Part shown: positions 1-64,000 of the stretch, one piece after another
Layout: each line of letters opens with the position of its first letter
Position numbering within the stretch: the stretch's first letter is position 1
Assembly: GCA_030603395.1 (NCBI GenBank)
Contig: JAUVXX010000003.1
Coordinates: 30,645-94,644 of the forward strand
Direction of reading: 5' to 3'
DNA from: a bacterium
GTDB taxonomy: Bacteria; Patescibacteriota; Minisyncoccia; Minisyncoccales; CG1-02-41-26
Length of the DNA stretch: 64,000 nucleotides
Notes under the pieces: generated by a model
Seen by the model: the letters and a program-made list of their open reading frames with translations, nothing else
Told to the model about the DNA's origin: nothing
Databases searched by the model: none
Position numbers and translations under genes: made by a program

Positions 1-476
1 TCTTTAGCTTGTTGAGCATTCCAAGTAGTTCCCTCAAACATAATCTCTTTAACCCTTTCTTTTGCCGTTCGGCAGTTTTCAGCAATTATTGAAGCTATAA
101 TATCTCGATAATTTTCTGTTGCTTGTAATTGAGCTTTAATAGCCCTTTCGTCTCCTTGAACCCCCGAATTAATACTATGGAGAAGAAATTGAGAATTTTG
201 AGCAGAATATCTCTCTTCTCCAGCACAAAAAAGAACCACTGCCATAGAATGCCCAACCCCATAATTGTGAGTAATAATTTTAACCCCAGAAAGTCCTTTA
301 AGAAAATTATAAGCACTTACTCCAGCCGCTACATCTCCACCAGGAGAACTGATTACAAGATAAATCTTATTTATGTTCTTTTGCATTCCCTTGTGAATAG
401 CCCGTATAAGTTTTGTAACAGAAACTCCATTAATTCCAGCAAAAAAATTAATGTATAAAATTTTTTCTTCTGGCAT
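1..476 (-). CDS. Clp-fold (S14/S49-like) serine protease, partial (3' end lies outside the window)
   Basis: Own minus-strand translation from ATG at 474-476: MPEEKILYINFFAGINGVSVTKLIRAIHKG...LVISSPGGDVAAG...GVGHSMAVVLF...FLLHS. The SPGG, G-x-S-M-A and H pattern fits ClpP/SppA-fold proteases. It is missing from the ORF track because it runs off the window edge. Confidence 0.6.
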   Translation of the reverse strand, partial: MPEEKILYINFFAGINGVSVTKLIRAIHKGMQKNINKIYLVISSPGGDVAAGVSAYNFLKGLSGVKIITHNYGVGHSMAVVLFCAGEERYSAQNSQFLLHSINSGVQGDERAIKAQLQATENYRDIIASIIAENCRTAKERVKEIMFEGTTWNAQQAK

Positions 477-550
477 ATTGTTAAAAGATTACATTTAATT
501 ATTTGACCTTTTACACCTATTATACACCCAAAAAGGGGCTTATTAAAACC

Positions 551-577
551 AAAAAGCCCCATGCGTTAGGGCTTTTT
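551..577. terminator. Bidirectional hairpin (aaaaagccc / gggcttttt, 9-nt loop) between the IS and the Clp-fold protease gene
   Basis: Perfect 9-bp stem with A-run and T-run flanks, read directly from the sequence. Confidence 0.45.
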
Positions 578-695
578 GGTAACAGGTTTTCTGTAAAACT
601 GAATTGACAGTCAGACAGGATTGCCTATATTTGCGAGATGTATGTTCAATTTGGTATCTCGCTGTCAACTACTTATAATTTAGTATGTTCTGACA

Positions 696-1881
696 CCCTT
701 GTCAAGTGGATAACTGAAAAAAGATACTCCGCCCGTGTACCTCGAACACACAACTCTTAGTTGACAGCTAAGTATGTTACCAAATTAACAACAGGGCGGA
801 ATACCCAATCTATATTTTACACTCCCCCATACCTATCGTCAAGAGTAAAGTAGTTTTTCTTCTCCACACGACTTTATTGAGTATTCTGATATAATAAACC
901 TATGAAGAAACCCGTTGACTCCAATAAGGAACGCTTCCATAAACTTCTACACCAAGCGGTTCGCAAATGTGAGCCAGCAAGGCGTAAAACAAGCACACGT
1001 CGGAAAAGCGGTGGTTATAGCGGAAAGCGAACTCGTCCACGTAGGATTGGAGGTGCTTAGGGCTGATAGAGTGAAATGTGCCGTCCATACTTCTTTTCAT
1101 TTGCGACCAGAAGTTTTCAATAGTGTTAGTGTGAATATCACCCTTAACAAACTTGTCTTTGCTGTGGTTAATGATTTTATGTTTATATCCTAACTTTTCT
1201 ATCTTATGATAGCTTGTGTAATTGTCAGTTATTATTTCTGAACCAGTAATTACCCTATCTTTGATAACATTTCGCAAAGTAAGTCGTCCAACATCTTCAA
1301 TAACACCAGCCCTTATTTCACCTTTTCTTTCAACCATACCGAGAACAATAGTTTTATTGCCAGTACTTCTACCACCATATTTTCTTGTCCTACCGCCAAC
1401 ATATGCCTCATCAACCTCAACCCTGCCTCTTAATGAGGAAGTGTCCTGTTTCATTAAACTTCTGATTTGATGGGCTATCCGCCACGCTGTTTTGTAGGTA
1501 GTTCCGAGATGTCTTTGAAGCTCTTTGGCTGAAACCCCGTTTTTTGAGGCACTCATCAAGTAAATGGCAAAGAACCAATCGGTTAGCTTAGTAGATGATT
1601 TGTGAAAGATAGTGCCAGAAGTGGGGTGAAGTTGATAACCGCACCAAGCACAACTATAACATTTACGCTTCTTAATGCGGTGGAAACCCTTTTTACCGCA
1701 TTGAGGGCAAGCAAAAGTCGCACCATACCGCCTGTTAAAGATATAGTCCAAACAGGCATTATCATTAGGAAAGTCCCTTGTAAATTGTTTGTGAGTATAT
1801 TTCATAGCAAATCGGCTTAAATAATTGACCTTTCTATCTCCATTATACTCCTACCAATACCTGTTGTCAAGGGATACACCC
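696..1881 (-). mobile_element. IS1595-family insertion sequence (boundaries tentative)
   Basis: Contains the transposase ORF at 900-1805. Candidate imperfect terminal inverted repeats are cccttgtcaagtgg (696-709) and cctgttgtcaaggg (1860-1873), matching 11/14 as reverse complements. The hexamer acaccc occurs at 693-698 and 1876-1881. Confidence 0.4.
900..1805 (-). CDS. IS1595-family (ISXO2-like) DDE transposase with N-terminal zinc ribbon
   Basis: 301-aa ORF. N-terminal CPQCG...CxxCG zinc ribbon. The central and C-terminal motifs VEVDEAYVGG, ITDNYTSY and HTNTIENFWSQMKR are typical of DDE_Tnp_IS1595. Confidence 0.9.
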   Translation of the reverse strand: MKYTHKQFTRDFPNDNACLDYIFNRRYGATFACPQCGKKGFHRIKKRKCYSCAWCGYQLHPTSGTIFHKSSTKLTDWFFAIYLMSASKNGVSAKELQRHLGTTYKTAWRIAHQIRSLMKQDTSSLRGRVEVDEAYVGGRTRKYGGRSTGNKTIVLGMVERKGEIRAGVIEDVGRLTLRNVIKDRVITGSEIITDNYTSYHKIEKLGYKHKIINHSKDKFVKGDIHTNTIENFWSQMKRSMDGTFHSISPKHLQSYVDEFAFRYNHRFSDVCLFYALLAHICEPLGVEVYGSVPYWSQRVSS

Positions 1882-1958
1882 CTGGAAAATAATCTTGACT
1901 TTTTTAAAAATTTTGTTATAATTTAAGCATCAAAATTAAATAAGAGGAGGATAGGAAG

Positions 1959-2150
1959 ATGACACCGAGATTACTACTTGATTATTTCCGTCAGCCCGGC
2001 TTCCTCATTGGAATGATAGTTTTTATTTCAGTGGTGGTTGTCTGTTGTGCTGGAGAGATGAAAGGGGTTTCTTGGGGAAGGAAAGTTCTGGGTGGGCTCA
2101 TCATTTTCGGGATGTTGAGTTTGAACTTTCTCAGGTTTATAGTAAGATAA
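1959..2150 (+). CDS. Small hypothetical membrane protein
   Basis: 63-aa ORF with a strong SD (aagaggagg) 8 nt upstream and two hydrophobic segments. A ttgact...tataat promoter-like sequence lies at about 1897-1925. Confidence 0.5.
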   Translation: MTPRLLLDYFRQPGFLIGMIVFISVVVVCCAGEMKGVSWGRKVLGGLIIFGMLSLNFLRFIVR

Positions 2151-2204
2151 AAAAATCTTTAAAAATTTGGTCGGATTGAAAGAATTGAAAGGCGGTGAGA
2201 TATA

Positions 2205-2468
2205 ATGTGGTATCAGATGGAATGGTATCAGATTGCGCTGACCATCTACGTGGCAGGATTTATTGTTAGCCTTTTGATACACTGGATCGGGTTAATCTAT
2301 ATAGGAGAGGATCCCCGAGAGTCAGAAATTTTCATTGCTGTAAAGTCTTTGGGTTGGATGTATTTCCTCCCGGCTTTTATAGGAAGGATGATAATCCAAA
2401 GACGATTTTTGTCCGCATCAGAAAAAATAGGGGAAAAACTCAAATTGAATACAAAGAAAAGGAGGTGA
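2205..2468 (+). CDS. Small hypothetical membrane protein
   Basis: 87-aa ORF with two predicted TM segments and a basic C-terminus. Confidence 0.45.
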   Translation: MWYQMEWYQIALTIYVAGFIVSLLIHWIGLIYIGEDPRESEIFIAVKSLGWMYFLPAFIGRMIIQRRFLSASEKIGEKLKLNTKKRR

Positions 2469-2952
2469 AGTTAATTTCATTCGTTTTCAGGATTGAAAGC
2501 TCATGATTAAAAGCCCATAAAGGAGAATTGAGTTCAAGGGAGTGAACAAAATGGTAGAGGTGGAAACAACAGAAGAGGATAGTACTCAAAAAAATCTAAG
2601 AAGAAAGGATTATCCAGGGCGAGTTTCTTTCAGGTGGCATTTTGATGAGTACACAAGGGTTGTAGTTATCGATGGAAAAGTTGAAGGATGAAAAGAAGAG
2701 CTTATCAAGCTATTCAGCGATGCTTCTCCGCGGAGCATACTGGCTACTTTCCCAGCCAATTTGGCTGAGGAAGTAAAGTGGGGTGTTGGTTTTTGACTCA
2801 ACAAAAAGGGTCAGAAAATATAGTCTTGACAAAATATGTCGAGATGCCAACACCCCCTTCTTTATTTAAATAAATCAAGGAGAGAAAAATGACTTGAGGT
2901 GAGGTTGAATCTTGCTCTTTTTTATACTAAAATTATTTAATCACTTAAGATA

Positions 2953-3312
2953 ATGATTAATTTCAGAAAACTTGGTTTTAGTTTTAAAAAAGCTTTTAAG
3001 GGATTTAAAGTTGCCATCAGGGAGGAGCAAACCTTCAGAATCCAGACTATCGCAGGGATTTTAGTTTTCTTTTTGATGTTCCGGTTTCCTTTAACTGCCC
3101 TTGAAAGAGCGGTTTTAGTTTTAACTGTCATCTTGGTTTTGAGTTTGGAACTAATTAATTCTCAAATTGAAAGAATTTTGGATTTTCTCCAGCCCAACCA
3201 CGACCCCAAAATTGAAAGAATCAAAGACCTTTCCGCCTCGGCCGTTTTAATTGTGTCCCTGGGCGCTGCCATTATCGGCCTCTTGATTTTTTTACCCTAT
3301 TTTCTAAAATAA
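2953..3312 (+). CDS. dgkA: Diacylglycerol/undecaprenol kinase (DgkA family)
   Basis: 119 aa with three TM helices. LELINSQIE and KDLSASAVL motifs match the prokaryotic DAGK family. Confidence 0.8.
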   Translation: MINFRKLGFSFKKAFKGFKVAIREEQTFRIQTIAGILVFFLMFRFPLTALERAVLVLTVILVLSLELINSQIERILDFLQPNHDPKIERIKDLSASAVLIVSLGAAIIGLLIFLPYFLK

Positions 3313-3334
3313 TTTTCCTCAAATAAATTGAGAT

Positions 3335-3363
3335 TTGACAAATCATCTTTTATTTTGTATGAT
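3335..3363 (+). promoter_or_regulatory. Sigma70-like promoter (ttgaca, 17 nt, tatgat)
   Basis: The -35 hexamer at 3335-3340 and -10 at 3358-3363 lie upstream of the XRE regulator gene. Confidence 0.5.
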
Positions 3364-3411
3364 AAAAAATCATTGCTGTCTAAAATAGCTATATATCCAG
3401 GGAGGAGAATA

Positions 3412-3837
3412 ATGAATAATGAAGGTTTGATAAAAAGAATAGGAAGGAGAGTGAAAGAACAAAGAGAAAAGCTCAGTTTGAAACAGACAGAATTAGCTAA
3501 GTTGGTGAGTGGAAAAAGGGGAAAAAAAACCGATTATAGTTATATAGGTAAGATAGAAAGAGGAAAACAGTATCCCTCACTGAAATACTTAAAGGAATTA
3601 GCAGATGCATTTTCCATAGACATGGAATATTTCTTTGTAGACGGAAAAGGAGCAGTAGAAATCGAAAAGGTAAAAGAAGGATTAGCCCTTCTTGAAAAAT
3701 TCGAGGAGTTAAATTCTGAAGACAGCGAAGCTATTAGGGGGCTCATTGAAAAATTAGCTTTTCTCGGGAAAGTGAAGAGATTAAATCCTCAAGACCGGGA
3801 GTTTGTTGAATGTCTCATCAAAAGACTTAAAGAATGA
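3412..3837 (+). CDS. XRE-family helix-turn-helix transcriptional regulator
   Basis: Start chosen at the ATG after the ggaggag SD. LSLKQTELAKLV...YIGKIERGKQYPSLKYLKELADAF is an HTH_3/XRE motif. The C-terminal half is helical and uncharacterised. Confidence 0.75.
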   Translation: MNNEGLIKRIGRRVKEQREKLSLKQTELAKLVSGKRGKKTDYSYIGKIERGKQYPSLKYLKELADAFSIDMEYFFVDGKGAVEIEKVKEGLALLEKFEELNSEDSEAIRGLIEKLAFLGKVKRLNPQDREFVECLIKRLKE

Positions 3838-3962
3838 AAGGAGAGAAGAGGACGAAAGCTATTGAAAAAATTTTTGAAAAGACAATCTGGATATTACCTG
3901 CCCACAATTCAGACATTTAGACCATTTCTATTTGTATTCTCTAAGGAGAAAGCCAAAGAAGG

Positions 3963-3995
3963 CGCGGGAAGTTATGACAACTTCTCGCGTCTTTT
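3963..3995 (+). terminator. Rho-independent terminator
   Basis: Stem cgcgggaag / cttctcgcg with a 9-nt loop, followed by tctttt. Confidence 0.55.
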
Positions 3996-4100
3996 AACTT
4001 GACATTTGACTTATATTTTTACTAAACTGGATTAAAAGTAGCTCTTTAAAAGTTTTATTTGGGAAATTAAAAAAAAATAGAAAATGATTGGAGAGAAAAA

Positions 4101-4286
4101 ATGAATTGGTATATTTTAGCAATAGCGGCAGGCTCTGGAATGGTTATTTTTCTATCATTCTGGTTTGTTATGCTTATTTGGCAGGCCTTCCTTACTGGTA
4201 AAAAAGTTAGTGAAGAGAATTTGATGACTCGTGTAAGGGAGTGGTTTGGCGAATTGGCATTAGGTCTAATTGAATTGTTGATGTAG
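4101..4286 (+). CDS. Small hypothetical membrane protein
   Basis: 61-aa ORF with one TM segment. A hairpin (gggcaggt/acctgtcc) follows at 4344-4374. Confidence 0.4.
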   Translation: MNWYILAIAAGSGMVIFLSFWFVMLIWQAFLTGKKVSEENLMTRVREWFGELALGLIELLM

Positions 4287-4396
4287 CTTACAACAGAGAA
4301 TAGAAGAGTTTATGAGTTGATGTTCGGTGAAAAATAAAAAGTAGGGCAGGTTGTCAAGATGAGACCTGTCCTTTAAGTTTGAAAAAAGCAAGAAAA

Positions 4397-5014
4397 ATGC
4401 TAAAATTTAAGCATAAAACCATGGATGAAGCTGAAGAAAAAGAGAAAAACTTGGAGAAAATAAAAGCTGAAGTTTTAAATTGTAAGAAATGCTCTTTGCA
4501 TAAAGATAGGATTTATCCAGTTATCGGAGAGGGGAGTCATAGGGCAAAAATAATATTTTGCGGAGAGGGGCCAGGAGCCCAGGAAGACAGAACCGGCCGT
4601 CCGTTTTGCGGAGCAGCGGGGAAAATTTTAGATGAACTTTTAGTATCAGTTGGCATAAAAAGAGAAGATGTTTACATTTGTAATATCTTAAAATGTCGCC
4701 CACCTCAGAACCGCGATCCTAACCAAGAAGAAATTGAAGCTTGTACTTCTTATCTTGAGCGGCAAATCAAAATTATCAAGCCAAAAGTTATTTGTCCTTT
4801 GGGCAGATATTCAATGCAATTTTTAATGGAGAAATTCGGATTAAAAGATGAGACTCAACCCATTGGCAAAATCCACGGCAAGGTTTTTGAGGTTAAAAAT
4901 CTTTTTGGTTCAGTAAAAATTATTCCCCTTTACCACCCGGCGGTGGTAACTTACAACTCAAATATGAAAGAAATCTTAAAAAAAGATTTCCAAATTTTAA
5001 AAAATCTCAGGTAA
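4397..5014 (+). CDS. udg: Uracil-DNA glycosylase, family 4
   Basis: CKKCSL...GEGPGAQEDRTGRPFCGAAGKILDELL...CNILKCRPPQNRDP...LYHPA are family-4 UDG (4Fe-4S type) motifs. The first ATG was chosen; the ORF track begins at a TTG at 4379. Confidence 0.85.
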   Translation: MLKFKHKTMDEAEEKEKNLEKIKAEVLNCKKCSLHKDRIYPVIGEGSHRAKIIFCGEGPGAQEDRTGRPFCGAAGKILDELLVSVGIKREDVYICNILKCRPPQNRDPNQEEIEACTSYLERQIKIIKPKVICPLGRYSMQFLMEKFGLKDETQPIGKIHGKVFEVKNLFGSVKIIPLYHPAVVTYNSNMKEILKKDFQILKNLR

Positions 5015-5057
5015 TTTAGGGCTCTAAGCTAAAAATGTTAAAATATATAAAATATTT

Positions 5058-6533
5058 ATGGTTGAAATAATTGAAGGAAAAAGCCGTTTCTCTCCCATAG
5101 AAATTCTGGCTTACATATCTATTTTTGCTCTTTTGTTTTTGGCTATCTTTCTTTTTATCAGAGGAATCAGGGCCGAAACAAGAGATCGGGAGCGAACGGA
5201 GGAAATCGGAATTTTACAAGAAGCTCTCAAAGATTATTATGAAGAAAACGGGAAATATCCCATAGCTGAGGAGTGGGAGTGTTTGGAAGACAAAAGTTAT
5301 TTTCCTGAAATTCCCAAAGACCCTTTTTACGATCCAGCCAATCCTATTTTTTGCTACCATTACAAAAGTGCTAAGCAAGGAAGAGAATATAAGCTTTACG
5401 CAACGTTGGAGAAAGAAAAGAAAATTTATCAAGTTTTCTCTGAAGGGGGAGAGGGGATTTTCACTGGAGAATCAGGAGAGGGTTCCTGGTACAACTCGGA
5501 TTGGAAATTCAGGAAGAAAATAACAATTCTCAGCAAGAAGGTGGCCGGTATTTTAGAAAATTTTCCGGTACTGATTCATCTAAAAGATAAAGACCTTAAA
5601 GAAAGAGCAAAAGCAGCCGGAGTAGATATTTTGTTTACCGGTTCTGATGGAGAAACTTTATTGGAAAGTGAAATAGAGAAATATGACTCTGAAACCGGTG
5701 AACTTATCGCCTGGGTTAAAGTTCCTTCTCTCTTTAGTGCAAGGGATACAGAGATCTATCTCTATTATGGCTCTAAAAAGAGAGCTCAGGTCAATGAAAA
5801 AGAGGTCTGGGATGAGAATTTCTTGTTGGTTCATCATTTTAAGGAAGCTGCTTCAAGTACGAGAGATGCTACTTCAAAAAACAATGAGGGAATCCCCGAA
5901 GGGGAATTGACTCAAGGAGTTGAAGGAAAGATATTTAAGGGAATCAGTTTTGGGGGCAGAGACGGCTTCATCAATCTGGGCAATAAGGAGAGTTTTTGGG
6001 CCACCGGGACTTTAACCTTTCAGGTTTGGGTTTATCCTGAAGGGGAAGAACAGGAGAATAAGATTTTAGGGCTTGAAGGAGCAGAATATCAAGAAAGGGG
6101 AATTTTCGGTTGGCAGGGGACTCAACGTGGGCCCTGGCAGGTGGTAACCTCTCTCTCTGAAACTTTCTTTGGGAGGGGCTTTCAAGAAGTTGTTTCCGAT
6201 GAGCCCCTGAAATTGAATCAATGGAATTTTGTGGCTGGGGTGTTTGGAGAAGACCAGATGACCTTATTTATTAATGGAGAGGAAACATCACAGAAAGTGA
6301 GATACGGAGGAAAATTTTCAAGGGAAAAGGTGGAGTTTGCTGAAATCGGAAGATATTACCGAGGACTCTCAATCTATCAGGACAAAGTTTGGAAAAGCTA
6401 TGCTTTTTCCGGGATTTTAGATGAATTTCGGATTTCTCAGGTTGCCAGGTCCTTGGCCTGGCTGGAAACTTCTTTTCAAAATCAAAAAGACCCTCCAGGT
6501 TTCATTAAAGTGGACGAAGAAGAGTTATATTAA
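5058..6533 (+). CDS. Pilin-like (GspG-type N-terminus) protein with DUF2341-like and LamG/concanavalin-like domains
   Basis: The N-terminus FSPIEILAYISIFALLF has the pilin Glu5 hydrophobic helix. It is followed by LQEALKDYYEENGKYP, a T2SS-G-like stretch. The WYNSDWKFRKKITI...FPVLIHL block resembles DUF2341, and the C-terminal half looks LamG-like. Confidence 0.55.
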   Translation: MVEIIEGKSRFSPIEILAYISIFALLFLAIFLFIRGIRAETRDRERTEEIGILQEALKDYYEENGKYPIAEEWECLEDKSYFPEIPKDPFYDPANPIFCYHYKSAKQGREYKLYATLEKEKKIYQVFSEGGEGIFTGESGEGSWYNSDWKFRKKITILSKKVAGILENFPVLIHLKDKDLKERAKAAGVDILFTGSDGETLLESEIEKYDSETGELIAWVKVPSLFSARDTEIYLYYGSKKRAQVNEKEVWDENFLLVHHFKEAASSTRDATSKNNEGIPEGELTQGVEGKIFKGISFGGRDGFINLGNKESFWATGTLTFQVWVYPEGEEQENKILGLEGAEYQERGIFGWQGTQRGPWQVVTSLSETFFGRGFQEVVSDEPLKLNQWNFVAGVFGEDQMTLFINGEETSQKVRYGGKFSREKVEFAEIGRYYRGLSIYQDKVWKSYAFSGILDEFRISQVARSLAWLETSFQNQKDPPGFIKVDEEELY

Positions 6534-6535
6534 TC

Positions 6536-7006
6536 ATGATTTTACCCATCAAAAAATACCCAGACCCCTTTTTGAAGCTGAAAGCAGAAAGAGTTAAAGA
6601 AATAGGAGATGAAGAAAGAGAATTGATAAAGAATATGCTCCAGACCATGTACCGCAATAAGGGAGTTGGCTTGGCGGCTAACCAGGTAGGGATTTTGAAA
6701 AGAATCATTGTGGTTGATGTTGGCAAAGGTCCCCAGGTTTTTATCAATCCAGAGATTTTAGAAAGAAAAGGAGGCAAAGAAATTTCAGAGGAAGGATGTT
6801 TGAGTGTGTCCGGAGTTTTTTTAAAGATTAAAAGATGGAAAGAAATAAAAGTCAGAGCCAAAGATGAAAGAAGTCAGGAGTTTGAGCTCCAAGCCAGCGG
6901 TCTTCCATCCTTTTGCTTACAGCAAGAAATAGACCACTTGAATGGCTTGTCAATTTTGGATAGAATGAGTTTCTGGCAAAAATTATGGCAAAAAATAAAA
7001 AAATAA
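6536..7006 (+). CDS. def: Peptide deformylase with a variant metal-binding motif (QEIDH instead of HEIDH)
   Basis: GVGLAANQVG and EGCLSV motifs are present. Motif 3 reads LQQEIDHLNG (codons cag caa gaa ata gac cac). Confidence 0.85.
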   Translation: MILPIKKYPDPFLKLKAERVKEIGDEERELIKNMLQTMYRNKGVGLAANQVGILKRIIVVDVGKGPQVFINPEILERKGGKEISEEGCLSVSGVFLKIKRWKEIKVRAKDERSQEFELQASGLPSFCLQQEIDHLNGLSILDRMSFWQKLWQKIKK

Positions 7007-8154
7007 TTTACCTTGATTATGCGGCTACCACCCCGATTGATTCCAAGGTACTGAAGGAAATACTGCCATATTTGAAACAAGAATATGGCAACCCCTCCTC
7101 AATTTACAATTACGGTCAAAAAGCCCAAGAAGCAATTGATAAAGCTCGCGGAAACGTGGGGGATTTCTTAAATTGTTCTCCTTCAGAAATTATTTTTACC
7201 GGGTCAGCCACTGAAGCAAATAATTTAGCTATCTTTGGCACGGTTCGTGCCTGGCAAAAAAGGGGAAAGAAGCCTCATATTATTATTTCTCAAATTGAGC
7301 ATCACGCCGTACTTGAACCCTGTAAAACATTGGAAAAGGAGGGAGTGGAGGTTAGTTACTTGCCGGTAAACAAAGAGGGGCTAATTAGCGTTTCTGACCT
7401 CAAGGGAGCCATTAAAGAGAATACGGTTCTGGTCTCAATAATGTATGCCAACAATGAAATTGGCACTATCCAGCCCATTGCTGAAATCGGCAAACTGCTC
7501 AAAAAATTCAAGATTCTTTTCCACACCGACGCTGTCCAGGCAGTAAATTATCTCAACTGCGATGTTCAAAAGTTAGGAGTTGATTTATTTACTATTTCGG
7601 GCCACAAGATTTACGGACCCAAGGGGATTGGTGCTTTATATGTTAAGAAAGGGACGGAAATTCTACCGATAATTTATGGCGGAGGACAGGAAGAAGGGAT
7701 AAGGTCGGGAACAGAGAATGTGGCTGGAATTGTCGGCCTGGGAGCAGCGCTTGTCGAAGTCAAACTTCGACAAGCTGAAGTCAAGGATTTGGAAAAGTTG
7801 AGAAACGAGTTAATTGACGGAATTTTAAAAAATATCCCTGATGTAAAATTAAATGGTTCGCAGGAACATCGGCTTCCCAACAACACCAACTTTACCGTTC
7901 GGGGAGCCGAAGGGGAGAGCATGGTTATTGCTTTGGATGGAGAAGGAATTGCCGCTTCAACCGGTTCGGCTTGTTCTTCAAGGAGTTTAGAACCCTCCCA
8001 TGTCCTCTTAGCTTTGGGATTAAGTAAAGAAGAAGCCCATTGCTCTTTAAGATTAACCTTAGGAAGATACACCACCGAAGATGAAATAAACCAGGTTTTA
8101 AAAGTTTTGCCATCAATTGTCAATCGGCTCCGGCAAATATCTGGTATTAAATAG
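6985..8154 (+). CDS. nifS: Cysteine desulfurase (NifS/IscS class)
   Basis: YLDYAATTP, SGHKIYGPKGIGALY (PLP-binding Lys) and RSGTENV motifs, with the C-terminal SACSS active-site Cys. It overlaps def by 22 nt. Confidence 0.9.
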   Translation: MAKNKKIIYLDYAATTPIDSKVLKEILPYLKQEYGNPSSIYNYGQKAQEAIDKARGNVGDFLNCSPSEIIFTGSATEANNLAIFGTVRAWQKRGKKPHIIISQIEHHAVLEPCKTLEKEGVEVSYLPVNKEGLISVSDLKGAIKENTVLVSIMYANNEIGTIQPIAEIGKLLKKFKILFHTDAVQAVNYLNCDVQKLGVDLFTISGHKIYGPKGIGALYVKKGTEILPIIYGGGQEEGIRSGTENVAGIVGLGAALVEVKLRQAEVKDLEKLRNELIDGILKNIPDVKLNGSQEHRLPNNTNFTVRGAEGESMVIALDGEGIAASTGSACSSRSLEPSHVLLALGLSKEEAHCSLRLTLGRYTTEDEINQVLKVLPSIVNRLRQISGIK

Positions 8155-8164
8155 AAAATTATCT

Positions 8165-8557
8165 ATGACATTTAAATATTCAAAAAAAGTAATTGAGCAT
8201 TTTTTACACCCCAAGCATTGGGGCAAGATTAAAAACCCCGACAGCATTGGCGATACCTTAAATTTACGCTGTGGCGATATAATGAAAATTTATATTAAAG
8301 TGGGCAAAAAGAAAAAGAAAGAATATATTGAAAAAATTTCCTTTGAAACTCTTGGTTGCGGAGCCGCCATTGCTACCTCTGATATGATTTGCGATTTAGC
8401 CAAAGGCAAAACCATAAAAGAAGCCAAAAAAATTAGCTTCAAAGACATTGCTGGTGAATTAGGTTCGCTGCCTGTTCAAAAAATCCACTGTGCTCGTTTA
8501 GCCGAAACCGCTCTGAAAATGGCTATCAAGGAATATGAGAGAAAAAAGAAAAAGTAA
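8165..8557 (+). CDS. nifU: Fe-S cluster scaffold protein (NifU N-terminal/IscU-like)
   Basis: NLRCGD, LGCGAAIATS and KIHCARLAE give the three conserved scaffold Cys motifs. Start taken at the internal ATG (MTFKYSKKV). Confidence 0.85.
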   Translation: MTFKYSKKVIEHFLHPKHWGKIKNPDSIGDTLNLRCGDIMKIYIKVGKKKKKEYIEKISFETLGCGAAIATSDMICDLAKGKTIKEAKKISFKDIAGELGSLPVQKIHCARLAETALKMAIKEYERKKKK

Positions 8558-9596
8558 GGTAATAGTGGCGATGTCGGGAGGTCTTGATTCTTCGGTAGCG
8601 GCAGCCCTTCTTAAGAGGGCTGGCTTTGATTTGAAAGGAGTTTTTATGAAACTTTATCCTTCTCCCGGGGGTTTTGAAAAGAGAGCCCGCAAAGTTGCTG
8701 GTATTTTAAACATTCCTTTTTATGTTTTAAATTTTGAGAAGGAATTCAAAAAGAGAGTGGTTGACTATTTTCTGAGAGAATACAAAAGAGGCAGAACTCC
8801 CAATCCTTGTGTTGTTTGCAACAAACAAATTAAGTTCGGACTTTTGTTGGAAAAAGCTCTGGGATTAAAGAGAGATTTTGTGGCTACGGGACACTACGCC
8901 CGGTTGCGCCGGGAATTTTCAAAATATAAGTTGTTGAGGGGAAAAGATAAAACTAAGGACCAGTCATATTTTTTGTGGCAGTTGAATCAGAAGCAATTGA
9001 AACATATTTTGTTTCCAATCGGGGATTATACTAAAAAGCAAGCCAGAACCTTGGCAAAGAAGTTTAAGTTACCTGTTTTAGATGTACCAGAATCCCAGGA
9101 AATTTGTTTTATCAGAACGACCGTCAATGATTTTCTTTCACGTTATCTCAAACCAAAACCAGGTAAGATTATTGATAGTCAAGGAGAAATAATAGGGGAG
9201 CACCAAGGCCTGTTTTTTTATACCATTGGTCAAAGAAAGGGCATAGAACTTCCGGGAGGGCCTTTTTATGTGGTCAAAAAAGATTTTAAAAGAAACGCTT
9301 TAATGGTTACTCCTTTTTCTAATGATAAAGTTCTTTTCAGTAAAAGTTTAATGGCGGAAAATGTTAATTGGTTCTCTGGCAAACAACCAAAACTTCCCTT
9401 AAGGGTAAAAGCTCAAATTAGATATGGTCATGGGGCGGTTGCAGCAACCATAACTAAAAAGCTGAAGGGTGGACGCCACCCACCCTCCACCCAGATAGAG
9501 TTAGTATTCGGGAGACCTCAAAGAGCTGTCACCCCCGGCCAGTCAATAGTTTTTTACCAGGACCAAGAGGTTTTGGGCGGGGGAATAATCTGTTAA
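8535..9596 (+). CDS. mnmA: tRNA 2-thiouridine(34) synthase MnmA
   Basis: VAMSGGLDSSVAA PP-loop, NPCVVCN, and ATGHYAR motifs. Confidence 0.9.
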   Translation: MREKRKSKVIVAMSGGLDSSVAAALLKRAGFDLKGVFMKLYPSPGGFEKRARKVAGILNIPFYVLNFEKEFKKRVVDYFLREYKRGRTPNPCVVCNKQIKFGLLLEKALGLKRDFVATGHYARLRREFSKYKLLRGKDKTKDQSYFLWQLNQKQLKHILFPIGDYTKKQARTLAKKFKLPVLDVPESQEICFIRTTVNDFLSRYLKPKPGKIIDSQGEIIGEHQGLFFYTIGQRKGIELPGGPFYVVKKDFKRNALMVTPFSNDKVLFSKSLMAENVNWFSGKQPKLPLRVKAQIRYGHGAVAATITKKLKGGRHPPSTQIELVFGRPQRAVTPGQSIVFYQDQEVLGGGIIC

Positions 9597-9611
9597 ATTT
9601 ATCGGATTATC

Positions 9612-10220
9612 ATGATACTTATTTTAACTGACGAAAATTTTGAGAAAGAAATTAAAAAAGCTGATAAACCGGTTTTGGTTGATTTTTGGTCAACCTGGTG
9701 TGAACCTTGCGCTATATTGTCGCCGATTTTGGAAAGGTTAGCCGAGGAATACAAGGATAAAATTACTTTTGCTAAAGTGAATTTAGACGCTGCCTCAATA
9801 ACTGCTCAGAAATTTGGAATTAACAGAATTCCAACCGTTGTTTTGTTCAAAGACGGGAAACCGGTTAGTGGTTTTGTCGGAGTGAGACCGGAGCCCGTCA
9901 TAAGAGAATGGTTGGGAAAAATGCTGGGAGAGTTGGTAAGAGGTGGAGGAAAAGAAGAAATTAAAGAGATAATCAAAGAATACGAAGAACATGGAAGAAA
10001 GAATAAGTGGAGATTAAATCCAAACAAGGAAGTGGTAGAGAGATTAATCAGAGGAATGTTGGAAAGAGAGAAGCGATTTGGAAAAAGATACTGTGTTTGC
10101 AGAAGAATTACCGGAAACCCAGAAGAAGATGAAAAAATTGTTTGTCCCTGTGTTTATGCCCCAAAAGAAATTCAAGAGCAAGGTCGGTGCTATTGTGGTT
10201 TATTTTTAGAATTATATTAA
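9612..10220 (+). CDS. Thioredoxin fused to a ferredoxin:thioredoxin-reductase catalytic-subunit-like domain
   Basis: The N-terminal Trx fold has VLVDFWSTWCEPC. The C-terminal YCVCRR...VCPCVY...GRCYCGLF matches the six-Cys FTR-beta pattern (CPC...CPC...CHC). Confidence 0.7.
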   Translation: MILILTDENFEKEIKKADKPVLVDFWSTWCEPCAILSPILERLAEEYKDKITFAKVNLDAASITAQKFGINRIPTVVLFKDGKPVSGFVGVRPEPVIREWLGKMLGELVRGGGKEEIKEIIKEYEEHGRKNKWRLNPNKEVVERLIRGMLEREKRFGKRYCVCRRITGNPEEDEKIVCPCVYAPKEIQEQGRCYCGLFLELY

Positions 10221-10233
10221 GATAGAAAGAGAA

Positions 10234-11379
10234 ATGAGGAAGATTTTCTGGATATTATTAATAGTTATTTTTTTAAGCTTTTTAATAAAAGCTGATTTTA
10301 GTTTAGCTCAACAAAATAAGGTTGAGATTAATTTCTTTTACAGTGTCATTTGTCCTCATTGTGCCCAAGAGAAAGAGTTTTTGGAAGAACTAAAAACAGA
10401 ATATCCGGAGATTGAAATAAATCAGTACGAAGTTACTCAATATCCAGAGAATCAGGAACTTTTAAAAAAGTTTTACAGAGAGCATAAAGTATTAGAAAAA
10501 GATAAGGGATGGATTCCAATAACTTTCACCCCGGAAAAATATTTCATTGGCTTTAATGAACAAGTTGCCAGAAATATTGAAAGTTGCTTGAGAGAATGTT
10601 TGTTGGAGGAAGATGAAGAAGCCCCTCATATAATTAAAATCCCTGTTTTCGGTGAAATTGATCTTTCCAAATTATCTTTGCCTGCTTTAACCATAATTTT
10701 GGGAGCTTTGGATGGGTTGAATCCTTGTGCCATGTGGGTTCTCTTTTTCTTGATTGCTCTTTTATTGAACACTCGTTCTCGAAAAAGAATGTGGTTGATT
10801 GGAGGAATTTTTATTCTATCTTCTGGAATTATTTACTTTTTAATTTTAAGTGCTTGGTTAAATCTGTTTTTAGCAATAGGTTATGTTAACTTAACCAGAA
10901 TTTTGATCGGAGGTTTTGCTTTGGGGATGGGAATTTGGCAGATTAGAAATTTTCTTAGCTATCATCCAGGAGTTTGTAAGGTGTTAGGGATGAAATCAAA
11001 ACTTCACCTAAAGATGAAAAACCGAGCTGAGAAAATTGTTAATTCTCCCTTTACTTGGGGGATGATAGTAGGTTTGATTGGTTTGGCTCTGGCTGTAAAT
11101 TTGGTTGAGTTTTTCTGTTCGGCCGGCTTACCGGCTATTTATACCCGGATTTTAGCTCTTAATCCTTTAACTAGTTTGAGTCATTACAGTTATCTTATTC
11201 TTTATTCGTTTGTTTTTATGCTGGACGATTTAATTATCTTTTCGGTGGCAGCTATTACTTTAAGTAAGATTGCCCTGACTGAAAAATATAATTACTGGGC
11301 CACTTTAATTGGAGGATTATTGATACTTATTTTAGGAATATTACTTATCTTTAAACCGGAGCTTTTAATGTTCGGCTAA
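10234..11379 (+). CDS. Membrane thiol-disulfide protein: thioredoxin-fold N-domain plus a DsbD_2/CcdA-like polytopic domain
   Basis: Signal/TM segment, then a CPHC motif. LDGLNPCAMWVL is a DsbD/CcdA-type Cys motif, with at least 6 TM segments and a second Cys motif (FFCSAGLP). Confidence 0.6.
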   Translation: MRKIFWILLIVIFLSFLIKADFSLAQQNKVEINFFYSVICPHCAQEKEFLEELKTEYPEIEINQYEVTQYPENQELLKKFYREHKVLEKDKGWIPITFTPEKYFIGFNEQVARNIESCLRECLLEEDEEAPHIIKIPVFGEIDLSKLSLPALTIILGALDGLNPCAMWVLFFLIALLLNTRSRKRMWLIGGIFILSSGIIYFLILSAWLNLFLAIGYVNLTRILIGGFALGMGIWQIRNFLSYHPGVCKVLGMKSKLHLKMKNRAEKIVNSPFTWGMIVGLIGLALAVNLVEFFCSAGLPAIYTRILALNPLTSLSHYSYLILYSFVFMLDDLIIFSVAAITLSKIALTEKYNYWATLIGGLLILILGILLIFKPELLMFG

Positions 11380-11383
11380 AACT

Positions 11384-12574
11384 ATGAAATATGAATATGT
11401 TATCTGCCATTATGCAGAAATTGGATTGAAGGGGAAGAATAGGAAGTTTTTTGAAGAAAAGTTGGTGGAGAATATTAAAAAAGCTTTGCCTGGAAATTCT
11501 TTTCAAAGAGTTAGAAGGATTTCCGGGAGAATTTTAATTGAATTAATAGAAGAGAAGGTAAATGAAACTCAGATTAAAAACTCTTTAAAAGATGTTTTTG
11601 GAATAGCCCATTTTTCCTTTGCTGTAGGCTGTGAGCAGAAGATTGAATCAATAAAGGAAAAAGCAGCTGAAATTCTTAAAGATAAAAAATTTAAAAGTTT
11701 CCGCATTGAAACTCAACGAGGGAAAAAAGATTTTCCTTTGGATTCCCAGCAAATCAATGAGAGGGTTGGCGAGTATGTATTAAGAAAACTTAAAACCCGG
11801 AACCCAAAACTTAAAGTGAATTTGAAAAAACCTAAGATAACTTGTTTTATTGAGATAGTTGAAAAATACGCTTTTTTGTATCTAAGAAAAATTCCGGGTC
11901 CCGGAGGCCTGCCGGTTAGCGTAAGCGGGAAGGCAATTTCTTTATTGTCGGGAGGAATTGATTCGCCGGTGGCAAGTTTTTATGGACAGAGGCGAGGAAT
12001 TGAAATAATCTTTTTACATTTTACCAGTTTCCCTTTTACTAAACAAAGTTCGGTGGAAAAAGTTAAAAAGATTGTTGAGATTTTAAATAGGTTTCAGTTT
12101 CAAGCAAAACTCTATTTAGTTCCTTTTACGGAAATTCAAAAAGAAATTTTATTAAAAACGAAAGCCAAATTAAGAGTTATTTTGTACCGGAGGTTTATGT
12201 TCAGAATTGCCGAAGTTTTAGCTGAAAAAGTCAGAGCCAGGGCTCTCATTACCGGGGAGAGCGTGGGACAGGTTGCTTCTCAGACCCTAGAGAATATCGG
12301 AGCAATTGAAGAGGCAGTAAAATTGCCGGTTTTAAGGCCATTGATTGGACTTGATAAAAAAGATATAATAAATGAAGCAGGAGAGATTGGCACTTTTGAT
12401 GTTTCTATTTTGCCAGGGGAGGATTGCTGTTCTCGCTTTTTGCCCAAACACCCAGAGACCAGGGCAAATTTAGCAGAGGTTAAAAGAGAAGAGAATAAAC
12501 TCAATATTGGAAAACTTATTGAAGAAGCCATAAAAAAGACAAAGGTCGTGAGAATCATAAATCATAAATCATAA
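11384..12574 (+). CDS. thiI: tRNA 4-thiouridine synthase ThiI
   Basis: N-terminal EIGLKGKNRKFFE (ferredoxin-like/THUMP region) and the LLSGGIDSPVA PP-loop. Confidence 0.9.
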   Translation: MKYEYVICHYAEIGLKGKNRKFFEEKLVENIKKALPGNSFQRVRRISGRILIELIEEKVNETQIKNSLKDVFGIAHFSFAVGCEQKIESIKEKAAEILKDKKFKSFRIETQRGKKDFPLDSQQINERVGEYVLRKLKTRNPKLKVNLKKPKITCFIEIVEKYAFLYLRKIPGPGGLPVSVSGKAISLLSGGIDSPVASFYGQRRGIEIIFLHFTSFPFTKQSSVEKVKKIVEILNRFQFQAKLYLVPFTEIQKEILLKTKAKLRVILYRRFMFRIAEVLAEKVRARALITGESVGQVASQTLENIGAIEEAVKLPVLRPLIGLDKKDIINEAGEIGTFDVSILPGEDCCSRFLPKHPETRANLAEVKREENKLNIGKLIEEAIKKTKVVRIINHKS

Positions 12575-12590
12575 ATCGTGAATCATCGAT

Positions 12591-13355
12591 ATGTTTGAAG
12601 ACCTAAAGGGGAAAGTCGCTATTATCACCGGAGCTCGCAGGGGTATGGGCAGAACCCATGCCTTGAAGTTGGCTCAAGAGGGAGTGAAAGTGGTGGTTTC
12701 TGATGTTTCTCAAGAAGATTGCCAGAAAGTGGTTGACGAAATTGAAAAAGAGGGTGGAGAGGGATTAGCTTTGAAATGTGATGTTGCCAAAAAAGAAGAG
12801 GTTGATAAAATGTTTGTCCGGGTCGTCAAGAAATTCGGTAAAGTTGATATCTTAGTCAATAATGCTGGAATTGCTCAATTTAAACCTTTTTTGGAATTAA
12901 CCGAAGAAGAATGGGACAGAACTTTAGACATAAATCTTAAGGGATACTTTTTGTGCGCCCAAGCCGCCGCCAAAGAGATGGCTAAACAAAAATCGGGAGT
13001 GATAGTTAACATTGCTTCGGTGGCCATGGGTCAGCAGGGTGTTGGATTTCCTAATTTAGCCCATTATTGTGCTTCCAAGGGAGGGATTACAGCGATGACT
13101 GAGGTCTTGGCTTTGGAATTAGCTCCTCTTGGCATAAGGGTTAACGTTGTTGCTCCGGGAATGATTGAAACTCCAATGATTGACCCAATCAAGCAAGACT
13201 CCAAGGCGATGGAGGGATTAATGGCTCGGGTTCCCCTCAAAAGAGTCGGCAAACCGGAAGAGGTTTCCAGTCTGGTTTTATTTTTAGCTTCTGATGCTTC
13301 ATCTTACATGACAGGCTCAGCTGTAGTAATTGACGGCGGTTGGCTGGCCGGATAA
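12591..13355 (+). CDS. SDR-family oxidoreductase (FabG-like)
   Basis: TGARRGMG Rossmann motif, NNAG, and the YCASKGG catalytic Y-x3-K. Confidence 0.85.
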   Translation: MFEDLKGKVAIITGARRGMGRTHALKLAQEGVKVVVSDVSQEDCQKVVDEIEKEGGEGLALKCDVAKKEEVDKMFVRVVKKFGKVDILVNNAGIAQFKPFLELTEEEWDRTLDINLKGYFLCAQAAAKEMAKQKSGVIVNIASVAMGQQGVGFPNLAHYCASKGGITAMTEVLALELAPLGIRVNVVAPGMIETPMIDPIKQDSKAMEGLMARVPLKRVGKPEEVSSLVLFLASDASSYMTGSAVVIDGGWLAG

Positions 13356-13359
13356 TGGG

Positions 13360-13563
13360 ATGCCCAAAAAATTTACCAAAAATTCAAATTTAGCTGAAAT
13401 TTTAAAATCCAAGGACAGAGAGAAAATTTTAGCAAAATATAATTTGCCATGCTTGACTTGTCCGATGGCGAAATTTGAAATTCAAAATTTAAAGATCGGT
13501 CAAGTTTGTAAAATGTACGGAATTGATACTGAGAAATTGCTCAGGGAACTAAACAGAAAATAA
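13360..13563 (+). CDS. DUF1858-type redox-disulfide small protein (hybrid-cluster-protein-associated family)
   Basis: NLPCLTCPMAKFE...YGIDTEKLLRELN matches the CxxC plus C-terminal helix pattern of that family. Start taken at the internal ATG. Confidence 0.55.
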   Translation: MPKKFTKNSNLAEILKSKDREKILAKYNLPCLTCPMAKFEIQNLKIGQVCKMYGIDTEKLLRELNRK

Positions 13564-13584
13564 CTTCATAATCAAAAAGAGAAC

Positions 13585-13686
13585 ATGAAAAAACAAATTC
13601 CTCCTCTATGGGGGATACTTATTGTCGTTGTCTTTTCCTCTTTGATTATTCTTTACCTGGTGGGCTTGATGGCTTCTTTCTCATAA
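13585..13686 (+). CDS. Possible 33-aa membrane peptide
   Basis: Own translation: MKKQIPPLWGILIVVVFSSLIILYLVGLMASFS. It is below the ORF-track size cutoff and has no further support. Confidence 0.25.
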   Translation: MKKQIPPLWGILIVVVFSSLIILYLVGLMASFS

Positions 13687-13826
13687 GGAACATTGACAAA
13701 TTTTTTAGATATGGTAAGGTTAGTTTAATAAGATAAAAAATATTCTTTGATAATTTTAAAAGGAATGAAATGAGATAATTCAGGACGAGAAAAAAATAAG
13801 ATTAATTAGAAAAGGAGGTATAGGAG

Positions 13827-14603
13827 ATGAAGAAAAGATTGATAGTAGTAATGTTGATGGCGGGCTTATTTTTGGCAGCAAGTCCAGCATTATGGGGAGC
13901 AGGAAAATGGTACACAGAGATAGGGATTGGAGGGCATAATCTTTCTTTGGCCGGACCAAATGGGTTAATCAAAAGTTTCAATGACTGGCTCGGAGATACC
14001 TGCGGGATAACTGGGTTTGAAGCAGAAGAGATACCAGAAAGTACTACCCTTTACTCTCTTAGTACGGGAGTAGAATTCCCGAATGGGCTGAAAGTGGGAG
14101 TCAACCTTGGCTATCGAGCAGGAAAAGAAAGCTACAGAGAGAAATTAATGACCGTTGGTGTTGAAGGAACTGAGAAACTGGTCAGAGTTAAGACATATTC
14201 CTTTAACGGAGGGGTATCTGGAGACTTGTCGCTTTATTACAGGTTTGTTTCTTCTAAGTCAGGGCTGGTTCCCTATATTGGAACTGGACTGGGATGGTAT
14301 GCGACGGTGCTCTTTGGCGAATACTTAGTTGAAGAGTACACTCCGGCATTGAATAGATCTTTCTCTGGAAGCTTCTCAGCATCAGGTCTCGCTTTGGGAC
14401 ATGTGATAATGATAGGAATTGAGTCCTCGGGGGAGAAAAGCAGAGTTAGATTGGAGGCGAAGTATCATCAAGTTGGGTCAGTTGAAGGTAAATTCGGACA
14501 TCTAGAGAACAACGGATTCGCTACCTCACCCTTTAAACCAGGTCCGTTTAACGTCAACACAAGTGGGTGGACGATAGGTGGCGGGATAATCTTTAATCTC
14601 TAG
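13827..14603 (+). CDS. Secreted protein with outer-membrane beta-barrel-like sequence pattern
   Basis: Strong SD (aaggaggt) and a signal peptide. Repeated amphipathic beta-strand patterns occur (LKVGVNLGYRAG, DLSLYYRF, YIGTGLGWYA, VRLEAKYHQV), and the protein ends GGGIIFNL. Confidence 0.5.
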   Translation: MKKRLIVVMLMAGLFLAASPALWGAGKWYTEIGIGGHNLSLAGPNGLIKSFNDWLGDTCGITGFEAEEIPESTTLYSLSTGVEFPNGLKVGVNLGYRAGKESYREKLMTVGVEGTEKLVRVKTYSFNGGVSGDLSLYYRFVSSKSGLVPYIGTGLGWYATVLFGEYLVEEYTPALNRSFSGSFSASGLALGHVIMIGIESSGEKSRVRLEAKYHQVGSVEGKFGHLENNGFATSPFKPGPFNVNTSGWTIGGGIIFNL

Positions 14604-14623
14604 AAGGCGAAGATTTGCAAGTT

Positions 14624-14672
14624 TTAAATGCCCATTGGTGCAGTACGAATACTGCGCCAATGGGTCTTTTTT
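14624..14672 (+). terminator. Rho-independent terminator
   Basis: Stem cccattggtgcag / ctgcgccaatggg (12/13) followed by a T-run. Confidence 0.6.
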
Positions 14673-14721
14673 ATTTGACATACATATTTGCTATAATATT
14701 ATAAGTGCTTTTAATAAACCT

Positions 14722-15381
14722 ATGAAAAAAAATATCTCATCCATTATAGGCATAGTCATAATCTTGGCAATTTCAATCCCGATTATTCTTTATCTTATTG
14801 GATTGATACCTCCTTTTTGGGCGGGTGAAGCTCCGGTTGTGCCCGAACTTTCAGAAGAAGAGAAATGCCAACTAATTGAAAATCAAGAAGAAAGAGACAT
14901 TTGTTATGTAAAATTAGCTATTAAAACAAACGACACCCTAATTTGTGATAAAATCAATAATACTATAAATAAAGACCAATGCCATGCTGTTGTTGCTATG
15001 ACTCTGAATGATTCCTTGCTCTGCGAAAAAATTTCAGAAAAAGAGATATTAGATATATGTAATGCTGTTACTTTGAGAGATGTTAGTTTATGCGACAAGA
15101 TTGTAGACAATGCGTTGAAGAGCACCTGTTATATGGGCTTAGCTTTTTTTTCTGAAGATCCTTCGGTCTGTAGTAAATTTTCTGAAGATAATCCTTCAAT
15201 CATCTGTAATGCTCTTGCTTCAAAAAACCCTCTATTATGTGAGGATTTAGAAGAAAAAGATGGGTGTTATTTAACCATTGCCCCGATGCTAAAAGATATT
15301 TCCGTATGCGACAATATTACCGATGAAGGACATAAAGAACAGTGCCGTTTATTAGTTAAAGAATGGCAAAATGGAAAATAA
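14722..15381 (+). CDS. Membrane-anchored protein made of Cys-x(n)-Cys tandem repeats
   Basis: N-terminal TM segment, then about 8 repeats of roughly 25-30 aa of the form D/N-x-x-x-C-x(7-12)-C (ICDKINNT..C, LCEKISEK..C, LCDKIVDN..C, VCSKFSED..C, LCEDLEEK..C, VCDNITDE..C). Confidence 0.55.
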   Translation: MKKNISSIIGIVIILAISIPIILYLIGLIPPFWAGEAPVVPELSEEEKCQLIENQEERDICYVKLAIKTNDTLICDKINNTINKDQCHAVVAMTLNDSLLCEKISEKEILDICNAVTLRDVSLCDKIVDNALKSTCYMGLAFFSEDPSVCSKFSEDNPSIICNALASKNPLLCEDLEEKDGCYLTIAPMLKDISVCDNITDEGHKEQCRLLVKEWQNGK

Positions 15382-17401
15382 GAAATTAATTCTCATAATC
15401 GTAATATTCACAGCAATTTTTCTTGCGAGTTTTTTATTTGAGGCAAGACCTGTAAATGCAGGAGGTGTTTGTCTGGATTCTCCAAGCGGATGGTGTTGTT
15501 CAATTTCAGGGTCTCTTGGGAGATGGTATGCTTGCACTGATAATTGGTGCAACCCGCCTGGTTGCACGTATTCTTGTTCTGGGAATGATCGTATAGGTCA
15601 TTGTTACGCTCAAGCCTGGTGGTTTTTTTGTTGGGACTTCAATTGTTCCAGAACGGTTGATCACTGTGGTTCTGATGGCTGGACAGGTGAATACAGATGT
15701 TCAGGTGATTGGAGGCAAAGAAAATATGTGAGTAGAGGCTGTTCAGGAAACAATTGTTACGAAACACCTGACTGGAGAAATGAGCATTATTGTCCTGATG
15801 GCTGGTACGGAGTTCCGGCCGAAGGCCCGATTGGGGAATATGTCTGTGAAGGGGGCTGGTTAAAAGAGAAGTACGTAGATTGGTGGTGTCAGGGAGCGGG
15901 CGAATGCAAATGGAGCTCATATTTTCAAAACAAAGAATACTGTGATGACGATTATTGCGACTCCTGGCAGTATTATTGTAAAAACAGCAGCACCAGATGC
16001 AGAAAAAAAACCTGTCACGATGAAAAATGCTCAACCAGCGGCTATTGCTATTGGAATGATTACACCGACGGCCCCTATTGCGACAGCTGCGGCACCGACA
16101 CCTCCTGCTCATATACCTCCTGTTCAGACGACAATACCCGACAAGGAACCTGGAAAGATTATTATTGCTCGGGAACCTCTTGTGGCGTCTCCACTAAAAC
16201 CTGCTACAGCGACTGTTCTTATCCCCAATGTTGTTTAAATGGCAGTTGTAAATCAGCCGGAACCTGCAACGGAAGTAAAATATGCTCCGGGAGCAGCTGG
16301 ATAAACCATTGCGGAGACGGTGCCTGCAACTGTGGCGAAACAGTGTCTACCTGTCCCAGTGATTGCGATACTTCTCCTCCGACCATTACCTTCAATCCCA
16401 CCTCCCGTTCCTGGTCCAACACCAGCGCCAACGTTATTGTTACCGCTTCTGACCCTTCGGGAATCTCTGTCACCTACTACTGCTGGACCACTGGCAGCAG
16501 TTGTTCACCAAGCGCTTCCTTTAGCAACGGAGCCACCCTGACGCAATCCTCTAATGGCAGCTGGAATCTCTGCATCAAAGCCAGAGATAATGCTAACAAT
16601 GAAACCACTAACTGCTCCGGGCGATACCAGATAGATAAAACTATCCCCACTGTCACCTCCTTTAAGGTTGACGGACATACCTCTGACTTCACTGTCATTA
16701 ATGACACCAGTTTCACCATCAGTTGGGCAATCTCTGACAGCGGCGGTTCCAACCTTTCCCGGGTGGAAGTCTGGCGTAAGACAGATGGTGGGAGTTGGAC
16801 AAAAGTCCATACAGAAGACGCTGCTGGCAGTTCCAGCTCCGGTTCTTGGGCTAACTCAGTTTCTTGCGGACACACTTATCAATATGGTCTCCATGTGCTT
16901 GATGTGGCTGGCAACATGGGTCTGGAGCCCTCAACTATTACTGGTACCAATGATTGTTGCACTCCCATCCCCCACGCTGATTATAAATGTTACAACAATG
17001 ATGTTTATTGGTATGATTCCTGCGGCAACCTGGAGGAGCTCAAGCAGGACTGCCAGGTAAGTTGTTTTTCAATCCGTAATCCTCCGTCAAATTTGAGCTG
17101 TGAAAAGAAAACTTATATCTGTCCATCCGGGGAAAAGGCGTGTGGTTATCCATTACAAACATGCGGCTATGAGGCCTCCGGACTTATTTGTGAGTGTAAT
17201 GAGGACGAGGGAACAAAAACAAAAATTTGTGATGGAGCAGGAGGTTGTAATGTTATATCACCAGTGTGTGATACGATTTGTGGCGCTGGCGCTGAATGTC
17301 AAGGTCTTGAGTCAGGAGATGCTTACCCTGGAGACCCTTTCAGGAAATGCTGTAAAGGGCAAGCAGGTTTGCCCAAATGGAGAGAGGTAGTGCCCTATTA
17401 A
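15371..17401 (+). CDS. Large secreted hyper-cysteine protein with central Ig/Fn3-like region
   Basis: 676 aa with a signal peptide. The N-terminal ~300 aa is very Cys-rich (not counted) and has internal repeats (DGWTGEYRCSGDW..KYV / GEYVCEGGW..KYV). A CGDGACNCGETVSTCPSDC motif is present. The middle region is beta-rich (TIPTVTSFKVDG...), and the C-terminus is again Cys-rich. Confidence 0.6.
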   Translation: MENKKLILIIVIFTAIFLASFLFEARPVNAGGVCLDSPSGWCCSISGSLGRWYACTDNWCNPPGCTYSCSGNDRIGHCYAQAWWFFCWDFNCSRTVDHCGSDGWTGEYRCSGDWRQRKYVSRGCSGNNCYETPDWRNEHYCPDGWYGVPAEGPIGEYVCEGGWLKEKYVDWWCQGAGECKWSSYFQNKEYCDDDYCDSWQYYCKNSSTRCRKKTCHDEKCSTSGYCYWNDYTDGPYCDSCGTDTSCSYTSCSDDNTRQGTWKDYYCSGTSCGVSTKTCYSDCSYPQCCLNGSCKSAGTCNGSKICSGSSWINHCGDGACNCGETVSTCPSDCDTSPPTITFNPTSRSWSNTSANVIVTASDPSGISVTYYCWTTGSSCSPSASFSNGATLTQSSNGSWNLCIKARDNANNETTNCSGRYQIDKTIPTVTSFKVDGHTSDFTVINDTSFTISWAISDSGGSNLSRVEVWRKTDGGSWTKVHTEDAAGSSSSGSWANSVSCGHTYQYGLHVLDVAGNMGLEPSTITGTNDCCTPIPHADYKCYNNDVYWYDSCGNLEELKQDCQVSCFSIRNPPSNLSCEKKTYICPSGEKACGYPLQTCGYEASGLICECNEDEGTKTKICDGAGGCNVISPVCDTICGAGAECQGLESGDAYPGDPFRKCCKGQAGLPKWREVVPY

Positions 17402-17417
17402 TAAGTTTTGACCTCTA

Positions 17418-17597
17418 ATGATGATAAAGCAGGGGAAGTTTCTTTGGCTAATTCTCGCCCTTTTATTTCTAACCAATATCTTTGTCTGGCAGAAAACTTT
17501 TGACTTGACCAATCCCAAACTGGAGGTGGTCTTTTTTGATGTTGGCCAGGGAGATGCTATTTTCATTGAATGTCCCTTCTTACCGCATAGAATTTGA
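17418..17597 (+). pseudogene. Displaced 5' fragment of the ComEC-type MBL gene
   Basis: 17421-17570 matches 20564-20713 with 5 mismatches (145/150 by my own alignment). The reading frame continues only 8 codons (CPFLPHRI) into unrelated sequence before a TGA stop. Confidence 0.75.
17421..17570 (+). repeat. Left copy of the 150-bp direct repeat bounding the 3-kb island
   Basis: Aligned by eye to 20564-20713. Confidence 0.85.
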
Positions 17598-17756
17598 GGA
17601 GGTAATAAGGGTTAAGGATTAAAAATTCAATAAAAGCATAAATAAAAGAAACCAGCGATAGACCTTTGGTTGACTATTCCTCATGCAACAATATCGGAGG
17701 AGGTTAGCGTGTACTTTCCAATTTACTTTTTAATAGATGTATGATATAACTTAAAG

Positions 17757-18332
17757 ATGAATGAGTTATATATTATTTTTGAGGGTAGTATTGATTTAGA
17801 TTCTGCTAAAAAATTATATAATTCTCTTTCATCTGTCGACCCTCAAAAACATAAGAGAATAAACTTAATTTTTTCTTCTAGTGGTGGTAATATATATTTA
17901 GGATTTTTCTTGGCAAATGTAATCCAAAATTTTAAAATTCCTATAAGGATTCACGCAAATAATCGTATAGATTCTATTGCCAATATCATTTATTTGTCTG
18001 CTAAAGAAAGGACTGCAGAGGCATATGCAAGATTCTATTTACACGGAGCATCTGCCACTATTATAGAGGGATACAAAAAAGACTTTGAAGAAGGGGTTAA
18101 TTCACTAAAAGTTGAAAATGAACGCATAGCTCAATATATAGCCGACAACACAGGCCTTTCTATTGATGATGTCTCCAAAATTATGGAAGGAAGAGGTAGC
18201 AAATCTGCACAAGAGGCATTAGGATATGGTATAGTTAAATCAATTGGGCATTTAGAAATTCCACCACATCTAACAGATAGAATAGAAATTCCCTATATAG
18301 TAGTTAAAAATGAAAAAAATAAGAATGCTTAA
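17757..18332 (+). CDS. Clp-fold (S14/S49-like) serine protease paralog
   Basis: 191 aa. NLIFSSSGGNIYLG, RIDSIANIIYL and FYLHG are collinear with the partial protein at 1-476 (SSPGG / GHSMA / LLHS). Confidence 0.6.
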   Translation: MNELYIIFEGSIDLDSAKKLYNSLSSVDPQKHKRINLIFSSSGGNIYLGFFLANVIQNFKIPIRIHANNRIDSIANIIYLSAKERTAEAYARFYLHGASATIIEGYKKDFEEGVNSLKVENERIAQYIADNTGLSIDDVSKIMEGRGSKSAQEALGYGIVKSIGHLEIPPHLTDRIEIPYIVVKNEKNKNA

Positions 18333-18588
18333 AGAAGAACTAAAAGAATATATCATAAAAGAACTTGAACAAATGGGGTGTAGAAATATTGAGTTTTCAA
18401 ATGGAGAAGACAATCTTGCAATTGTATTTTTTGATTGTGATAATCTAATTAGTTTTAGGAAAGAAATACCAGACTGGGAAAATTCTGGTATTCAACTTAA
18501 CACAGAAAGCGAAGAGGTAGAAGAGAAGGGAAGAGGAAGAAAATATAAAATCGAGTTTAAAAAAATATCCACCAATCCTGCATCCTAA
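18310..18588 (+). CDS. Hypothetical protein, translationally coupled to the Clp-fold protease
   Basis: 92-aa ORF overlapping the upstream gene by 23 nt. No recognisable motif. Confidence 0.45.
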   Translation: MKKIRMLKEELKEYIIKELEQMGCRNIEFSNGEDNLAIVFFDCDNLISFRKEIPDWENSGIQLNTESEEVEEKGRGRKYKIEFKKISTNPAS

Positions 18589-18620
18589 GTTATTTTTATA
18601 ATTAATTAAAATAAAAAATT

Positions 18621-18641
18621 GCCCAGCAGATGGGCTTTTTT
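18621..18641 (+). terminator. Rho-independent terminator
   Basis: gccca-gcaga-tgggc hairpin followed by tttttt. Confidence 0.55.
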
Positions 18642-18719
18642 CTCTTGATTTTGTTTTAAGGTAGAGCTATCTTGAAAGTAGATAAATCAATTTCTTAAAA
18701 AGCATAAGACGAAATAATT

Positions 18720-19373
18720 ATGAGTTGGAATAATTTGTCAAAAATCCCTAATTTCCTGCTTGGGGTATGGTACAAAAGAGAGTGGCGGATGACATTGCTA
18801 TTGTTATTATTGGCTTTCGTGCTTTTTCTTTTTCAAATAGAGAAGTACTGGAACATTCTAAATGTAAATAAGGAAGTCGGATTGATGCTCCTTCCGTTTC
18901 TCATCGCCTTTACTGCGGTGGTGTGGAAAGCAGACAAGAAAGGGATAATCATTGCTTCCCTAGGCATTGTTTTTCTTGTTTTGTTTTTCTTCATCCAAGA
19001 ATTTGATAAAAACAATAAAAAATTTGACGATTTTAAATTTGTTAATACCTATAACTGTATAACAACGGAAGGTTACAGTAAAGGTATATCATCCGGAAAA
19101 TATCCAGTAACATATCTTGACTCAACTTTTTACAAAGAAAATTTCAGTTTCATCAGATTAAAATTTGGGGACCCAATCGCTAAAACTGTTTTTGGTCTTA
19201 TATCTAATATAAATTATGTTAATTCGTTTATAAGTACTCTTGAAGCGGCTAATAGAAGTGGTCTAGTTGAGGTCAACAAAGGAGAAACCAGAAGTTGGCT
19301 ACAAGAAGCGGCTAATGATATAAAAGATGTTATTTGTAATCTTCCACAATTACCACCACCAAAAACTGATTAA
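18720..19373 (+). CDS. Hypothetical membrane protein (3 TM plus soluble C-terminal domain)
   Basis: 217-aa ORF with N-terminal hydrophobic segments. Confidence 0.45.
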   Translation: MSWNNLSKIPNFLLGVWYKREWRMTLLLLLLAFVLFLFQIEKYWNILNVNKEVGLMLLPFLIAFTAVVWKADKKGIIIASLGIVFLVLFFFIQEFDKNNKKFDDFKFVNTYNCITTEGYSKGISSGKYPVTYLDSTFYKENFSFIRLKFGDPIAKTVFGLISNINYVNSFISTLEAANRSGLVEVNKGETRSWLQEAANDIKDVICNLPQLPPPKTD

Positions 19374-19412
19374 GTTATAAAAAAACTGAAAAAGATTTTA
19401 AGAAATAAATCT

Positions 19413-19814
19413 ATGAAAAACAATAAAAATATCATTATAATTTTACTTGTGATATTGCTTGGTATATCAGTATATTTCAATTTTTCATTGAATAATAATC
19501 GCTTGAGTGTAGCGGATGAAACACTAAAATGTATTGAGTTATGGGAAAAGAAAAAAGATAGGTTGTTTGGCTACGAAATCGGAAATTATAGAGTAATTTG
19601 GAATAAAAATTTAAATACTTGTTTAGCTGGTAATATTTATGATGAGTATATGAATACTGGCGAGGGTGATGAATATTTTATATTTGTTATTGATTTAATA
19701 ACCGATGAAGTTCTTTTATCTTATTTAACACACGGTGATGAAATGGAAGATAACGGGTTAACTTGGGAAAATGCTATTAAACAATACGAAAATTTTGGAT
19801 TAAGGGTATTTTAG
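19413..19814 (+). CDS. Hypothetical membrane-anchored/secreted protein
   Basis: 133-aa ORF with an N-terminal TM/signal anchor. Confidence 0.45.
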   Translation: MKNNKNIIIILLVILLGISVYFNFSLNNNRLSVADETLKCIELWEKKKDRLFGYEIGNYRVIWNKNLNTCLAGNIYDEYMNTGEGDEYFIFVIDLITDEVLLSYLTHGDEMEDNGLTWENAIKQYENFGLRVF

Positions 19815-19900
19815 AATGAAAAACTATGAAAGAAAAAATTAAGAAAAATAAACCAAAATGTTTGAAATAAAAAAATCAGAGAAACAAAGACAAAGCAAAA

Positions 19901-20473
19901 ATGAAATTATTTAAATCAAAAGAAAAAAAGGCGAGAGGAGAATCACCACAAACCACATCTTTAAGCGACCAAGAAAGACGAAAAATTGAAGAAGAAGCAA
20001 AGCTAAGAGCAAAATTAAGAGAAAAGGAAGAAAAACGGAAGCAATCAAAAAAAGCTGTAGGTTGCTTAGTGGTTTTTTTGGTTATTTTTATCTTCATTAT
20101 TGTTCTTATCGCCATTTCCGGTGATAGTAGAAATTCATCACCAACCACCCAACCCGCCACTCGTTCCCAAACTCTCGGAGTAGGTGAAGATGGTATCGTT
20201 AATAATAATTCTGATAAAAATGACACTTCTGGGATTGCCATTTTAGCTGTAAGTGAATTTTACTTTGACGAATTCACCCAGCTTTCAATAGCAAGAGATG
20301 AGATTGGGTTTCGTAAAATGGTTAGCGAAGGAAAACTTTTTACTGTTAAAAACGGAACAGCAGTAAAGGTAATTGATTTAAAGTTTCTGGGCAAGACGAA
20401 GGTGAGGATTCTTGAAGGAGATTATCTTGGTGAATCAGGGTGGATTGCCTCTGAATTTGTTTTGCCAAAATAA
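19901..20473 (+). CDS. Hypothetical single-pass membrane protein with SH3-like C-terminal domain
   Basis: 190 aa with a charged coiled N-terminus, one TM segment and a Ser/Thr-rich linker. The C-terminal FTVKNGTAVKVIDL...VRILEGDYLGESGWIASEFV resembles bacterial SH3-type folds. Confidence 0.4.
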   Translation: MKLFKSKEKKARGESPQTTSLSDQERRKIEEEAKLRAKLREKEEKRKQSKKAVGCLVVFLVIFIFIIVLIAISGDSRNSSPTTQPATRSQTLGVGEDGIVNNNSDKNDTSGIAILAVSEFYFDEFTQLSIARDEIGFRKMVSEGKLFTVKNGTAVKVIDLKFLGKTKVRILEGDYLGESGWIASEFVLPK

Positions 20474-20563
20474 AGAAAAAGAAGATTTGTATTAAAACCA
20501 GTGGTCAAGTCAAAAACCCACCATCTTAAAATTGGATGGAAGAAATATGAAATTGAATTGTAA

Positions 20564-20713
20564 ATGATAAAGCAGGGGAAGTTTCTTTGGCTGATTCTCG
20601 CCCTTTTATTTCTAACCAATATCTTTGTCTGGCAGAAAACTTTTGACTTGACCAACCCCAAACTGGAGGTGGTCTTTTTTGATGTTGGCCAGGGAGACGC
20701 TATCTTTATTGAA
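20564..20713 (+). repeat. Right copy of the 150-bp direct repeat (5' end of the intact ComEC-type MBL gene)
   Basis: Aligned by eye to 17421-17570. Confidence 0.85.
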
Positions 20714-21442
20714 ACGCCCCAAGGACATCAAATTCTCATTGACGGGGGGCCAAACAAGAAAATTTTGGAGAAATTATCAGAAGAAATGCCTTTCTGGGAC
20801 AATTCATTGGATTTGGTAATTCTAACTCATCCTGAAAAAGACCATGTCGGAGGCCTTAATTATGTTTTAAGGAGATATAAAGTGGAAAATATTTTATGGA
20901 CCGGAGTTCTACGGGATACTAAAACCTTTGAATATTGGCAGGAAAATTTAGCCAATGAAAAAGCAAATGAAATAATAGCTGAAGAGGGGCAGAGAATTAA
21001 AGCAGGCGAGGTGCAAATTTCTATTTTCTACCCCCTTGAGAATTTGGCTAAGAAAGAGTATAAGAACAGCAACGATACTTCAATAATTGCCCGATTAATC
21101 TTTGAGAAAAACTCTTTTCTTTTTGCCGGTGATGCAACGAAAAAAACGGAAAAAGAACTTTTAGCTCAGGAATTTAATCTTAATTCCGATGTATTAAAAG
21201 TTGGCCATCACGGCAGCAAAACCTCAAGTTCTGGAGAATTTTTAGAAAACGTTTCACCTAAGATTGCCGTAATTTCTTGCGGCAGAAACAATCCTTATGG
21301 CCATCCGCACGAACAGGTCTTGCGAAATCTTGAGAATCTTGCTATAAAGGTGCTAAGAACCGACCAACACGGTGATATTAAAATAATTAGCGACGGCAAA
21401 AGCATAAAGTTCTATGGAGGACATCCAATTTCCAATTTTTAA
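20564..21442 (+). CDS. ComEC/Rec2-related metallo-beta-lactamase-fold hydrolase (stand-alone MBL domain with TM anchor)
   Basis: VVFFDVGQGDAIFIETP...ILIDGG and LTHPEKDHVGG (HxxxDH) motifs, followed by LKVGHHGSKTSS. Confidence 0.8.
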   Translation: MIKQGKFLWLILALLFLTNIFVWQKTFDLTNPKLEVVFFDVGQGDAIFIETPQGHQILIDGGPNKKILEKLSEEMPFWDNSLDLVILTHPEKDHVGGLNYVLRRYKVENILWTGVLRDTKTFEYWQENLANEKANEIIAEEGQRIKAGEVQISIFYPLENLAKKEYKNSNDTSIIARLIFEKNSFLFAGDATKKTEKELLAQEFNLNSDVLKVGHHGSKTSSSGEFLENVSPKIAVISCGRNNPYGHPHEQVLRNLENLAIKVLRTDQHGDIKIISDGKSIKFYGGHPISNF

Positions 21443-22487
21443 AACAAAAATTAAAGGCGTTTCTCAAAAATTTGATTTAACTGATTTTAATCAAAGAAAG
21501 GCCTATTTTGAGTTGAAGGCAGGGCGGGAAATTAACAAGTTAAGGGAATATTTAAAAGAGAACAGTTTCATTGCCTATCTTTTAGGTAAAAAGAATTCTG
21601 GCAAGGGCACTTATGCTAAGATGTTCCAGGAGGTGGTAGACAAAGCTCGAGTGGAGCATTTTTCCATTGGCGATATGGTCAGAAAACTTGATGAGGTTGT
21701 CCGAAACAAGAAGAGAAGAAAAGAGTTGATTTCTTTCTTGGAAAAAAATTACCGCGGCTATTCATCTCTCCGAGATATAATTTCTGCCCTGGAAAAAAGA
21801 AGCACCAAAACTCTTCTGTCCTCCGAATTGATTTTAGCTTTGGTGAAAATGGAGATAGCCAAAAAGAGTAAAAAAGCCCTTTTTATTGATGGTTTTCCCA
21901 GGGACTTGGACCAGATTTCTTATTCCCTGTTCTTCCGCGACCTGGTTGGCTACCGGGATGACCCTGATATTTTTGTGCTGATTGACGTTCCAAAAGCCGT
22001 CATTGATGAGAGAATGAAATGTAGAAGGGTTTGTCCTCTCTGTCAGACCTCAAGAAACCTTAAAGTACTTGCTACAAAAAAAGTAGAATATGACCAAAGG
22101 GAGAAAAAATTCCATCTTATCTGCGACAATTCAGAATGCCGGGGGACGAGGATGGTCAGCAAAGAGGGCGATGAATTTGGCATAGAGCCAATTAAGGAGA
22201 GATTAGAAATAGATGAACAATTAATAAAAAAAGCTTTTTCTCTTTATGGTATCCCCAAAATTCTTTTAAGAAATGCTATTCCGGTAAAGAAAGCAAAAGA
22301 ATTTCTTGACGACTATGAGATTACCCCGGAATACAGCTATCAGTGGTCAGAGAAAGAGAGAAAAGTGAAAATAATTGAAAAGCCATGGCAAATTCTTGAT
22401 GACCAAAGGATTCCTTCCTATAGCTTGCTGGCTCCACCGGTAGTCGTTTCTTTGATTAAACAAATGGTAAAGGTGCTGGGGCTTTAA
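21414..22487 (+). CDS. Elongated adenylate-kinase-like (NMP kinase) paralog
   Basis: P-loop-like LLGKKNSGKGTYA, FSIGDMVR, FIDGFPRDLDQ, and a zinc lid (RVCPLC...CDNSECRG). N- and C-terminal extensions bring it to 357 aa. Confidence 0.55.
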   Translation: MEDIQFPIFKTKIKGVSQKFDLTDFNQRKAYFELKAGREINKLREYLKENSFIAYLLGKKNSGKGTYAKMFQEVVDKARVEHFSIGDMVRKLDEVVRNKKRRKELISFLEKNYRGYSSLRDIISALEKRSTKTLLSSELILALVKMEIAKKSKKALFIDGFPRDLDQISYSLFFRDLVGYRDDPDIFVLIDVPKAVIDERMKCRRVCPLCQTSRNLKVLATKKVEYDQREKKFHLICDNSECRGTRMVSKEGDEFGIEPIKERLEIDEQLIKKAFSLYGIPKILLRNAIPVKKAKEFLDDYEITPEYSYQWSEKERKVKIIEKPWQILDDQRIPSYSLLAPPVVVSLIKQMVKVLGL

Positions 22488-22489
22488 GG

Positions 22490-22519
22490 TTGACAAGTCT
22501 GTTTGGGAAGTGATACAAT
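22490..22519 (+). promoter_or_regulatory. Sigma70-like promoter with extended -10 (ttgaca, 18 nt, tg-a-tacaat)
   Basis: Read directly from the sequence. It lies just after the Adk-like gene stop and precedes the structured RNA candidate. Confidence 0.55.
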
Positions 22520-22525
22520 GAAAGT

Positions 22526-22668
22526 AGCCCTGTCCCTTCCGTTTAGATTTCCGGACAAAGATTCTAAATTGGGAGTTCAAAATCTGTTAAATCATTTACT
22601 GGTTTAACGTGAGAGCACCCACCTGCAATTTTTCCGACAAATCTTGGGAAGAGCTGGGGCTTTTTTTA
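22526..22668 (+). ncRNA. Candidate structured RNA or leader upstream of nrdD (class unknown)
   Basis: A closing helix pairs 22526-22540 (agccc..cttcc) with 22647-22661 (ggaag..gggct) and ends in a T7 run. Internal hairpins are tttaga/tctaaa (22542-22568) and gttaaa/tttaac (22586-22608). A direct repeat tttccg(g)acaaa(g)at(t)ct occurs at 22548 and 22630. Confidence 0.35.
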
Positions 22669-22754
22669 TGGGACGATAATTGTGGAAAAAACCTCATCTG
22701 CCACTATTGAAATTATTTTGGTCCCGAGTTAGGATTGAGTAATATTTAATATTT

Positions 22755-24869
22755 ATGGTTAAGCCACATTTCCAAAAAGTTAAAAAAAGAGACGGCAGGA
22801 TTGTTGACTTTGACCAAGAGAAGATTACCGAAGCTGTTTTTAAAGCTTTAACTGCTACCGGGCAGGGGGATGGCAAAAAGTCAAAGAAGGTTTCTGACAG
22901 AGTCCTCAAGTTGTTAAATCGAAGATTCAAGAAGGAAGAGATTCCCACGGTTGAACAAATCCAAGATATTGTTGAAGAGGTTTTAATTTTAGAGGACTTG
23001 GTTGAAACTGCCAAGTCCTATATTTTATATAGAGAGCAGAGAAGAAAGATAAGAGAGGCGGTTTTGGTCGTTGATGAATCAACCGAGACGGTTGATAGAT
23101 ACCTTCGAGACCTTGACTGGCAAGTTCACGAAAATGCCAACATGACTTATTCTTTACAGGGATTGAATCAGTATGCCATTTCAGCAGTTGCTAAAAAATA
23201 CTGGTTAAATAAAATCTATCCAAAAGAAATCAGAGAAGCTGCCGTTAATGAAGACTTTCATATTCATGATTTAGAGAGTATCAGTACCTACTGTTGTGGG
23301 TGGGACCTTTACGATTTGTTATTGCGAGGGTTTAGGGGAGTGATAGGAAAAATAGAGGCAAGACCGGCTAAACATTTTAGAACGGCTCTTGGTCAGTTGG
23401 TTAACTTCTTCTTTACACTTCAAGGCGAGTCGGCTGGCGCGCAAGCTGTTTCAAATCTCGATACTTTATTAGCTCCTTTTATAAGATACGATAATCTGAG
23501 TTATCAGCAGGCAAAACAGGCAATGCAAGAGTTTTTGTATAACTGTATGGTGCCAACTCGGGTAGGATTTCAAACACCATTTTTAAATGTTTCCATTGAC
23601 ATTAAACCGCCAGGATTTTTAGCCAAACAACCGGTGATTATCGGAGGCAAGCCCCAAAAAGAAATTTATGGCGAATTTCAGGAAGAAATGGATATGTTTA
23701 ATCGGGCTTTTTATGAAGTATTAATGGAGGGTGACGCTAAGGGAAAACCGTTTACCTTTCCCATTCCTACGGTTTCTATTACCAAAGATTTTGATTGGGA
23801 CAACCCGGCTTTAGACCCGATGTGGGAAGCCACGGCTAAATATGGCGTGAACTATTTTTCAAACTTTGTCCAATCAGATATGAAACCGGATGACTTTAGA
23901 AGCATGTGCTGTAGGTTGAGGCTCTCAAATAAGGAACTTTATAAAAGAGGAGGAGGACTCTTTGGTTCGCAGCCCCTAACCGGAAGTATTGGGGTGGTAA
24001 CGATCAATATGTCCAGAATCGGTTATCTTTCTAAAACCAAAAAAGATTTCTTTAGAAGGTTAGCTGAGATGATGGATTTAGCCAAAGAGTCCCTGGAAAT
24101 TAAAAGAAAGGCCTTAGATAACTTTATGGAAAAAGGCCTTTATCCTTACTCAAAATATTATTTGCAAGGAGTAGAGAAAATGAGGCACTCTTATTTTGGC
24201 AATCACTTTGCAACCATTGGTTTAATAGGAGTAAATGAAGCTCTTTTGAATTTTATTGACGAAGATATTGGTTCTCCACAGGGAAGAAGATTTGCCCTTG
24301 AGATTTTAGATTTTATGCGAGAAAGATTAATTAAGTATCAAGAGGAAACCGGAAACTTATACAATCTTGAAGCTACTCCCGGGGAAGGGACGAGTTATCG
24401 TCAGGCAAAAATTGATAAAGAAAAATATCCAGATATCATCACTGCTGGAACCAAAGAAACCCCGTATTATACGAATTCGACAATGCTTCCGGTCAACTAT
24501 ACCGATGATATTTTCGAGGCCTTAGAGATCCAGGACGACTTACAATGTAAGTATACTGGTGGCACGGTTTTACATCTCTTCTTGGGTGAGAGAATCTCTG
24601 ATATTGCTACCGTTAAAAGATTGACCAAGAGAATCTTTGAGAAATTTCATTTACCTTACATTACTTTTACCCCGACTTTCTCAATTTGCCCGGTTCACGG
24701 TTATTTAACAGGGGAACATTGGACCTGTCCCAAATGCACCATTAAACAGCCCTGCGAGGTTTACTCAAGGATAGTGGGGTATCTCCGTCCGTTATCCCAA
24801 TGGCATAAAGGGAAACAGCAAGAGTACCGAGAGAGAAAAGAATTTAAAATAAAATCTAATGTAAAATAA
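22755..24869 (+). CDS. nrdD: Anaerobic ribonucleoside-triphosphate reductase (class III) with ATP-cone
   Basis: N-terminal ATP-cone (VKKRDGRIVDFDQEKI). C-terminal zinc ribbon (CPVHG...CPKC) and glycyl-radical motif (SRIVGYLRP). Confidence 0.9.
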   Translation: MVKPHFQKVKKRDGRIVDFDQEKITEAVFKALTATGQGDGKKSKKVSDRVLKLLNRRFKKEEIPTVEQIQDIVEEVLILEDLVETAKSYILYREQRRKIREAVLVVDESTETVDRYLRDLDWQVHENANMTYSLQGLNQYAISAVAKKYWLNKIYPKEIREAAVNEDFHIHDLESISTYCCGWDLYDLLLRGFRGVIGKIEARPAKHFRTALGQLVNFFFTLQGESAGAQAVSNLDTLLAPFIRYDNLSYQQAKQAMQEFLYNCMVPTRVGFQTPFLNVSIDIKPPGFLAKQPVIIGGKPQKEIYGEFQEEMDMFNRAFYEVLMEGDAKGKPFTFPIPTVSITKDFDWDNPALDPMWEATAKYGVNYFSNFVQSDMKPDDFRSMCCRLRLSNKELYKRGGGLFGSQPLTGSIGVVTINMSRIGYLSKTKKDFFRRLAEMMDLAKESLEIKRKALDNFMEKGLYPYSKYYLQGVEKMRHSYFGNHFATIGLIGVNEALLNFIDEDIGSPQGRRFALEILDFMRERLIKYQEETGNLYNLEATPGEGTSYRQAKIDKEKYPDIITAGTKETPYYTNSTMLPVNYTDDIFEALEIQDDLQCKYTGGTVLHLFLGERISDIATVKRLTKRIFEKFHLPYITFTPTFSICPVHGYLTGEHWTCPKCTIKQPCEVYSRIVGYLRPLSQWHKGKQQEYRERKEFKIKSNVK

Positions 24870-25564
24870 TGAAAATTGGCGGTCTCCAAAAATTAACTTT
24901 AATTGATTTTCCCGGCAGAATATCTTGTACGGTTTTTTGTCTTGGCTGTTCTTTCCGCTGCCCTTTCTGCTACAACCCAGAGCTGGTTTTGCCCGAGAAA
25001 ATGGAAAAACAGCCCCAGATTGCCGAGAGAGATTTTTTTGATTTTTTGAAAGAGAGAAAGGAACTTTTAGAGGGAGTTTGTGTTGGGGGCGGGGAGCCAA
25101 CAGTGAACGAAGACTTACCGGCTTTTACGAAAAAAATAAAGAAACTGGGCTTTTTAGTGAAGCTTGACACCAATGGTTCTAATCCCAAAATGTTAAAAAA
25201 GCTGATTGATAAAAAATTGGTAGATTATGTAGCCATGGACATCAAAGCCCCCAAGGGAAGCTATCGAAAATTGACAGGGGGATTAATAGATATCAAAGAC
25301 ATTGAAAAGAGTATAGAGATTTTAAAACAAAATAAAATTGACCATGAGTTCCGAACCACGATAACCCCGACTCTCTTAGAAAAAGAGGATATTGTAAAAA
25401 TTGCTAAGTGGCTCTCCCCGGCCAAAAAATACTTCTTACAAAATTTCCGGTCTGAAAAAACAATTGACCCGGAACTTGAGAAGATAAAACCTTATTCGGA
25501 TGATTATTTATCCGAGTGCTGCCAAGCAGTTTCACCCTTTTTCGAAACTTGCCAAGTAAGATAA
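24869..25564 (+). CDS. nrdG: Anaerobic RNR activating radical-SAM protein
   Basis: CSFRCPFCYN radical-SAM cluster motif and GGEPT. Lies immediately after nrdD. Confidence 0.9.
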   Translation: MKIGGLQKLTLIDFPGRISCTVFCLGCSFRCPFCYNPELVLPEKMEKQPQIAERDFFDFLKERKELLEGVCVGGGEPTVNEDLPAFTKKIKKLGFLVKLDTNGSNPKMLKKLIDKKLVDYVAMDIKAPKGSYRKLTGGLIDIKDIEKSIEILKQNKIDHEFRTTITPTLLEKEDIVKIAKWLSPAKKYFLQNFRSEKTIDPELEKIKPYSDDYLSECCQAVSPFFETCQVR

Positions 25565-25600
25565 CTTCCAGAGGTCGGGTCTCTGAAAACTCTCAAATTC

Positions 25601-25630
25601 AAAAACCACCTCGGAGAGAGGTGGTTTTCT
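25601..25630. terminator. Bidirectional terminator hairpin
   Basis: aaaaaccacctc-ggaga-gaggtggtttt. It lies between convergent nrdG and tRNA-Pro. Confidence 0.6.
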
Positions 25631-25631
25631 T

Positions 25632-25702
25632 TCGGGGTGCCGAGAATTGAACTCGGGTCACAGGCTCCCCGAGCCTGCATAATACCATTATACTACACCC
25701 CG
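25632..25702 (-). tRNA. tRNA-Pro (anticodon read as GGG; loop TCGGGGA with apparent C33)
   Basis: Manual cloverleaf on the reverse complement. Acceptor cggggtg/caccccg has C1-G72 and discriminator A73, typical of tRNA-Pro. Anticodon stem caggc/gcctg, T-arm cccgagttcaattctcgg. The D-arm pairing is irregular. Confidence 0.7.
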
Positions 25703-25710
25703 CAATTTGT

Positions 25711-25929
25711 TTAGGATTTAGAAATTCTCTTGATGCATTTGGTGCAAGCTAAGATTCGCTGTCCGGCAAATCTTTTGTATTTTTTGAGATTTATATTCAA
25801 AGGAATTCTAACCCATTGTAAATTGGGGTATTTTCTCCGCTTGGTGGTGGGGTTGTATTTTCCTCGGAGCTTTTTTCTTTGGCCAAAAACCCGAGACCCT
25901 TTTTTGCATATTGCACACTTTTTTGCCAT
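25711..25929 (-). CDS. rpmB: Ribosomal protein L28
   Basis: MAKKCAICKKGSRVFGQRKK...YPNLQWVRI. Start taken at the internal Met of the 79-aa ORF. Confidence 0.8.
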   Translation of the reverse strand: MAKKCAICKKGSRVFGQRKKLRGKYNPTTKRRKYPNLQWVRIPLNINLKKYKRFAGQRILACTKCIKRISKS

Positions 25930-26000
25930 AATAGTTATTATCATTTTCATTCTACTAAATCTTTTGAAATTTGCAAACTTTTATAGTATATTGAAGTTGC

Positions 26001-26621
26001 ATGCTTATCCAAATTTTATTTTTAAATCCCATACTTTATTTAATGATAGCAGTTTCCATTCTGTTAGCCTTGACTGTTCATGAATATTCCCATGCCCAAA
26101 TGGCTTATTTTTTGGGTGATTCCACTGCCAAAGATTTGGGTCGTTTGACTATAAATCCTCTCAAGCACTTAGATCCCTTTGGCACTTTTTTTCTGTTTCT
26201 CTTTGGTATTGGCTGGGGGAAACCAGTTCCTTTTAATTTCTTAAATTTACGTAACAAAAGATTTGGTCCAGCCCTGATTGCCATAGCCGGACCCGCCTCT
26301 AATTTTTCAATGGCTTTGATAGTTGGTTTCGTCTTGAGATTTTTTCCTCTTGTCAACCAAGGACTGATTTCTTTTCTTGTTATTTTCGTTTGGCTGAATG
26401 TTTTACTGGGGGTATTTAATCTAATGCCCGTTCCTCCCCTAGATGGCTCTCATATTCTTTTTTCAATTCTACCCGCTTCTTTGAATCGAATGAAGATGTC
26501 TCTTCTGGGAAGCAGTTTTATCTTGGTTTTTTTGGTAATTTTATTTATGCTCTATATTGGAATTCCCTTTATCTGCCGCCCCCTCTTTTATTTAATCACC
26601 GGAATGCCCTTCTCAATCTAA
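26001..26621 (+). CDS. Site-2 protease family (M50) membrane metalloprotease
   Basis: HEYSHA (HExxH within a TM segment) and NLMPVPPLDGSH (NxxPxxxLDG). Confidence 0.85.
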   Translation: MLIQILFLNPILYLMIAVSILLALTVHEYSHAQMAYFLGDSTAKDLGRLTINPLKHLDPFGTFFLFLFGIGWGKPVPFNFLNLRNKRFGPALIAIAGPASNFSMALIVGFVLRFFPLVNQGLISFLVIFVWLNVLLGVFNLMPVPPLDGSHILFSILPASLNRMKMSLLGSSFILVFLVILFMLYIGIPFICRPLFYLITGMPFSI

Positions 26622-26665
26622 TTATCCATTGACATTAAATTATTTTTCTGTTAAATTGTCATTTT

Positions 26666-27145
26666 ATGCCAACTTTACATCAACTTATTAAGAAGCCAAG
26701 AAAGAAACAAAAAAAGGCCTCTAAAATGAAGGTCCTAACTTTTGGTTTCAATACTATCAAGAACCGACCTTCTTTTTACCCTTCTTCTTTTAAGAGGGGC
26801 ATTTGCCTTAAGGTTTTTACGGTTACTCCCAAAAAACCCAATTCGGCGCTGAGAAAAGTGGCTAGAATCAGGTTAAGTAATGGGCGAGAAATTACTGCTT
26901 ATATCCCCGGGGAGGGCCATAATTTACAGGAGCACTCCTTGGTTTTAATCAGGGGAGGAAGGGTTAAGGATTTGCCGGGAGTGAGATACCATATAGTAAG
27001 GGGAGTTTTGGATGCGGGAGGAGTTGAGGGAAGAAAGCAAAAGAGATCAAGATATGGGACAAAAAAAGGAAAGGCTAAGGAAAAAACCGAAGAAAAAACC
27101 GAAGAAAAAACCGAAGAGAAGACCGAAGAGAAACCTAAAGAATAA
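26666..27145 (+). CDS. rpsL: Ribosomal protein S12 with internal insertion and repeat-containing C-terminal tail
   Basis: [19 protein letters not shown]...[18 protein letters not shown]. The tail reads [21 protein letters not shown]. Confidence 0.9.
27073..27130 (+). repeat. 12-bp tandem repeat (gaaaaaaccgaa and variants, about 4.5 copies) inside the rpsL 3' end
   Basis: Read directly. It encodes the (EKTE)n tail. Confidence 0.8.
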
Positions 27146-27147
27146 AT

Positions 27148-27612
27148 ATGTCCAAAAAATTTAAAGCACAACCCATCTTGCCAGACCCAGTTTATAACGA
27201 TGTTTTGGTTACCAAATTTGTCAATCAGGTGATGAGAAAGGGAAAGAGAAGTCTGGCCAGAAAAATTGTCTATCAAGCATTAGACATCATAAAAAATCAG
27301 ACAAAAAAAGAACCTTTAGAGGTTTTCAATCAAGGATTGAGAAACGCCTCCCCTTTATTGGAGGTTCGACCTCGAAGAATAGGGGGAGCTACCTATCAGG
27401 TGCCCAGAGAGGTGGGAGAGAAGAGAAGAATGAGCTTGGCTATGAGGTGGATTATTGGGGCAGCCAGGGCTAAGAAAGGCAAGGGGATGGCTCAAAATTT
27501 GGCTCAAGAGTTGCTTGAAGCTTCTCAAGAAAAAGGAGAGGCAGTTCGCAAAAAAATAAATATTCACCGCATGGCCCAAGCCAACAAAGCTTTTGCTTAT
27601 TTGGCGAGGTAA
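27148..27612 (+). CDS. rpsG: Ribosomal protein S7
   Basis: [26 protein letters not shown]...ANKAFAY. Confidence 0.95.
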
Positions 27613-27690
27613 GCGCTCGCTAACCGAACATTTTTTCAGCGCCCCCACCCTCCCACGCGCCATGCTGAAAAAATGTTGGCCAGCTCGCCC
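27612..27690 (+). repeat. Intergenic hairpin repeat, family 1, copy 1
   Basis: 53 nt (27627-27679) are identical to 45788-45840. A 14-bp perfect stem aacattttttcagc/gctgaaaaaatgtt encloses a 23-nt C-rich loop. Confidence 0.85.
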
Positions 27691-27730
27691 TTATTGGTAT
27701 ATTCGTAATGAATTCGTATTTCGTAACTAT

Positions 27731-29803
27731 ATGAGAGAATACTCTATAGAGAAAACAAGAGATATTGGAATTATTGCTCACATTGATGCAGGAAAAACAA
27801 CCGTGACCGAACGGATTCTTTTTTATACCGGCATCAGCCATAAGCTCGGAGAGGTTCATGATGGTGAAGCCATTATGGATTGGATGGCTCAAGAGAGAGA
27901 AAGGGGGATTACCATAACCTCAGCTGCCACCACCTGTCATTGGCTGGACTATCGCATTAACATCATTGATACGCCGGGACACATTGATTTCACCGCTGAA
28001 GTTCAAAGGTCCTTAAGAGTGCTGGATGGAGCGGTGGTGGTTTTTGATGGAACGGCGGGAGTCGAGGCGCAATCAGAAACTGTTTGGCGTCAAGCGGATT
28101 TATACAATGTTCCCAGAATCTGCTTTTTGAACAAAATGGATAAAGTTGGAGCAGATTTTGAAAAAAGTTTAGAAAGTATTCATCAAAAACTCTCTCCCAA
28201 GGCGGTTCCCCTGCAAATTCCCATCGGGGAAGCCGATGAATTTGAAGGTATTGTTGACCTGATCCGCCAAAAAGCTTTATATTTTGAGGGTGATTTTGGC
28301 GAAAAGGTGGTTGTCAAAGAAATCCCTCAGGACTTGAAAGAAAAAGCGGAAGAGATACGGCAGAAAATGTTAGAGAAAATTGTTGCTGAAGACGAGGTTT
28401 TGTTGGAAAAATTCCTGGAGAAAAAAGAAATCTCTTCTGGAGAACTTCAGGAAGTCCTGAGAAAGGCAACTTTAGCCTATAAACTTATCCCTGTTTTTTG
28501 TGGGGCTTCTTTAAGAAACAAGGGGATTCAGCTCTTGCTTGATGGTGTTTGCTTCTATCTGCCAAGTCCCAAAGACCTTCCACCCGTTCAGGGTTCTGAC
28601 CCCAAGACCGGTAAGAACATTTCAAGAAAACCTGAAGATTCAGAGCCATTTGCCGCTTTGGTTTTTAAGGTGGCTTCAGACCCCTTCGTGGGTAGCCTGA
28701 GCTATTTCCGGGTTTATTCGGGTCATTTGAAAAAGGGTTCTTATGTTTTCAATTCAGTAACTTTAGAAAAAGAAAGAATTGGTAGAATTTTGAGGATGCA
28801 CGCTGCCTCGAGAAATGATTTAGACGAGTTGTTTGCCGGAGACATCGCCGCCACTGTTGGCTTAAAAAATACTACCACCGGCCACACTCTCTGTGATGCT
28901 GAAAGTCCAATTTTGCTGGAGAAGATTAGTTTTCCAGAACCCGTCATTTCCATCCGAATCACTCCAGAAACCAAAGATGACCAGGAAAAATTAGGACAGG
29001 CCTTGAAGAAATTAGCGGAAGAGGACCCTACCTTCAAGCGGAAACAAGACCTGGAGACAGGGGAGACCATTATTTCTGGCATGGGAGAACTCCATTTAGA
29101 GGTTCTTTGCGACAGAATGAAAAGGGAGTTTAAGGTGGCGGCCAACGTCGGTCGCCCCCAGGTAGCTTACAAAGAGACCATTTTACAGGAAGCCGAAGCT
29201 GAAGGGAAATATATTCGCCAGTCCGGCGGGAGGGGACAATATGGGCACGTCTTCTTAAGAATAAAACCCAAAGAGAGAGGAGAGGGCTATGAATTTATAG
29301 ATGCTATCAAGGGAGGAACCATTCCCCAGGAATTTATTCCGGCTGTTAAGAAAGGAGTTCGAGAAGCTATGGACAAGGGAGTTTTGGCTGGTTTCCCAAT
29401 GGTTGATATGGAGGTTACCTTGTTTGATGGTTCTTTTCACGAAGTTGATTCTTCGGAGGTTGCCTTTAAGATTGCTGCCATCCAGGCCATGCAGGCAGGC
29501 TCTAAAAAAGCCAAAACCATTTTATTGGAGCCAGTTATGAAAATTGAGGTGGTTATTCCCGAAGAGTTTTTTGGAGACACCATTGGTGATTTAAACAGGA
29601 GAAGGGGAGTGATTGAAGAGACCAAAGATAGGGCAAAATTGAAAGTAATTGAGAGCAAGGTTCCGCTTGGCGAAATGTTCGGTTATGCGACCTCGTTGCG
29701 CTCCTTGACTCAGGGGCGAGGAACCTTTACAATGGAATTTGACCACTACGATAAGATTCCCGACAACATAACTCAAGAGATAATTGAAGGCAAAAGAAAG
29801 TAA
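27731..29803 (+). CDS. fusA: Elongation factor G
   Basis: [24 protein letters not shown]... The ORF-track start at 27593 reads through the repeat element and was not used. Confidence 0.95.
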
Positions 29804-29848
29804 GAACCTGCCTGTGGGCAGAACCTTGATTCGCTAAGGAATAATCAC
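29801..29848 (+). repeat. Post-stop conserved element, family 2, copy A
   Basis: taagaacctgcctgtgggcagaaccttga...ggaataat aligns with 37470-37517. Confidence 0.75.
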
Positions 29849-29859
29849 ACAATCTTGAA

Positions 29860-30093
29860 ATGAAAACCATGGACTTAAATGAAATCAAAAAAATTGTTCC
29901 TGGTAATGGTGAGAGATATATTTTTATTGAAAATGGCAAGCCGGTTCTAGTTTTGCTGTCTTTTGAGGATTACCAGAAAAGATTTAATTCCAGGGAAGAG
30001 AAAGAAACCGAAAGGGAAAAAACTCTTCCCTTAATACCGCAGAGAACCCCCCAGGTAACAAATGATTTAACTTTAGAAGATTTACCCTTTTAA
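29860..30093 (+). CDS. Small protein with Phd/YefM-antitoxin-like N-terminus
   Basis: ERYIFIENGKPVLVLLSFEDYQK resembles the Phd/YefM beta-alpha core. No toxin partner lies adjacent. Confidence 0.35.
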   Translation: MKTMDLNEIKKIVPGNGERYIFIENGKPVLVLLSFEDYQKRFNSREEKETEREKTLPLIPQRTPQVTNDLTLEDLPF

Positions 30094-30179
30094 GAAATCT
30101 CCCCCGACCCCCCAATTTTAGACACCTTCGGTTTCTAACACTCGCTTCGCTCGCTGTTTTTCCACCACGGGGGGATTTC
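30094..30179 (+). repeat. Long-range inverted repeat (gaaatctcccccg / cggggggatttc) enclosing a 61-nt C-rich segment
   Basis: 12-13 bp arms with a one-nucleotide bulge, read directly. It lies immediately upstream of the tuf promoter. Confidence 0.6.
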
Positions 30180-30180
30180 C

Positions 30181-30208
30181 TTGACTTTTATTTTTAATTG
30201 TCTAAAAT
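30181..30208 (+). promoter_or_regulatory. Sigma70-like promoter (ttgact, 16 nt, taaaat) for tuf-S10 operon
   Basis: Hexamers read directly. A leader hairpin tgaaacctc-ccat-gaggtttca lies at about 30242-30263. Confidence 0.5.
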
Positions 30209-30294
30209 AATAATAGTAATCTGAAATGTGAAACTTGAAATTTGAAACCTCCCATGAGGTTTCATTCTACAGGTTGCATGTTTCAAAAAATTTT

Positions 30295-31494
30295 ATGGCA
30301 GAAAAAGCAAAGTTCGAAAGAAAAAAGCCCCATTTGAATATTGGGACTATTGGCCATGTCGACCATGGTAAAACCACTTTAACAGCAGCTATTCTGAAAT
30401 ACACCAAGCTGAAAGGTCTTCTCTGTACCGAGAAAACAGTTGAGCAAATTGACTCAGCCCCCGAAGAGAAAGCTCGAGGTTTGACCATTAATATTTGCCA
30501 TACCGAGTTTGAGACCGACAAACGTCATTATGCTCTAATTGACTGCCCGGGGCACGCTGACTACATCAAGAATATGATTACTGGCGCCGCCCAAATGGAC
30601 GGAGCAATCTTGGTGGTTTCAGCAACTGACGGACCTATGCCTCAAACCAGAGAGCACGTTTTGTTAGCCAGGCAGGTTGGCTTGAACTCTTTGATAGTCT
30701 TTTTAAACAAAACCGATCAGGTGGATGACCCGGAAATGATTGACCTGGTGGAATCAGAGACAAGAGAACTTTTGAAAAAGTATGAATTTCCAGGCGATAA
30801 GATTCCTATTATCAGGGGTTCAGCCATTAAGGCTCTGGAGGCAAGTTCTCTAGATGATGAAGCAATGAAGCCTGTGGGGGAGTTGCTCAGTAAGATAGAT
30901 GAAAGCATTCCAGAACCCACGAGAGCCCTAGACCAACCATTTTTGATGGCCATAGAGGACGTTTTCTCGATTGCCGGGAGAGGAACCGTACCTACCGGAA
31001 GAGTTGAGAGGGGAGTGATTAAGTCGGGAGAAGCAGTAGAGGTAGTAGGATTGAGGGCAACCCAGAAAACAACCGTTGTTTCCATTGAGATGTTCAATAA
31101 AATTTTGGATGAGGGAAGAGCTGGAGATAATGTGGGAATTTTACTCAGAGGTCTGAAAAAAGAGGATATTGAAAGAGGCCAAGTTTTAGCGAAACCCGGC
31201 TCAGTTACCCCCCATACTGAATACGAAGCAGAAGTTTACATTCTGTCCAAAGAGGAAGGTGGTCGTCACACTCCCTTCTTTGCTGGATACAAACCCCAAT
31301 TTTACATCAGAACTTGTGATGTAACCGGGGAAGTTACTTTACCTAAGGGTACGGAAATGGTTATGCCAGGTGACACCGTGAACTTGAAGATTAAATTGAT
31401 AGCTCCGGTGGCGCTTGAAGAAAAACAAAGATTTGCCCTTAGAGAAGGAGGCAAGACGGTTGGGGCAGGAGTGGTTATCAAGATAATTAAGTGA
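30295..31494 (+). CDS. tuf: Elongation factor Tu
   Basis: [28 protein letters not shown]... Ends with TGA. Confidence 0.95.
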
Positions 31495-31497
31495 AAA

Positions 31498-31881
31498 ATG
31501 CCCAAAACTAAAACTTCCGCCAGAGTTTCTGAAATAAAGGAGAAAAAGACAGCCAAGGAGGAAGTTTCCTCGTCTGGCGTTTCTCTTAAGATTAAATTAA
31601 AAGCCTACGACCATAAAGTTATTGATGCCAGTTGTCGTCAGATTATTGAGATAGCCCTTAGAGCCGGAGTTGAGGTGGCGGGACCCATTCCTTTACCAAC
31701 CGAAATTCACAAATATACGGTCAATCGCTCAAGTTTCATCCACAAAGATTCCAGAGAGCAGTTTGAGATGAGAATCCACAAAAGATTGATTGAGATTTTA
31801 ACTTCTAATCAGAGATTTATCGGTGCTTTGAGAGATTTGACCTTACCCACTGGAGTGGAAATTGAGGTTAAGACCACTTAA
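31498..31881 (+). CDS. rpsJ: Ribosomal protein S10 (with about 25-aa N-terminal extension)
   Basis: [22 protein letters not shown]...[12 protein letters not shown]. Confidence 0.9.
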
Positions 31882-31946
31882 ATTTGAAGCATCATATGAC
31901 AACTTGTTTTAAAAAATAATTTTTTAGTTTTGAGCGACTATCCATT

Positions 31947-31979
31947 GAAATACCGGGTTAGTTGCCCGGTATTTCTTTT
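31947..31979 (+). promoter_or_regulatory. Terminator/attenuator-like hairpin between rpsJ and rplC
   Basis: 11-bp perfect stem gaaataccggg/cccggtatttc with a 7-nt loop, then tttt. It lies 8 nt before the rplC start. Confidence 0.55.
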
Positions 31980-31986
31980 AGGAAAT

Positions 31987-32577
31987 ATGACCAAATTCAT
32001 TTTAGGTAAAAAATTGGAAATGTCACAGATTTTTAAGGACGATAAAGTTTTACCTGTTACCCTAATTGAAGCAGGGCCTTGTTTTATTACCCAGATAAAA
32101 ACCAAAGAGAAAGACGGTTACCGTACCCTGCAAATTGGCTTTGAGAAATTGAAAGAGAAGAAAGTAAAAAAGCCCCAGCAGGGTAAACCTTACCGTTATT
32201 TGAGAGAATTTGGAGACAAGCTTGAAGAATACAAGATTGGTCAAAAGATTGATGTTTCAATTTTTAAAGAAGGAGACAAAGTGAAAATTTCTGGTATTAG
32301 TAAGGGCAAGGGATTCCAGGGGGCTGTTAAAAGATGGGGTTTTTCTGGAAAGAGTGCCACCCATGGAGTAAAACATGAACATCGAACGTTGGGTTCAGTA
32401 GGCAGTTCTTTTCCCGAAAGAGTTCTCCGAGGAAAGAAAATGCCGGGCAGAATGGGTGCTGAAAGAGTGACCGTACCCAACTTAAAAATTGTTAAGGTGG
32501 ACATTGAGAATAATTTATTGGCTATCAAGGGAGCCATTCCCGGCCGAAGAGGAACCCTTTTAGAAATTAAAACTTAA
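31987..32577 (+). CDS. rplC: Ribosomal protein L3
   Basis: MTKFILGKKLEMSQIF...GKGFQGAVKRWGF. Confidence 0.95.
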   Translation: MTKFILGKKLEMSQIFKDDKVLPVTLIEAGPCFITQIKTKEKDGYRTLQIGFEKLKEKKVKKPQQGKPYRYLREFGDKLEEYKIGQKIDVSIFKEGDKVKISGISKGKGFQGAVKRWGFSGKSATHGVKHEHRTLGSVGSSFPERVLRGKKMPGRMGAERVTVPNLKIVKVDIENNLLAIKGAIPGRRGTLLEIKT

Positions 32578-32588
32578 AAACGAACTTT

Positions 32589-33218
32589 ATGATAGCCGAA
32601 GTTTACAATCAAGAAGGTAAGAAAGTTGGACAGACGAGATTGCCCAAGGAGATTTTTGAAGTGAAAATGAATTCTGACCTGGTTCATCAGGTTGTTGTTT
32701 CGCAAATAGCCAATCGAAGACAAAAAATTGCCCAGACCAAAACGAGAGGTGAGGTCCGGGGAGGGGGAAGGAAACCCTGGGCTCAAAAAGGCACCGGACG
32801 CGCCAGGGTAGGCAGTATTCGTTCGCCTATATGGCGGGGTGGTGGAGTTACTTTCGGTCCCAGAAAAGAGAAAGTTTTTAAGAAAAAGATTCCCAAGAAG
32901 ATAAAGAGAAAAGCTCTTTTAATGGTTCTCAGTGCCAAAGCAAAAAACAATCTGTTAACTTTGTTGGAGGAATTAAAAATTAGAAAGCCAAAGACCAAAA
33001 TGATTTCAGAAGTTTTAAATAAACTTTCCAGCAAACAGAAAAGTACTTTGATTGTCTTGCCAGAAGTTAATCGAAATTTAATTTTGGCTGCCAGAAATCT
33101 TCCCAAGATTGAAGTGATTCAAGCTAAAGACCTTAATGCTTTAGATTTGTTGTCTTTTAAGTATTTGTTAATGCCCAAGAGCTCTCTGAAGGTAATCAAG
33201 GAAACATTTACCAAGTAA
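32589..33218 (+). CDS. rplD: Ribosomal protein L4
   Basis: GGGRKPWAQKGTGRARVGSIRSPIWRGGG. Confidence 0.95.
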   Translation: MIAEVYNQEGKKVGQTRLPKEIFEVKMNSDLVHQVVVSQIANRRQKIAQTKTRGEVRGGGRKPWAQKGTGRARVGSIRSPIWRGGGVTFGPRKEKVFKKKIPKKIKRKALLMVLSAKAKNNLLTLLEELKIRKPKTKMISEVLNKLSSKQKSTLIVLPEVNRNLILAARNLPKIEVIQAKDLNALDLLSFKYLLMPKSSLKVIKETFTK

Positions 33219-33223
33219 TTAAC

Positions 33224-33646
33224 ATGGCTTTGCTCAAATTTTTTAAAAAAAAGAAACGGGAGAAGAAAAAAGAGACAGAAAAACCAAAAGAGAAGGTTGA
33301 AGAAAAAGTAATTGAGAAACCTTCGGTTCCAGTTCAACCTCAAAGAACAAGGAAAAAAGAGACGGGGGTGGCTCCTCTGGTTTTGAAATCTGCCCACATT
33401 ACCGAAAAAGCCACAGATTTAGCAAGAAAGAATCAGTATGTCTTTAAAGTTTCCTCTACTTCTTCCAAGCAAGAAATTAAAAAGGCGGTTGAGGAAGTTT
33501 ATGGAGTTAATATCTCAAAGGTGAGACTGATTAAGGTAAAGAGAAAACAAAGAAGGTTGGGAAGGACTTTTGGCTGGAGAAAGGGCTATAAAAAAGCCAT
33601 TGTTATTTTGAAAAAGGGACAAAAAATAGAAATATTACCTAGGTAA
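33224..33646 (+). CDS. rplW: Ribosomal protein L23 (Lys-rich N-terminal extension)
   Basis: ITEKATDLARKNQYVFKV...KKAIVIL. Confidence 0.9.
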   Translation: MALLKFFKKKKREKKKETEKPKEKVEEKVIEKPSVPVQPQRTRKKETGVAPLVLKSAHITEKATDLARKNQYVFKVSSTSSKQEIKKAVEEVYGVNISKVRLIKVKRKQRRLGRTFGWRKGYKKAIVILKKGQKIEILPR

Positions 33647-33647
33647 T

Positions 33648-34424
33648 ATGAAAAAAATATTAAGTAAAAAAGAACCGGAGAAGAAACTGGTGAGAGGATT
33701 GAGAAAGAGAGGAGGAAGAAGTAAGTCGGGAAGAATTACCGTTCGCCATAAAGGCGGTGGAGTTAAACGACTTTATCGCCAAATAGAATTCGGACAGGGA
33801 AAACTTGACAAGATCGCCAAGATTGAGGCCTTAGAGTACGACCCGAACAGAACCAGCTTTCTCGCCTTACTTTCCTATCAAGACGGCCAAAAGCGATATA
33901 TTTTAGCTCCCCAGAGATTAAAGATTGGCGATGAAGTTATCTTCTCTGAAAAGACCACGCTCCGACCAGGCAATCGTCAGAAACTAAAAAATGTTCCAGT
34001 AGGCACCCTTGTCCACAATATTGAGATTGAACCTGACAGAGGAGGGAAATTAGTGAGGGGGGCTGGAACTTCAGCTCAAGTGATGGCGCAGGAAGGCAAG
34101 TACACCCATTTAAAAATGCCATCGGGAGAATTGAGGAAGGTTCTCAGAGAGTGTTTCAGCTCCATGGGAGAAGTTTCCAATCCCGAACACCGATTCCGTA
34201 AATTGGGAAAAGCTGGGAAAAGTCGCTTGAGGGGCAGGAGACCCACTGTTCGGGGTTCAGCCATGGTGCCAGCAGCCCACCCCCACGGTGGAGGAGAAGG
34301 GAGAACTGGTATAGGTTTGAAACATCCCAAAACTCCTTGGGGAAAATTAGCCAAGGGAGGAAAAACCAGAAGGAAAAAATGGACAGACAAATTAATCATC
34401 CAGAGACGTCAGAGAAAAAGGTAA
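33648..34424 (+). CDS. rplB: Ribosomal protein L2
   Basis: GRITVRHKGGGVKRLYR...RGSAMVPAAHPHGGGEG. Confidence 0.95.
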   Translation: MKKILSKKEPEKKLVRGLRKRGGRSKSGRITVRHKGGGVKRLYRQIEFGQGKLDKIAKIEALEYDPNRTSFLALLSYQDGQKRYILAPQRLKIGDEVIFSEKTTLRPGNRQKLKNVPVGTLVHNIEIEPDRGGKLVRGAGTSAQVMAQEGKYTHLKMPSGELRKVLRECFSSMGEVSNPEHRFRKLGKAGKSRLRGRRPTVRGSAMVPAAHPHGGGEGRTGIGLKHPKTPWGKLAKGGKTRRKKWTDKLIIQRRQRKR

Positions 34425-34430
34425 AAAAAT

Positions 34431-34760
34431 ATGGCACGAAGTCTAAAAAAAGGTCCATATGTAGATGAAAGATTGATGAAGAAAATCTCCACGTTGAAAA
34501 AGGGAGGTAAAACCATTATTAAGACGTGGAGGAGGGCTCAAACCATCACGCCTGAGATGGTTGGTTTTACTTTCGGGGTTCATAATGGTAAAGAGCATGT
34601 GCCGGTTCAGGTGACCGAGGAAATGGTTGGTCACAAGCTTGGTGAATTCTCTCCAACCACCAAGTTTCAAAGGCACGGTGGTAGGATGCAAAGGGACCTG
34701 GAGGTAAAGGAAAGAGAAAAAGAAGTCCAAAAGGTGACCACAGAGGAGCCCAGCAAATAA
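34431..34760 (+). CDS. rpsS: Ribosomal protein S19 (C-terminal extension)
   Basis: [12 protein letters not shown]...[11 protein letters not shown]...KLGEFSPT. Confidence 0.95.
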
Positions 34761-34764
34761 ATTT

Positions 34765-35262
34765 ATGGAAGTTAAAGCCGCTCTAAAATATTTAAGAATA
34801 GCTCCCAGGAAAGTCCGACTTTTAACTGATTTAATTCGGGGTAAAAAAGTTGAGGAGGCCAGAACTCTTTTAAACTTTAGTTTAAAAAGAGGAAGTCAGC
34901 CCTTAAAAAAACTTTTGGAGGGAGCTATAGCTAATGCCAGACATAATTTTCAATTGGAAGAGAAAGGTCTTTGGATTTCAGAAATTAAAGTGGATGAAGG
35001 TCCAAAACTCAAGAGATGGAGGGCTCGAGCTAGAGGTCGGGCAGCCGAGATTCAAAAAAAGACGAGCCACGTTAGTTTAATTCTTTCCGGGGATAAAAAG
35101 CGAAGGGTTGTGGTACCCGGGAAAAAGAAAGTAGCTGAAAAAGAGAAGGTCCCCGAAGAAAAACCAAAAATAAAGACAGAGGCTCCCAAGCCCGAGAGAG
35201 AAATTATTCCCACCAAAGCCCCTGGTGCCAGAAAGAGAATTTTCAGAAGAAAAGCATTCTAA
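34765..35262 (+). CDS. rplV: Ribosomal protein L22 (Lys/Glu/Pro-rich C-terminal extension)
   Basis: LRIAPRKVRLLTDLIRGKKVEEA...RARGRAAEIQKKTSHV. Confidence 0.9.
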   Translation: MEVKAALKYLRIAPRKVRLLTDLIRGKKVEEARTLLNFSLKRGSQPLKKLLEGAIANARHNFQLEEKGLWISEIKVDEGPKLKRWRARARGRAAEIQKKTSHVSLILSGDKKRRVVVPGKKKVAEKEKVPEEKPKIKTEAPKPEREIIPTKAPGARKRIFRRKAF

Positions 35263-35266
35263 AAAC

Positions 35267-35923
35267 ATGAGCCATAAAGTCCATCCAAGAATTTTTAGAA
35301 TAAGAGAAACCAAAGATTGGGATTCCCGAGGAATTTACCAGAAAAAATTTCCTCAATATTTAGAGGAAGATTTTAAGCTGAGAAAATTTTTGTCAAAAAG
35401 ATTACCCCGGGGAGCAGTGGAGAGAATTGAAATTGAAAGAGGACAAACCTTGTTAAAAATTATTATTAAAACGGCCAGACCCGCCTTGGTTATTGGCAGG
35501 GGGGGAGAAGAGATTGAGAAGTTGAAGAAGGATTTAGAGAAAATTCTGGCAAAGGATAGGGAAAAAACCGGGCCAAAGCAAGAGACAAAAATAGAAATTA
35601 TTGAAGTTAAAGATCCCTGGAGTTCGGCGGTTCTCTGTAGTCAATGGATAGTTTCTCAGATTGAAAAGAGAGTTCCATTCCGGCGAGTTTTAAAAATGTC
35701 TTTGAGTAAGATTATGGCTTCCAAGGAGATCAAGGGGGCTAGGGTTCAGGTTGCTGGAAGGTTAAATGGCATTGAGATTTCCAGGACCGAGTGGTTAAAA
35801 GAGGGGAAATTACCCCGCCAAAATCTAAGAGCAATTATTGATTACGGCTTTAGCCAGGCCTATTGTACCTATGGAGTAATAGGGGTGAAGGTCTGGATAT
35901 ATAAGGGAGAACAATTTGAGTAA
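35267..35923 (+). CDS. rpsC: Ribosomal protein S3
   Basis: MSHKVHPRIFRI...VIGRGGEEIEKL (KH)...GRLNGIEISRTEW. Confidence 0.95.
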   Translation: MSHKVHPRIFRIRETKDWDSRGIYQKKFPQYLEEDFKLRKFLSKRLPRGAVERIEIERGQTLLKIIIKTARPALVIGRGGEEIEKLKKDLEKILAKDREKTGPKQETKIEIIEVKDPWSSAVLCSQWIVSQIEKRVPFRRVLKMSLSKIMASKEIKGARVQVAGRLNGIEISRTEWLKEGKLPRQNLRAIIDYGFSQAYCTYGVIGVKVWIYKGEQFE

Positions 35924-35924
35924 T

Positions 35925-36347
35925 ATGGTCATATTAGAACCAAAGAAAATGAAACATCCCAAATGGCAGAAGGGAAGAAGTAAGGGAAGAGCTACCAGAG
36001 GAACCGAACTTTGTTTCGGGAGTTTTGGGTTGAAATCCCTGGGAACCTGTTGGATTACCTCGGCTCAAATTGAAGCAGCCAGAAGAGTGGTTACCAGAAC
36101 CTTGAAGAAGAAAGGAAAACTCTGGATTAGAATTTTTCCACAAAAGCCGGTAACCTTTAAGGGAGTGGAAACTCCTATGGGTGGAGGAAAAGGAAGCGTT
36201 AGTCATTATGTTTTTCCCATAAAACCAGGCCGGATTATTTTTGAATTAGATGGCGTAGAAAAAGAGTTGGCCGAAGAGGCCCTCAAAAAAGCCTCAGATA
36301 AGTTGCCTTTAAAGACAAGGTTTGTTAAAAAGGAAATAAGACATTAA
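35925..36347 (+). CDS. rplP: Ribosomal protein L16
   Basis: FGLKSLGTCWITSAQIEAARRV...PMGGGKGS. Confidence 0.95.
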   Translation: MVILEPKKMKHPKWQKGRSKGRATRGTELCFGSFGLKSLGTCWITSAQIEAARRVVTRTLKKKGKLWIRIFPQKPVTFKGVETPMGGGKGSVSHYVFPIKPGRIIFELDGVEKELAEEALKKASDKLPLKTRFVKKEIRH

Positions 36348-36354
36348 TTAAGAT

Positions 36355-36558
36355 ATGCCCAAGGCTAAAGAAAAAATTAGAGAATTTTCACGAATACCCC
36401 AGGGAGAACTCCAGCGAATTCTTCGAGAAAAAAGAGAGAAATTAAGAGAGTTTAGATTTAATCTGGCTGGTGGAAAGGTTAAAAATGTTAGTGAAATTAG
36501 AGAGACCAAAAAAGACATCGCGCGAATTCTCACACTATTAAAACAAAAAATGACATGA
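36355..36558 (+). CDS. rpmC: Ribosomal protein L29
   Basis: [36 protein letters not shown]. Confidence 0.9.
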
Positions 36559-36788
36559 AAAGAAAATTACAAGGAATAATTGTTTCAGATAAGATGGAAA
36601 AGACCGTGGTGGTTAAAGTGGAAAGGATTAAAGAACATCCCAAATACAAAAGAAGGTATAAAGTTAGCAAGAAATACAAGGCCCACATTAAGGAAGGTGA
36701 TTTTAAGATAGGGGATAAAGTAGTAATTGAGGAATGCCGCCCTTTCAGCAAAGACAAGAAATGGCGGGTAATTAAGAGAGTGAAATAA
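36555..36788 (+). CDS. rpsQ: Ribosomal protein S17
   Basis: [20 protein letters not shown]...HPKYKR...KAH. Confidence 0.9.
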
Positions 36789-36796
36789 ATAACACT

Positions 36797-37165
36797 ATGA
36801 TCCAAGTTGGTACCAGAGTAAAAGTAGCTGATAATAGTGGAGCGAAAATGGTCCAGTGTTTTAATATTCCCGGGGGCACCAGGAAACGTGTGGCTCAGCT
36901 CGGAGAGATTATTACCGCCGCCGTTAAGGAGGCTGAACCAAGGAAAGAAGTTAAAACTCACGATAAAGTCAAAGCGGTGATTGTCAGACAGAAAAAAGCC
37001 TTCCGAAGAAAAGATGGTTCATACATTAAGTTTGACGAAAATGCCTGTTGCATCTTAGCTGATTCAAAGAATCCTAAAGGAAATAGAATTTTCGGACCTA
37101 TTCCCAGAGAATTGAAAGAAAAAGGATTTGACAAAATAGCCACCTTGGCTGAAGAAATTGTCTAA
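36797..37165 (+). CDS. rplN: Ribosomal protein L14
   Basis: MIQVGTRVKVADNSGAK... Confidence 0.95.
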   Translation: MIQVGTRVKVADNSGAKMVQCFNIPGGTRKRVAQLGEIITAAVKEAEPRKEVKTHDKVKAVIVRQKKAFRRKDGSYIKFDENACCILADSKNPKGNRIFGPIPRELKEKGFDKIATLAEEIV

Positions 37166-37166
37166 T

Positions 37167-37472
37167 ATGAAGATAAGAAAAGGTGATCAAGTATTAATAA
37201 TTAAAGGAAAAGATAGAGGCAAGAAAGGAAAGGTTCTCCGGGGTTTTCCCAAAGAAAATCAAGTTTTGATTGAAGGGATTAACATAAAGAAAAGACACAG
37301 AAGACCCAAAAAAGAAGGAGAGAAGGGACAGGTGGTTGAGATTCCTGGTTCCATCCCTACTTCTAAGTTAAAGTTGATTTGTCCGAAGTGCGGAGAACCA
37401 ACCAGGATCGGATATAAATCAAGTGGCAAGAAAAAATCAAGGGTTTGTAAAAAATGCCAAGGAGAAATTTAA
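37167..37472 (+). CDS. rplX: Ribosomal protein L24 (zinc-ribbon C-terminus)
   Basis: MKIRKGDQVLIIKGKDRGKKGKV and the C-terminal CPKCG...CKKC. Confidence 0.9.
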   Translation: MKIRKGDQVLIIKGKDRGKKGKVLRGFPKENQVLIEGINIKKRHRRPKKEGEKGQVVEIPGSIPTSKLKLICPKCGEPTRIGYKSSGKKKSRVCKKCQGEI

Positions 37473-37517
37473 GAACCTGCTTGCTCGCAGAACCTTGAAA
37501 TTCCTATGGAATAATTA
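37470..37517 (+). repeat. Post-stop conserved element, family 2, copy B
   Basis: taagaacctgcttgctcgcagaaccttga...ggaataat aligns with 29801-29848. Confidence 0.75.
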
Positions 37518-37538
37518 TTTATGCGGAATTATAATTTC

Positions 37539-38096
37539 ATGCCTAGACTAACCGAAAAATATAAAAGAGAAGTTATTCCAGAGATGATGAAAAAGTTTGG
37601 ATACAAGAATCCTATGGCGGTGCCTAAAATCAAAAAGGTCATAGTTAATGTTGGATTTGGAAGAATGGTTGTTGATAAAACTTCGAAAGAAGCAGAAAAA
37701 ATACAAAAATATATTTTCAATAGTTTGGCTTTAATTACCGGACAGAAACCTCAACGGAGAGAAGCTAAAAAATCAATCTCTTCTTTTAAGTTGAGAGAGG
37801 GCATGACGGTGGGGGCTCGAGTTTCTTTGGGAGGCAAAAGAATGTACGATTTTTTAGAGAAGTTAATCTGGTTGGTTCTTCCCAGGACTCGAGATTTCAA
37901 GGGACTTTCTCCCAAAGCCTTTGATAAAGAGGGAAATTTGACCATTGGCTTTAAAGAGTTTACTCCTTTCCCAGAAATTAGCCCAGAGAAAGAGAAAGGA
38001 ATTTTCGGCTTGGAGGTGACAGTGGTAACTGGTGCCAAGAATAGAGAGGAGGGGATTGAACTACTGAAGCTGATAGGATTCCCGATAAAATCATAA
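37539..38096 (+). CDS. rplE: Ribosomal protein L5
   Basis: [39 protein letters not shown]. Confidence 0.95.
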
Positions 38097-38100
38097 AAAC

Positions 38101-38286
38101 GTGGCGAAGAAATCACAAATTTTAAGAGCCAAGAAAATACCTAAGTTTAAGACCCGAGTTGTGCGGCGTTGTTTTCGATGTGGTCGAAGGAGGGGCTATA
38201 TGAGAAAATTTGGACTATGCAGGATATGCTTTCGTGAGTTGGCCAACAAGGGCGAGATACCAGGTATAAAAAAAAGTAGCTGGTAA
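38101..38286 (+). CDS. rpsZ: Ribosomal protein S14, zinc-ribbon (type Z)
   Basis: GTG start, 61 aa, [20 protein letters not shown]. Confidence 0.9.
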
Positions 38287-38308
38287 AATTTTTAATTTTT
38301 AATTTTCT

Positions 38309-38701
38309 ATGACAGACCCTATAACTGATATGCTCAATCGAATAAGAAATGCCCAAGCTGTTCGCCACCAGACAGTGAAGGTTCCTTATTCAGACTTGAA
38401 ACAAAAGTTAGCTGAGATTCTTACCAGAGAAGGTTTTTTTGACAAAGTTGAAAAGAGGAGAAAGAAAACTCAAAAGATAACAGAGATCTATCTGAAATAC
38501 TCAGCCGATAAAAGTCCGGCTATCTCCGGCTTGAAGAGGATTTCTAAGCCCAGCCAACGAATTTATAAAAAATCAAAAGAGATTAGAAAAATCAGGGGTG
38601 GCTACGGCATAGCCATTGTTTCAACCCCTCAAGGATTGATGACAGACAAAGAGGCTCGTAAAAAGAAAGTAGGAGGAGAGATATTGTGTGAGATTTGGTA
38701 A
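38309..38701 (+). CDS. rpsH: Ribosomal protein S8
   Basis: MTDPITDMLNRIRNA... Confidence 0.95.
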   Translation: MTDPITDMLNRIRNAQAVRHQTVKVPYSDLKQKLAEILTREGFFDKVEKRRKKTQKITEIYLKYSADKSPAISGLKRISKPSQRIYKKSKEIRKIRGGYGIAIVSTPQGLMTDKEARKKKVGGEILCEIW

Positions 38702-38705
38702 ATAT

Positions 38706-39257
38706 ATGTCCAGAATCGGTAAAAAACCAATTTTAATACCAGAAGGAGTAGAAGTTAACATAGATGGTCAAAAGGTTTCCATCAAGGGACCGAGGGGGGA
38801 GATTTCTCAGGAACTTTCTGATAAGATTTCGGTTGAGCAAAAAGAAGATAAGCTTCAACTCTCCCTCAAAAAGAGAGACAAACAAAGCCGAGCTTTATGG
38901 GGACTTTGGAGAGCTCTTTTGAAAAATGATATTGAGGGAGTAACTTCGGGCTTTGAAAAAAAACTTGAGATAAGAGGAGTAGGTTATCAGGCTTCCCTTA
39001 CTGGAGATGGAGTTATTAAATTAGAAGTTGGTTTTTCACACCCAGTCAATTTAGAGATACCCCAGAGAGTAGATGTGGCAGTTGAAAAAAACCTAATTAC
39101 TGTTTCGGGAATTAACAAGCAAGCAGTAGGAGAATTTGCCGCCAAAGTGAGAAAGATAAAACCTCCTGAACCTTATAAAGGGAAGGGGATTAGATATCTT
39201 GGAGAAAAAGTAAGGAAGAAGGAAGGTAAGAAAGTAGCTACCGCCATCCCCACCTAA
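38706..39257 (+). CDS. rplF: Ribosomal protein L6
   Basis: MSRIGKKPILIPEGVEV... Confidence 0.95.
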   Translation: MSRIGKKPILIPEGVEVNIDGQKVSIKGPRGEISQELSDKISVEQKEDKLQLSLKKRDKQSRALWGLWRALLKNDIEGVTSGFEKKLEIRGVGYQASLTGDGVIKLEVGFSHPVNLEIPQRVDVAVEKNLITVSGINKQAVGEFAAKVRKIKPPEPYKGKGIRYLGEKVRKKEGKKVATAIPT

Positions 39258-39272
39258 TAAATTTTCAATTCT

Positions 39273-39626
39273 ATGTTAGTCAAACAAGAAAAAAGAATAA
39301 GACGTCACAAACGTGTTCGAGCTAAGGTAAAAGGAACAAGTAAGGTGCCTCGGCTTTGTGTTTTTAGGTCTTCTCGCCATATTTACGCTCAATTAATTGA
39401 TGATGAAAAAGGTCAAACTTTGGCAGCAGTTTCAGGTTTAGAGTTAAAAGCTAAAAAGAAAAAAATCACCAAAGTAGATGAAGCTTCGGAGATTGGCAAA
39501 TTGATCGCCCAAAAAGCTATTTCCAAAAAGATTTCAAAAGTTGTTTTTGATAGAGCCGGTTATAAGTATCACGGCAGAGTGAGAGCGGTGGCGGAAGGAG
39601 CACGTGAAGGCGGGCTTAAGTTTTAA
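39273..39626 (+). CDS. rplR: Ribosomal protein L18
   Basis: [18 protein letters not shown]...[12 protein letters not shown]. Confidence 0.95.
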
Positions 39627-39634
39627 GCAATTTT

Positions 39635-40147
39635 ATGTTCAGACCAATTCAGCGACCCAAATTCAAAAAAGAAAAGGAGGAGTTTGAATCCAATCTCTTG
39701 GATTTGACCCGGGTGACCAGAGTGACGGCTGGCGGAAAACAGCTTAGATTTCGAGCCGTAATGGTGATTGGAGACAAGGCAGGTCGAGTTGGCGTGGGGG
39801 TGGCTAAGGGAAAAGACGTGGCTCAAGCCGTGGAGAAAGCTACCAGGGTTGCCAAGAAAAACATCATAGAAGTTCCTATTTTTGCTGAAACCATCCCTCA
39901 CCAGGTTGAATCAAAGTTTGGGCCAGCCCGGGTGCTACTGCGACCTCAAAGAAAAGGGAGGGGATTGGTGGCTGGTGGAGTAGTCAGGGTAATTTGTAAT
40001 CTGGCTGGCATAAAAAATATATCTTCAAAACTTCTTTCCAGGACCAGAAACAAACTTAATAATGCCAGGGCTACCATGATAGCTTTAAAAAAGCTTAAAA
40101 TAAAAGACGAAAAACATGCAACTACATCAACTAAAACCAATTCATAA
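39635..40147 (+). CDS. rpsE: Ribosomal protein S5
   Basis: VTRVTAGGKQLRFRAVMVIGD..GRVGVGVAKGKDV. Confidence 0.95.
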   Translation: MFRPIQRPKFKKEKEEFESNLLDLTRVTRVTAGGKQLRFRAVMVIGDKAGRVGVGVAKGKDVAQAVEKATRVAKKNIIEVPIFAETIPHQVESKFGPARVLLRPQRKGRGLVAGGVVRVICNLAGIKNISSKLLSRTRNKLNNARATMIALKKLKIKDEKHATTSTKTNS

Positions 40148-40547
40148 GCGGAGAAACAAGAGAAGGCGGGGTCGAGGTGGAAAAAGAGGGACTTATTCTG
40201 GCAGGGGAATTAAGGGACAAAGATCCAGAGCCGGAGCGAAATTTCAACCAATAATTCGGGAAATGATTAAAAAATACCCGAAACTTAAAGGTTACCGTCA
40301 GAAGGTTAGGAAGAAAATTCAAGTTGAGATAAATATAGCAATTCTGGAAGAGAAATTTAAATCTGGGGAAGAAATTAACCCAAAAGTTTTGATTGAGAAG
40401 GGAATAATCCGTAAAATAAAAGATAGGGTACCTGAGGTTAAAATTTTAGGCAAAGGAGAATTAAAAAAGAAACTGACAATAGAGGATTGTAAAGTTTCCA
40501 AAGCAGCCAAAGAGAAGATTAAAAAAGCCGGCGGCAGTGTAAAATAA
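40116..40547 (+). CDS. rplO: Ribosomal protein L15 (no L30 gene between S5 and L15)
   Basis: LHQLKP...RRGRGGKRGTYSGRGIKGQ. It overlaps the rpsE end by 32 nt. Confidence 0.9.
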   Translation: MQLHQLKPIHKRRNKRRRGRGGKRGTYSGRGIKGQRSRAGAKFQPIIREMIKKYPKLKGYRQKVRKKIQVEINIAILEEKFKSGEEINPKVLIEKGIIRKIKDRVPEVKILGKGELKKKLTIEDCKVSKAAKEKIKKAGGSVK

Positions 40548-40556
40548 ATTACCATT

Positions 40557-41840
40557 ATGAGTTGGCTAGAAAAACTAATTTTATTTTTTAAAGATAAACA
40601 GCTCCGAAACAAAATCCTTTTTGTTTTGGCCATATTTGCTGTTTTCCGATTGGCTGCCAACATCCCTATTCCAGGGATAGATTTGGAAAATCTAAGAAGA
40701 TTTTTTTCAGATAATCAATTTTTTGGACTTTTAAATCTTTTTTCGGGAGGTGCCCTGAGTAATCTTTCCATCGTTATGTTGGGCCTTGGTCCCTATATTA
40801 CCTCAGTTATTATTCTGCAGCTTTTGACTATGATTTTTCCTCGGTTTGAGAAAATGTACAAAGAAGAAGGGGAGCAGGGCAAGAGGAAGTTTAACCAGTA
40901 CGGCAGAATGTTAACTGTTCCTCTGGGGATTGTCCAGGCCTACGGCATGTTAACTTTACTTCAACGTCAGGGAGCTATCTCTACCATCAGTCCTGCTCTA
41001 CTTTTGACCTCAATTTTGACTATCACTGGTGGAGCTTTATTTTTAATGTGGTTAGGAGAGTTAATTTCCGAAAGGGGAATCGGCAACGGAGTTTCCCTTT
41101 TAATCTTTGCCGGAATTGTCGCCAGAACCCCTACTGAAATCCGACAGGTTGCTTTGACCTGGGATCCGGCTCATTTGCCCTCTTATATCTTCTTCTTCGC
41201 TGTCAGCTTGATTATTATTGCCGGCGTTGTTTTAATCACCGAGGCTCGGAGAAATATCCCCGTTTCTTATGCTAAAAGAATTAGAGGTCATCGAATGTAC
41301 GGAGGAGTTTCCACTCATTTGCCCATGAACATCAATCCGGCTGGCGTTATTCCCATAATTTTTGCTCTCTCCATTTTGCTTTTTCCGGGCATGATTGCTA
41401 ACTTCTTTGCTACCGGAGGGAATCAACTTTTAGCCAGTTTGGCCCAAGGACTTAATAGCTTTTTGCAAAATCCCTGGGTTTATGGCGGCTTATTCTTCAT
41501 TTTAGTTTTCGTTTTTACCTATTTTTACACTGCCGTAACCTTTGACCCAAAGACCATCGCGACCAATCTTCAGAAGATGGGTGGCTTTGTTCCCGGGATT
41601 CGACCGGGGGCTAACACCGCCCAATTCTTACACAAAATTCTTTACCGAATTCTTTTTATCGGAGCAGTATTTTTAGGTTCGGTGGCTGTAATGCCGTCAA
41701 TTGTTCAGGGAGCAACCGGAGTCACCGCTTTCCGCTTTTTGATTGGAGGAACGGCAATTTTGATTGTGGTCAGTGTGGTTTTGGACACCTGGCGACAAAT
41801 TAAAGCCCAAATGGAAATGCGCGAATATGAAAGGTTTTAA
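40557..41840 (+). CDS. secY: Preprotein translocase subunit SecY
   Basis: 427 aa, 10 TM pattern, FSGGALSNLSIVMLGLGPYITSVII. Confidence 0.95.
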   Translation: MSWLEKLILFFKDKQLRNKILFVLAIFAVFRLAANIPIPGIDLENLRRFFSDNQFFGLLNLFSGGALSNLSIVMLGLGPYITSVIILQLLTMIFPRFEKMYKEEGEQGKRKFNQYGRMLTVPLGIVQAYGMLTLLQRQGAISTISPALLLTSILTITGGALFLMWLGELISERGIGNGVSLLIFAGIVARTPTEIRQVALTWDPAHLPSYIFFFAVSLIIIAGVVLITEARRNIPVSYAKRIRGHRMYGGVSTHLPMNINPAGVIPIIFALSILLFPGMIANFFATGGNQLLASLAQGLNSFLQNPWVYGGLFFILVFVFTYFYTAVTFDPKTIATNLQKMGGFVPGIRPGANTAQFLHKILYRILFIGAVFLGSVAVMPSIVQGATGVTAFRFLIGGTAILIVVSVVLDTWRQIKAQMEMREYERF

Positions 41841-41846
41841 TCGCTT

Positions 41847-42512
41847 ATGAAAAATAAATTAGTCATTATCTTGCTGGGGCCGCCCGGCTCCGGAAAAGGA
41901 ACTCAGGCAAAGTTGCTTGCCAAAAAGTTTAAATTAGAATATTTAGGGAGCGGCAATATTCTTCGCCAGCGTCGAAAGAAGGGCAATTTTACCGGAAAGA
42001 GACTTAAAGAAGTTATGAGAAGAGGAGAGTTGGTCCCCAGTTTTGTCATTTCCAGACTTTTAACAGACAAATTGGAAGAATTAAAAAATCGTCCCCGGCT
42101 TAACGGCTTTATTTTAGACGGCTGGACCAGAATCCTCGTTGAAGCTGAACTGATTGACGAGTCTTTGGATTGGTATGAATGGCAGAAAAATGTGAAAATT
42201 ATTCTCATCAATATTTCAGACAAAGAATCTTTTGACCGCTTAACTAAAAGAAAGAACTGCAAGGACTGTGGGAGATTTATTCCCTGGATAGGAGAATTTA
42301 AAAAACTAAAAAGATGCGATAAGTGTGGAGGTTTACTTATCAGCCGAGCTGACGACAAGCCAAAAGCTATCAAAAAACGTCTTGAAGAATTCAAAGAAGA
42401 AACAAAACCAGTTATAGATTATTACAAAAAACAAGGCCGGCTGATTAAGATAAATGGCGAACAATCCATTGAAAATGTTTTTAAAGACATTCTGAAAACA
42501 CTCAAAAAATGA
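41847..42512 (+). CDS. adk: Adenylate kinase (zinc-lid type)
   Basis: LLGPPGSGKGTQA, ILDGWTR, and lid CKDCGR...CDKCGG. Confidence 0.9.
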   Translation: MKNKLVIILLGPPGSGKGTQAKLLAKKFKLEYLGSGNILRQRRKKGNFTGKRLKEVMRRGELVPSFVISRLLTDKLEELKNRPRLNGFILDGWTRILVEAELIDESLDWYEWQKNVKIILINISDKESFDRLTKRKNCKDCGRFIPWIGEFKKLKRCDKCGGLLISRADDKPKAIKKRLEEFKEETKPVIDYYKKQGRLIKINGEQSIENVFKDILKTLKK

Positions 42513-43300
42513 CTTCTATAAAAATTAAAACAAAAGAAGAAATTGAAATAATGAAAGAAGGTGGAAGAATTTTAGCAAAAATTATAGAAGAACTTAAAAA
42601 GAAAGTTGAGCCGGGAATTAGCACCAGAGAGTTAGACAGGGTCGCTGAAGACCTTGTTTTTAAATCTCAAGCCCAACCAGCATTCAAGGGTTATCGGGGA
42701 GCTGATGAAGAGCCTGCCGAACCATTTCCAGCCACCTTATGTGTTTCAGTAAATCAAGTTGTTGTTCACGGAGCGCCTTCTGATTACCAGTTGAAAGCAG
42801 GAGATATTGTTACCCTGGACCTCGGTATTAAATACCAGGGATTTTTTGCTGATATGGCAGTAACAGTCCCTGTCAGAGACCCGGTCTCTGGCAATTTTGA
42901 CCCTGAAATTTTACGGCTCATCAGAATAACCAAGAAAACCTTGAAATTAGCCATTAAAAAAGCCAGACCCGGCAATACCTTCGGTGATATCGGCAACACG
43001 GCGCAAAGATACGTTGAATCCCAAGGTTTTAATGTTATCCGAGACCTTTGCGGCCACGGCATTGGTAGAGAGCTTCATGAAGAACCTCAGGTTTTAAACT
43101 ACGGCCAACGGCACAAGGGAGAGAAAATAAAAGAGGGGATGACTTTTTGCTTAGAGCCAATGGTTGCTATGGGTGATGGAGGGATAAAGGAAACAAGCGA
43201 CGACTTCGGCTGGCAAACTCAAGACAAATCCCTCTCGGCTCACTTTGAACACACCGTCGCCATCACCAAAACCGGTTGCGAGGTTTTGACAAAAATATAA
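42509..43300 (+). CDS. map: Methionine aminopeptidase type I
   Basis: VVHGAP, DLGIKYQGFFADMA, CGHGIGRELHE, EPM. Confidence 0.95.
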   Translation: MTSIKIKTKEEIEIMKEGGRILAKIIEELKKKVEPGISTRELDRVAEDLVFKSQAQPAFKGYRGADEEPAEPFPATLCVSVNQVVVHGAPSDYQLKAGDIVTLDLGIKYQGFFADMAVTVPVRDPVSGNFDPEILRLIRITKKTLKLAIKKARPGNTFGDIGNTAQRYVESQGFNVIRDLCGHGIGRELHEEPQVLNYGQRHKGEKIKEGMTFCLEPMVAMGDGGIKETSDDFGWQTQDKSLSAHFEHTVAITKTGCEVLTKI

Positions 43301-43361
43301 TTTGATGGTATGATTTAGACAGTTCTAAAAATTGAGAATATTGAAAGGAGGCGAGATAAGA

Positions 43362-43931
43362 ATGATAAAGACTCTTTGGACTTTTATTGAGTGCCTTTAT
43401 CCATTCCCACTGGGAAGGGATATAAAACCAAAAGGAGATGGGGCTAAAGCAGATGTGATTTTTGCCCAGTCACTCGGATTCAGAAGGAAAAATTCGAAGA
43501 TAATACCTGGATTGAGTAATGAGATTATGGGGAAAGAATTGGTCTGGGAGCAATATCTTAAATCCGACCTCCCGATGATTCTTCAGTTCGAGGTCGCAGA
43601 TACTCTTCCTGAGAAACTAAAAGATTTAAGGGTGATTAGAAAGCACAGGGAAGAGGGGAGATACCTGGATAGCAAAGAAGTTGCCGAGCAAACCGTTGAA
43701 ATAATGGAGAAGTATGACTGGAACACCATTATTCTATACGCTCACACATGGCACATGTGGCGGAAGATTAGGATTTTCAGGAAAGTGGGAATTAAGGTGA
43801 TTATTCCGCCTGATCTTAAACTTATTCCTTTTGACAAAAAATCAGAGCAGTGGTGGACAAGAAATTGGCTTCTCTGGACCGTTCGAGAAATCCCCATTAG
43901 ATTGTACTCTCTATCAAAAGGATGGATTTAA
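43362..43931 (+). CDS. Hypothetical protein (possibly DUF218/YdcF-like)
   Basis: SD aaggagg upstream. The resemblance to YdcF-type Rossmann-like proteins is weak, so the function is unassigned. Confidence 0.4.
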   Translation: MIKTLWTFIECLYPFPLGRDIKPKGDGAKADVIFAQSLGFRRKNSKIIPGLSNEIMGKELVWEQYLKSDLPMILQFEVADTLPEKLKDLRVIRKHREEGRYLDSKEVAEQTVEIMEKYDWNTIILYAHTWHMWRKIRIFRKVGIKVIIPPDLKLIPFDKKSEQWWTRNWLLWTVREIPIRLYSLSKGWI

Positions 43932-44019
43932 AAAGGGTGCTTCACTCATTTTTGAGAAGGAGCACTCTTTTTGCTTTGTTTTTAGATTTGGTTTGGTATA
44001 ATAAAGAAATAATTTAACT

Positions 44020-44745
44020 ATGAAGCTTTCAGTTATTATTCCAGCTTATAATGAAGAGGGACGGTTGCCAAAAACCTTGAGAGAGATTGATAAATACTTA
44101 TCTCGCCAATCTTATGATTCGGAGATTATTGTGGTTAGCGATGGTTCAAAAGATAGGACAGGGGAAGTTACCGAAGAGATGATGGGAGAAATTGGAAATT
44201 TAAGATTAATTGATGAGAAAGAAAATCGCGGTAAAGGATATGGAGTCCGACGGGGAATGTTGGCAGCAAAAGGGGACTATAGGTTATTTACTGATGCTGA
44301 TAATTCAACCTCCATCGACCATGTAGAAAAAATGTGGCCCTTATTTGAAAAGGGATATGATGTGGTTATAGGTACTCGTGATTCAAGAGATGACAAGGAG
44401 GCCAAACAAGCTGTTTCCCAATCAGCCTGGAAAAGGTTTCTGGGGGACCTCGGGAACATTGGTGTTCAGGTGCTTGCTGTTTGGGGCATTTGGGATACTC
44501 AATGCGGGTTTAAGGCTTTTAGCAGGAAAGCAGCCGAAAATATTTTCAAAAGATGTAAAATTGATCGTTGGGCATTTGATGTTGAAGTTTTGGCTTTGGC
44601 AAGAAAACTTGGCTATAAAATTGGCATAGCACCCATCTATTGGATAAATTCTCCTGAGAGCAAAGTGAAGTTGAAAGGATATATTCAATTCTTTAAGGAG
44701 CTTTTGCGAATAAAATGGAATCTTATTTTTAGAAAATATGGCTGA
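44020..44745 (+). CDS. Family 2 glycosyltransferase (dolichyl/polyprenyl-phosphate glycosyltransferase-like)
   Basis: LSVIIPAYNEE, VVSDGSKD and TDADNS (DxD). Confidence 0.85.
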   Translation: MKLSVIIPAYNEEGRLPKTLREIDKYLSRQSYDSEIIVVSDGSKDRTGEVTEEMMGEIGNLRLIDEKENRGKGYGVRRGMLAAKGDYRLFTDADNSTSIDHVEKMWPLFEKGYDVVIGTRDSRDDKEAKQAVSQSAWKRFLGDLGNIGVQVLAVWGIWDTQCGFKAFSRKAAENIFKRCKIDRWAFDVEVLALARKLGYKIGIAPIYWINSPESKVKLKGYIQFFKELLRIKWNLIFRKYG

Positions 44746-45772
44746 AAAAAAACCAAAAGCAAAATTTCCTTCGGAGCTGCGCTTTAACTTAGTCAGTAAG
44801 GACTGGATAGTCATTGCTACAGGCAGGGCTCGCCGGCCCGAAACCTTTAAAGAAGAAGGAAGAGAAGATACGGAAAAGTCTCAAAAGACCTGTCCTTTCT
44901 GTCAGATGGAGACCCAAGAAAAAACAACCTTAATTTTTGTTAAGGGGAAAAAGATAACCCTGGAAAAGGAAATTCCCAAAGATTGGACAACCATTGTTAT
45001 TCCCAATAAGTTTCCCGCTGTTTTACCGGGGGAGAGTTTGAACGAACGAGCCGAAGGTCCTTATCAATTGATGGACGGGGTGGGTTTTCACGAAGTGGTG
45101 GTAACCAGAAACCATCAAAAGGATATTCCCCAACTTAAGCGAGAAGAGGTAAAGGAGGTCATTGATGCTTATCAGGAAAGATATCTTGAATTCATGAACG
45201 AGAAGTTCGTTAATTATGTTTCTATTTTTCATAATCATGGTGCTAGAGCCGGGGCTTCCATTGCCCATCCTCACTCCCAAATAATGGCTATCCCAGTAAC
45301 CGACCCTGATATTGAAAACAGCTTAGTTAGCTCTCGTCGATACTGGGATACTCACCAAAAATGCCTTCATTGTGAAATGCTAAGATGGGACAGGGAAGAT
45401 GGCAGGCGAGTTGTTTTTGAAAATGAGCATTTCTTGGCTTTATGTCCTTTTGCTTCAAGGATGGCTTTTCAAATAAGGATTTATCCCAAAACCCACTTAA
45501 GCTATTTCGAAAGAATAGCCGAGAAGCAAAAACTGTCTTTAAGTGAAGTTCTTCAGAAGGCTTTGCAAAAATTGAGAAAGGGCTTGGGAGATCCGGCTTA
45601 TAACTTCTATTTAAGAACCTCTCCCTGCGATGGCAAAGACCATTCCCATTATCATTGGCATTTTGAGATATTACCGAGAATCGGCATTCAGGCTGGCTTT
45701 GAGTTTGGAGCAGGCATTGAAATTTCTACCATTGAGCCAGAGAGAGCTGCGGAATACCTGCGTAAGCAATAA
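44738..45772 (+). CDS. galT: Galactose-1-phosphate uridylyltransferase (HIT superfamily)
   Basis: CPFC zinc motif and the active-site HPHSQ (HxHxQ). Confidence 0.8.
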   Translation: MAEKKPKAKFPSELRFNLVSKDWIVIATGRARRPETFKEEGREDTEKSQKTCPFCQMETQEKTTLIFVKGKKITLEKEIPKDWTTIVIPNKFPAVLPGESLNERAEGPYQLMDGVGFHEVVVTRNHQKDIPQLKREEVKEVIDAYQERYLEFMNEKFVNYVSIFHNHGARAGASIAHPHSQIMAIPVTDPDIENSLVSSRRYWDTHQKCLHCEMLRWDREDGRRVVFENEHFLALCPFASRMAFQIRIYPKTHLSYFERIAEKQKLSLSEVLQKALQKLRKGLGDPAYNFYLRTSPCDGKDHSHYHWHFEILPRIGIQAGFEFGAGIEISTIEPERAAEYLRKQ

Positions 45773-45851
45773 CCGCTCACTAACCCAAACATTTTTTCAG
45801 CGCCCCCACCCTCCCACGCGCCATGCTGAAAAAATGTTGGTTAGCTCGCGC
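45773..45851 (+). repeat. Intergenic hairpin repeat, family 1, copy 2
   Basis: See copy 1. The identical 53-nt core is at 45788-45840. Confidence 0.85.
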
Positions 45852-45859
45852 TTATTTAT

Positions 45860-46597
45860 ATGAAGTCACTTATCGTAGCCAACTGGAAAATGAATCCCCT
45901 TAGTCAAAAAGCAGCAAGCCAGCTTTTTGATTCTCTGAAAAGGGGTTTAAAAAATGTTAGGAAAACCGAGGTGGTAGTTTGCCCACCGTTTGTTTATCTA
46001 TCAGGGAATCGTTTGACGTCTTTCAAATTAGGCGCCCAAGACTGCTTTTGGCAGGATAAGGGAGCTTTTACCGGAGAGATTTCTCCCCAAATGCTCAAAG
46101 ATTTAGGGGTGAGGTATGTTATTTTGGGTCATTCAGAAAGGAGGCAGGTTATGGGAGAGGCGGATGAGATGGTTAACAAGAAAATAAAAGAAGTTTTGAG
46201 GTTAAAACTTTGGCCCATAGTTTGTGTGGGAGAGACTGCTCAAGAAAGAAAAAAAGGAGAGACCTTTCAGGTTTTAAAAAGAGAAATTAAGGAAGGTTTT
46301 AAAAATGTGCCAAAATCTCAAATGTCAAAAGTGGTTATCGCTTACGAGCCAATCTGGGCAATCGGCACCGGCAACCCCTGTTTAGCAGATGATGCCTTAA
46401 CAGCCGTTCTGTTTATCCGAAAGGTTATCTCTCAGATTTTTGGCATGGCACTTGCCAAAAAGATTAGAATTCTTTATGGAGGAAGCGCTAACTCCCAAAA
46501 CGCTGGAGATTATCTCAATCAGGAGGGTATCAATGGATTGTTGGTGGGAGGTGCTTCCTTGAAACCAAAAGAATTCTTAAAGATAGCTCGGGGTTGA
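45860..46597 (+). CDS. tpiA: Triosephosphate isomerase
   Basis: ANWKMN, GHSERR, AYEPIWAIGTG. Confidence 0.95.
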   Translation: MKSLIVANWKMNPLSQKAASQLFDSLKRGLKNVRKTEVVVCPPFVYLSGNRLTSFKLGAQDCFWQDKGAFTGEISPQMLKDLGVRYVILGHSERRQVMGEADEMVNKKIKEVLRLKLWPIVCVGETAQERKKGETFQVLKREIKEGFKNVPKSQMSKVVIAYEPIWAIGTGNPCLADDALTAVLFIRKVISQIFGMALAKKIRILYGGSANSQNAGDYLNQEGINGLLVGGASLKPKEFLKIARG

Positions 46598-46629
46598 TTT
46601 TTTCAAAACATCTGTTAAAATCAAACATT

Positions 46630-47148
46630 ATGGCTGACTTTCAAAAACTTCATTTTTACAACCCAACCTTAGGGAAACTCAGTTTTGACGGAGTTATTAA
46701 GGAGATTTTCAATTACATGGCAACCAGTCCTCATAAATTTTATGACATTGTGGTTGGCTGTGATTCTTCTTCAGACGAAAAACTTTCTTTTCCTATAGCC
46801 ATAGTTGTTCTCAAAGTTGGCCAGGGAGGAAGATTTTTCTTGAAGAGGATTCGCTACCCTAAATCACATAAAAAGCGTTTCTCCAATTGGCATCAGAGAG
46901 TTTTACAGGAAGTTCTTTTATCCTGTGAATTAGCTTTAAGTTTCAGGGAAGCCATTCAAAAGAAAGCCAAAGAGAGTGGAGCTCCGCTGGATTATCAATT
47001 CCGCTACATTCACGCTGACATTGGGTCCGGAGGACCGACCAAAGATATGATAAAGGAGGTGGTCGGTTTGATAAAAAGCAATGGCTTTGAACCGAAAATA
47101 AAGCCAGAGTCCTTCGCCGCCTCCGTCGTCGCGGACCGATTTGCTTAA
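46630..47148 (+). CDS. YkuK/DUF458-family RNase-H-like protein
   Basis: YDIVVGCDSS...IAIVVLKVGQGGRFF...IHADIG pattern. Start taken at the internal ATG. Confidence 0.55.
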   Translation: MADFQKLHFYNPTLGKLSFDGVIKEIFNYMATSPHKFYDIVVGCDSSSDEKLSFPIAIVVLKVGQGGRFFLKRIRYPKSHKKRFSNWHQRVLQEVLLSCELALSFREAIQKKAKESGAPLDYQFRYIHADIGSGGPTKDMIKEVVGLIKSNGFEPKIKPESFAASVVADRFA

Positions 47149-47186
47149 AAGTTAAGAACTCATCCCATCTGGGAGCTTTTTACAAT

Positions 47187-47210
47187 CGCCAAGCAGGCGA
47201 TTTTTTGATA
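47187..47210 (+). terminator. Rho-independent terminator
   Basis: aatcgcc-aagca-ggcgatt followed by ttttt. Confidence 0.6.
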
Positions 47211-47222
47211 GAATGAAGTATT

Positions 47223-47795
47223 ATGAACGATATTGAAATTGAAATCACAGTTAATATTGAAAATAATAAACCGTTAATGGAATTCTTAGAGAAGAACGCT
47301 GAATTTAAATCAGAAAAGCATCAAGTAGATGAATATTTTTCTCCAGCTCACCGTAATTTTATTGAGGTTCGACCAGCTAAAGAGTGGTTGAGATTGAGAG
47401 ATGAAAATGGTAAGCATAGCATAAACTACAAGAATTGGCATTACGATAAGAACGGAAAAAGTTATCATTGCGATGAATATGAGACAAAGGTAGAAGATTT
47501 GAATCAGATTAAAAAGATTTTAGATGTTCTTAATTTCAAATCACTTGTTAAGGTTGATAAAATAAGAAAAACCTGGATATATAAGGATTATGAAATTGAC
47601 ATTGATTCTGTGAAAAAGCTCGGAGATTTTGTGGAAATTGAATACATTGGTAAAGAGAAAATAGATCCCAAGAGGACTACCGAAGAAATGGTAGATTTTC
47701 TTAAAAATCTCGGCTGCGGGAAGATAAAAAGAGATTATATAGGTTATCCTTTTAGATTGCTTTTTCCAGAAGAGGTGAAATCTGAAGAATATTAA
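47223..47795 (+). CDS. CYTH-domain protein (CyaB/ThTPase family)
   Basis: N-terminal EIEIEI (ExExK-like). WLRLRD and DFVEIEY strands are typical of the CYTH tunnel fold. Confidence 0.65.
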   Translation: MNDIEIEITVNIENNKPLMEFLEKNAEFKSEKHQVDEYFSPAHRNFIEVRPAKEWLRLRDENGKHSINYKNWHYDKNGKSYHCDEYETKVEDLNQIKKILDVLNFKSLVKVDKIRKTWIYKDYEIDIDSVKKLGDFVEIEYIGKEKIDPKRTTEEMVDFLKNLGCGKIKRDYIGYPFRLLFPEEVKSEEY

Positions 47796-47914
47796 ATCTC
47801 CACCAACCAGGTTCTAATCCTTCAATTCTTCAGGGCGGCATCGTCCCACATAGACGGAGCGCAGCAGTCGCTCTTTTCTTTTGGAAGAAAATCAATTATA
47901 TTAGATAAAGATAT

Positions 47915-49711
47915 ATGAAGTCTGAAGAAATTAGGCAAAAGTTTTTAGATTTTTTTGAAAAAAAAGGACACAAGATTGTATCATCAAGCCCGATTTTATC
48001 TACCGACCCGACTGTTTTGTTTACTACGGCCGGGATGCAGCAATTTAAAAAATATTTTTTGGGAGAGAAATCTCCTTTTGGAAAAAGAACTGTTTCCTGT
48101 CAAAAATGTTTCAGAACTTCAGATATTGATGAAGTAGGGGATGGGAGCCATTTAACTTTTTTGGAAATGTTGGGGAATTTCAGTTTTGGCGATTATTTTA
48201 AGAAAGAAACAATTGAATGGGCTTTAGAATTTCTGACTAAAGTTTGTAAAATTCCAAGTTCTAAACTCTGGATTGGTTATTTTAAAGGAGATAAAGATGT
48301 TCCCGAAGATAAAGAATCTTGTGAAATCTGGCAAAAATCAGGTATCCCCAAAGATAGAATTTACGGATTTGGTCGGGAAGATAATTTCTGGGGACCGACC
48401 GGCGAGGAAGGTCCTTGCGGGCCAACCAGCGAGATTCATTATGATTTAACCGGAAAGGCCTGCCCCAAGGGAAAAGATTGCCGACCCAATTGTGATTGCG
48501 GAAGGTTTATTGAGGTTTGGAATTTGGTTTTTAATGAATATTATCAGGATAGGAACAAGAAATTAACCCCCCTGAAACAAAAAGGAGTGGATACAGGCAT
48601 GGGGATTGAAAGATTAGCCATGGTTTTACAGGGCAAATCATCGGTCTTTGAAACCGATTTGTTTGAACCTATTATCAAAGAAATAGAAAAACAATCTTCT
48701 CAACCTCGGGCTGAAAATCCCAAAGCTTATAGAATTATTGCTGACCATATTAAGGGAGCGGTTTTCTTGGCCAGCGAAGGAGTTATCCCTTCTAATTTGG
48801 AACAGGGTTATGCTTTGAGGAGGATTTTAAGGCGAGCTATCAGGTTCGGGAAACTCTTAAATTTACCAAAGAATTTTTCGATTCCTGCAGCCCAGAAAAT
48901 AACGGCTATTTATCAGGACATTTACCTCAAAGTTAAGGCTCAAGAGACCGATGTTTTAACCATTCTTCAGAAGGAGGAAGAGAAATTTGAGAAAACTTTG
49001 GAAAAGGGATTGAAAGAGTTTGAAAAGAGAGTTTTCAGGAGAAAGCCAGATAAATATGGAAGAATTGGTGTTGCTTATGACCAACATATATTGTATGGAA
49101 GTGACGCTTTTGATTTATATCAAACGTATGGCTTCCCCCCAGAATTTATGAGAGAGATTTGTAAAGAAAGAGATGTTCAGTTTGATGAGGAGGGATTTCG
49201 TCAGGCAATAGAGAAACACCAGGAGATTTCCCGGGCTGGGGCAGAGAAAAAATTTGGGGGAGTGGGCAAAGGAGCAAGCATTGAAGCTGCCAAGCTTCAT
49301 ACGGCCACTCACTTACTCCACCAGGCCTTGAGAGAGGTTTTAGGTGAGCACGTTAAACAGATGGGTTCTGATATTACCCCTCAGCGACTCCGTTTTGATT
49401 TCTCTCATTCCGCCAAACTTACTGAAGACGAACTGAAAAAAGTGGAAGATTTGGTTAATCAGAAAATAAAAAAGGACCTGGTGGTAAAAATGGAAGAAAT
49501 GCCCTATAAGGAAGCTATTAAATCGGGAGCTTTAGCTTTTTTTAAAGAGAAATACCCGGAGAAGGTGAGTGTTTATGCTATCAATAGTTGGTCAAGGGAA
49601 ATTTGCGCTGGTCCCCACGTTAATCATACCGGAGAATTGGGACATTTTGAGATCACCAAAGAAGAATCTTCCGGGGCAGGTACAAGAAGAATCCGAGCGG
49701 TTTTAAAATAA
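47915..49711 (+). CDS. alaS: Alanyl-tRNA synthetase, short form (no C-Ala domain)
   Basis: FTTAGMQQFK and WGPTGEEGPCGPTSEIH catalytic motifs. Editing-domain HTATHLLH and CAGPHV are present. The protein ends at 598 aa directly after the editing domain. Confidence 0.9.
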   Translation: MKSEEIRQKFLDFFEKKGHKIVSSSPILSTDPTVLFTTAGMQQFKKYFLGEKSPFGKRTVSCQKCFRTSDIDEVGDGSHLTFLEMLGNFSFGDYFKKETIEWALEFLTKVCKIPSSKLWIGYFKGDKDVPEDKESCEIWQKSGIPKDRIYGFGREDNFWGPTGEEGPCGPTSEIHYDLTGKACPKGKDCRPNCDCGRFIEVWNLVFNEYYQDRNKKLTPLKQKGVDTGMGIERLAMVLQGKSSVFETDLFEPIIKEIEKQSSQPRAENPKAYRIIADHIKGAVFLASEGVIPSNLEQGYALRRILRRAIRFGKLLNLPKNFSIPAAQKITAIYQDIYLKVKAQETDVLTILQKEEEKFEKTLEKGLKEFEKRVFRRKPDKYGRIGVAYDQHILYGSDAFDLYQTYGFPPEFMREICKERDVQFDEEGFRQAIEKHQEISRAGAEKKFGGVGKGASIEAAKLHTATHLLHQALREVLGEHVKQMGSDITPQRLRFDFSHSAKLTEDELKKVEDLVNQKIKKDLVVKMEEMPYKEAIKSGALAFFKEKYPEKVSVYAINSWSREICAGPHVNHTGELGHFEITKEESSGAGTRRIRAVLK

Positions 49712-49732
49712 CTATTTTGTGATATAATTAAG

Positions 49733-50917
49733 ATGAAGTTTTTGAGATTTTTCAAACAAAAAAAACAAAAGGACTTTTTAGTTTTGGATTTTGGGACAAG
49801 CTCTGTCAAAGGTTTAATTTTTGAAAAGAGAGCCAAAGTAAATCTCATCAAAAAATTCTCTATCGGGGAGATAGAGAAATTTGGGGTTCTCAGTGCTGAC
49901 GATTTTGAGTTGGCTATCGTAAAGAAAGCAACCCAAAAAGTTATTGATGAGCTGGGAATCCAAGAGCAGATTTCGGAAATGCCAATTCTGCTCGGTTTCT
50001 CTCCCAAAATTTTAAAGGCAAGGATAATTAAAGTTCTCGTTAAAAGGAAAAACAAGGGACAGAAGATAACTAAAGAGGAGGAGCAGAGAATATATCGTTC
50101 TGTTTTAAAGAAGGCAGAAAAACAAGTTTCTGACCAGTTTCAAAAAGAATTTGGGATAATCCCCCAAGATTTAAAGATTTTGAAGAGAGAAATTTTAGGA
50201 AATAAGATTTCTGGCTATAACATTCATTCTTTGTTGGGACAGACGGGAGAGAATTTAGATTTTAAGATATTGATTGTTCTGGGATTAAGAGATAATCTCA
50301 AGATTTTCCAGCAGTTAAAAACTTTTTTGGGCTCAGAGAATATTAATCTTTTCCATGAGATTGAGGGCTTGGTTGTTACTGTGAGGAATAAGAATCTGAC
50401 TGGAATTTTTCTTGACATAGGCAAGGAATTTACCCAGATTTTTTCGATAAAGAAAGGAGTGGAATGGATAGGGGAGTTTCCGGTGGGGGGAGCTATTTTT
50501 ACCAGAGAGATTTGTCAAAACCTGGGTTTGACTGAAAAAGAAGGAGAAGAATTGAAACGACGATTTTTTAAAAACCAATTGAGTAAAGGGGTTCGCCAGA
50601 AAATAGAAGATATTGTTTCTGAAACCTCGAAGATTTGGCTCACTCAGTTAAAAGAAAAACTCAGAAAGAAAACCAAGGGTTATACTTCGCTTGCTGGTTC
50701 CCTTTATCTGATGGGCGGAGGAAGTCTTTCTCCGGGCATAAAAAAGGTCTTAGAGAGAGAAAGCTCCAAAGCTTTTCCCTTACCCCAAACTCTTAAAGTA
50801 AATTTTCTTAAGGTCAAAGATTTACCCCTGGAGGTTCAGGGTTCCATCCCTCTTTCCCCAAGAGCCCTCCCCCCAATTTTATTAACATTTTCTAAATATG
50901 CCAAAAAAGATTATTGA
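49733..50917 (+). CDS. Actin-fold ATPase, FtsA/PilM-like
   Basis: LVLDFGTSSVKGL (phosphate-1) and LMGGGSLSPGIKKVL (adenosine motif). Confidence 0.6.
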   Translation: MKFLRFFKQKKQKDFLVLDFGTSSVKGLIFEKRAKVNLIKKFSIGEIEKFGVLSADDFELAIVKKATQKVIDELGIQEQISEMPILLGFSPKILKARIIKVLVKRKNKGQKITKEEEQRIYRSVLKKAEKQVSDQFQKEFGIIPQDLKILKREILGNKISGYNIHSLLGQTGENLDFKILIVLGLRDNLKIFQQLKTFLGSENINLFHEIEGLVVTVRNKNLTGIFLDIGKEFTQIFSIKKGVEWIGEFPVGGAIFTREICQNLGLTEKEGEELKRRFFKNQLSKGVRQKIEDIVSETSKIWLTQLKEKLRKKTKGYTSLAGSLYLMGGGSLSPGIKKVLERESSKAFPLPQTLKVNFLKVKDLPLEVQGSIPLSPRALPPILLTFSKYAKKDY

Positions 50918-52187
50918 TATTTCTCCTCCCCCTGGAGCAAAACCTCAGGCAAGACCTCAAGTAAAACCTCAGGCAAGACCTCCGAAAATAAAAATGGAGA
51001 AAAAAGGGAAAAAGAAACCCCGTTCTTCTCTCCGGTGGAAGATTCTTGCAATTTTTCTGATTATTTTTGGTGGGGTGATTCTTATTCAAATAAACTCCAG
51101 ATTAACTTTGAAAATTCAACCCTATTTAGAGCCCTTGAGCTTTGAAGAGACTTTTGAGGTAAGGGTAGAAGCTGAAAGTATTAATCTTGAAGAGAAAATT
51201 ATCCCGGGAAGATTTTTTGAAGAGGACATTGAAAAATGGGAGCATTTTAAAAGTACCGGGCTCTCTCAAGAAACAGGGAAAGCCCAGGGAAAAATCCGAG
51301 TTTTCAATAGCCACAGCCCCTCCACCCCCATAACTTTAAGGGCTGGCACCCGCTTTCTTTCTTCAGACAACGGAAAGATTTTCCGTTGTTCAGAGAAGAT
51401 ATACCTTCCCGCCGCCAAAATCATCCAGGGAAAAGCTGTGCCAAGTTCAGTTGAGGTTAATGTTGAGGCCCAAGAAGTGGGAGAGGATTATAACATAGAA
51501 CCCTCTAACTTTTCTCTACCCGGCTTGTCCGGAAATCCCCTGTATTACACTATTTATGCTGAATCCCAATCTCCCATGAGTGGTGGTTTTATCAAAGAGG
51601 TAAAAATTGTCAGTACGGAAGACATAGCAAATGCCCAAGATTCCTTAATGAGAACCCTTTTCAGGGAAGCCAAAGATTTCCTAAGAAACAGAATTCCAGA
51701 GGACTTCGTTTTGTTGGAAAAGGCCGTTTTAGAAGAGGAAAGCGACGTTCGTTGTCTGCAGAAACCCGGCGGAGAGTATGTAGAGTTTTCTTGTCAAGGA
51801 AATATAAAAATCAAGGGCTTGGGATTCAAATTATCTGACCTGAAGGCTCTTTCAGGGGAGTTTGTTGCCAAGATAATTTCCCCCTCAGAAAAACTGGTCG
51901 AAGGGAGCTTGAATTTTGAGTACCTCAGTCAAAATTTGATTCTGGAAAAAGGAAAGATGATTTTGGACTTAAAAATAGAAGGAACAACCTATAAAGATAT
52001 TTCCACAGAGACGTTAAAGGAACAAGTTGAGGGGAAATCGAAAGAAGAGATTAAAGAAATAATCCTTAATAATTACCCCCAGATAGAAAGTACCAGCGTA
52101 AAATTTTGGCCCTTTTGGATGAAAAAAGCACCCAAAACTTCAGAGAGAATTAAAGTTGAGTTAATCTCTGATTTGTTGACTTATTAA
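50898..52187 (+). CDS. Hypothetical single-pass membrane protein with Pro-rich repeat N-terminus
   Basis: PPPGAKPQARPQVKPQARPP repeat, one TM segment, and a large extracytoplasmic domain. Overlaps the FtsA-like gene by 20 nt. Confidence 0.5.
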   Translation: MPKKIIDISPPPGAKPQARPQVKPQARPPKIKMEKKGKKKPRSSLRWKILAIFLIIFGGVILIQINSRLTLKIQPYLEPLSFEETFEVRVEAESINLEEKIIPGRFFEEDIEKWEHFKSTGLSQETGKAQGKIRVFNSHSPSTPITLRAGTRFLSSDNGKIFRCSEKIYLPAAKIIQGKAVPSSVEVNVEAQEVGEDYNIEPSNFSLPGLSGNPLYYTIYAESQSPMSGGFIKEVKIVSTEDIANAQDSLMRTLFREAKDFLRNRIPEDFVLLEKAVLEEESDVRCLQKPGGEYVEFSCQGNIKIKGLGFKLSDLKALSGEFVAKIISPSEKLVEGSLNFEYLSQNLILEKGKMILDLKIEGTTYKDISTETLKEQVEGKSKEEIKEIILNNYPQIESTSVKFWPFWMKKAPKTSERIKVELISDLLTY

Positions 52188-52218
52188 AGAAAATTTGCTA
52201 TTCTGATTAATTGATTTA

Positions 52219-52434
52219 ATGAAACAAGACAAAATTAAAGAGAATGGCATAGTATTAGAAACTTTGCCCAGCGCTAATTTCCGGGTGAAATTAAATAACG
52301 GAAGAGAGGTTCTTTGCGTTCTCTCTGGGAAATTAAGACATTTCCGGATTAAAATTCTGCCCGGAGATAAAGTTTTAATGGAAATTAGCCCCTATGATGA
52401 AAAAAGAGGAAGGATAGTTTATAGATTAAAGTGA
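52219..52434 (+). CDS. infA: Translation initiation factor IF-1
   Basis: [31 protein letters not shown]... Confidence 0.95.
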
Positions 52435-52436
52435 TT

Positions 52437-52553
52437 ATGAAAGTTAGAACATCGGTAAAAAAAATCTGTAAAAAATGCAAAATTGTTCGCCGGAAAGGGC
52501 GAGTTTATGTTATCTGTGAGAATCCCAGACACAAACAACGTCAGGGAAAGTAA
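52437..52553 (+). CDS. rpmJ: Ribosomal protein L36
   Basis: Own translation: [38 protein letters not shown]. Below the ORF-track cutoff. Confidence 0.9.
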
Positions 52554-52584
52554 ATATATTCCGAAGATAAATTTTTATAAAAAA

Positions 52585-52974
52585 GTGCCACGTATTGCCG
52601 GGACCAATATCCCAGAACAAAAACAAATAGAAATTGCTTTAACCTATATTTATGGCATAGGGAGGTCTTCGGCTTCAAAAATTTTGGAGAAATCTAAAAT
52701 TGACTCAGCCAAAAAGGCCAAAGACCTAACCGAGAAAGAAGTCTCAGAACTTAGAAAAACTATTGAAGGGAATTTTAAAATAGAGGGAGATTTGAGAAGG
52801 GCGGTAATGCGAGACGTCAAGCGACTTAAAGAAATTAAATGCTGGAGAGGAATCCGGCATCAAAAGGGTCTGCCGGTTCGGGGACAAAAAACCAGAAAAA
52901 ATTCAAGAACCATTAGGGGAAATGTCAGGAAAACAGTGGGTTCAGGAAGAAAACTGCCCCCCGCCCCAAAATAA
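52585..52974 (+). CDS. rpsM: Ribosomal protein S13
   Basis: GTG start giving (M)PRIAGTNIPEQKQIEIALTYIYGIG. Confidence 0.9.
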   Translation: MPRIAGTNIPEQKQIEIALTYIYGIGRSSASKILEKSKIDSAKKAKDLTEKEVSELRKTIEGNFKIEGDLRRAVMRDVKRLKEIKCWRGIRHQKGLPVRGQKTRKNSRTIRGNVRKTVGSGRKLPPAPK

Positions 52975-52985
52975 AATAAAAAAAC

Positions 52986-53438
52986 GTGGGAAAAAAAAGA
53001 GTCATCAAAAAAACTGAAAAGGAGACCTTGGAAGAGAGAGAAAAAGTTGAGCAGAAATTAAAGAAAGAAATTTCTGTTAAACCCTTACCGAAAATAAAGA
53101 GGGGAAAGATTTATATTACTTCGACCTACAACAACACCATAATATCCTTAGCTGATGAAAAAGGAAATGTTATTGGCTGGAGGAGCGCGGGAAACATCGG
53201 ATTTCGCGGAACGAAAAAGGGAACATCCTTTGCTGCCTCTCAGGTTGCCCAAGCCTTGGCAAATATTGCCAACAAATTAAAGATAAGGGAAGTTGACATT
53301 TTGGTCAAAGGAATTGGAGGTGGTCGAGAAACAGCCTTGAGGACTTTGGTCAATCAGGGATTGGAAATTCAATCAATTAAGGATGTTACTCCCATCCCTC
53401 ACAATGGTTGTCGTCCCCGAAAACCGAGAAGAGTTTAA
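52986..53438 (+). CDS. rpsK: Ribosomal protein S11 (N-terminal extension)
   Basis: IYITSTYNNTIISLADEKGNVIGWRSAG..GFRGTKKGT. Confidence 0.95.
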   Translation: MGKKRVIKKTEKETLEEREKVEQKLKKEISVKPLPKIKRGKIYITSTYNNTIISLADEKGNVIGWRSAGNIGFRGTKKGTSFAASQVAQALANIANKLKIREVDILVKGIGGGRETALRTLVNQGLEIQSIKDVTPIPHNGCRPRKPRRV

Positions 53439-53441
53439 ACT

Positions 53442-54077
53442 ATGTCAGAAAACAGCGTTTGTAAAATTTGTAGGAGGATGGGACAGAAACTTTTTTTGAA
53501 AGGAGAAAAATGTTCATCTCCCAAGTGCCCAATCATTAAAAAACCTTACCCACCCGGCCAGAAAGCGAAAAGAAGGAGAAGAAGGGGAGGTTCTGAATAT
53601 GGCAAGGAGTTAAGGGAAAAACAAAAGCTAAGAAATTGGTACGGGGTTTCGGAAAGACAGTTCAAAAAATACATCAAACAGATTTTATCCAAAAGAGGGA
53701 AGATTGAGGATACTGCCCTGGAATTGATTAAGAAATTAGAGAAAAGATTAGACAACGTTGTCTTAAGATTGGGCTTTGCTCACTCCAGAGCCCAGGCTCG
53801 CCAATTGGTCAGCCACGGTTATTTTTTGGTAAGGGGACGGTCCTGTAATATTGCCTCATTTGAGGTAAGGAAGGGAGATGTCATTTCGTTGAAAAAGCAA
53901 AAACAAGAGAAACCTTTTTTCAAAGAACTCTCTATTTCCTTGAAGAAATTTCAGCCTCCCTCTTGGCTTGAGCTCAATTCAAAAAAGATGGAGGGAAAGG
54001 TGATTGGGGAGCCCTCCTTTGAGGAGAGCGGAGCCCCAGCTGAAATATCTTCAATCTTCGAGTTCTACTCAAGGTAA
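53442..54077 (+). CDS. rpsD: Ribosomal protein S4 (zinc-finger type)
   Basis: CKICRRMGQKLFLKGEKC and the S4 domain RLDNVVLRLGFAHSRAQARQLVSHG. Confidence 0.95.
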   Translation: MSENSVCKICRRMGQKLFLKGEKCSSPKCPIIKKPYPPGQKAKRRRRRGGSEYGKELREKQKLRNWYGVSERQFKKYIKQILSKRGKIEDTALELIKKLEKRLDNVVLRLGFAHSRAQARQLVSHGYFLVRGRSCNIASFEVRKGDVISLKKQKQEKPFFKELSISLKKFQPPSWLELNSKKMEGKVIGEPSFEESGAPAEISSIFEFYSR

Positions 54078-54103
54078 TTAACGTAAATAAATAATAAAAA
54101 AAT

Positions 54104-54976
54104 ATGATTCCTTTACCCAAACCACCAAAAGTCATTCAAAAAAAAGGCAACACAGCCATCTTTGAAATTGAAGCCCTTTATCCCGGCTATGGGGTAAGCA
54201 TGGGTAACAGTTTGCGCAGGATATTGCTTTCTTCTCTTGAGGGAGCTGCCATCACTCAGGTTAAGATTAAGGGAGTAAGTCACGAGTTCTCAACTTTGCC
54301 AGGAGTTTTTGAAGATGTTATCATTATTCTGCTTAATTTGAAAAAATTGAGTTTCAAGATGTTTACTTCAGAACCCCAGACAATTGTTCTCAGAGAAAAA
54401 GGACAAAAAGAAGTTAAAGCCAAGAATTTCAAATTGTCTCCACAGGTGGAACTTACCACCCCCGAAGCTCATATCGCCGCCCTAACCAGTAAAAAAGCAG
54501 AGCTCAATCTGGAAGCTCAAATCGAGCAGGGAGTTGGCTATTCTCCCACCGAAGAAAGAGAACAGAAAAAAGCTGAGGTAGGAGTGATTCCGATAGATGC
54601 CATTTTCACCCCTGTTAAAAAGGTGAGTTTTCATGTAGAAAATATGAGGGTAGGGAAAAGGACCGACTTCGATAGATTAAAGCTCGAGATTGAAACCGAT
54701 GGAACCATCTCTCCTGAAGAGGCTTTGAGAGAGAGTTCAGAGATTCTTCTCAATCACTTTTCATTGTTTTCACAAGAAATTGGCAAAAAAATATCAGGGA
54801 AAGAAAAGAAAAAGAAAAAGAAACCCGTCGCCTCCACCCCCGCTAAAGCTAAGGCTGGCAAGAAAATTAAGACAGGCAAGAAAGAAAAGACGAAAAAACA
54901 AGCAGAAAAAAAGAAAACCCCTAAAAAAGCAGCTAAAAGTTATGAGAAAAAGAAAACAAGGAAAAAAGTTTCATAG
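54104..54976 (+). CDS. rpoA: RNA polymerase alpha subunit: N-terminal domain only, followed by a 65-aa Lys/Ala/Pro-rich tail
   Basis: The NTD motifs GYGVSMGNSLRRILLSS and VIPIDAIFTPVKKVSFHVENMRVGKRTDFDRL are present. After about aa 225 the sequence is KKISGKEKKKKKKPVASTPAKAKAGKK..., and no HhH alpha-CTD can be recognised. Confidence 0.85.
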   Translation: MIPLPKPPKVIQKKGNTAIFEIEALYPGYGVSMGNSLRRILLSSLEGAAITQVKIKGVSHEFSTLPGVFEDVIIILLNLKKLSFKMFTSEPQTIVLREKGQKEVKAKNFKLSPQVELTTPEAHIAALTSKKAELNLEAQIEQGVGYSPTEEREQKKAEVGVIPIDAIFTPVKKVSFHVENMRVGKRTDFDRLKLEIETDGTISPEEALRESSEILLNHFSLFSQEIGKKISGKEKKKKKKPVASTPAKAKAGKKIKTGKKEKTKKQAEKKKTPKKAAKSYEKKKTRKKVS

Positions 54977-55292
54977 GACAAAAGACCGGAGAAAGGCGTT
55001 GATTAGAGGATTGGCTGAAGAACTTTTTAAAAGAGGAAAGATTAAAACCACCGAAACTAAAGCAAAAACCCTTAAAAGATTTGCTGAAAAATTTTTGACC
55101 AGAGCCCAAAAAGGAGATCTGGCTGCCAGACGTTATTTGGCTCGTTCTTTTTCAAAGAAATTAACCAAAAAAATAGTTGATGAAATTGCTCCAAGATTTA
55201 AAGAAAGAAAAGGCGGCTATACCAGAATTGTCAAATTGGAACCAAGAAAGTCGGATGGAGCCAAGATGGCCATCATTGAATTATTAAAATGA
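54942..55292 (+). CDS. rplQ: Ribosomal protein L17
   Basis: [28 protein letters not shown]. The start lies inside the rpoA tail in another frame, giving a 35-nt overlap. Confidence 0.9.
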
Positions 55293-55636
55293 AACGTCAG
55301 ACTCACACTATTGATGCTGCTAATAAACCTCTGGGAAGATTGGCTACTCAAATCGCCACTCTTTTGCGAGGAAAACATAAACCGGATTTTATACCCTACC
55401 AAGACGTAGGGGATTTCGTTGTAGTGACAAATATAAATAAAATAAAAGTAACTGGTAAAAAAATGAAACAGAAAATATATTATCATTATTCAGGTTTCCC
55501 GGGGGGTCTTAAAAAAATACCCATGGAGACCCTTTTCAAAAAAAATCCCCAGGAGGTTTTAAAAAAAGCGGTTTGGGGAATGCTGCCCAAGAATAAATTA
55601 AGACCAAAAATGATAAAACGGCTTCAATTTAAGTAA
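55289..55636 (+). CDS. rplM: Ribosomal protein L13
   Basis: [25 protein letters not shown]. Confidence 0.95.
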
Positions 55637-55638
55637 TC

Positions 55639-56130
55639 ATGGTTAAAACTAAAAAAACAACTAAGAAAAAAACCAAACTAGCCAAAAAAAAGGTAGAAAA
55701 AAAGGTAAAGAAAATTCCCGAGAAGAAAGTAGAGAAAAAGGCAAAATATTTTGAAGCAGTAGGCAGGCGGAAGACAGCTACGGCTAGAGTTCGGCTTTTT
55801 ACCCAGGGAGAGAAGGGGATGACCGTAAACAATAAATCCTACAAAGTTTATTTTCCCATATTCTCTTTGCAAAAAACCGTGAAAGAAGCTTTGGAGGAGA
55901 TAAAATGGCAGGATAAGTTTAGAATTTCAGTTGTCGTCAAGGGGGGAGGTTTAAGTGGCCAGGCCGAAGCCATTCGTCACGGCATTGCCAGAGCCCTGGT
56001 TGTCCTTAATCCTGATTTTAGGAAGAGATTGAGAAAACTCGGTTTTCTTACCCGCGACCCCCGCATGAGAGAGAGGAAGAAATTTGGCTTAAAACGTGCC
56101 CGCCGTGGCCCCCAGTGGTCAAAACGATAA
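55639..56130 (+). CDS. rpsI: Ribosomal protein S9 (Lys-rich N-terminal extension)
   Basis: AVGRRKTATARVRLF...GGGLSGQAEAIRHGIARAL...KKFGLKRARR. Confidence 0.95.
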   Translation: MVKTKKTTKKKTKLAKKKVEKKVKKIPEKKVEKKAKYFEAVGRRKTATARVRLFTQGEKGMTVNNKSYKVYFPIFSLQKTVKEALEEIKWQDKFRISVVVKGGGLSGQAEAIRHGIARALVVLNPDFRKRLRKLGFLTRDPRMRERKKFGLKRARRGPQWSKR

Positions 56131-56148
56131 AGTAGCACTCCGCAGACA

Positions 56149-56180
56149 CCCGCCAGTTCTAAATGAACTGGCGGGTTTTT
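56149..56180 (+). terminator. Rho-independent terminator ending the ribosomal operon
   Basis: 11-bp perfect stem cccgccagttc/gaactggcggg with a 5-nt loop and a T5 run. Confidence 0.8.
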
Positions 56181-56194
56181 CATTATATCAGTTA

Positions 56195-56240
56195 GCCACT
56201 GACTCTGGGGGTTTGGGATAATGTCCTCAGAGTGAGTGGC
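56195..56240. repeat. Inverted repeat at the left edge of the G+C-richer block
   Basis: gccactgactctg (56195-56207) and cagagtgagtggc (56228-56240) match 12/13 as reverse complements. Confidence 0.6.
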
Positions 56241-56252
56241 GAACCACTCAAT

Positions 56253-56262
56253 AAAGGCCGCA
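56253..56262 (+). promoter_or_regulatory. AAAGGYCGR-type motif copy (aaaggccgca)
   Basis: 52 nt upstream of the ATG at 56305. Confidence 0.4.
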
Positions 56263-56304
56263 AGACGGAAAACTTGTAAAAACCAACTTAAAGAAAGAGA
56301 AATC

Positions 56305-56481
56305 ATGGAAACACTAAAGCAAGTTGCTCTCTGCACAGCTGGGATATCCGTAGCGATAGTAGCCGCCCACGTCTTCATCCTGCTCTTTATGATCATCGGA
56401 ATAATGATCGGGTCCGACCAGATCCAGCACACTCCCTATTGGGATGGCCTGCTAAGAGCCGTGATTAATCTCCTGAACTAA
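56305..56481 (+). CDS. Small hypothetical membrane protein
   Basis: METLKQVALCTAGISVAIVAAHVFILLFMIIGIMIG... has two hydrophobic segments. Start taken at the internal ATG of the 81-aa ORF. Confidence 0.4.
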   Translation: METLKQVALCTAGISVAIVAAHVFILLFMIIGIMIGSDQIQHTPYWDGLLRAVINLLN

Positions 56482-56482
56482 C

Positions 56483-56602
56483 ATGGATGAATCAATAGAA
56501 AAAACAGAGGTCGAAGAAGTCCAGGGAGAAGGCTACCGGCAGGAGCAAACAGAAAAAGAAGAGAAGGAAAGATTAGACAACTTTGATTTCTCAGAGCTAT
56601 GA
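56483..56602 (+). CDS. Possible 39-aa acidic peptide
   Basis: Own translation: MDESIEKTEVEEVQGEGYRQEQTEKEEKERLDNFDFSEL. Its stop overlaps the next start codon (ATGA). Confidence 0.3.
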   Translation: MDESIEKTEVEEVQGEGYRQEQTEKEEKERLDNFDFSEL

Positions 56603-57438
56603 ATAAAGCAAAGGTAAAATCCACAAGCAACAAGAAGATTACCCAGATCACATTGCCAGATGAAAGATTCTATGAGAAAGGTGGTAAATACTACCCGGCA
56701 GTAAACTACATCCTGCAGGCCTATCCGAAGAACATCGGCTTCTACAAATGGCTGGCCTCAAAAGGCTGGGATGAAGCGGAGAGGATCAAGGAGGAAGCAG
56801 GAGACCGAGGAAGCAAAGTCCACAATGCCATCTACGATTTACTGAAAGGCAAGCCAGTAAAGTACACTGACAAATACTGGAACGAGAACACCAAAGACTT
56901 TGAGATGCTAACCGACAGGGAATGGGAATGCCTGATCGCCTTCCAAAACTTCTGGGAAGACAAAAAACCTCAGCTGATCGCCTCAGAGATAGTCTGCTAC
57001 TCAGAAAAATATTTTTATGCTGGTACGATTGACTTCATCGGAATAGTAGACGGGAAAGTGATGCTGATTGACTGGAAGACCGGCTCGAAGATCTACCCCT
57101 CACAGCTGCTCCAGGTGGCCGCTTACTGGCAAGCCGAGAACGAGAAAGGGAAGTTCAAACCAGCCGAGACTGCGGTGCTGAGATTAGGCACCAAGCACAC
57201 CAGAGGATACGAACCACTGAAGAAGAGCGGAAAGGGAAAGAGAGGCAATCTGATGAATCTGAAAGAAAACAAAGAGGCCTTCAGTGTGTTCTTGGCGGTC
57301 AAAAAGACATGGGGATTCGAACATCCGAAAGCAAAGCCTGACATAAAAGAAATTCCAGAGGTGATTAAATTGAAGATCGTTAAACTAAGAAAAAAACATG
57401 GCATCACAACCAAACGAGGAACTAAGCGTAATAGGTAA
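56599..57438 (+). CDS. PD-(D/E)XK (RecB/Cas4-like) nuclease
   Basis: YAGTIDFIG (motif II Asp), MLIDWKTG (D-x-K) and QLLQVAAY (QxxxY). No Fe-S cysteines. Confidence 0.7.
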   Translation: MNKAKVKSTSNKKITQITLPDERFYEKGGKYYPAVNYILQAYPKNIGFYKWLASKGWDEAERIKEEAGDRGSKVHNAIYDLLKGKPVKYTDKYWNENTKDFEMLTDREWECLIAFQNFWEDKKPQLIASEIVCYSEKYFYAGTIDFIGIVDGKVMLIDWKTGSKIYPSQLLQVAAYWQAENEKGKFKPAETAVLRLGTKHTRGYEPLKKSGKGKRGNLMNLKENKEAFSVFLAVKKTWGFEHPKAKPDIKEIPEVIKLKIVKLRKKHGITTKRGTKRNR

Positions 57439-57829
57439 AATCGATAGCGTCAACCCGGTTAAGACAGGGACCACAACAAGAGACGGCAGGACCTTCGACT
57501 GGACCCTTTATGACGTAAAGATCGATGGAGTGAACTACCGAACCTTCGATGATCGCTACCAGAAACTGGTAGGCCAATCAGGAGAATGGAAATTTAAGAT
57601 AGACAACCGGCAGGGAAGAGACGGGAAGTGGTACGAGAACAGGAACCTGCTTAATCTCCCGAGACCGGGCGCAGGCGGAATGTCACCAGAACAGGAAAAG
57701 AAAATCCACGATAAGTTAGACAAGATTATCGGTATGCTCGAGCAACCCCAAGCAGACAAGCCAGGAGACTTCGAAGTAGAGACAGGACCAGAGCATGGAC
57801 CTGTCCCGGGTCCACCAGAAGAGTACTAA
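57398..57829 (+). CDS. Hypothetical protein (possible OB-fold/ssDNA-binding; disordered acidic C-terminus)
   Basis: Beta-rich N-terminal 90 aa, then a Pro/Gly/Glu-rich tail ending PPEEY. The function is a guess. Confidence 0.3.
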   Translation: MASQPNEELSVIGKIDSVNPVKTGTTTRDGRTFDWTLYDVKIDGVNYRTFDDRYQKLVGQSGEWKFKIDNRQGRDGKWYENRNLLNLPRPGAGGMSPEQEKKIHDKLDKIIGMLEQPQADKPGDFEVETGPEHGPVPGPPEEY

Positions 57830-57926
57830 GCCCCTGACCCTGCCTCTTGCCTCTCTCACCCTTGTAAGATCACCGTAGGGGCATGATCCGAGAAGAGGGA
57901 GAGGCAGAGATTAGAGGCTAAAAAAT

Positions 57927-58475
57927 ATGACAAAAAAACTATCATTTAGCTTCCTGCCAATACCAGAGGAGTTAATGGGAAGCAAAGCGATCAGCTGGGG
58001 AGCAAAATATCTATTCGGGATCATAGCAAAGGCAAACAAGGAGAAAATTAGATGGAGTGTAAAATATTTAGCAAAGAGAATGGACTGCACCCCAAGAGAA
58101 ACGAGTCGCAGAGTGAAGGAATTAAAAGAAAACAATCTCATTATTGTCAAAGGAAGAAAGGGAAGGGTTAACGAGTACATCGTGAACCTTGAACTCATTC
58201 AGTCTATACAGACCCCTGACCAATCGGTCGGGGGTCAGGAGAGCCAAAATTGTCATGAGACCCCCGACCGTAGCGGTCAGGGGAGTCCTACCGGGAACGG
58301 TCAGGGTAATAGTAAAGAACACTCTTTAAAGAAAACTATTAAAGACGTAAAGCGTTTAAAAAAATATCACGGATTACGAGGAAAACTCGTGGAAAAGAAA
58401 ATCTGGCTCACTCCTCTTAGAAGAACAAAGGTCCAGGAGGAAGTGGGCGCCCAATTAAGACCCAGCGGAAAATAA
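57927..58475 (+). CDS. Winged-helix DNA-binding protein (replication-initiator/regulator-like)
   Basis: WSVKYLAKRMDCTPRETSRRVKELKENNLIIVKGRKGRVNEY fits an HTH plus wing pattern. The C-terminus is low-complexity. Confidence 0.5.
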   Translation: MTKKLSFSFLPIPEELMGSKAISWGAKYLFGIIAKANKEKIRWSVKYLAKRMDCTPRETSRRVKELKENNLIIVKGRKGRVNEYIVNLELIQSIQTPDQSVGGQESQNCHETPDRSGQGSPTGNGQGNSKEHSLKKTIKDVKRLKKYHGLRGKLVEKKIWLTPLRRTKVQEEVGAQLRPSGK

Positions 58476-58476
58476 C

Positions 58477-58803
58477 ATGGCACAAGACCTTCAAAAAATC
58501 CAAGACAACGTGAGGCTGCTCTTGACGAAGCACGCAGCCTTGAGGGGTCCGTTTAGAAGGAAGCAGGCCCACATTCAGTACTGGCTGGACAACAATGAGA
58601 TAGGGAAGTTTATAGCAAATACTTTGATGAAGGAATACCCCTACTGGACTTCAGCCGAAAGCATCAGCCGGGCCATCAGGGCAATACAGGATCCCAAGAA
58701 CAGAAACTACGATCCAAATCTAAAGCCCTTGCCCGAGTTAGAGCAAAAGAGATTTGAGATGGCTGATGACAACAGAAGATTTAATTCAAAGGTCGGGCAG
58801 TAA
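58477..58803 (+). CDS. Hypothetical protein
   Basis: 108-aa ORF tightly packed between its neighbours. No motif recognised. Confidence 0.45.
   Translation: MAQDLQKIQDNVRLLLTKHAALRGPFRRKQAHIQYWLDNNEIGKFIANTLMKEYPYWTSAESISRAIRAIQDPKNRNYDPNLKPLPELEQKRFEMADDNRRFNSKVGQ
58788..58797 (+). promoter_or_regulatory. AAAGGYCGR motif copy (aaaggtcggg)
   Basis: 29 nt upstream of the ATG at 58817, followed by gtaaagaataaa. Confidence 0.45.
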
Positions 58804-58816
58804 AGAATAAAGAAAC

Positions 58817-59671
58817 ATGAAACTGAAATCAGGAAAATGGCAACCACAAGAGAAAACAGGCGAACTAATCCGACAAGTCCAACAAATCCTTGATAGCTAT
58901 TCAGTGGCTCTGACCATCAGGCAGGTTTTTTATCAACTGGTGGTAAAGCAGATCATCCCGAACAACCTCAACTCCTATAAGAATTTAGATGCTGTTCTTT
59001 CCAAAGCTCGCAAGAATGGTTATCTGGACTTCGATGCTTTTACCGATAGGAAGAGAAGACCAATTAAAGACGGCTCTTGGTCAAATTTGAATGATTTTAT
59101 CTCAACAGTTAAGAGGTCTTACTCTAAAGACAAATGGGACAACCAGGAGAACTATGTAGAGGTTTGGCTGGAGAAAGATGCTTTAGCTGGAATCTTTGAA
59201 CCTATCACGCAAAAGTATGATGTCAATTTGCTTCTTGGCTACGGCTACCAAAGTTTGAGCTCCTTGAATGATGCGGTATCACGATTCCCCGATAAAGACA
59301 TCTACATTCTTTATTTTGGGGACTTCGATCCTACCGGCCTCGACATTCCCAGGAGTGCCGAAGAGAACTTGGTGAAATGTTTTGGGAATTCTCCAATTTT
59401 TAAGAGAATATCTTTGACCAAAAAAGATATTGATAAGTTTGAATTACCACCAGCACCAGCTAAAACCACCGACAGCCGAACTTATGCTTTTGTCAAGGAA
59501 CATGGAAACATAGCGGTTGAACTGGATGCCTTGCCCCCCAATGTTTTAGAGAAAAAGATAGAGAAAAGCATAGAGAAGTATCTTGACTTTGAGCAACTTG
59601 AAAAGGATTTAAGGGTTGAAAAAAGAGAAAGAGATAAACTTAGAATCAAACTTGAAAAATTGAAATTCTAA
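58817..59671 (+). CDS. Spo11/topoisomerase VI subunit A-like protein (5Y-CAP plus Toprim only; 'Topo mini-A'-like)
   Basis: ALTIRQVFYQLV parallels the catalytic-Tyr motif RDIFY/RDIYY of Spo11/Top6A. VEVWLEKDAL carries the Toprim Glu, and ILYFGDFDPTGLDI carries the Toprim DxD. The protein is 284 aa, and no GHKL/B-subunit gene lies nearby. Confidence 0.7.
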   Translation: MKLKSGKWQPQEKTGELIRQVQQILDSYSVALTIRQVFYQLVVKQIIPNNLNSYKNLDAVLSKARKNGYLDFDAFTDRKRRPIKDGSWSNLNDFISTVKRSYSKDKWDNQENYVEVWLEKDALAGIFEPITQKYDVNLLLGYGYQSLSSLNDAVSRFPDKDIYILYFGDFDPTGLDIPRSAEENLVKCFGNSPIFKRISLTKKDIDKFELPPAPAKTTDSRTYAFVKEHGNIAVELDALPPNVLEKKIEKSIEKYLDFEQLEKDLRVEKRERDKLRIKLEKLKF

Positions 59672-59674
59672 ACC

Positions 59675-59684
59675 AAAGGCCGGG
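59675..59684 (+). promoter_or_regulatory. AAAGGYCGR motif copy (aaaggccggg)
   Basis: 27 nt upstream of the ATG at 59702. Preceded by aaattctaaa, as in the next copy. Confidence 0.45.
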
Positions 59685-59701
59685 ATAAAAAATAAAACAA
59701 C

Positions 59702-59893
59702 ATGATGAATTTAAACCAAGCCATAGTATTCGCCATCTTGATGGAGAACCACGAGGGGATCCTCGGGAAATCCCAGGCATACATAAAAGAGAAAGTGAGG
59801 TCAGTTGAATCGATGGAGTTCCCAGAACGTTTGCTCGAGCATGACAGTCATGAGAAGTTTAGAAAGTGGCACGAGAGATGGAATAAAAATTAA
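59702..59893 (+). CDS. Hypothetical small protein
   Basis: 63-aa ORF. Confidence 0.4.
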   Translation: MMNLNQAIVFAILMENHEGILGKSQAYIKEKVRSVESMEFPERLLEHDSHEKFRKWHERWNKN

Positions 59894-59904
59894 AATTCTA
59901 AATA

Positions 59905-59914
59905 AAAGGTCGAG
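59905..59914 (+). promoter_or_regulatory. AAAGGYCGR motif copy (aaaggtcgag)
   Basis: 34 nt upstream of the ATG at 59939, followed by gtaaagaataaa. Confidence 0.45.
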
Positions 59915-59938
59915 AGTAAAGAATAAAATAAAAGCACC

Positions 59939-61327
59939 ATGGAGTTACAATTAATCAACATTTCATCCGCATACGAATCGGAGACGAACCCCCGTGATAA
60001 AAAGGACTTCGAGGGCCCGGCCTTCGATGACCTGGTGGCGAGCATAAAAGAGAAAGGAGTGATAGTGCCGGTGCTGGCTCGTAGGAGAAAAAAAGACGCA
60101 AAGGAATTTGAGATTATCGTAGGATCGAGAAGATTAAAAGCGGCCAGAGTTGCTGGACTTTTGGATATCCCAGCGAAGATCGTGGAGATGGGTGATGTGG
60201 AGGCGAGGGAGGTGCAGATTATCGAGAACCTGCAACGCAAGGATGTCCACCCCTTAGACGAGGGTTTTGGTTATCGACAGCTAATAGAGAAATCAGATTA
60301 TGACGTAGAGAACCTCGCAATCAAAGTGGGCAAACCCCAGGGCTATATCCGCCAGCGTCTATTCCTGACGAACCTGACCGAGAGACCGGCCAACGCCTAC
60401 CGCAAAGGAGAGATTGCTGACGGACACGCCGTTCTTGTCGCCAGGCTCTCTCCACTTGATCAGTCCAATGCAATGAGATACCTGAGAGACTCATTCTCTT
60501 TGCCATCAGTCAAACAGTTCAAGGAATGGATTGAAGAAGAGTTTTATCATCCGCTTGCTTTCCAGCCATGGCTCAAAGACAAAGAAGCTAATAAGGCAGT
60601 CGGAAAATGTATTGAATGCTCGCCGAACTTAAACACTTTATTTGGTGAAGTCAAAGAAGGATCATGCACCGATCTGAAATGCTGGAAGAGAAAGATGGGG
60701 AGATACATACTTCACCAGATCGCCAAGTCCAGAAAGCAGGGAGTCGAATTGTTAAAAGTGAGCAAGGAGTATGGTTCAGCTGGACCCGAGATTCTTTCAG
60801 CCAATGCTTACACATCGGTCAGCTTCAAGAAAAAAGACCGGTGCAAATATGCCCAGAAGGCGATAGTGGCTGCAGGATCAGACTTGGGAACGTTCCTGTG
60901 GGTCTGTATCAGTTCCGAATGTCCTAAGCATCAGGTTGACCATGGCGATTATACTCCAACCCCGAAGGAAAAAGAGCGGAGGAGAAAAGAAATAAAGGAA
61001 CAAAAGACCAAGAGAGAGAAGGAAGAGAAAAGAATTGTGGAATCCCTGGAAAAAGTCAAGTGGCCGCTTACCGGGAAGAACTTAGACATCATATTTGAGA
61101 TAGTTTTGAACGAGCAGGGAACCACCGTACTCAGACCGGTAGCCAAGAGGTTTAAGATATCGCCAAAGAAAAAAACAAGATGCGGCTCCACTTATTATGA
61201 TTGGGAGGATTCCATTCGGGAGGCGTCAGAGGGAATGGACAATGCTGAAAAGCTGAGGTTCATCATCGGGATTTTACTCGAGAGAACGTGGGGCGATTTG
61301 AAGAACAAGATACTGAAAATGTTCTAA
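59939..61327 (+). CDS. ParB/Srx-fold N-terminal domain protein with Cys-rich middle region and charged C-terminus
   Basis: VPVLARRR...FEIIVGSRRLKAARVAGL...IENLQRKDVHPLDEG is a ParB-box (GxRRxxAA) domain. Cys clusters follow: CIECSP...CTDLKC and CKYAQ...CISSECPKH. Confidence 0.7.
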   Translation: MELQLINISSAYESETNPRDKKDFEGPAFDDLVASIKEKGVIVPVLARRRKKDAKEFEIIVGSRRLKAARVAGLLDIPAKIVEMGDVEAREVQIIENLQRKDVHPLDEGFGYRQLIEKSDYDVENLAIKVGKPQGYIRQRLFLTNLTERPANAYRKGEIADGHAVLVARLSPLDQSNAMRYLRDSFSLPSVKQFKEWIEEEFYHPLAFQPWLKDKEANKAVGKCIECSPNLNTLFGEVKEGSCTDLKCWKRKMGRYILHQIAKSRKQGVELLKVSKEYGSAGPEILSANAYTSVSFKKKDRCKYAQKAIVAAGSDLGTFLWVCISSECPKHQVDHGDYTPTPKEKERRRKEIKEQKTKREKEEKRIVESLEKVKWPLTGKNLDIIFEIVLNEQGTTVLRPVAKRFKISPKKKTRCGSTYYDWEDSIREASEGMDNAEKLRFIIGILLERTWGDLKNKILKMF

Positions 61328-61343
61328 CGAAGAAGAAGAGATA

Positions 61344-61353
61344 AAAGGTCGAA
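61344..61353 (+). promoter_or_regulatory. AAAGGYCGR motif copy (aaaggtcgaa)
   Basis: 37 nt upstream of the ATG at 61381. Confidence 0.45.
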
Positions 61354-61380
61354 AAAGATAATTCACAAACAAAAGTAATC

Positions 61381-61713
61381 ATGGAAAAAGATCAGGAATT
61401 GTTGGAGGCAATTCTAAAAGCAATCGTCTATAAACCAGAAGAAGTGAAGGTTGAGAGAAAGGTAGATGAGATGGGAGTGTTACTCTCAGTAAAGCTCGGA
61501 GAAGGAGATGCCGGTCCCGTAATCGGAAAGGAAGGAGGAACCATCCAAGCCATCCGAACCGTGATGAGAGTGGTAGGAGCGAAGGGCAAAGCCAGAATTA
61601 CCATCAAGTTAGAAGTTCCAGAAAAAAAGCCATCCTTCACAGCTCCACCACTCACCAGTCCACCCGCTGGCCAGAAGAAAGAGAAGGGAGATCTGGAAGA
61701 CCTGAAGCTTTAA
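61381..61713 (+). CDS. KH-domain RNA-binding protein (KhpA/YlqC-like) with Pro-rich C-terminal extension
   Basis: LLEAILKAIVYKPEEVKV...GPVIGKEGGTIQAIRTVMRVV (GxxG loop)...RITIKLEV. Confidence 0.7.
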   Translation: MEKDQELLEAILKAIVYKPEEVKVERKVDEMGVLLSVKLGEGDAGPVIGKEGGTIQAIRTVMRVVGAKGKARITIKLEVPEKKPSFTAPPLTSPPAGQKKEKGDLEDLKL

Positions 61714-61763
61714 TCAGAAATTCAGATTGAAGATTATTTTGAAGATTCTCCCTGGCCGCTTCG

Positions 61764-61790
61764 GAAACGGTCGATTCCTCTCGACCTTTC
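61764..61790 (+). repeat. Palindrome built from the motif and its complement (gaaacggtcga-ttcctc-tcgacctttc)
   Basis: Read directly. Contains the reverse-complement copy ctcgaccttt at 61780-61789. Confidence 0.5.
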
Positions 61791-61851
61791 AAAAATAAAC
61801 AAGGAGGAAAATAACGAGGCGGCCCGGGGAATCGAAAACAAAAAAAGAACC

Positions 61852-61861
61852 AAAGGTCGAG
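61852..61861 (+). promoter_or_regulatory. AAAGGYCGR motif copy (aaaggtcgag)
   Basis: 39 nt upstream of the ATG at 61891. Confidence 0.45.
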
Positions 61862-61890
61862 TTAAATTCTTAACCATCAAACACAAAACA

Positions 61891-62013
61891 ATGAAAAAAG
61901 AAGAAAAAGAAGAAATAAAAGATTGTCCAAAATGTGGCGGAGAAAGGGGAAGAAAGCTAATAGGAGATGAAAGTTATGATTGGTGTGATGAGTGTGGTGT
62001 GGTTGAAAATTAA
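61891..62013 (+). CDS. 40-aa zinc-ribbon peptide
   Basis: Own translation: MKKEEKEEIKDCPKCGGERGRKLIGDESYDWCDECGVVEN (CxxC...CxxC). Confidence 0.45.
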   Translation: MKKEEKEEIKDCPKCGGERGRKLIGDESYDWCDECGVVEN

Positions 62014-62026
62014 CAAAACAAAAACA

Positions 62027-62164
62027 ATGCCAATAAATAAATTAGTCGGCGAAGAAGAGGGCGGCGAAGAGGAAGGCGGAGAAGAAAAGGAAGAGAAAGA
62101 GGGCGGAGAAGAGAAGGAAGAGAAGGAAGGAGGCGAAGAGAAAGAAGAAGAGGAAGAGGTATAA
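62027..62164 (+). CDS. 45-aa poly-Glu/Gly acidic repeat peptide
   Basis: MPINKLVGEEEGGEEEGGEEKEEKEGGEEKEEKEGGEEKEEEEEV. It is encoded by a ~115-nt purine-rich stretch (almost all G/A, with a few C in ggcgg units), so coding status is uncertain. Confidence 0.35.
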   Translation: MPINKLVGEEEGGEEEGGEEKEEKEGGEEKEEKEGGEEKEEEEEV

Positions 62165-62170
62165 AGATTA

Positions 62171-62287
62171 GGCGGGCTCTGGTTAGAAAAGCCAGAGGAA
62201 ATATCGGGAAGGGTTTTTATAACTTACCCCTCATTTGTCCGCAGACAATTCCCCGTTCCCGAGGGTCTGGTCTGTGCCCGCCGAACC
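62171..62287 (+). ncRNA. Candidate structured RNA domain directly upstream of the tRNA-like element
   Basis: ggcgggc (62171-62177) pairs perfectly with gcccgcc (62276-62282). Enclosed hairpins are ctctgg/ccagag, gaagggt/acccctc and ttgtc-cgca-gacaa. Confidence 0.3.
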
Positions 62288-62368
62288 GGGGCGGTAGTTG
62301 AGTAGGAACAACGTAGATCGATACATAAGGTCCTATCTAAGGCGCAGGTTCGAATCCTGCCCGCTCCA
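62288..62368 (+). ncRNA. tRNA-like element with alanine-identity acceptor stem and aberrant 16-nt 'anticodon' loop
   Basis: Manual fold. Acceptor ggggcgg/ccgctcc includes G3:U70, with discriminator A. D-arm gttg-agtaggaa-caac; T-arm gcagg-ttcgaat-cctgc; 4-nt variable region. The anticodon stem tagat/atcta encloses cgatacataaggtcct. No U33 or anticodon register can be placed, and cta rather than cca follows. Confidence 0.55.
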
Positions 62369-62370
62369 CT

Positions 62371-62865
62371 ATGTGTGCACCAGTACCAAAAGGCAGATGG
62401 GCTTGGAAATACGACAAGTGCATTATCTGTGATACCAGGAAGATAAGGCATAAAGGCCGGGGACTTTGCGTTCATTGCTGGGACAGGAGGAGGGGCCAGA
62501 ACCCGAGGAGAAAAGAACGACAGAAAAGAAGGCACGAGAAGTTTTATTTAAAAGTCAAGGGAACTCCAGAATACAGAGAATCTTGCCGATTAAAAGTAAA
62601 GAGATGGAGAGAAGATGAAAACTCAGGGTATAAATTGTTTCTTCAAAAAGTATATTTAAGAAATAAATTCAAAAGATTCCTAAACAGAAAGAGACCCCTA
62701 AAGAGAGATCTGGGCGGAGTTAAAATCAGGTGCGAAGGCTGCGAGAAAGAGTGCTTGATCACGACACCAATTAAACCCGGGAAGCTCAATGGAAAGATAC
62801 AGGAGCTTCAATTATTTAAAAAAGTATTGATAGAAAATTGCGGGCAAAATCCCACTAAGAAATAA
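62371..62865 (+). CDS. Basic Cys-rich (zinc-finger-like) protein
   Basis: CIICD...CVHC and CEGCEKEC motifs, very Arg/Lys-rich. The ATG begins 2 nt after the tRNA-like element. Confidence 0.5.
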   Translation: MCAPVPKGRWAWKYDKCIICDTRKIRHKGRGLCVHCWDRRRGQNPRRKERQKRRHEKFYLKVKGTPEYRESCRLKVKRWREDENSGYKLFLQKVYLRNKFKRFLNRKRPLKRDLGGVKIRCEGCEKECLITTPIKPGKLNGKIQELQLFKKVLIENCGQNPTKK

Positions 62866-62870
62866 AAATT

Positions 62871-62880
62871 AAAGGTTAAG
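62871..62880 (+). promoter_or_regulatory. Degenerate motif copy (aaaggttaag)
   Basis: 24 nt upstream of the ATG at 62895. Confidence 0.3.
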
Positions 62881-62894
62881 CGCTGGAATTAAAG

Positions 62895-64000
62895 ATGGAT
62901 ATTATAAAAAAATTTGAAGAGACCAAGGAAATTGTAGGAAAGGCAGATCGTCGCCTCAGTTCTATGATCAAAGGGCTTCAGGAGTTGCAGGACACCCACC
63001 GGGAGAAACTGGAGCAGGTTTTAGAAGCCTCACGGATATCGCAGTTCAACGAAGAAGAGTTAAAGAATTTTCTGAAAGAACCCTATGTGATTCTACCCAC
63101 CAAGAGGCCAGATGAGTGGTGGGTGGTGGTCCCGAAGTTCATCCAGATGCAGGTCGGTTGGCTGGAAAGAAGCACCGAGTCCTACAACATTTTCAAGGTC
63201 AACAAGTTTATCAACTGGTTCGGGGACATTCCTGCCTTGCTAAAAGATAAGTTCAAATTCAAGCCAGAGCTGCCGGTGAAGGTCTACGACGGAATGGTGC
63301 TGACAGGGAAACGATATCAAGATGAAACCTGGAACAGATACAGCAGATTCCTTTCCAGGAGAGAAGGCGAAGACAGGATCAGAATTAAGAGAGGAGCGGA
63401 GTTCAGGCTGATCGCACAGATAATTGACGATGGCACTTTGCCGTTCTTGCCAAAAGAAGTTGAGAAAGGGGATCTACGGCCGGCCCAAGTAAAGTTCAAG
63501 TTGAGAGAGTATCAAGAGGAAGCCCGGCAGATGTTTCTAAAATACGGAGCAATAGGAGTTTATTGGGCCTACTCGGCAGGCAAAACCTATTTAGGACTTG
63601 ATCTCTGTTCTGAATTAAAGGGAGATAAACTGATCGTAGTGCCGACTTTAACCTTGAAAGAGCAATGGGAAAAGAGATTGAGCGAACTGACTGAAGTTGC
63701 CAACGAGGTAGACGTAATAACTTATCATAGCTTTGAGAAAGTAAGAAAGAATGAATATGTTTTGGCGATCTATGACGAGTGCCATCACTTGCCAGCCAAT
63801 ACATTTTCAAGATTGTCAACCATCAGGGCCAAATATAGATTAGGGCTTTCAGCTACACCTTACAGGGAAGACGGCCGAACAGATTATATCTTCGCATTAA
63901 CGGGATTCCCGGTAGGACTGAACTGGGAGGCCCTGATAAAGTTGGGAGTGATTGAGAAGCCAGATATTCGGCTTTACATCTTACAGGATAGTAGAGCCAA
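62895..64000 (+). CDS. SF2 DEAH-box helicase, XPB/Rad25-like, with an uncharacterised ~190-aa N-terminal domain (3' end outside the window)
   Basis: Own translation: MDIIKKFEETKEIVGKADRR...LREYQEEARQMF...VYWAYSAGKTYLG (Walker A)...AIYDECHHLPAN (DEAH/DECH)...LGLSATPYRED (motif III). It is absent from the ORF track because it is open at the window edge. Confidence 0.75.
   Translation, partial: MDIIKKFEETKEIVGKADRRLSSMIKGLQELQDTHREKLEQVLEASRISQFNEEELKNFLKEPYVILPTKRPDEWWVVVPKFIQMQVGWLERSTESYNIFKVNKFINWFGDIPALLKDKFKFKPELPVKVYDGMVLTGKRYQDETWNRYSRFLSRREGEDRIRIKRGAEFRLIAQIIDDGTLPFLPKEVEKGDLRPAQVKFKLREYQEEARQMFLKYGAIGVYWAYSAGKTYLGLDLCSELKGDKLIVVPTLTLKEQWEKRLSELTEVANEVDVITYHSFEKVRKNEYVLAIYDECHHLPANTFSRLSTIRAKYRLGLSATPYREDGRTDYIFALTGFPVGLNWEALIKLGVIEKPDIRLYILQDSRA

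What the first reader, a model, noticed from the sequence alone, without database searches (positions are those of the whole stretch)
17418..20713. 3-kb island bounded by 150-bp direct repeats of the 5' end of a ComEC-type MBL gene
17421-17570 and 20564-20713 align over 150 bp with 5 mismatches by my own alignment. The right copy is the true start of the intact gene. The left copy is a stranded start fragment that runs 8 codons into unrelated sequence. The 3 kb between them carries a Clp-fold protease with a coupled 92-aa ORF and three membrane or secreted proteins, with no recombinase. This is the footprint of site-specific integration into the 5' end of a gene by an element that carries a replacement 5' end. 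The alternative is a duplication-mediated insertion. Either way it marks an accessory cassette.
Basis: seen in the sequence. Interest (0 to 1): 0.6.

Follow-up and report, generated by a model that had tools for sequence, protein, structure and literature searches.

The report
Cargo islet duplicating a gene start
A 3-kb block of foreign genes sits inside the start of a DNA-uptake-type nuclease gene of a Patescibacteria-like genome, and the gene stays whole because a second copy of its first 50 codons lies on the far side of the insert. The same break point, with the same 8-codon tail, recurs in other metagenomes, so this looks like the docking site of an undescribed family of gene-targeting mobile elements, not a one-off accident.

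Summary
17421-17570 and 20564-20713 are 150-nt direct repeats with 5 mismatches, all third-position synonymous transitions. Homology extends a further 11 nt upstream of each ATG, so the units are 17408-17570 and 20553-20713. The 2,982 nt between them (17571-20552) is the lowest-GC stretch of the window, at 31.4% against 39.8%.

A relative (L004) has the same upstream gene running straight into an intact MBL gene, with no island. Two island genes have homologs that sit directly beside large serine recombinases in other contigs. The island itself, and the whole 64 kb, hold no integrase.

The decisive new result is that at least six other short ORFs in public metagenomes are MBL N-terminal fragments from different hosts (41-50% identical in the alignment). 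They break at the same codon and carry the same 8-codon tail before a stop (CPFLPHRI / CPQIPHRV / SSLIPYRV and others). The N-terminal module of this MBL family also has a different history from the gene body.

Best reading, at about 0.6: an integrase-less remnant (CIME-like) of a site-specific element family that targets codon 50 of the ComEC-type MBL gene and carries a replacement 5' end. This is a new member of a known kind (e14/icd, SXT/prfC). The recombinase is unidentified.

The parts
13330..13563 (+). DUF1858 / redox-disulfide small gene. It is the conserved upstream neighbour of the MBL gene in relatives.
   Evidence: L001-L003: DUF1858 overlaps the MBL start; 78% nt identity to L001 up to 13561; TIGR03980, 9e-11.
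13585..13686 (+). ORF33, a small transmembrane ORF. In L014 it ends ...LMASLSFK* with its TGA overlapping the MBL ATG. Here its tail is cut at 13679/13680 by island 1.
13680..17407 (+). Island 1, the older distal insert. It carries genes for a 258-aa secreted protein, a 248-aa Cys-rich membrane protein and a 676-aa protein with 67 Cys. GC is 43%. It is absent in L014 and L001-L003. L004 has a diverged counterpart, sharing the promoter-like TTGACA...TATGGTAA at 13689-13717 and the 3' end of the Cys-rich gene.
17408..17570 (+). Left repeat unit: the displaced MBL start, from -11 to +150. The ORF 17418-17597 is the stranded fragment.
17571..17597 (+). The 8-codon tail plus stop (TGTCCCTTCTTACCGCATAGAATTTGA, CPFLPHRI*). 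This is the left end of the island. It is homologous to the tails of MBL fragments in other metagenomes and is a candidate recombination-site arm.
   Evidence: It is not decayed MBL sequence and is unique in the window.
17561..17635 (.). Nested inverted repeats spanning the junction. Inner pair: CCCTTCTTACC (17574-17584) and GGTAATAAGGG (17601-17611), 10 of 11 complementary, 16-nt spacer. Outer pair: TTTCATTGAAT (17561-17571) and ATTCAATAAAA (17625-17635).
   Evidence: Significance is modest (my estimate p about 0.02-0.05 for the inner pair). The role is inferred.
17571..20552 (+). Island 2: 2,982 nt of cargo at 31.4% GC, the lowest-GC 3-kb stretch of the window.
   Evidence: No match in phage or plasmid records.
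17722..18645 (+). Self-contained two-gene module: a promoter-like -10 region, the ClpP-fold gene (17757-18332), an overlapping 92-aa ORF (18310-18588) and a terminator-like hairpin (18621-18635 followed by a T run). The module recurs in unrelated contexts (L005, L009, L013, L032).
18720..19373 (+). 217-aa protein with three hydrophobic segments and no family match.
19413..19814 (+). 133-aa protein with an N-terminal membrane anchor or signal and no family match.
19901..20473 (+). 190-aa single-pass membrane protein. Its C-terminal domain matches phrog_25409 (1e-10). Homologs lie directly downstream of large serine recombinases in L033-L035.
20547..20567 (+). Six-codon leader ORF (MKLNCK*). Its start and an upstream GGAAG come from the island end. 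Its last four codons are the relic of the ORF33 tail, and its TGA overlaps the MBL ATG. It probably preserves translational coupling (inferred).
20553..20713 (+). Right repeat unit: the working MBL start, from -11 to +150.
20564..21442 (+). Intact ComEC-type MBL gene (292 aa), the target gene. It is a three-way mosaic: residues 1-34 are like P0004, 63-250 like P0002/P0003, and 251-292 like P0006.
21414..22487 (+). Adenylate-kinase-like gene, the conserved downstream neighbour in all relatives.

Best explanation
Island 2 (17571-20552) is the integrase-less remnant of a mobile element of an undescribed family. These elements integrate site-specifically into the conserved GQGD-A-IFIE-coding stretch (codon 50) of the ComEC-type MBL gene of Patescibacteria.

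The element carries its own copy of the gene's -11..+150 segment at one end. A single reciprocal crossover at or near +150 then does two things:
1. It rebuilds an intact gene from the element-borne start plus the host body. This is the right copy, with an island-supplied leader ORF that keeps translational coupling.
2. It strands the host's original start at the other junction. This is the left copy, which reads 8 codons into the conserved element end and stops.

Shown: the duplication, the foreign composition of the island, the uninterrupted arrangement in a relative, the recurrence of the same junction and tail in other hosts, and the separate history of the N-terminal module.

Inferred: the circular intermediate, which copy came with the element, the position of the crossover, and the kind of recombinase. 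A large serine recombinase is the lead, because cargo homologs sit beside such genes elsewhere. A tyrosine recombinase acting in trans is equally possible.

In its present state the island can move only with a recombinase supplied in trans. It can also be lost by homologous deletion between the 161-nt repeats, which would leave an intact gene.
For: - Repeat: 150 nt with 5 mismatches, plus 11 diverged upstream nt.
- All 5 differences are synonymous third-position transitions. P = 0.005 if random; about 0.04 if only one copy was constrained (and my calculation).
- L004 has the Cys-rich gene 3' end followed directly by a continuous MBL-ADK pair. L004 4738-5024 matches window 17278-17569, and L004 4864-6673 matches window 20552-22342.
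- Island GC is 31.4% against 39.8% for the window, ranking 2nd lowest of 1221 sliding windows, all of the low ones overlapping the island.
- Recurrent junction: the window fragment and seven other short ORFs stop exactly 13 residues after GQGD, that is 8 codons after IFI(E/V). Of these, P0220, P0222, P0228, P0230 and P0239 share the tail motif x-(P/S)-x-(L/I)-P-(H/Y)-R-(V/I)-stop, and P0289 shares the Cys and Tyr positions (P0227 stops earlier, CSV*; P0243 has the length but an unrelated tail). Their MBL parts are only 41-50% identical to the window's in the alignment, and they come from separate JGI, Logan and ENA contigs.
- Differences between tails are of the single-nucleotide kind (C/S/Y, H/Y, I/V/L, R/S). 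This points to conservation at the DNA level.
- The tail is not decayed MBL sequence: the local alignment of 17571-17760 against MBL +151 onward scores below the shuffle mean.
- Dyad symmetry overlaps the tail.
- MBL mosaic: residues 1-34 are 79% identical to P0004 against 39% to P0002. Residues 63-250 are 88% to P0002 against 64% to P0004. All four N-terminus/body combinations occur.
- Cargo is linked to mobile elements. The Clp module lies directly downstream of a 564-aa large serine recombinase plus HTH_17 in L009, and with HTH_17, HARE-HTH and a methyltransferase in L005. Homologs of the 190-aa protein lie directly downstream of a different large serine recombinase in L033-L035.
- Documented precedents: e14 is flanked by icd and the icdC pseudogene, which differ mostly by synonymous changes (PMC13626634). 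[quoted passage not shown] CIMEs and tandem accretion are described in PMC5704250.
Against: - No integrase or transposase lies in the island. There is no serine or Xer-like recombinase in any ORF of at least 60 aa in the 64 kb (a low-sensitivity test). Pfam on the candidate ORFs found only an IS1595 transposase 16 kb away.
- No remnant of a recombinase gene was found in the island.
- The DNA around the other fragments could not be fetched, so it is unknown whether an island and a second intact gene start follow them.
- The empty-site relative L004 is distant (78-81% nt identity), not a sister strain. L014, the closest relative (86-92%), ends at +104 of the MBL gene. It therefore shows only that island 1 is absent.
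- The five mismatches cannot be polarised with L004 or L014, so which copy is element-borne is unresolved.
- A 161-nt near-identical segment is far longer than any known att core and would also support plain RecA recombination.
- The inverted repeats are only modestly significant, and no matching site exists at the right end.
- No relative of any island protein or of the MBL start was found in 2.9 million viral contigs.
Confidence: 0.6

Rival explanations
1. A one-off Campbell-type insertion by the host's general homologous recombination. A circular DNA happened to carry about 160 nt of the MBL start, for example a circle made by aberrant excision of an element sitting at the -11 position upstream of a relative's MBL gene. 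It recombined with the chromosomal gene through RecA. No dedicated site-specific system targets codon 50.
For: - 161 nt at 97% identity is ample for RecA, and the topology is exactly that of insertion-duplication.
- No recombinase is present in 64 kb.
- The right junctions of island 1 and island 2 both fall at -11/-12. This fits an element formerly sitting at that position. A large serine recombinase gene lies immediately upstream of the Clp gene in L009, so an aberrant cut there would lose it.
- The MBL gene shows mosaicism at both ends, indicating frequent homologous exchange at this locus.
Against: It does not explain why MBL fragments from hosts only 41-50% identical in the alignment break at the same codon and carry a homologous 8-codon tail and stop. 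It also does not explain why the tail has stayed conserved.
Confidence: 0.17
2. The 58-aa ORF is not debris. It is a conserved small membrane-protein gene, an ancient paralogue of the MBL N-terminus with its own C-terminal LP(H/Y)R(V/I) motif. Its first 150 nt are kept nearly identical to the neighbouring MBL gene by gene conversion, and the space between the two genes is simply a variable cargo hot spot.
For: - Intact ORFs of the same length with a conserved C-terminal motif exist in several divergent lineages. A true pseudogene should decay at that divergence.
- The protein sequence of residues 1-50 is identical between the copies in the window.
- The tail shows a faint resemblance to MBL residues 51-58 (P52, H55, I57).
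Against: - L004, L001-L003 and L014 show no such ORF upstream of their MBL genes within the sequence available.
- Substitutions in the tail include Cys/Tyr/Ser and Pro/Ser/Cys swaps. These are single-nucleotide changes but poor protein-level conservation.
- A transmembrane helix plus one beta-strand of an MBL fold is not a plausible stand-alone domain.
- The model does not explain the foreign composition of the island or its cargo's link to mobile elements.
Confidence: 0.1
3. Illegitimate or homology-facilitated recombination during natural transformation. Linear DNA from a strain whose MBL gene is natively preceded by the island genes was anchored by homology in the MBL gene and joined illegitimately at +150.
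For: These organisms carry DNA-uptake genes. The mosaic MBL gene shows that foreign alleles are imported. The left junction shows no obvious long homology.
Against: One-sided anchoring normally deletes recipient DNA and does not duplicate the anchor. No contig was found with the island genes natively upstream of an MBL gene. The model cannot explain the recurrent junction and tail.
Confidence: 0.05
4. Assembly artefact: a chimeric contig joining co-existing strains across the shared MBL start.
For: The source is a metagenome-assembled contig of 100,951 nt. The two copies share exact blocks of 62 and 41 nt, which could mislead a de Bruijn assembler.
Against: - The left junction (ATTGAA|TGTCCC) shares only 6 nt with the true gene, so it cannot arise from k-mer overlap between the two copies.
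- The repeat is 161-163 nt with a diverged upstream part, not a read-length unit.
- The same fragment-plus-tail junction is independently assembled in at least six other datasets by different pipelines.
Confidence: 0.04

Closest known systems
Cryptic prophage e14 (and phage 21) in the icd gene of E. coli
   Same: The element carries a replacement copy of the end of a conserved gene (about 165 bp). After integration the gene is intact and the displaced end remains as a pseudogene (icdC) on the far side. The two copies differ mostly by synonymous changes (PMC13626634). The repeat length and the synonymous-only divergence are nearly the same here.
   Different: e14 replaces the 3' end; here the 5' end is replaced, together with its translation-initiation context. 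e14 is 15 kb and encodes its own integrase and excisionase. This island is 3 kb with none. The hosts are Patescibacteria and the target gene is unrelated.
SXT/R391 integrative conjugative elements in prfC
   Same: [quoted passage not shown]
   Different: SXT uses a 17-bp core and a tyrosine integrase encoded next to attP. It is about 100 kb and conjugative. Here the shared segment is 161 nt and no integrase or transfer genes are present.
CIMEs (cis-mobilizable elements) and tandem accretion at the ends of target genes (ICESt1/ICESt3-type islands)
   Same: A small cargo island that has lost its integration genes but is still bounded by direct repeats made of the target-gene end. Successive inserts at one gene end push older ones outward (PMC5704250). 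Island 1 plus island 2 form such a two-layer arrangement upstream of MBL.
   Different: In CIMEs the att sites are shown to be recombined by a related resident ICE integrase. No cognate integrase was found here. Island 1 has no repeat at its outer end.
Tycheposons of Prochlorococcus
   Same: Integrative elements in a streamlined, uncultivated-type genome build islands at a fixed site. They leave partial copies of the target as flanking repeats, plus cargo-only remnants (bioRxiv 10.1101/2020.12.28.424599).
   Different: The targets there are tRNA genes, and the elements are defined by particular tyrosine or serine recombinases and replication modules. None of these were seen here.
SCCmec and pseudo-SCC cassettes at the end of rlmH (orfX)
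   Same: These are large-serine-recombinase-driven cassettes that insert in a conserved gene end without destroying it. They accumulate in tandem and often persist as recombinase-less remnants bounded by direct repeats. This comparison rests on my own knowledge and was not checked in a paper here.
   Different: The repeats there are about 15-18 bp at the 3' end of the gene, with no long duplicated coding segment.

Membership tests
Site-specific integrative element with target-gene-end replacement (e14/icd, SXT/prfC type) | [quoted passage not shown] | tested here: met
   17408-17570 and 20553-20713.
Site-specific integrative element with target-gene-end replacement (e14/icd, SXT/prfC type) | The target gene remains intact after insertion, and the displaced end is a truncated pseudogene. 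| tested here: met
   the 292-aa ORF is full length against 120 homologs. The left fragment stops 8 codons after residue 50.
Site-specific integrative element with target-gene-end replacement (e14/icd, SXT/prfC type) | Uninterrupted (empty) site in relatives. | tested here: met
   L004; L001-L003. Only distant relatives were available, with no same-species strain. L014 covers only up to +104.
Site-specific integrative element with target-gene-end replacement (e14/icd, SXT/prfC type) | The same insertion point is used repeatedly in independent hosts. | tested here: met
   at least six fragments from other contigs break at the same codon and share the tail. This is protein-level evidence only; their DNA context was not seen.
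Site-specific integrative element with target-gene-end replacement (e14/icd, SXT/prfC type) | Element-encoded integrase (tyrosine or serine) next to an att site. | tested here: not met
   none in the island and no remnant; none in the rest of the 64 kb.
Site-specific integrative element with target-gene-end replacement (e14/icd, SXT/prfC type) | Excised circular form and restored attB. | not testable with these tools
   This needs the reads of the source metagenome.
CIME (cis-mobilizable element) | [quoted passage not shown] | tested here: inconclusive
   The loss or absence of such genes is shown. The repeats are present, but they have not been shown to function as att sites.
CIME (cis-mobilizable element) | A cognate integrase of a related element is present in the same genome or population. 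| tested here: inconclusive
   Not found in the 64 kb. The rest of the genome is not available. Cargo homologs lie next to large serine recombinases in other contigs.
Transposon / insertion sequence | Transposase, terminal inverted repeats and a short target-site duplication. | tested here: not met
   there is no transposase, no inverted repeats pairing the two ends, and the duplication is 161 nt.
Prophage | Structural, packaging or lysis genes. | tested here: not met
   One search gives only weak ClpP-like similarity to head maturation proteases (1e-14), and one search gives 27-30% identity. No capsid, portal or terminase genes. No relatives in IMG/VR.
ClpP (S14) protease family (cargo gene 17757-18332) | ClpP fold. 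| tested here: met
   Pfam 4e-17; TM 0.75-0.83 to ClpP structures.
ClpP (S14) protease family (cargo gene 17757-18332) | Ser-His-Asp catalytic triad, and scores above the family trusted cut-offs. | tested here: inconclusive
   Ser73 and His96 are invariant in 22 homologs, but no Asp is evident at the ClpP Asp171 position (my reading); all NCBIfam ClpP and head-maturation models score below their cut-offs.
ComEC/Rec2 (target gene) | Full ComEC architecture: OB/DUF4131 domain, competence membrane domain and MBL domain. | tested here: not met
   only the MBL part is present (model positions 428-663 of 663; 156 bits against a cut-off of 190). The protein is one transmembrane helix plus the MBL domain.
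Known anti-phage defence systems (cargo) | Match to a PADLOC model. | tested here: not met
   no significant hit for any island protein.

The most novel reading that the evidence does not exclude
The conserved fragment-plus-tail architecture may be a working system and not the scar of ordinary integrative elements. Two readings remain open.

1. A recombinase-poor class of mini-cassettes in Patescibacteria docks by carrying the first 50 codons of the competence-nuclease (ComEC-MBL) gene. These cassettes would be exchanged through natural transformation and host recombination. The gene start would then be a population-wide cargo socket, and the cassettes would swap the protein's membrane-anchor module as they move.

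2. The 58-aa ORF with its conserved LP(H/Y)R(V/I) end is a functional micro-protein, derived from the nuclease's anchor and maintained beside the full gene.
Probability: 0.12. Interest if true: 0.75.

Novelty: new member of a known kind. Interest (0 to 1): 0.45.

Why it matters
Patescibacteria (the Candidate Phyla Radiation) have tiny genomes, and almost nothing is known about how they acquire accessory genes. Very few integrative elements have been described for them.

This locus gives a concrete, sequence-defined docking site: codon 50 of the ComEC-type MBL gene, plus a secondary hot spot 11 nt upstream of its start. It also gives a conserved junction signature, GQGD-x-IFI(E/V) followed by x-P-x-(L/I)-P-(H/Y)-R-(V/I)-stop, which can be searched for in any metagenome to find more islands and the missing recombinase.

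The model also explains why the N-terminal anchor of this protein family has a different phylogeny from the catalytic body. That is a caution for anyone building trees or defining orthologs from this gene.

The cargo is uncharacterised and recurs next to serine recombinases, so it is a lead for new element-borne functions. It comprises a ClpP-fold protein with a coupled small ORF, and membrane proteins.

Tried and rejected
- **Exact look-up of window proteins on contigs.** Nothing on record, so the source contig beyond the window could not be read.
- **Genome-collection scans.** No relatives of the Clp protein were found. The type-A N-terminus pattern gave only chance hits in unrelated phyla. 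The lineage is not among the species representatives.
- **Metagenome scans.** The exact 22-mer found nothing. The degenerate pattern found one useful contig (L014) and one spurious one.
- **Viral contigs.** No relative of any island protein, of the Clp family profile or of the MBL start. The three FFDVGQGD pattern hits are spurious ORFs. A phage origin is not supported.
- **Phage and plasmid records.** No DNA match. There is only 27-30% protein similarity to capsid maturation proteases and ClpP.
- **PADLOC.** No defence system.
- **Rfam, at gathering thresholds on the whole window and at E-value thresholds on the island, and folding of both island ends.** No RNA family, and no end folds better than shuffled sequence.
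- **Recombinase remnants.** phmmer with the L009 serine recombinase and a typed XerD against all six-frame ORFs found nothing. tblastn of 28 neighbour proteins from the recombinase-bearing contigs against the window also found nothing.
- **MBL fragments in the recombinase or Clp contigs.** None.
- **Tail as decayed MBL sequence.** Rejected at the DNA level.
- **Polarising the five mismatches with L004 and L014.** The sites are homoplastic, so this was uninformative.
- **Structure of the 92-aa ORF.** Moderate model (pLDDT 70), a generic alpha-beta-beta-alpha-beta-beta fold, and no significant PDB match.
- **The 24-nt direct repeat bounding L032.** Absent from the window and from the other loci.
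- **P0219 and other multi-stretch hits.** These are repetitive, unrelated sequences.

Full report
**1. Observation**

The repeat is real. 17421-17570 and 20564-20713 align over 150 nt without gaps and with five mismatches. A scan of the whole 64 kb finds only one other repeat of comparable quality, an unrelated 77-nt hairpin element, so chance is excluded.

The left copy is a 59-codon ORF (17418-17597). After residue 50 it reads CPFLPHRI and stops. The right copy opens an intact 292-aa gene. That gene is one N-terminal hydrophobic helix plus a metallo-beta-lactamase domain. It matches the C-terminal MBL part of ComEC/Rec2 (TIGR00361 positions 428-663, E 1e-45, below the full-length cut-off).

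- A ClpP-fold protein (Pfam 4e-17; AlphaFold pLDDT 86; TM 0.75-0.83 to ClpP structures).
- An overlapping 92-aa ORF.
- Three proteins with hydrophobic segments.
- No recombinase, no defence-system match and no phage structural gene.

**2. Refined anatomy**

The window was compared with four related loci found through MBL homologs and with one metagenome contig (L014).

In L001-L003 the order is ThiI, short-chain dehydrogenase, DUF1858, MBL, adenylate-kinase-like. The DUF1858 stop overlaps the MBL start.

In L014, the closest relative (86% nt identity over 13001-13679 and 91-92% over the MBL start), a 35-codon transmembrane ORF lies between DUF1858 and MBL. This is ORF33, and it ends ...LMASLSFK* with its TGA overlapping the MBL ATG.

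In the window, ORF33 is cut at 13679/13680, and 6,873 extra bases precede the working MBL start. Every type-A MBL start still carries the relic of the ORF33 tail:
- L004: GLSSK*
- window right copy: (M)KLNCK*
- window left copy: SFDL***

The duplicated unit is therefore -11..+150, namely 17408-17570 and 20553-20713. The 11 non-coding-like bases are much more diverged than the coding part.

The extra DNA is two islands:
- Island 1 (13680-17407, 43% GC) holds three secreted or Cys-rich proteins.
- Island 2 (17571-20552) has 31.4% GC against 39.8% for the window. It is the lowest-GC 3-kb stretch present.

**3. Is it an insertion?**

L004 (Logan DRR463594) has the 3' end of a homolog of the 676-aa Cys-rich gene followed at once by an uninterrupted MBL gene and the adenylate-kinase-like gene. 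L004 4738-5024 matches window 17278-17569 at 81%. L004 4864-6673 matches window 20552-22342 at 78%.

So the adjacency kept by the left copy exists elsewhere without island 2.

Two caveats apply. L004 is a distant relative, not a sister strain. L014 ends 104 nt into the MBL gene, so it proves only that island 1 is absent.

**4. History of the two copies**

All five differences are third-position synonymous transitions. If five transitions fell at random on this sequence, the chance that all are synonymous is 0.005. If one copy were selected and the other neutral, I estimate about 0.04. The 11 upstream bases differ at 3 positions plus a 3-nt indel.

This pattern fits two gene starts that each served as working sequence in separate but closely related lineages. 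Their 3.3% divergence is less than the roughly 8% that separates either copy from L014. It does not fit an in-place duplication followed by decay. It is the pattern documented for icd and icdC at the ends of prophage e14 (PMC13626634).

The five sites could not be polarised with L004 or L014. Which copy arrived with the island is therefore inferred from topology only.

**5. Recurrence: the most informative result**

A phmmer search with the 58-aa left fragment against 1.84 billion representative proteins returned 77 hits. Many are short ORFs that are MBL N-terminal fragments breaking right after GQGD(A/S)IFI(E/V).

The window fragment and seven other ORFs stop exactly 13 residues after GQGD, that is 8 codons after IFI(E/V). 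The tails are:
- window: CPFLPHRI
- P0220: CPQIPHRV
- P0222: YPILPYSI
- P0228 and P0230: SSLIPYRV
- P0239: CCLSTYRV
- P0289: CSVMEYIT, which shares only the Cys and Tyr positions
- P0243: TQSDTGFD, which has the length but an unrelated tail

P0227 stops earlier (CSV*).

The MBL parts of these fragments are only 41-50% identical to the window's in the alignment. They lie on separate contigs from JGI, Logan and ENA.

The differences between tails are of the single-nucleotide type (Cys/Ser/Tyr, His/Tyr, Ile/Val/Leu, Arg/Ser). This suggests that about 27 nt of DNA (window 17571-17597) is what is conserved.

In the window this sequence is not decayed MBL. The local alignment of 17571-17760 with MBL +151 onward scores below the mean of shuffles. 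The sequence overlaps an 11-nt inverted repeat with a 16-nt spacer (17574-17584 / 17601-17611). That pair is nested in a second inverted repeat which includes the last bases of the MBL copy (17561-17571 / 17625-17635). The statistical weight of these repeats is modest.

A second, smaller class of fragments breaks after D(R/N)TI(D/N)L, near residue 85. Their tails again contain LPxRV (P0234, P0235, P0265). I could not tell whether these are a second insertion site or decayed genes.

**6. Mosaic target gene**

The window's MBL protein has three parts with different nearest relatives:
- Residues 1-34: 79% identical to P0004, but 39% to P0002 and P0003.
- Residues 63-250: 88% and 86% identical to P0002 and P0003, but 64% to P0004.
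- Residues 251-292: closest to P0006, at 88%.

All four combinations of the two N-terminal types with the two body types occur among the top hits. The N-terminal switch falls between residues 35 and 62. This is what elements that deliver a foreign first-50-codon module would produce once they decay. General homologous exchange at this locus would also contribute, as the C-terminal switch shows.

**7. Cargo**

Homology of the Clp gene and its small partner to other contigs is confined to a self-contained unit. It runs from about 35 nt upstream of the start, including a conserved TGnTATGATATAA -10-like element, to the hairpin after the small ORF.

That unit occurs in four unrelated contexts:
- Directly downstream of a 564-aa large serine recombinase preceded by an HTH_17 gene (L009).
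- With HTH_17, HARE-HTH and an N6/N4 methyltransferase (L005).
- L013.
- L032.

Homologs of the C-terminal domain of the 190-aa protein lie directly downstream of a different large serine recombinase, 22% identical to the first, in three contigs.

Two of the five island genes thus belong to the gene pool that travels with serine-recombinase elements.

Nothing in the island, and no ORF of at least 60 aa in the 64 kb, resembles a serine or Xer-type recombinase. Pfam on the unassigned ORFs found only housekeeping genes, an IS1595 transposase at 900-1805, and a PD-(D/E)XK / HTH / ParB-like block at 56.6-61.3 kb.

**8. Mechanism**

The best-supported account is as follows.

A circular element carried a copy of MBL -11..+150 next to its recombination site. 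It recombined with the chromosomal gene at or near +150, inside the DNA that encodes the nearly invariant GQGD-A-IFIE motif.

The reciprocal exchange left two junctions:
- The host's own start joined to the conserved element end (attL-like, 17408-17597).
- The element's start joined to the host gene body (attR-like, 20553 onward).

The island's right end supplies GGAAG, an ATG and a six-codon leader ORF whose stop overlaps the MBL ATG. The translational coupling seen in L014 and L001-L003 is therefore probably kept.

The integrase gene has either been lost since, or never belonged to this small unit. The latter would make it a cis-mobilizable cassette served in trans.

The steps that are shown and the steps that are inferred are listed under the best explanation.

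The main rival keeps the Campbell topology but attributes it to RecA acting on a chance or aberrantly excised circle. It explains the window on its own. It does not explain the recurrent junction and the conserved tail.

A second rival treats the 58-aa ORF as a conserved small gene. It cannot be excluded without the DNA context of the other fragments.

An assembly artefact is unlikely, for two reasons. The left junction shares only 6 nt with the true gene. The same kind of junction was assembled independently in other datasets.

**9. Comparison with known systems**

By function this is closest to four known systems:
- e14/icd: replacement of about 165 bp of a gene end, with synonymous-only divergence.
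- SXT/R391 in prfC: integration in a 5' end (PMC2791158).
- CIMEs and tandem accretion (PMC5704250).
- Tycheposon islands.

Membership in 'integrative element' in the strict sense fails on one defining feature, an element-encoded integrase. The island is best filed as a recombinase-less member or remnant of that kind.

The target gene, the host phylum and the junction signature were not found described. My searches for Patescibacteria serine-recombinase prophages or integrative elements returned nothing specific. That is weak evidence of novelty, not proof.

**10. Verdict**

- Novelty: a new member of a known kind.
- Interest is moderate (0.45). The single island is ordinary in kind. The conserved junction, however, turns it into a searchable signature for an undescribed element family in a phylum whose mobile elements are poorly known.

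Noticed in passing
window 27624-27700 and 45785-45861: A 77-nt direct repeat, 92% identical, with the two copies 18 kb apart. Each copy sits in an intergenic gap just after a stop codon (rpsG/fusA, and upstream of tpiA). Each folds into a hairpin of about 20 bp (AACATTTTTTCAGC...GCTGAAAAAATGTT) around a C-rich loop, with z-scores of -3.3 to -4.7. It has no Rfam match. It may be a REP/MITE-like element or a terminator-like module.
   Followed up: partly
window 900-1805 (-), next to tRNA-Asp 726-801: An IS1595-family transposase (DDE_Tnp_IS1595, 5e-44, plus a zinc ribbon). It is the only transposase or recombinase-type gene found in the 64 kb.
   Followed up: partly
window 56599-61327: A block resembling a phage or plasmid lies just after the ribosomal protein S9 gene. 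It holds a PD-(D/E)XK nuclease (56599-57438), an HTH protein (57927-58475), unassigned ORFs and a ParB-like nuclease/HTH protein (59939-61327). It could be another integrated or decayed element. Its borders were not examined.
   Followed up: no
window 62288-62369: ARAGORN calls an 82-nt tRNA-Cys with the unusual anticodon ACA. Rfam confirms only that it is a tRNA (54.9 bits). The anticodon or isotype call may be wrong, or there may be an insertion.
   Followed up: no
L032 3-26 and 1230-1253 (Logan SRR30965931): This 1,253-nt contig carries the closest relative of the Clp plus small-ORF module (89% aa). It begins and ends with the same 24-nt sequence, GATGGGACGATTTTCGAACTTTTA. The module there is either flanked by repeats or present as a tandem or circular form. 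The sequence is absent from the window and from the other loci.
   Followed up: partly
L009 1630-3917; L033 1685-3889; L034 690-2711; L035 609-2705: Two unrelated large serine recombinases (22% identical to each other) are each followed immediately by a homolog of an island-2 gene. One is followed by the Clp module and the other by the 190-aa protein's C-terminal domain. These small genes seem to be habitual neighbours of integrases in Patescibacteria-type contigs.
   Followed up: partly
proteins P0234, P0235, P0265 (no DNA available): A second class of truncated MBL ORFs breaks after D(R/N)TI(D/N)L, near residue 85. Their tails are related (TMVTVLPNRV*, SKRTVLPRNNRV*, SMVSVLPKRV...) and share LPxRV with the codon-50 tails. 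This could be a second insertion point of the same kind of element, or convergent decay.
   Followed up: no
window 17407/17408 and 20552/20553; L004 about 4864: The right-hand borders of island 1 (window and L004) and of island 2 fall within 1-2 nt of each other, 11-12 nt upstream of the MBL ATG (TT|GA), inside the relic of the ORF33 tail. This position looks like a second recurrent breakpoint.
   Followed up: partly
window 20564-21442 versus P0002, P0004, P0006: The MBL protein is a three-part mosaic. Besides the N-terminal switch, the last 42 residues, including the YGGHPISNF tail, are closest to P0006 (88%) and not to the proteins closest over the body. This indicates recombination at the 3' end of the gene as well.
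   Followed up: partly
window 15371-17401: A 676-aa secreted protein with 67 cysteines and an Ig-like region, encoded at 45-51% GC in a 40% GC genome. It has only patchy 40-55% similarity to the corresponding region of L004. It is a fast-evolving surface protein in the older island.
   Followed up: no

Follow-up and report, generated by a model that had tools for sequence, protein, structure and literature searches.

A probable temperate phage arm inserted at the 3' end of rpsI in a patescibacterial genome

RESULTS

Composition and empty site

What lies behind the ribosomal alpha operon in this patescibacterial genome, and how did it get there? We analyzed a stretch of 64,000 nucleotides (contig JAUVXX010000003.1, positions 30,645 to 94,644 of the forward strand, assembly GCA_030603395.1), here called the window, in which a preliminary description had seen a G+C-richer mobile element inserted after that operon. 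Empty site, composition, and att structure all agree with such an insertion, and what we see in the block are very probably the early genes (left arm) of a temperate phage inserted site-specifically in the last 18 bases of rpsI.

The compositional change, including k-mer deviation, was borne out by calculation. The G+C content was 44.5% at 56185-64000 versus 39.1% for 1-56184, the highest among all 7.8-kb segments, and the tetranucleotide correlation with the rest was 0.863, compared with 0.95 to 0.99 for every other segment, making the block the strongest outlier. The phage-like contig L102 had a G+C content close to that of the block (44.1%), and the four closest relatives (L094 to L097) had values of 38 to 40%, close to the 39.1% of the host part.

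These four relatives, examined for an empty site, all have one. DNA of L097 is 94.5% identical to window positions 54892-56130, and the similarity ends exactly at the rpsI stop codon, as it also does in L096 (88.8% nucleotide identity) and in L094 and L095 (86 to 88%). All four, and about 38 of the 47 relatives at greater distance, have a gene for a Cas4-like nuclease of ca. 228 amino acids (aa) within 2 to 37 nt after rpsI, followed by a minus-strand PEGA gene and later by MFS and MreB genes. None of these genes was found in the window. Conversely, element proteins were absent from the 80 rpsI loci searched, and the empty-site relatives had no homologues of any block gene. The relatives come from bins assigned to Nealsonbacteria, Staskawiczbacteria, or "Patescibacteria group."

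A hybrid attachment site within rpsI

Two features define the left junction:

56113..56130, + strand, att core (crossover region of attL), CAGTGGTCAAAACGATAA, covering the rpsI stop codon and the five codons before it, from a three-way alignment
56148..56176, + strand, intrinsic terminator hairpin of 12 bp (8 G-C) with a T-run after it

The core, CAGTGGTC(A/G)AAACGATAA, occurs once in the window and is identical at 17 of 18 positions both to L097 (host empty site) and to L102 (phage attP). The identity of the window to L097 is 91.8% on the left of the core and 24.7% on its right, whereas that to L102 rises from 35.6% on the left to 92.6% on the right. Given that the left side is host-like and the right side phage-like, the junction is an attL, and a search for att structure ended in a hybrid site at the left boundary. 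It would combine the host attB, as in L097, with the integrase-adjacent phage attP of L102, where attP and attB are taken from relatives in other samples (85% and 94.5% identical, respectively) and not from the same population. The boundary had previously been placed after the terminator, at 56185, but it falls within the last 18 nt of rpsI. The hairpin is present in L102 and absent in the empty-site relatives L095 to L097. Judging from these alignments, what had been called the rpsI terminator is phage DNA (the P' arm), and it would now terminate the alpha operon.

Gene content of the block

The block comprises 14 plus-strand open reading frames (ORFs) and one tRNA-like RNA, all co-oriented:

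56305..56481, + strand, 58-aa hydrophobic (transmembrane-like) protein, alternative GTG start at 56236
56483..56602, + strand, 39-aa acidic peptide, 74% identical to its L102 counterpart
56599..57438, + strand, PD-(D/E)XK (RecB-family) exonuclease, PF12705, phrog_298 at 1.3e-36
57398..57829, + strand, 143-aa conserved exonuclease partner
57927..58475, + strand, HTH protein, putative replication initiator (O/DnaD-like N-terminal domain), phrog_270 at 6e-12, phrog_428, phrog_678
58477..58803, + strand, 108-aa protein, 55% identical to its L102 counterpart
58817..59671, + strand, Mini-A (stand-alone topoisomerase VI-A/Spo11-like 5Y-CAP plus Toprim), phrog_6247 at 1e-71
59702..59893, + strand, 63-aa protein, 90% identical in L102
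59939..61327, + strand, ParB-family protein with Cys-rich C-terminal half, ParB_N 2.7e-18, HTH_ParB 7.8e-10
61381..61713, + strand, KhpA-like KH-domain RNA-binding protein, PF13083 at 4e-16
61891..62013, + strand, 40-aa CxxC...CxxC zinc-ribbon peptide, Zn_ribbon_8 1e-3 (under cut-off)
61967..62164, + strand, 65-aa poly-Glu ORF, coding doubtful
62288..62369, + strand, tRNA-like RNA, Rfam tRNA model at 54.9 bits
62371..62865, + strand, 164-aa basic Cys-rich protein (two CxxC plus CxxCxxxC), start codon 2 nt past the tRNA-like RNA
62895..64000, + strand, XPB/Rad25-like SF2 helicase, N-terminal 368 aa, ResIII 5.7e-14, NF045503 XPB 1.5e-24, continuing past the window end

The tight packing was as previously described, with a lower count than the "at least 16" ORFs given. 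The RecB-like nuclease, wHTH protein, mini-A protein, ParB-like protein, KhpA-like protein, tRNA-like RNA, and XPB-like helicase named there were all recovered by these matches, the zinc ribbon only weakly. The poly-Glu ORF shares part of its length with the zinc-ribbon ORF, which makes its coding status doubtful, and no homologue of it was found. All ORFs shared with relatives are intact in the window.

The hydrophobic protein has same-position homologues in L102 (79%) and L103 (57%); neither it nor the 108-aa protein gave a match in family searches. The exonuclease is 87% identical to that of L102, 72% to that of L103, and 58% to that of L098, with relatives in 49 IMG/VR contigs, and residues D145, D158-x-K160, and Q172xxxY176 are invariant across 26 homologues. 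In L102, L098, and L103, it is always followed by the 143-aa protein, a small family (54 representatives) with a beta-rich N-terminal part, a helix, and an acidic/proline-rich tail with a terminal Y/F. Pfam and PDB searches with this protein gave no match and a single-sequence AF2 model (pLDDT 49.5) gave a b-b-b-a-b-b pattern only; it is possibly SSB/OB-like. The HTH protein had an HTH_36 match under the cut-off and shares only its C-terminal 32 aa with L102, and the gene at the equivalent position in L103 is Phage_rep_O.

Mini-A retains the invariant residues R35/Q36/Y39, E119, D169xD171xxG174, and VELDAL (234-239), its AF2 model reached a pLDDT of 88.3, and the best PDB matches were the Topo VI-A structures 1d3y and 2zbk; motifs and fold both support the identification. 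Its gene is missing from L102, the closest relative, and is placed differently in L098 and L001, the behavior of a mobile cassette. The ParB cassette is also missing from L102; the protein scored 114 bits with TIGR00180 (cut-off, 58), is 63% identical to that of L098 and 44% to that of IMG/VR contig L002, and has a GSRRLKAA box that can be read straight off the sequence.

Identities of the KH protein were 76% (L102), 67% (L103), and 55% (IMG/VR contig L114), with 50% to the host-type khpA in L101. In the consensus fold of the tRNA-like RNA, the acceptor, D, and T arms are canonical and the anticodon arm is elongated and non-canonical; ARAGORN readings disagree among themselves. The RNA is 90% conserved in L102, while its flanks diverge. 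The 164-aa protein had no match in family searches and a 34% identical homologue in L103. The helicase matches the phrog_16 DNA helicase and is ca. 80% identical to full-length helicases of 499 to 506 aa in L001, L098, and L103, which have ERCC3_RAD25_C.

The visible 7.9 kb contain no attR and, by profile searches including PHROG, no integrase, capsid, terminase, or repressor gene, in agreement with the absence of the first three claimed earlier, and no CI/Cro-type switch was recognizable there. GenBank phage records gave no DNA-level match to the block.

Related phage contigs

L102 matches window positions 56110-57930 at 85%. Before the core, it carries an endolysin (phrog_435, 1e-15), a 70-aa transmembrane, holin-like protein, a tyrosine integrase (PF00589; phrog_1, 1e-38), and a 53-aa ORF; then come 18 nt that copy the 3' end of rpsI, followed by the same early genes. 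This late-int-attP-early order would be that of a non-integrated temperate phage, although a junction between tandem prophages, instead of a free genome, is in principle conceivable for L102. Contigs L098, L099, and L104 share five block genes (exonuclease, 58%; 143-aa protein, 42%; ParB, 63%; helicase, 81%; Mini-A, 58%) and also encode TerL (phrog_38, 5e-31), an Amidase_3 endolysin, and four ORFs of 442 to 526 aa; no integrase was found in the visible part of L098 and L104, which represent a more distant relative than L102. In L103 and L101, related elements are joined to a host ribosomal-protein gene, after rpmG. The combination of genes, said earlier to match nothing recognized, recurs in the CPR-associated phage contigs L098/L104, L102, and L103, and the exonuclease, initiator, Mini-A, ParB, and helicase all have PHROG matches. 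As to the earlier proposal of a CPR episome or prophage seen in its replication/maintenance arm, the prophage is favored, since relatives carry endolysin, integrase, and TerL, and the unclassifiable element is not.

DISCUSSION

On these grounds, a phage tyrosine integrase, predicted at the far right end outside the window, would have recombined attP with attB. The attB would be the last ca. 18 nt of rpsI, and attP, which carries its own copy of the final rpsI codons and stop codon, would lie between the lysis-integrase and early genes. Because attP brings these codons, S9 remains intact, as can be read in the window. The strong intrinsic phage terminator just after the core would end alpha-operon transcription and shield the prophage early genes. 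On sequence grounds, the 7.9 kb in view form a phage module for recombination, replication, and partition, in which the exonuclease and its small conserved partner would serve recombination and the O/DnaD-like HTH initiator and XPB-like SF2 helicase would serve replication, with Mini-A, ParB, the KH protein, the tRNA-like RNA, and the small zinc-binding proteins as the remaining early module. The genes for packaging, virion, and lysis are predicted beyond the right end of the window, together with the integrase and attR (an expected CAGTGGTCRAAACGATAA copy), and after them the Cas4-like nuclease gene usual behind rpsI.

An integrated non-viral or defective element (a phage satellite, an integrative plasmid-like element, or a decayed prophage remnant) using the same rpsI att site would also explain the junction. 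The visible genes are of early type only, ParB and initiator are typical of plasmids too, streptococcal integrative elements occupy rpsI and rpmG 3' ends (PMC4701971), and Mini-A homologues occur in several unrelated integrase-bearing elements, among them L083 (tyrosine integrase) and L100 (large serine recombinase). We consider this unlikely, given that the nearest relative, L102, has endolysin and holin-like genes just upstream of int-attP, that L098 and L104 have TerL, amidase, and large ORFs of structural size, and that no relaxase or conjugation genes were seen and the shared ORFs are intact.

Less probable still is an assembly chimera in which the assembler linked a contig of the host to the genome of a free phage at their common 18-nt sequence and no integration took place in this population. 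The contig is metagenome assembled, its composition switches abruptly, and host and phage have a core of the same length at the join; however, an 18-nt repeat would be shorter than usual assembly k-mers, an exact join of attB and attP cores beside an integrase-type attP is the product of true integration, and the related L103 and L101 elements are likewise joined to host rpmG. That the block is a native, vertically inherited G+C-richer part of the chromosome has practically no probability left and was rejected by the empty-site comparison. Its genes do run in the same direction as the flanking operon, CPR genomes have core genes for KH and PD-(D/E)XK proteins as well, and a PD-(D/E)XK gene is usual after rpsI. 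Yet the block is missing at the locus in close and distant relatives, the profile of the syntenic nuclease does not match the block's nuclease, and the block is a tetranucleotide outlier with homologues in phage contexts.

The insertion mechanism of the putative prophage is textbook, and its interest lies mainly in the small number of documented CPR prophages whose attachment site is defined. In lambdoid-type temperate phages, a tyrosine integrase targets the 3' end of a host gene and attP brings a replacement end, as for phage 21 in icd. The element described here resembles them in its hybrid attL with a short identical core, its intact target gene, its deviant composition, and, in L102, an attP beside int between late and early regions; it differs in that the target is a CPR ribosomal-protein gene and that the integrase and attR of the present copy lie outside the window.

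Streptococcal ICEs and IMEs that use rpsI or rpmG as 3'-end targets have been described (Ambroset et al. 2016, PMC4701971); the rpsI target (rpmG in L103 and L101) and tyrosine integrase class are alike. Those elements are from Firmicutes and are conjugative or mobilizable, whereas here there are phage genes and no conjugation genes, and the likeness is one of target and recombinase class. Mini-A has been reported solely from viruses and proviruses (Takahashi et al. 2019, PMC7671362). The protein found here is similarly a stand-alone Topo VI-A-like protein of ca. 284 aa with RxxFY, E...DxDxxG, and an ELDAL box, provirus encoded, with no GHKL-type B subunit nearby; the CPR host range lies outside the published panel of 23 sequences, and the box is VELDAL instead of WELDAL. 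Finally, a prophage of ca. 27 kb has been reported in Roizmanbacteria (Chen et al. 2019, PMC6509639), also in a small CPR genome, beside core genes, and recognized by hallmark genes and comparison with free phages. It belongs to another host lineage and has a different gene content, while the element described here encodes Mini-A, ParB, an XPB-like helicase, and a KH protein, and its att site is resolved to 18 nt.

Composition of the block and the empty rpsI site

The DNA at the right end of the window (56185-64000, referred to here as the block) had been described by eye as richer in G+C, and the computed values bore this out. Its G+C content was 44.5% against 39.1% up to position 56184, the highest among all 7.8-kb windows, and its strand-symmetrised tetranucleotide profile correlated with that of the rest at 0.863, while every other window gave values of 0.95 to 0.99. 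A shorter segment (16001-17000), inside a 676-aa plus-strand ORF (15371-17401), had 49.7% G+C and a negative GC skew against a background of 39%.

The surroundings of rpsI were compared in 80 metagenomic loci with a related rpsI and in four much closer relatives (L094 to L097), which were found via protein search. The DNA identity of the latter to window positions 54892-56130 was 94.5% (L097), 88.8% (L096), and 86 to 88% (L094 and L095), and in all four the similarity ended at the rpsI stop codon. A gene for a Cas4-like PD-(D/E)XK nuclease of ca. 228 aa starts 2 to 37 nt behind rpsI in the close relatives, as it does in about 38 of 47 more distant ones whose downstream sequence was long enough; a minus-strand PEGA-domain gene comes next, and MFS and MreB genes come later. 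None of these four genes is present anywhere in the window, and no homologue of a block protein was found in any of the 80 rpsI loci. The rpsI 3' end is thus unoccupied in L095 to L097 and in these ca. 38 distant relatives, which argues for insertion in the window. Conserved synteny after rpsI without compositional deviation, which the preliminary description had named as the mark of core DNA, is not what we found, because the block is absent behind rpsI in the relatives and the Cas4-like nuclease gene is there instead.

The nuclease gene often starts 2 nt behind rpsI without a terminator (L003 to L097; e.g., L003:4796-5575 and L096:765-1457), and it has the look of a core CPR gene that is transcribed together with the alpha operon. 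We also considered whether the exonuclease of the block was a diverged copy of this syntenic nuclease and rejected the idea, as neither BLASTP nor a 40-sequence nuclease profile gave a match.

The attachment site

The window was aligned with L097, as the reference for the host site, and with L102, a phage-like contig that is the nearest relative of the block. Identity passes from host to phage across the last 18 nt of rpsI, which ends at 56130.

Features of the left junction (three-way alignment of the window, L097, and L102)
56040-56112, left flank; window 91.8% identical to L097 (host) and 35.6% to L102 (phage)
56113-56130, core, CAGTGGTC(A/G)AAACGATAA; 17/18 to L097 and 17/18 to L102
56131-56320, right flank; window 24.7% identical to L097 and 92.6% to L102
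56148-56176, hairpin of 12 bp plus T-run, directly behind rpsI

This hybrid pattern around the core makes the junction a left attachment junction (attL), for which L097 stands for attB and L102 for attP. The insertion at the end of rpsI in the preliminary description therefore stands, but not its start at 56185, after the terminator; the boundary moves to 56113-56130. The hairpin, previously taken for the rpsI terminator, is phage DNA, as it occurs in L102 and is missing from the empty sites; it would terminate transcription of the alpha operon. S9 ends in QWSKR, and the core holds the codons for these residues plus the stop codon; in the phage copy the mimicry of the S9 C terminus extends upstream of the core (SRKAPQWSKR versus RRGPQWSKR). 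Because the phage copy carries these C-terminal codons, integration keeps rpsI intact.

Since the core occurs only once in the window, attR is expected past position 64000, where the integrase and the late genes of this copy would also persist. We predict a second copy of CAGTGGTCRAAACGATAA there, with TTATCAGCG... and the Cas4-like nuclease gene (MLKELIDKFY...) behind it. Ahead of this copy we expect endolysin/holin genes and an integrase homologous to that of L102, and the stretch from the helicase to this integrase should hold the terminase, portal, capsid, and tail genes. Near attL, the terminator hairpin alone stood out in the search for arm-type repeats, and the P'-arm sequence of attL was absent from IMG/VR in a sequence search.

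Related phages and integrated elements

L102 (6.1 kb, 44.1% G+C) holds the closest homologue of the block exonuclease (87% amino acid identity) and matches window positions 56110-57930 at 85% nucleotide identity, with the match starting inside the rpsI end. The match resumes in three further places, namely the 63-aa ORF, the gene for the KH protein, and the tRNA-like RNA. Upstream of the matching part, the contig has the following genes, in this order.

Genes of L102 outside the matches to the window
Endolysin, C-terminal part; phrog_435, 1e-15; 52% identical to the Amidase_3 endolysin of L104
70-aa membrane protein, between the endolysin and tyrosine recombinase genes
L102:800-1678, tyrosine recombinase (int), 292 aa; PF00589; phrog_1, 1e-38; Xer-like in NCBIfam
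53-aa ORF, after the tyrosine recombinase and upstream of the window-matching part

The core lies at L102:1983-2000, between int (800-1678) and the early genes, an int-attP arrangement seen in an 85%-identical relative that is a different phage from the window's own. Compared to L102, the window element has Mini-A and ParB as extra cassettes, and the initiators share only their C-terminal 32 residues; these differences are ordinary phage mosaicism.

Three more distant phage relatives (L098, L099, and L104; 26 to 38 kb) contain homologues of five block genes in a similar order (exonuclease, 58% identity; 143-aa protein, 42%; ParB, 63%; helicase, 81%; Mini-A, 58%). Behind these genes come an N6/N4 methyltransferase, a DUF5681 protein, and a large terminase (TerL; phrog_38, 4.7e-31), and ahead of them are four ORFs of 442 to 526 aa and an Amidase_3 endolysin. 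Another contig, L103 (NCBI SDBS01001159.1), encodes in this order a 58-aa protein, the exonuclease (72%), a 137-aa protein, Phage_rep_O, the helicase (82%), and the KH protein (67%), with a homologue of the 164-aa protein farther along. Its first 240 nt (L103:1-240) hold the 3' end of rpmG, which matches the L33 gene of L101 at 63% identity, and a hairpin, after which the same early genes follow; since it begins in this way, L103 is a related prophage at a different ribosomal-protein gene.

In L101, a "Ca. Staskawiczbacteria" contig, a Mini-A element also lies behind rpmG (L101:3711-4360), and the copy of this element in L100 has a large serine recombinase at its end. In L001, binned as "Ca. 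Nealsonbacteria," the helicase (79%) adjoins Mini-A (82%), and the contig also has an ORF resembling a virion protein and encodes a beta-helix protein. In L083 and L084, the Mini-A homologue adjoins a tyrosine integrase. The exonuclease family was present in 49 IMG/VR contigs, mostly of 20 to 50 kb, which otherwise had next to no overlap with the block. Single-protein scans of IMG/VR with Mini-A or the exonuclease found nothing, and the scan with the helicase gave generic SF2-core matches only.

Gene content of the block

We counted 14 plus-strand ORFs and one tRNA-like RNA with almost no spacing, short of the 16 or more ORFs described previously; family searches confirmed most of the earlier gene calls (exonuclease, wHTH, Mini-A, ParB, KH, and XPB-like helicase). 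The exonuclease belongs to the PD-(D/E)XK type (PF12705; phrog_298, 1e-36), with invariant catalytic residues D145, D158-x-K160, and Q172xxxY176 (D...D/ExK plus QxxxY). The HTH protein matches phage replication initiators (phrog_270, 6e-12), the Mini-A ORF matches phrog_6247, "DNA topoisomerase" (1e-71), the KH domain is of the KhpA type, and the gene for the XPB-like SF2 helicase continues past the window end. The same searches agreed with the previous account that integrase, terminase, and capsid genes are absent from the visible 7.9 kb. A defence system was rejected as a reading, since PADLOC found no complete system in the block and only partial matches to generic domains (the helicase core matched PbeA, the Toprim domain matched JetD, and Cas4 was matched weakly).

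The conserved neighbor of the exonuclease, a 143-aa protein, forms a small family (54 representatives in 1.8 billion proteins) with no relative in Pfam, PDB, or PHROG. In a low-confidence single-sequence model, its strands and helices came in an order that would fit an OB fold, and behind them lay an acidic tail with Y/F at its end, from which one might guess an SSB-like role. Both proteins would act in recombination, while the HTH initiator and the helicase would serve replication initiation and unwinding.

The published criteria for Mini-A are a catalytic Tyr after RxxY/F, a Toprim E plus DxDxxG, and a C-terminal xWELDAL box (PMC7671362); this subfamily of type IIB topoisomerase A-like proteins is further marked by a length of ca. 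300 aa, a fold like that of Topo VI-A, a viral context, and the lack of a GHKL B subunit next to it. In the 284-aa ORF, we found the 5Y-CAP motif R35-Q-V-F-Y39 (R35, Q36, and Y39 invariant), the Toprim residues E119 and D169xD171xxG174 (invariant), and the T2BI box A-V-E-L-D-A-L at 233-239 (V234 to A238 invariant), all across 34 homologues, with V at the W position of the published consensus. The Toprim region aligns by profile to Topo VI-A, which was also the best PDB match (1d3y, 2zbk; E, 1.3e-4). With a confident AlphaFold (AF2) model (pLDDT, 88.3), Foldseek placed 1d3y_A/B and 2zbk_A on top (prob 1.0/0.8), at a global TM-score of only ca. 0.35. By sequence and model the ORF is a Mini-A protein, with the prophage as its viral context, and it would act in DNA topology or cleavage. 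Family searches found no GHKL B subunit among its neighbors in the window.

Mini-A (58817-59671) and ParB (59939-61327) are missing from the otherwise collinear L102 (versus L102:4356-5170). In L098 and L001, Mini-A has a different position, close to the XPB-like helicase, and in L083 and L100 it has no helicase neighbor. Given this absence and these variable neighbors, Mini-A moves as a cassette with no constant partner gene.

ParB combines an N-terminal domain of the CTPase type (PF02195, ParB_N) with an HTH domain (PF17762, HTH_ParB), scores above the cut-off of TIGR00180, and has a GSRRLKAA motif read from the sequence. None of the visible ORFs of the block encodes a ParA/Walker ATPase, and the product is therefore a ParB-family protein rather than a demonstrated ParABS partition system; genome segregation or DNA binding would be its role. 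The KH gene (61381-61713) is conserved in L102, L103, and the IMG/VR contig L114. Between rpsP and trmD, L101 has a khpA of the host type (L101:1781-2095) with 50% identity to the phage gene, which suggests that this phage group captured a host RNA-binding protein.

The tRNA-like RNA (62288-62371; L102:5886-5969) has canonical acceptor, D, and T arms and an anticodon arm of 26 to 28 nt (5 bp, internal loop, 3 bp, and a 7-nt loop without U33), for which ARAGORN gave conflicting readings. Its elongated and interrupted anticodon arm rules out a canonical elongator tRNA, in which a 5-bp anticodon stem bears a 7-nt loop with U33. A tmRNA was rejected because the match scored 32.7 bits, below the gathering score of 47, and covered only the tRNA-like ends. 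The RNA is 90% conserved in L102, where both flanks diverge, and its core was not found in IMG/VR. The ATG of the next ORF (164 aa, Cys-rich, basic) lies 2 nt behind the RNA 3' end, too close for a ribosome-binding site to fit in outside the RNA. At the other end of the window (726-801, minus strand), ARAGORN calls a tRNA-Asp (GTC), on which the Rfam tRNA model is silent at its gathering threshold.

Origin of the block

The interpretation of the preliminary description, that this is the replication arm of a mobile element (a CPR prophage or episome), is supported by the empty site, the hybrid junction, and the int-attP arrangement and phage hallmark genes of the relatives. On sequence grounds, we regard the block as the left end, well delimited, of a prophage in a CPR genome. 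The visible 7.9 kb has no virion, packaging, or lysis genes, and whole-block blastn against GenBank phages gave zero matches. Even so, an integrative element that is non-viral or decayed seems improbable to us, as genes of the block recur in related contigs with terminase and endolysin genes. An assembly chimera joined at the shared core is considerably more remote. Native chromosomal DNA is the least credible origin and is already contradicted.

Beyond the prophage itself, and with more doubt than confidence, we envisage that the block stands for a lineage of temperate phages that is new to the literature, lives in CPR bacteria of the Parcubacteria type, targets the 3' ends of ribosomal-protein genes, shuffles unusual cassettes in its early region, and carries a tRNA mimic with an elongated anticodon arm. 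Its integrases may target rpsI (window), rpmG (L103), and, for the Mini-A element of L101, a site adjacent to rpmG, and the shuffled cassettes may include Mini-A, the Cys-rich ParB, the XPB-like helicase, and the captured KhpA. The tRNA mimic, which abuts the start codon of the gene behind it, could mark the transcript for processing by RNase P/Z, so that a leaderless mRNA results, or it could act as a decoy against anticodon nucleases.

Links between phages and CPR/Patescibacteria hosts are scarce, and most are based on CRISPR spacers or binning. A junction resolved to 18 nt forms a direct connection between a phage lineage and its CPR host, and from it the attB, attP, and attR sequences are predicted. 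Related free and integrated genomes are identified (L102, L103, and L098/L104), and Mini-A is assigned to the defined replication module of a CPR prophage, which provides comparative material on its partners as well as a comparative context for the odd tRNA-like RNA. Prophages have been reported in CPR genomes, although they are few (PMC6509639), and Mini-A has been described as specific to viruses and proviruses (PMC7671362). As a mechanism, insertion by a tyrosine integrase at the 3' end of a conserved gene holds nothing out of the ordinary, and streptococcal ICEs integrate by tyrosine recombinases at the 3' ends of the same two genes, rpsI and rpmG (PMC4701971).

Follow-up and report, generated by a model that had tools for sequence, protein, structure and literature searches.

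A tRNA-like RNA with alanine identity and an enlarged, non-decoding anticodon loop in a patescibacterial prophage

The window, meaning the whole 64,000-nucleotide stretch of DNA analyzed here, is a segment of a bacterial chromosome that carries an infA-rpmJ-rpsM-rpsK-rpsD-rpoA-rplQ...rplM-rpsI block ending at position 56130. Past this position the G+C content climbs from ∼0.39 to ∼0.45, and beyond 56.2 kb all open reading frames (ORFs) with a match belong to phage DNA-metabolism families, namely a PD-(D/E)XK exonuclease, a replication initiator, a topoisomerase-like protein, ParB, a KhpA/B-type KH protein, and an SF2 helicase. In NCBI, the ribosomal proteins and the phage proteins are entered under one and the same contig. 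The relatives of the phage KH protein are mostly named Parcubacteria, Paceibacterota, or Patescibacteria, which makes a CPR bacterium the probable host. A related phage locus, L182, shares 85 to 87% nucleotide identity with the window across 56110 to 61886. The homology begins within the last codons of rpsI (∼56111 to 56130) and in L182 adjoins a tyrosine integrase. Because the homology starts in the last rpsI codons, beside the integrase in L182, the phage is taken to integrate at the 3′ end of rpsI, and the junction is placed there.

Six kilobases inside the prophage, between phage replication genes, lies a tRNA-like RNA that shares its strand with every flanking gene. The features of this locus are as follows.

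62027 to 62164, + strand: acidic Glu/Gly-rich ORF of 45 aa, also present in L182; ends 6 nt before the structured domain
62171 to 62282, + strand: structured domain of 112 nt, with a 7-bp closing helix (GGCGGGC/GCCCGCC) and three hairpin arms
62283 to 62287, + strand: linker GAACC, 5 nt, between the upstream helix and G1 of the tRNA-like RNA; predicted RNase P cut after 62287
62288 to 62368, + strand: tRNA-like RNA (Rfam tRNA, 54.9 bits; ARAGORN gene 62288 to 62369; cloverleaf by two-sequence RNAalifold)
62288 to 62294 / 62361 to 62367, + strand: acceptor stem GGGGCGG/CCGCTCC, 7 pairs, read from the sequence
62297 to 62312, + strand: D arm GTTG-AGTAGGAA-CAAC, read from the sequence
62314 to 62339, + strand: remodeled anticodon arm, with the 5-bp stem TAGAT/ATCTA (62314 to 62318 / 62335 to 62339)
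62371 to 62865, + strand: zinc-finger-like ORF164, whose ATG lies 2 nt past A73; Shine-Dalgarno (SD) sequence absent
62895 to 64000, + strand: XPB/ERCC3-like SF2 helicase, running off the window; used as the anchor for finding related phages

tRNA genes are the target of many integrative elements, which counts in favor of one reading offered in the preliminary description of this DNA, that the RNA is a decayed tRNA-Ala attachment site left by a mobile element. This reading is refuted, and we give it next to no weight: the prophage junction is the 3′ end of rpsI, the same rpsI end stands beside the integrase in L182, the tRNA-like RNA is internal with genes common to free phage contigs on both flanks, and a search allowing up to 3 mismatches found no copy of its 3′ half elsewhere in the window.

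The 81 nt at 62288 to 62368 (+ strand) form a clean cloverleaf that passes the gathering score of the Rfam tRNA family (RF00005, 54.9 bits, E 4.4e-09, against a gathering score of 29). The alignment matches 71/71 model positions, with 15 nt inserted in the anticodon loop. In the acceptor stem, G3 (62290) pairs with U70 (62365). The D arm contains G18 and G19, the G15:C48 pair is present, as are U8, A9, and G26, the variable region is AGGC (4 nt), and the T arm reads GCAGG-TTCGAAT-CCTGC, so that the core tertiary nucleotides are all intact. The discriminator is A73 at 62368, and CCA is not encoded. Together, G1:C72, G2:C71, G3:U70, G4:C69, and A73 make up the full E. coli-type alanine set. The cloverleaf first drawn from the letters, with its 7-bp acceptor stem, D-arm GG, 4-nt variable region, and G3:U70 pair, is therefore upheld both by the Rfam score and by the arms as read from the sequence.

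The anticodon arm departs from this regularity. Its TAGAT/ATCTA stem closes a loop of 16 nt (62319 to 62334, CGATACATAAGGTCCT). The stem could be lengthened by 3 bp (GAU/GUC), which would leave the heptaloop ACAUAAG with C at position 33; the isolated arm does not exceed shuffled sequence in stability. When every single contiguous deletion that leaves a 7-nt loop was enumerated, none placed U33 in that loop, either in the window element or in its L182 homologue, in agreement with the earlier claim of a 16-nt loop with no 7-nt register giving U33. In a functional decoder the anticodon loop is 7 nt long, with U at position 33 and a purine at 37; the loops found here measure 16 nt in the window and 18 nt in L182. 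By fold, the element is a member of the tRNA family, yet it lacks a decoding loop of this kind.

ARAGORN, which reported no tmRNA, labeled the window element tRNA-Cys (ACA) “at position 36,” placing the anticodon inside the oversized loop, and labeled the L182 homologue “tRNA-??? (ac).” The preliminary description had denied the RNA any anticodon; a standard tRNA call does exist, but it is forced, and because the two labels disagree there is no stable anticodon to speak of. An intron-containing tRNA, with a group I intron or a bulge-helix-bulge motif in the anticodon loop, was considered and rejected: Rfam returned no group I intron in the element, the insert of only 9 to 11 nt is too small for one, no excision restores a standard loop, and the host is bacterial. 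A pairing between the D loop and the anticodon loop (TAGGA/TCCTA), suggested by the minimum free energy (MFE) fold, was likewise discarded, since by eye it is not kept in L182.

The RNA might nevertheless work as a decoder if the insert were removed (we know of no bacterial mechanism that removes inserts of ∼9 nt) or if an internal heptamer were presented as the loop, in which case an alanine-charged tRNA would read CUY codons. U33 together with a purine at 37 occurs only in the heptamers AUAAGGU (window) and AUGAGGU (L182), which differ, A against G, at what would be the wobble base and stay within the same codon box. About one such heptamer is expected by chance per 16-nt loop, however (10 windows at 1/8 each), its flanks (6 to 8 nt on the 5′ side and 3 nt on the 3′ side) are unable to form a pairing that would display it, and no single excision gives a 7-nt loop with U33. 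We consider a working decoder very improbable. The heptamer resembles the loop of tRNA-Leu(NAG) with G36-G37, and the triplets AAG (window) and GAG (L182) are leucine CUN anticodons.

Two other RNA families were examined and set aside. The tmRNA model (RF00023) scored 32.7 bits against a gathering score of 47, with a match spanning the acceptor and T arm only, and the permuted tmRNA model scored 13.6 bits on the region of the element. No tag ORF was seen on reading the upstream domain, and the 16-nt loop cannot hold one. The Y RNA-like family YrlA (RF02553) was far below its gathering score (13.8 bits against 69, E 9.9). Neither identity was retained.

Upstream, the region 62171 to 62282 had been described as a domain closed by a perfect 7-bp helix around three hairpins, and its folding energy bears this out: the MFE is −47.3 kcal/mol (z −4.14), and 0/200 shuffled sequences fold as well. 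The reverse strand folds nearly equally (−43.6 kcal/mol, z −3.2). No credible Rfam family was found for the domain at the gathering threshold or at E ≤ 10; in a blastn search against the INPHARED phages, matches were confined to the T arm. The acidic ORF has no match in PHROG. On the downstream side, the RNA was said to be followed by CTA and then immediately by the ATG of the next gene; the ATG does follow at once, but only CT separates A73 from it, the A being part of the ATG at 62371. The L175 homologue, whose sequence opens with MCAPIPEGKWAWKY, shows this ATG to be the true start of ORF164. L175 (6331) and P0002/L004 share the start MCAP(V/I)P.., and SD sequences are absent from the relatives as well. 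In L175 the ORF164 homologue is preceded by an AT-rich spacer with neither tRNA nor SD and directly followed by an ordinary tRNA-Phe; no tRNA lies upstream of the ORF164 relative in L175 or in P0002/L004, the latter being the only relative found. In the interval 61300 to 63000, there were 0 promoter-like sites and no + strand terminators. The element is therefore most simply regarded as part of a long + strand early transcript.

A single true homologue was found, at 5886 to 5967 of L182 (82 nt; Rfam tRNA, 48.8 bits). L182 was recovered through the neighboring KH protein and thus independently of the RNA. The homologue keeps 21/21 base pairs across all four stems, the G3:U70 pair, and the enlarged loop, here 18 nt (GACGATACATGAGGTCCC), and RNAalifold returns a cloverleaf from the two sequences. 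Of the nine alignment columns that differ between window and L182, eight are unpaired, and the ninth converts G6:C67 to G6:U67. Since 1/42 paired columns changed against 8/41 unpaired ones (Fisher p 0.013), the stems are under constraint; at the ∼14% background nucleotide divergence, the probability of no more than 1 change in 42 is 0.014. The loop, with two substitutions and a 2-nt indel, differs at roughly the background rate, and on this comparison its motif is not demonstrably constrained. With regard to alanine identity, G3:U70 is kept in L182, but the discriminator is G73.

The surroundings of the RNA in L182 are alike in outline. The acidic ORF is present (5687 to 5845, 52 aa); it begins and ends alike in the two phages, and its indels keep the frame. 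In place of the 112-nt domain stands a single 8-bp GC-rich hairpin (GGGGTTGG/CCAACCCC, −14.6 kcal/mol, z −2.4), followed by the 5-nt linker AACCC, so that the GC-rich helix stops exactly 5 nt before G1 in both phages. What is shared of the closed multi-hairpin domain is thus the strong closing helix 5 nt before G1, and its inner part is not conserved. As judged from these two sequences, the acidic ORF, a strong helix, a 5-nt linker, and the tRNA-like RNA form a conserved cassette. The downstream sides differ, the next ATG in L182 being ∼95 nt away.

Other relatives do without the RNA. Homologues of the helicase were found at 75 to 88% identity on phage contigs of ∼40 kb, and in the eight helicase-linked loci the nuclease, SSB, ParB, KH, and helicase modules occur in shuffled order. 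None of these eight loci of close relatives contains a match to 62028 to 62368 or a tRNA-like RNA in that place, and the element is also absent from seven further KH-linked loci, giving fifteen loci from related phages without it. Ordinary tRNAs are found in related phages instead (Phe in L175; Tyr and Thr in L183 and L189).

This distribution is what one might expect if a phage tRNA gene had been broken by a 9- to 11-nt insertion in its anticodon loop and were now drifting without function, and the changing loop and the “tRNA-OTHER” and pseudo-tRNA calls already present in deposited phage annotations are in line with such decay. Yet the enlarged loop is older than the split of phages that are ∼14% apart in their DNA, 41/42 stem positions have remained unchanged since, with the single change keeping its pair, the universal tertiary nucleotides are intact, and analogous anticodon-less tRNA-likes of another phage family, described below, show clear compensatory changes. 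On these grounds a broken gene seems unlikely to us.

To place the RNA among other phage sequences, DNA patterns of the acceptor stem and T arm, exact and gapped, were scanned over viral, metagenome, and genome contigs. In the viral contigs, the scans returned many phage tRNA-likes of 77 to 90 nt with the extra length in the anticodon loop, which are unrelated or only distantly similar to the window element. In many phage tRNA-likes of the form GGGG..CUCCA, a helix with a UUCG or GAAA cap stands in for the anticodon loop, and some such RNAs belong to phages of 250 to 530 kb. In the metagenome contigs, a first scan gave nothing and a second gave L164/L165, a GC-rich phage tRNA-like that is probably unrelated to the window element. 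The sole pattern match among the genome contigs was a prophage of Chryseobacterium lathyri (L163).

One group stood out, a family in phages of Bacteroidota (L128, L133, L138, L140, L141, L070, L150, and L077, with the prophage L163). Its members measure 80 to 84 nt, have an invariant GGGG/CUCC-A, a 4-nt variable region, no encoded CCA, and a 15- to 19-nt A-rich anticodon loop, and are located in phage early modules or tRNA arrays. In an alignment of 10 sequences, the cloverleaf is paired in 93.8% of cells and nine pairs are changed on both sides; pairs 5:68, 6:67, and 7:66 covary while G3:U70 is invariant, and the anticodon stem is the weakest helix. These clear compensatory changes indicate selection on the anticodon-less tRNA-likes of this family. 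In the lineage of the window and L182, where there is only one homologue, no compensatory changes are seen.

The alanine identity of these RNAs raises the possibility that the window element serves the phage in trans as an alanine-charged, non-decoding tRNA-like RNA, with its position in the operon a mere route of expression. It might, for instance, act as a decoy or compete for AlaRS, EF-Tu, or host defenses directed at tRNAs, interfere with ribosome rescue in the manner of the tRNA-like domain of tmRNA, or donate alanine for a nonribosomal transfer. Such a role is suggested by the full alanine set in the window, by G3:U70 being kept in L182 and invariant in the Bacteroidota-phage family against three covarying neighbors, and by the abundance of GGGG..CUCCA tRNA-likes whose anticodon loop is a capped helix. 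It is also suggested by two scans that left the acceptor unconstrained, in which all six members recovered (L128, L133, L138, L070, L140, and L141) carried GGGG...CUCC-A. Among enlarged-loop tRNA-likes obtained as by-catch, G3:U70 occurred in 2/5, compared with 15/193 ordinary tRNAs at the same loci, an excess that is suggestive and not decisive. Several observations pull in the other direction. In the only true homologue A73 has become G73, the loop diverges at about the background rate, and there are enlarged-loop tRNA-likes without alanine identity (L164/L165, with A3:U70 and lying between tail genes; the Arthrobacter “tRNA-OTHER”; and the “tRNA-like element” of Bacillus phage 0305phi8-36). 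Moreover, no gene for SmpB, a Fem-type transferase, or a reverse transcriptase lies nearby, and the subthreshold tmRNA score, the missing tag ORF, and the lack of an ARAGORN tmRNA call count against a tmRNA-like part. We hold a trans-acting role to be doubtful.

Our literature searches turned up no account of phage tRNA-likes that combine alanine identity with an enlarged or remodeled anticodon arm. The window element and the Bacteroidota-phage family may form an unrecognized class of alanine-accepting, deliberately anticodon-less phage tRNA-likes acting in trans, a grouping that we think rather improbable as it stands. The members of such a class would have enlarged loops or tetraloop-capped helices, and they may compete with tmRNA or tRNA-Ala at stalled ribosomes, blunt tRNA-directed defense, or donate alanine outside translation. 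A general rule that a hairpin stands just upstream of enlarged-loop tRNA-likes found no support, because an upstream hairpin within 8 nt was no more frequent at enlarged-loop phage tRNA-likes (5/28) than at ordinary tRNAs (20/143; p 0.39).

We tentatively propose, with a probability of roughly 40%, that the main role of the RNA is that of a tRNA-derived, non-decoding element that is excised from the phage transcript by RNase P and RNase Z. These two nucleases, like the CCA-adding enzyme and AlaRS, read the acceptor and T-arm half of a tRNA and ignore the anticodon; the element keeps all that these processing and charging enzymes read. The tRNA-Pro and tRNA-Asp genes of the host lack an encoded CCA, and the host must therefore possess 3′ endonucleolytic maturation and CCA addition. 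From the substrate rules of these four enzymes we infer excision, CCA addition, and alanylation. The element would be transcribed within a polycistronic early mRNA, in which host RNase P would cut at G1 (62288). The mRNA of the acidic protein would then end in a very stable closed helix with a 5-nt tail, and this helix should shield the upstream mRNA from 3′ exonucleases. RNase Z would cut after A73, as may be expected because host tRNA genes also lack CCA, and the ORF164 message would be left, in this phage, with a 2-nt leader before its SD-less AUG. The freed 81-nt RNA would receive CCA and is predicted to be probably charged with alanine by AlaRS, yet it could not take part in decoding. Excision would thereby determine how the mRNAs on either side end, and the charging with alanine would be an inheritance from the ancestral tRNA or else an additional function.

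Several features of the locus speak for such processing. The element is on the strand of its neighbors, has no promoter or terminator of its own, lies in a phage DNA-metabolism module, and has an intact tRNA core; its stems are conserved in L182, where, as in the window, a GC-rich helix stands 5 nt before G1. The conserved start of ORF164, without SD in the relatives too, points the same way. Other features do not. The fifteen related-phage loci do without the element, and upstream hairpins are not commoner at other enlarged-loop tRNA-likes than at ordinary tRNAs. Tight coupling to the start codon is not conserved, given that the next ORF of L182 begins ∼95 nt downstream. An ordinary tRNA would be an equally good cutting signal, and the processing model therefore leaves the remodeling of the arm and the kept G3:U70 unexplained. 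Taken together, the evidence agrees better with an element that acts in cis in processing, and that can probably be charged as well, than with the decoy or primer RNA or the regulatory RNA of the preliminary description.

The usual accounts of phage tRNA genes invoke codon supply or an escape from anticodon nucleases, and an intact, conserved, non-decoding cloverleaf fits neither. If the element is a processing signal, the punctuation of mRNAs by tRNAs would extend from organelles and eukaryotic long noncoding RNAs to phages of ultra-small bacteria and would give an easy way to predict where transcripts end in uncultured phages. If instead the alanine identity is selected, as the invariant G3:U70 of the Bacteroidota-phage family suggests, then phages would be making charged, non-decoding tRNA mimics, for which tmRNA is, to our knowledge, the only well-understood bacterial precedent of a charged mimic with a non-decoding job. 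In either case, the present labels of such genes (tRNA-Cys, tRNA-Val, tRNA-OTHER, or pseudo) depend on the tool and are misleading.

We class the element with tRNA-like processing or mimic elements, several of which invite comparison. The t-elements of plant mitochondria are tRNA-like structures that direct cuts by RNase P and RNase Z and thereby define mRNA 5′ and 3′ ends (PMC1920247). They resemble the window element in having a non-canonical cloverleaf with a well-kept T arm, situated within a longer transcript beside protein genes. Their ends coincide with mRNA 3′ or 5′ ends, and the excised piece can gain a non-templated C or CCA, which is the course proposed for the window element. In contrast to the t-elements, the window element resides in a bacteriophage and not an organelle. 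Its cloverleaf is far better preserved, it carries the alanine identity marks explicitly, a strong helix stands 5 nt before it, and its cleavage is a prediction.

In the MALAT1 and MEN-β system of mascRNA, RNase P generates the 3′ end of the upstream RNA, and maturation of the small RNA is left to RNase Z and the CCA-adding enzyme. As in the window, a tRNA-like RNA without a functional anticodon lies just 3′ of a stabilizing RNA structure; the mascRNA system, however, belongs to eukaryotes and relies on a triple helix for protection, whereas the protector in the window would be a GC-rich stem. We know of no aminoacylation of mascRNA; the window RNA carries G3:U70. The tRNA-like domain of tmRNA, which is charged by AlaRS and of which mRNA-less mitochondrial versions exist in jakobids, shares with the window element the GGGG...CUCCA acceptor, G3:U70, the T arm, and the absence of an anticodon. 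Unlike tmRNA, the window element combines a canonical D arm of 4 bp with an anticodon-like stem, and it lacks a tag frame and pseudoknots.

Among phages, gene 99 of Arthrobacter phage MidnightRain and a misc_feature of Bacillus phage 0305phi8-36 have, like the window element, normal acceptor, D, and T arms and an oversized anticodon loop or arm. They are annotated as “tRNA-OTHER,” pseudo-tRNA, or “intron-containing tRNA-like,” with no proposed role, they lack G3:U70, and their sequence relation to the window element is limited to the T arm. The Bacteroidota-phage family shares GGGG/CUCC-A, the 4-nt variable region, the unencoded CCA, and the enlarged loop with the window element. Its member L133 contains CTAAGGCGCAGGTTCGAATCCTGC, a segment that the window has in identical form. 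The family differs in host phylum, D arm, and loop sequence, and its similarity to the window element may reflect common descent or convergence; the resemblance GAT.ACAT.AA between the loops could be due to chance. Finally, the 3′ tRNA-like structures of plant RNA viruses can be aminoacylated and are recognized by host tRNA enzymes (PMC4810235). They are viral and chargeable without decoding, as is proposed here for the window element, from which they differ in lying at the 3′ end of an RNA genome, in their pseudoknotted acceptor, and in their specificity for valine, histidine, or tyrosine.

The 3′ end of rpsI is, judged from the sequence, the attachment site of the phage. Two observations point to this assignment: homology to L182, a related, free-phage-like contig, sets in within the last rpsI codons and continues across the rpsI terminator hairpin, and a tyrosine integrase adjoins the junction sequence in L182. 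The junction and two further features of the window are as follows.

56111-56180: prophage junction, start of L182 homology
61744-61840 (+): conserved structured noncoding element, directly 3′ of the phage KH-domain (KhpA/B-like) gene
62027-62164 (+): small Glu/Gly-rich, extremely acidic ORF, 45 aa (MPINKLVGEEEGG...EEEEV)

The structured element includes a long-range helix of approximately 17 bp (GAUUCUCCCUGGCCGCUU / AGGCGGCCCGGGGAAUC), and compensatory changes were found by RNAalifold at 4 of its 22 predicted pairs. The region that includes it (61700-61886) is 94% identical in L182 and 76 to 80% identical in seven other phage loci, and in all eight its position is directly after the KH gene. 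The KH protein may have an RNA partner in this element. The acidic ORF is also kept in L182, with indels that preserve the frame; no PHROG match was obtained for it, and the purine-rich repeats inside it correspond to family D1 of the repeat search. Its product may be a DNA-mimic-type protein.

Both tRNA genes and further tRNA-like RNAs were encountered, the former being represented by two loci.

L175, 6898-6970: ordinary tRNA-Phe(GAA) of a related phage, abutting the 3′ end of an ORF164 homologue
window, 726-801 (-): tRNA-Asp(GTC), called by ARAGORN

The zinc-finger-like ORF164 is contacted at its 5′ end by the tRNA-like RNA in the window, whereas its homologue in L175 is contacted at the 3′ end by tRNA-Phe(GAA). 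Thus, this module junction seems to be a place where tRNA-type genes sit. The tRNA-Asp(GTC) gene, with the T loop TCGAGGT, was not reported by the Rfam tRNA model at the gathering threshold.

The tRNA-like RNAs retrieved from phage and viral loci are listed below.

L007, 12295-12531 (-): 82-nt tRNA-like, with relatives in L010, L013, L040, L047, and L048
L164, 6341-6418, and L165, 5314-5391: 78-nt tRNA-like of a GC-rich phage
L120, L137, L110, L112, L119, L090, and L096 (viral contigs): tRNA-likes with a GGGG..CUCCA acceptor

In the last set, several members of which lie on phage contigs of 250 to 530 kb, an extended helix with a UUCG or GAAA cap (e.g., CCCTTCGGGG and AACCGAAAGGTT) substitutes for the anticodon loop. 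The L007 group has G3:U70 and a 15-nt loop, and was labeled tRNA-Thr by ARAGORN; it is flanked on one side by an ORF for a candidate small terminase and on the other by a large ORF, the putative terminase large subunit, both assigned by eye, and a predicted Zn-ribbon ORF continues across the tRNA-like. The L164/L165 RNA, which has A3:U70 and an 11-nt loop, was called tRNA-Tyr(ata) at position 38 by ARAGORN. It is located between two genes of a putative structural module, assigned by reading the ORFs, and is followed by CTA, as is the tRNA-like RNA of the window.
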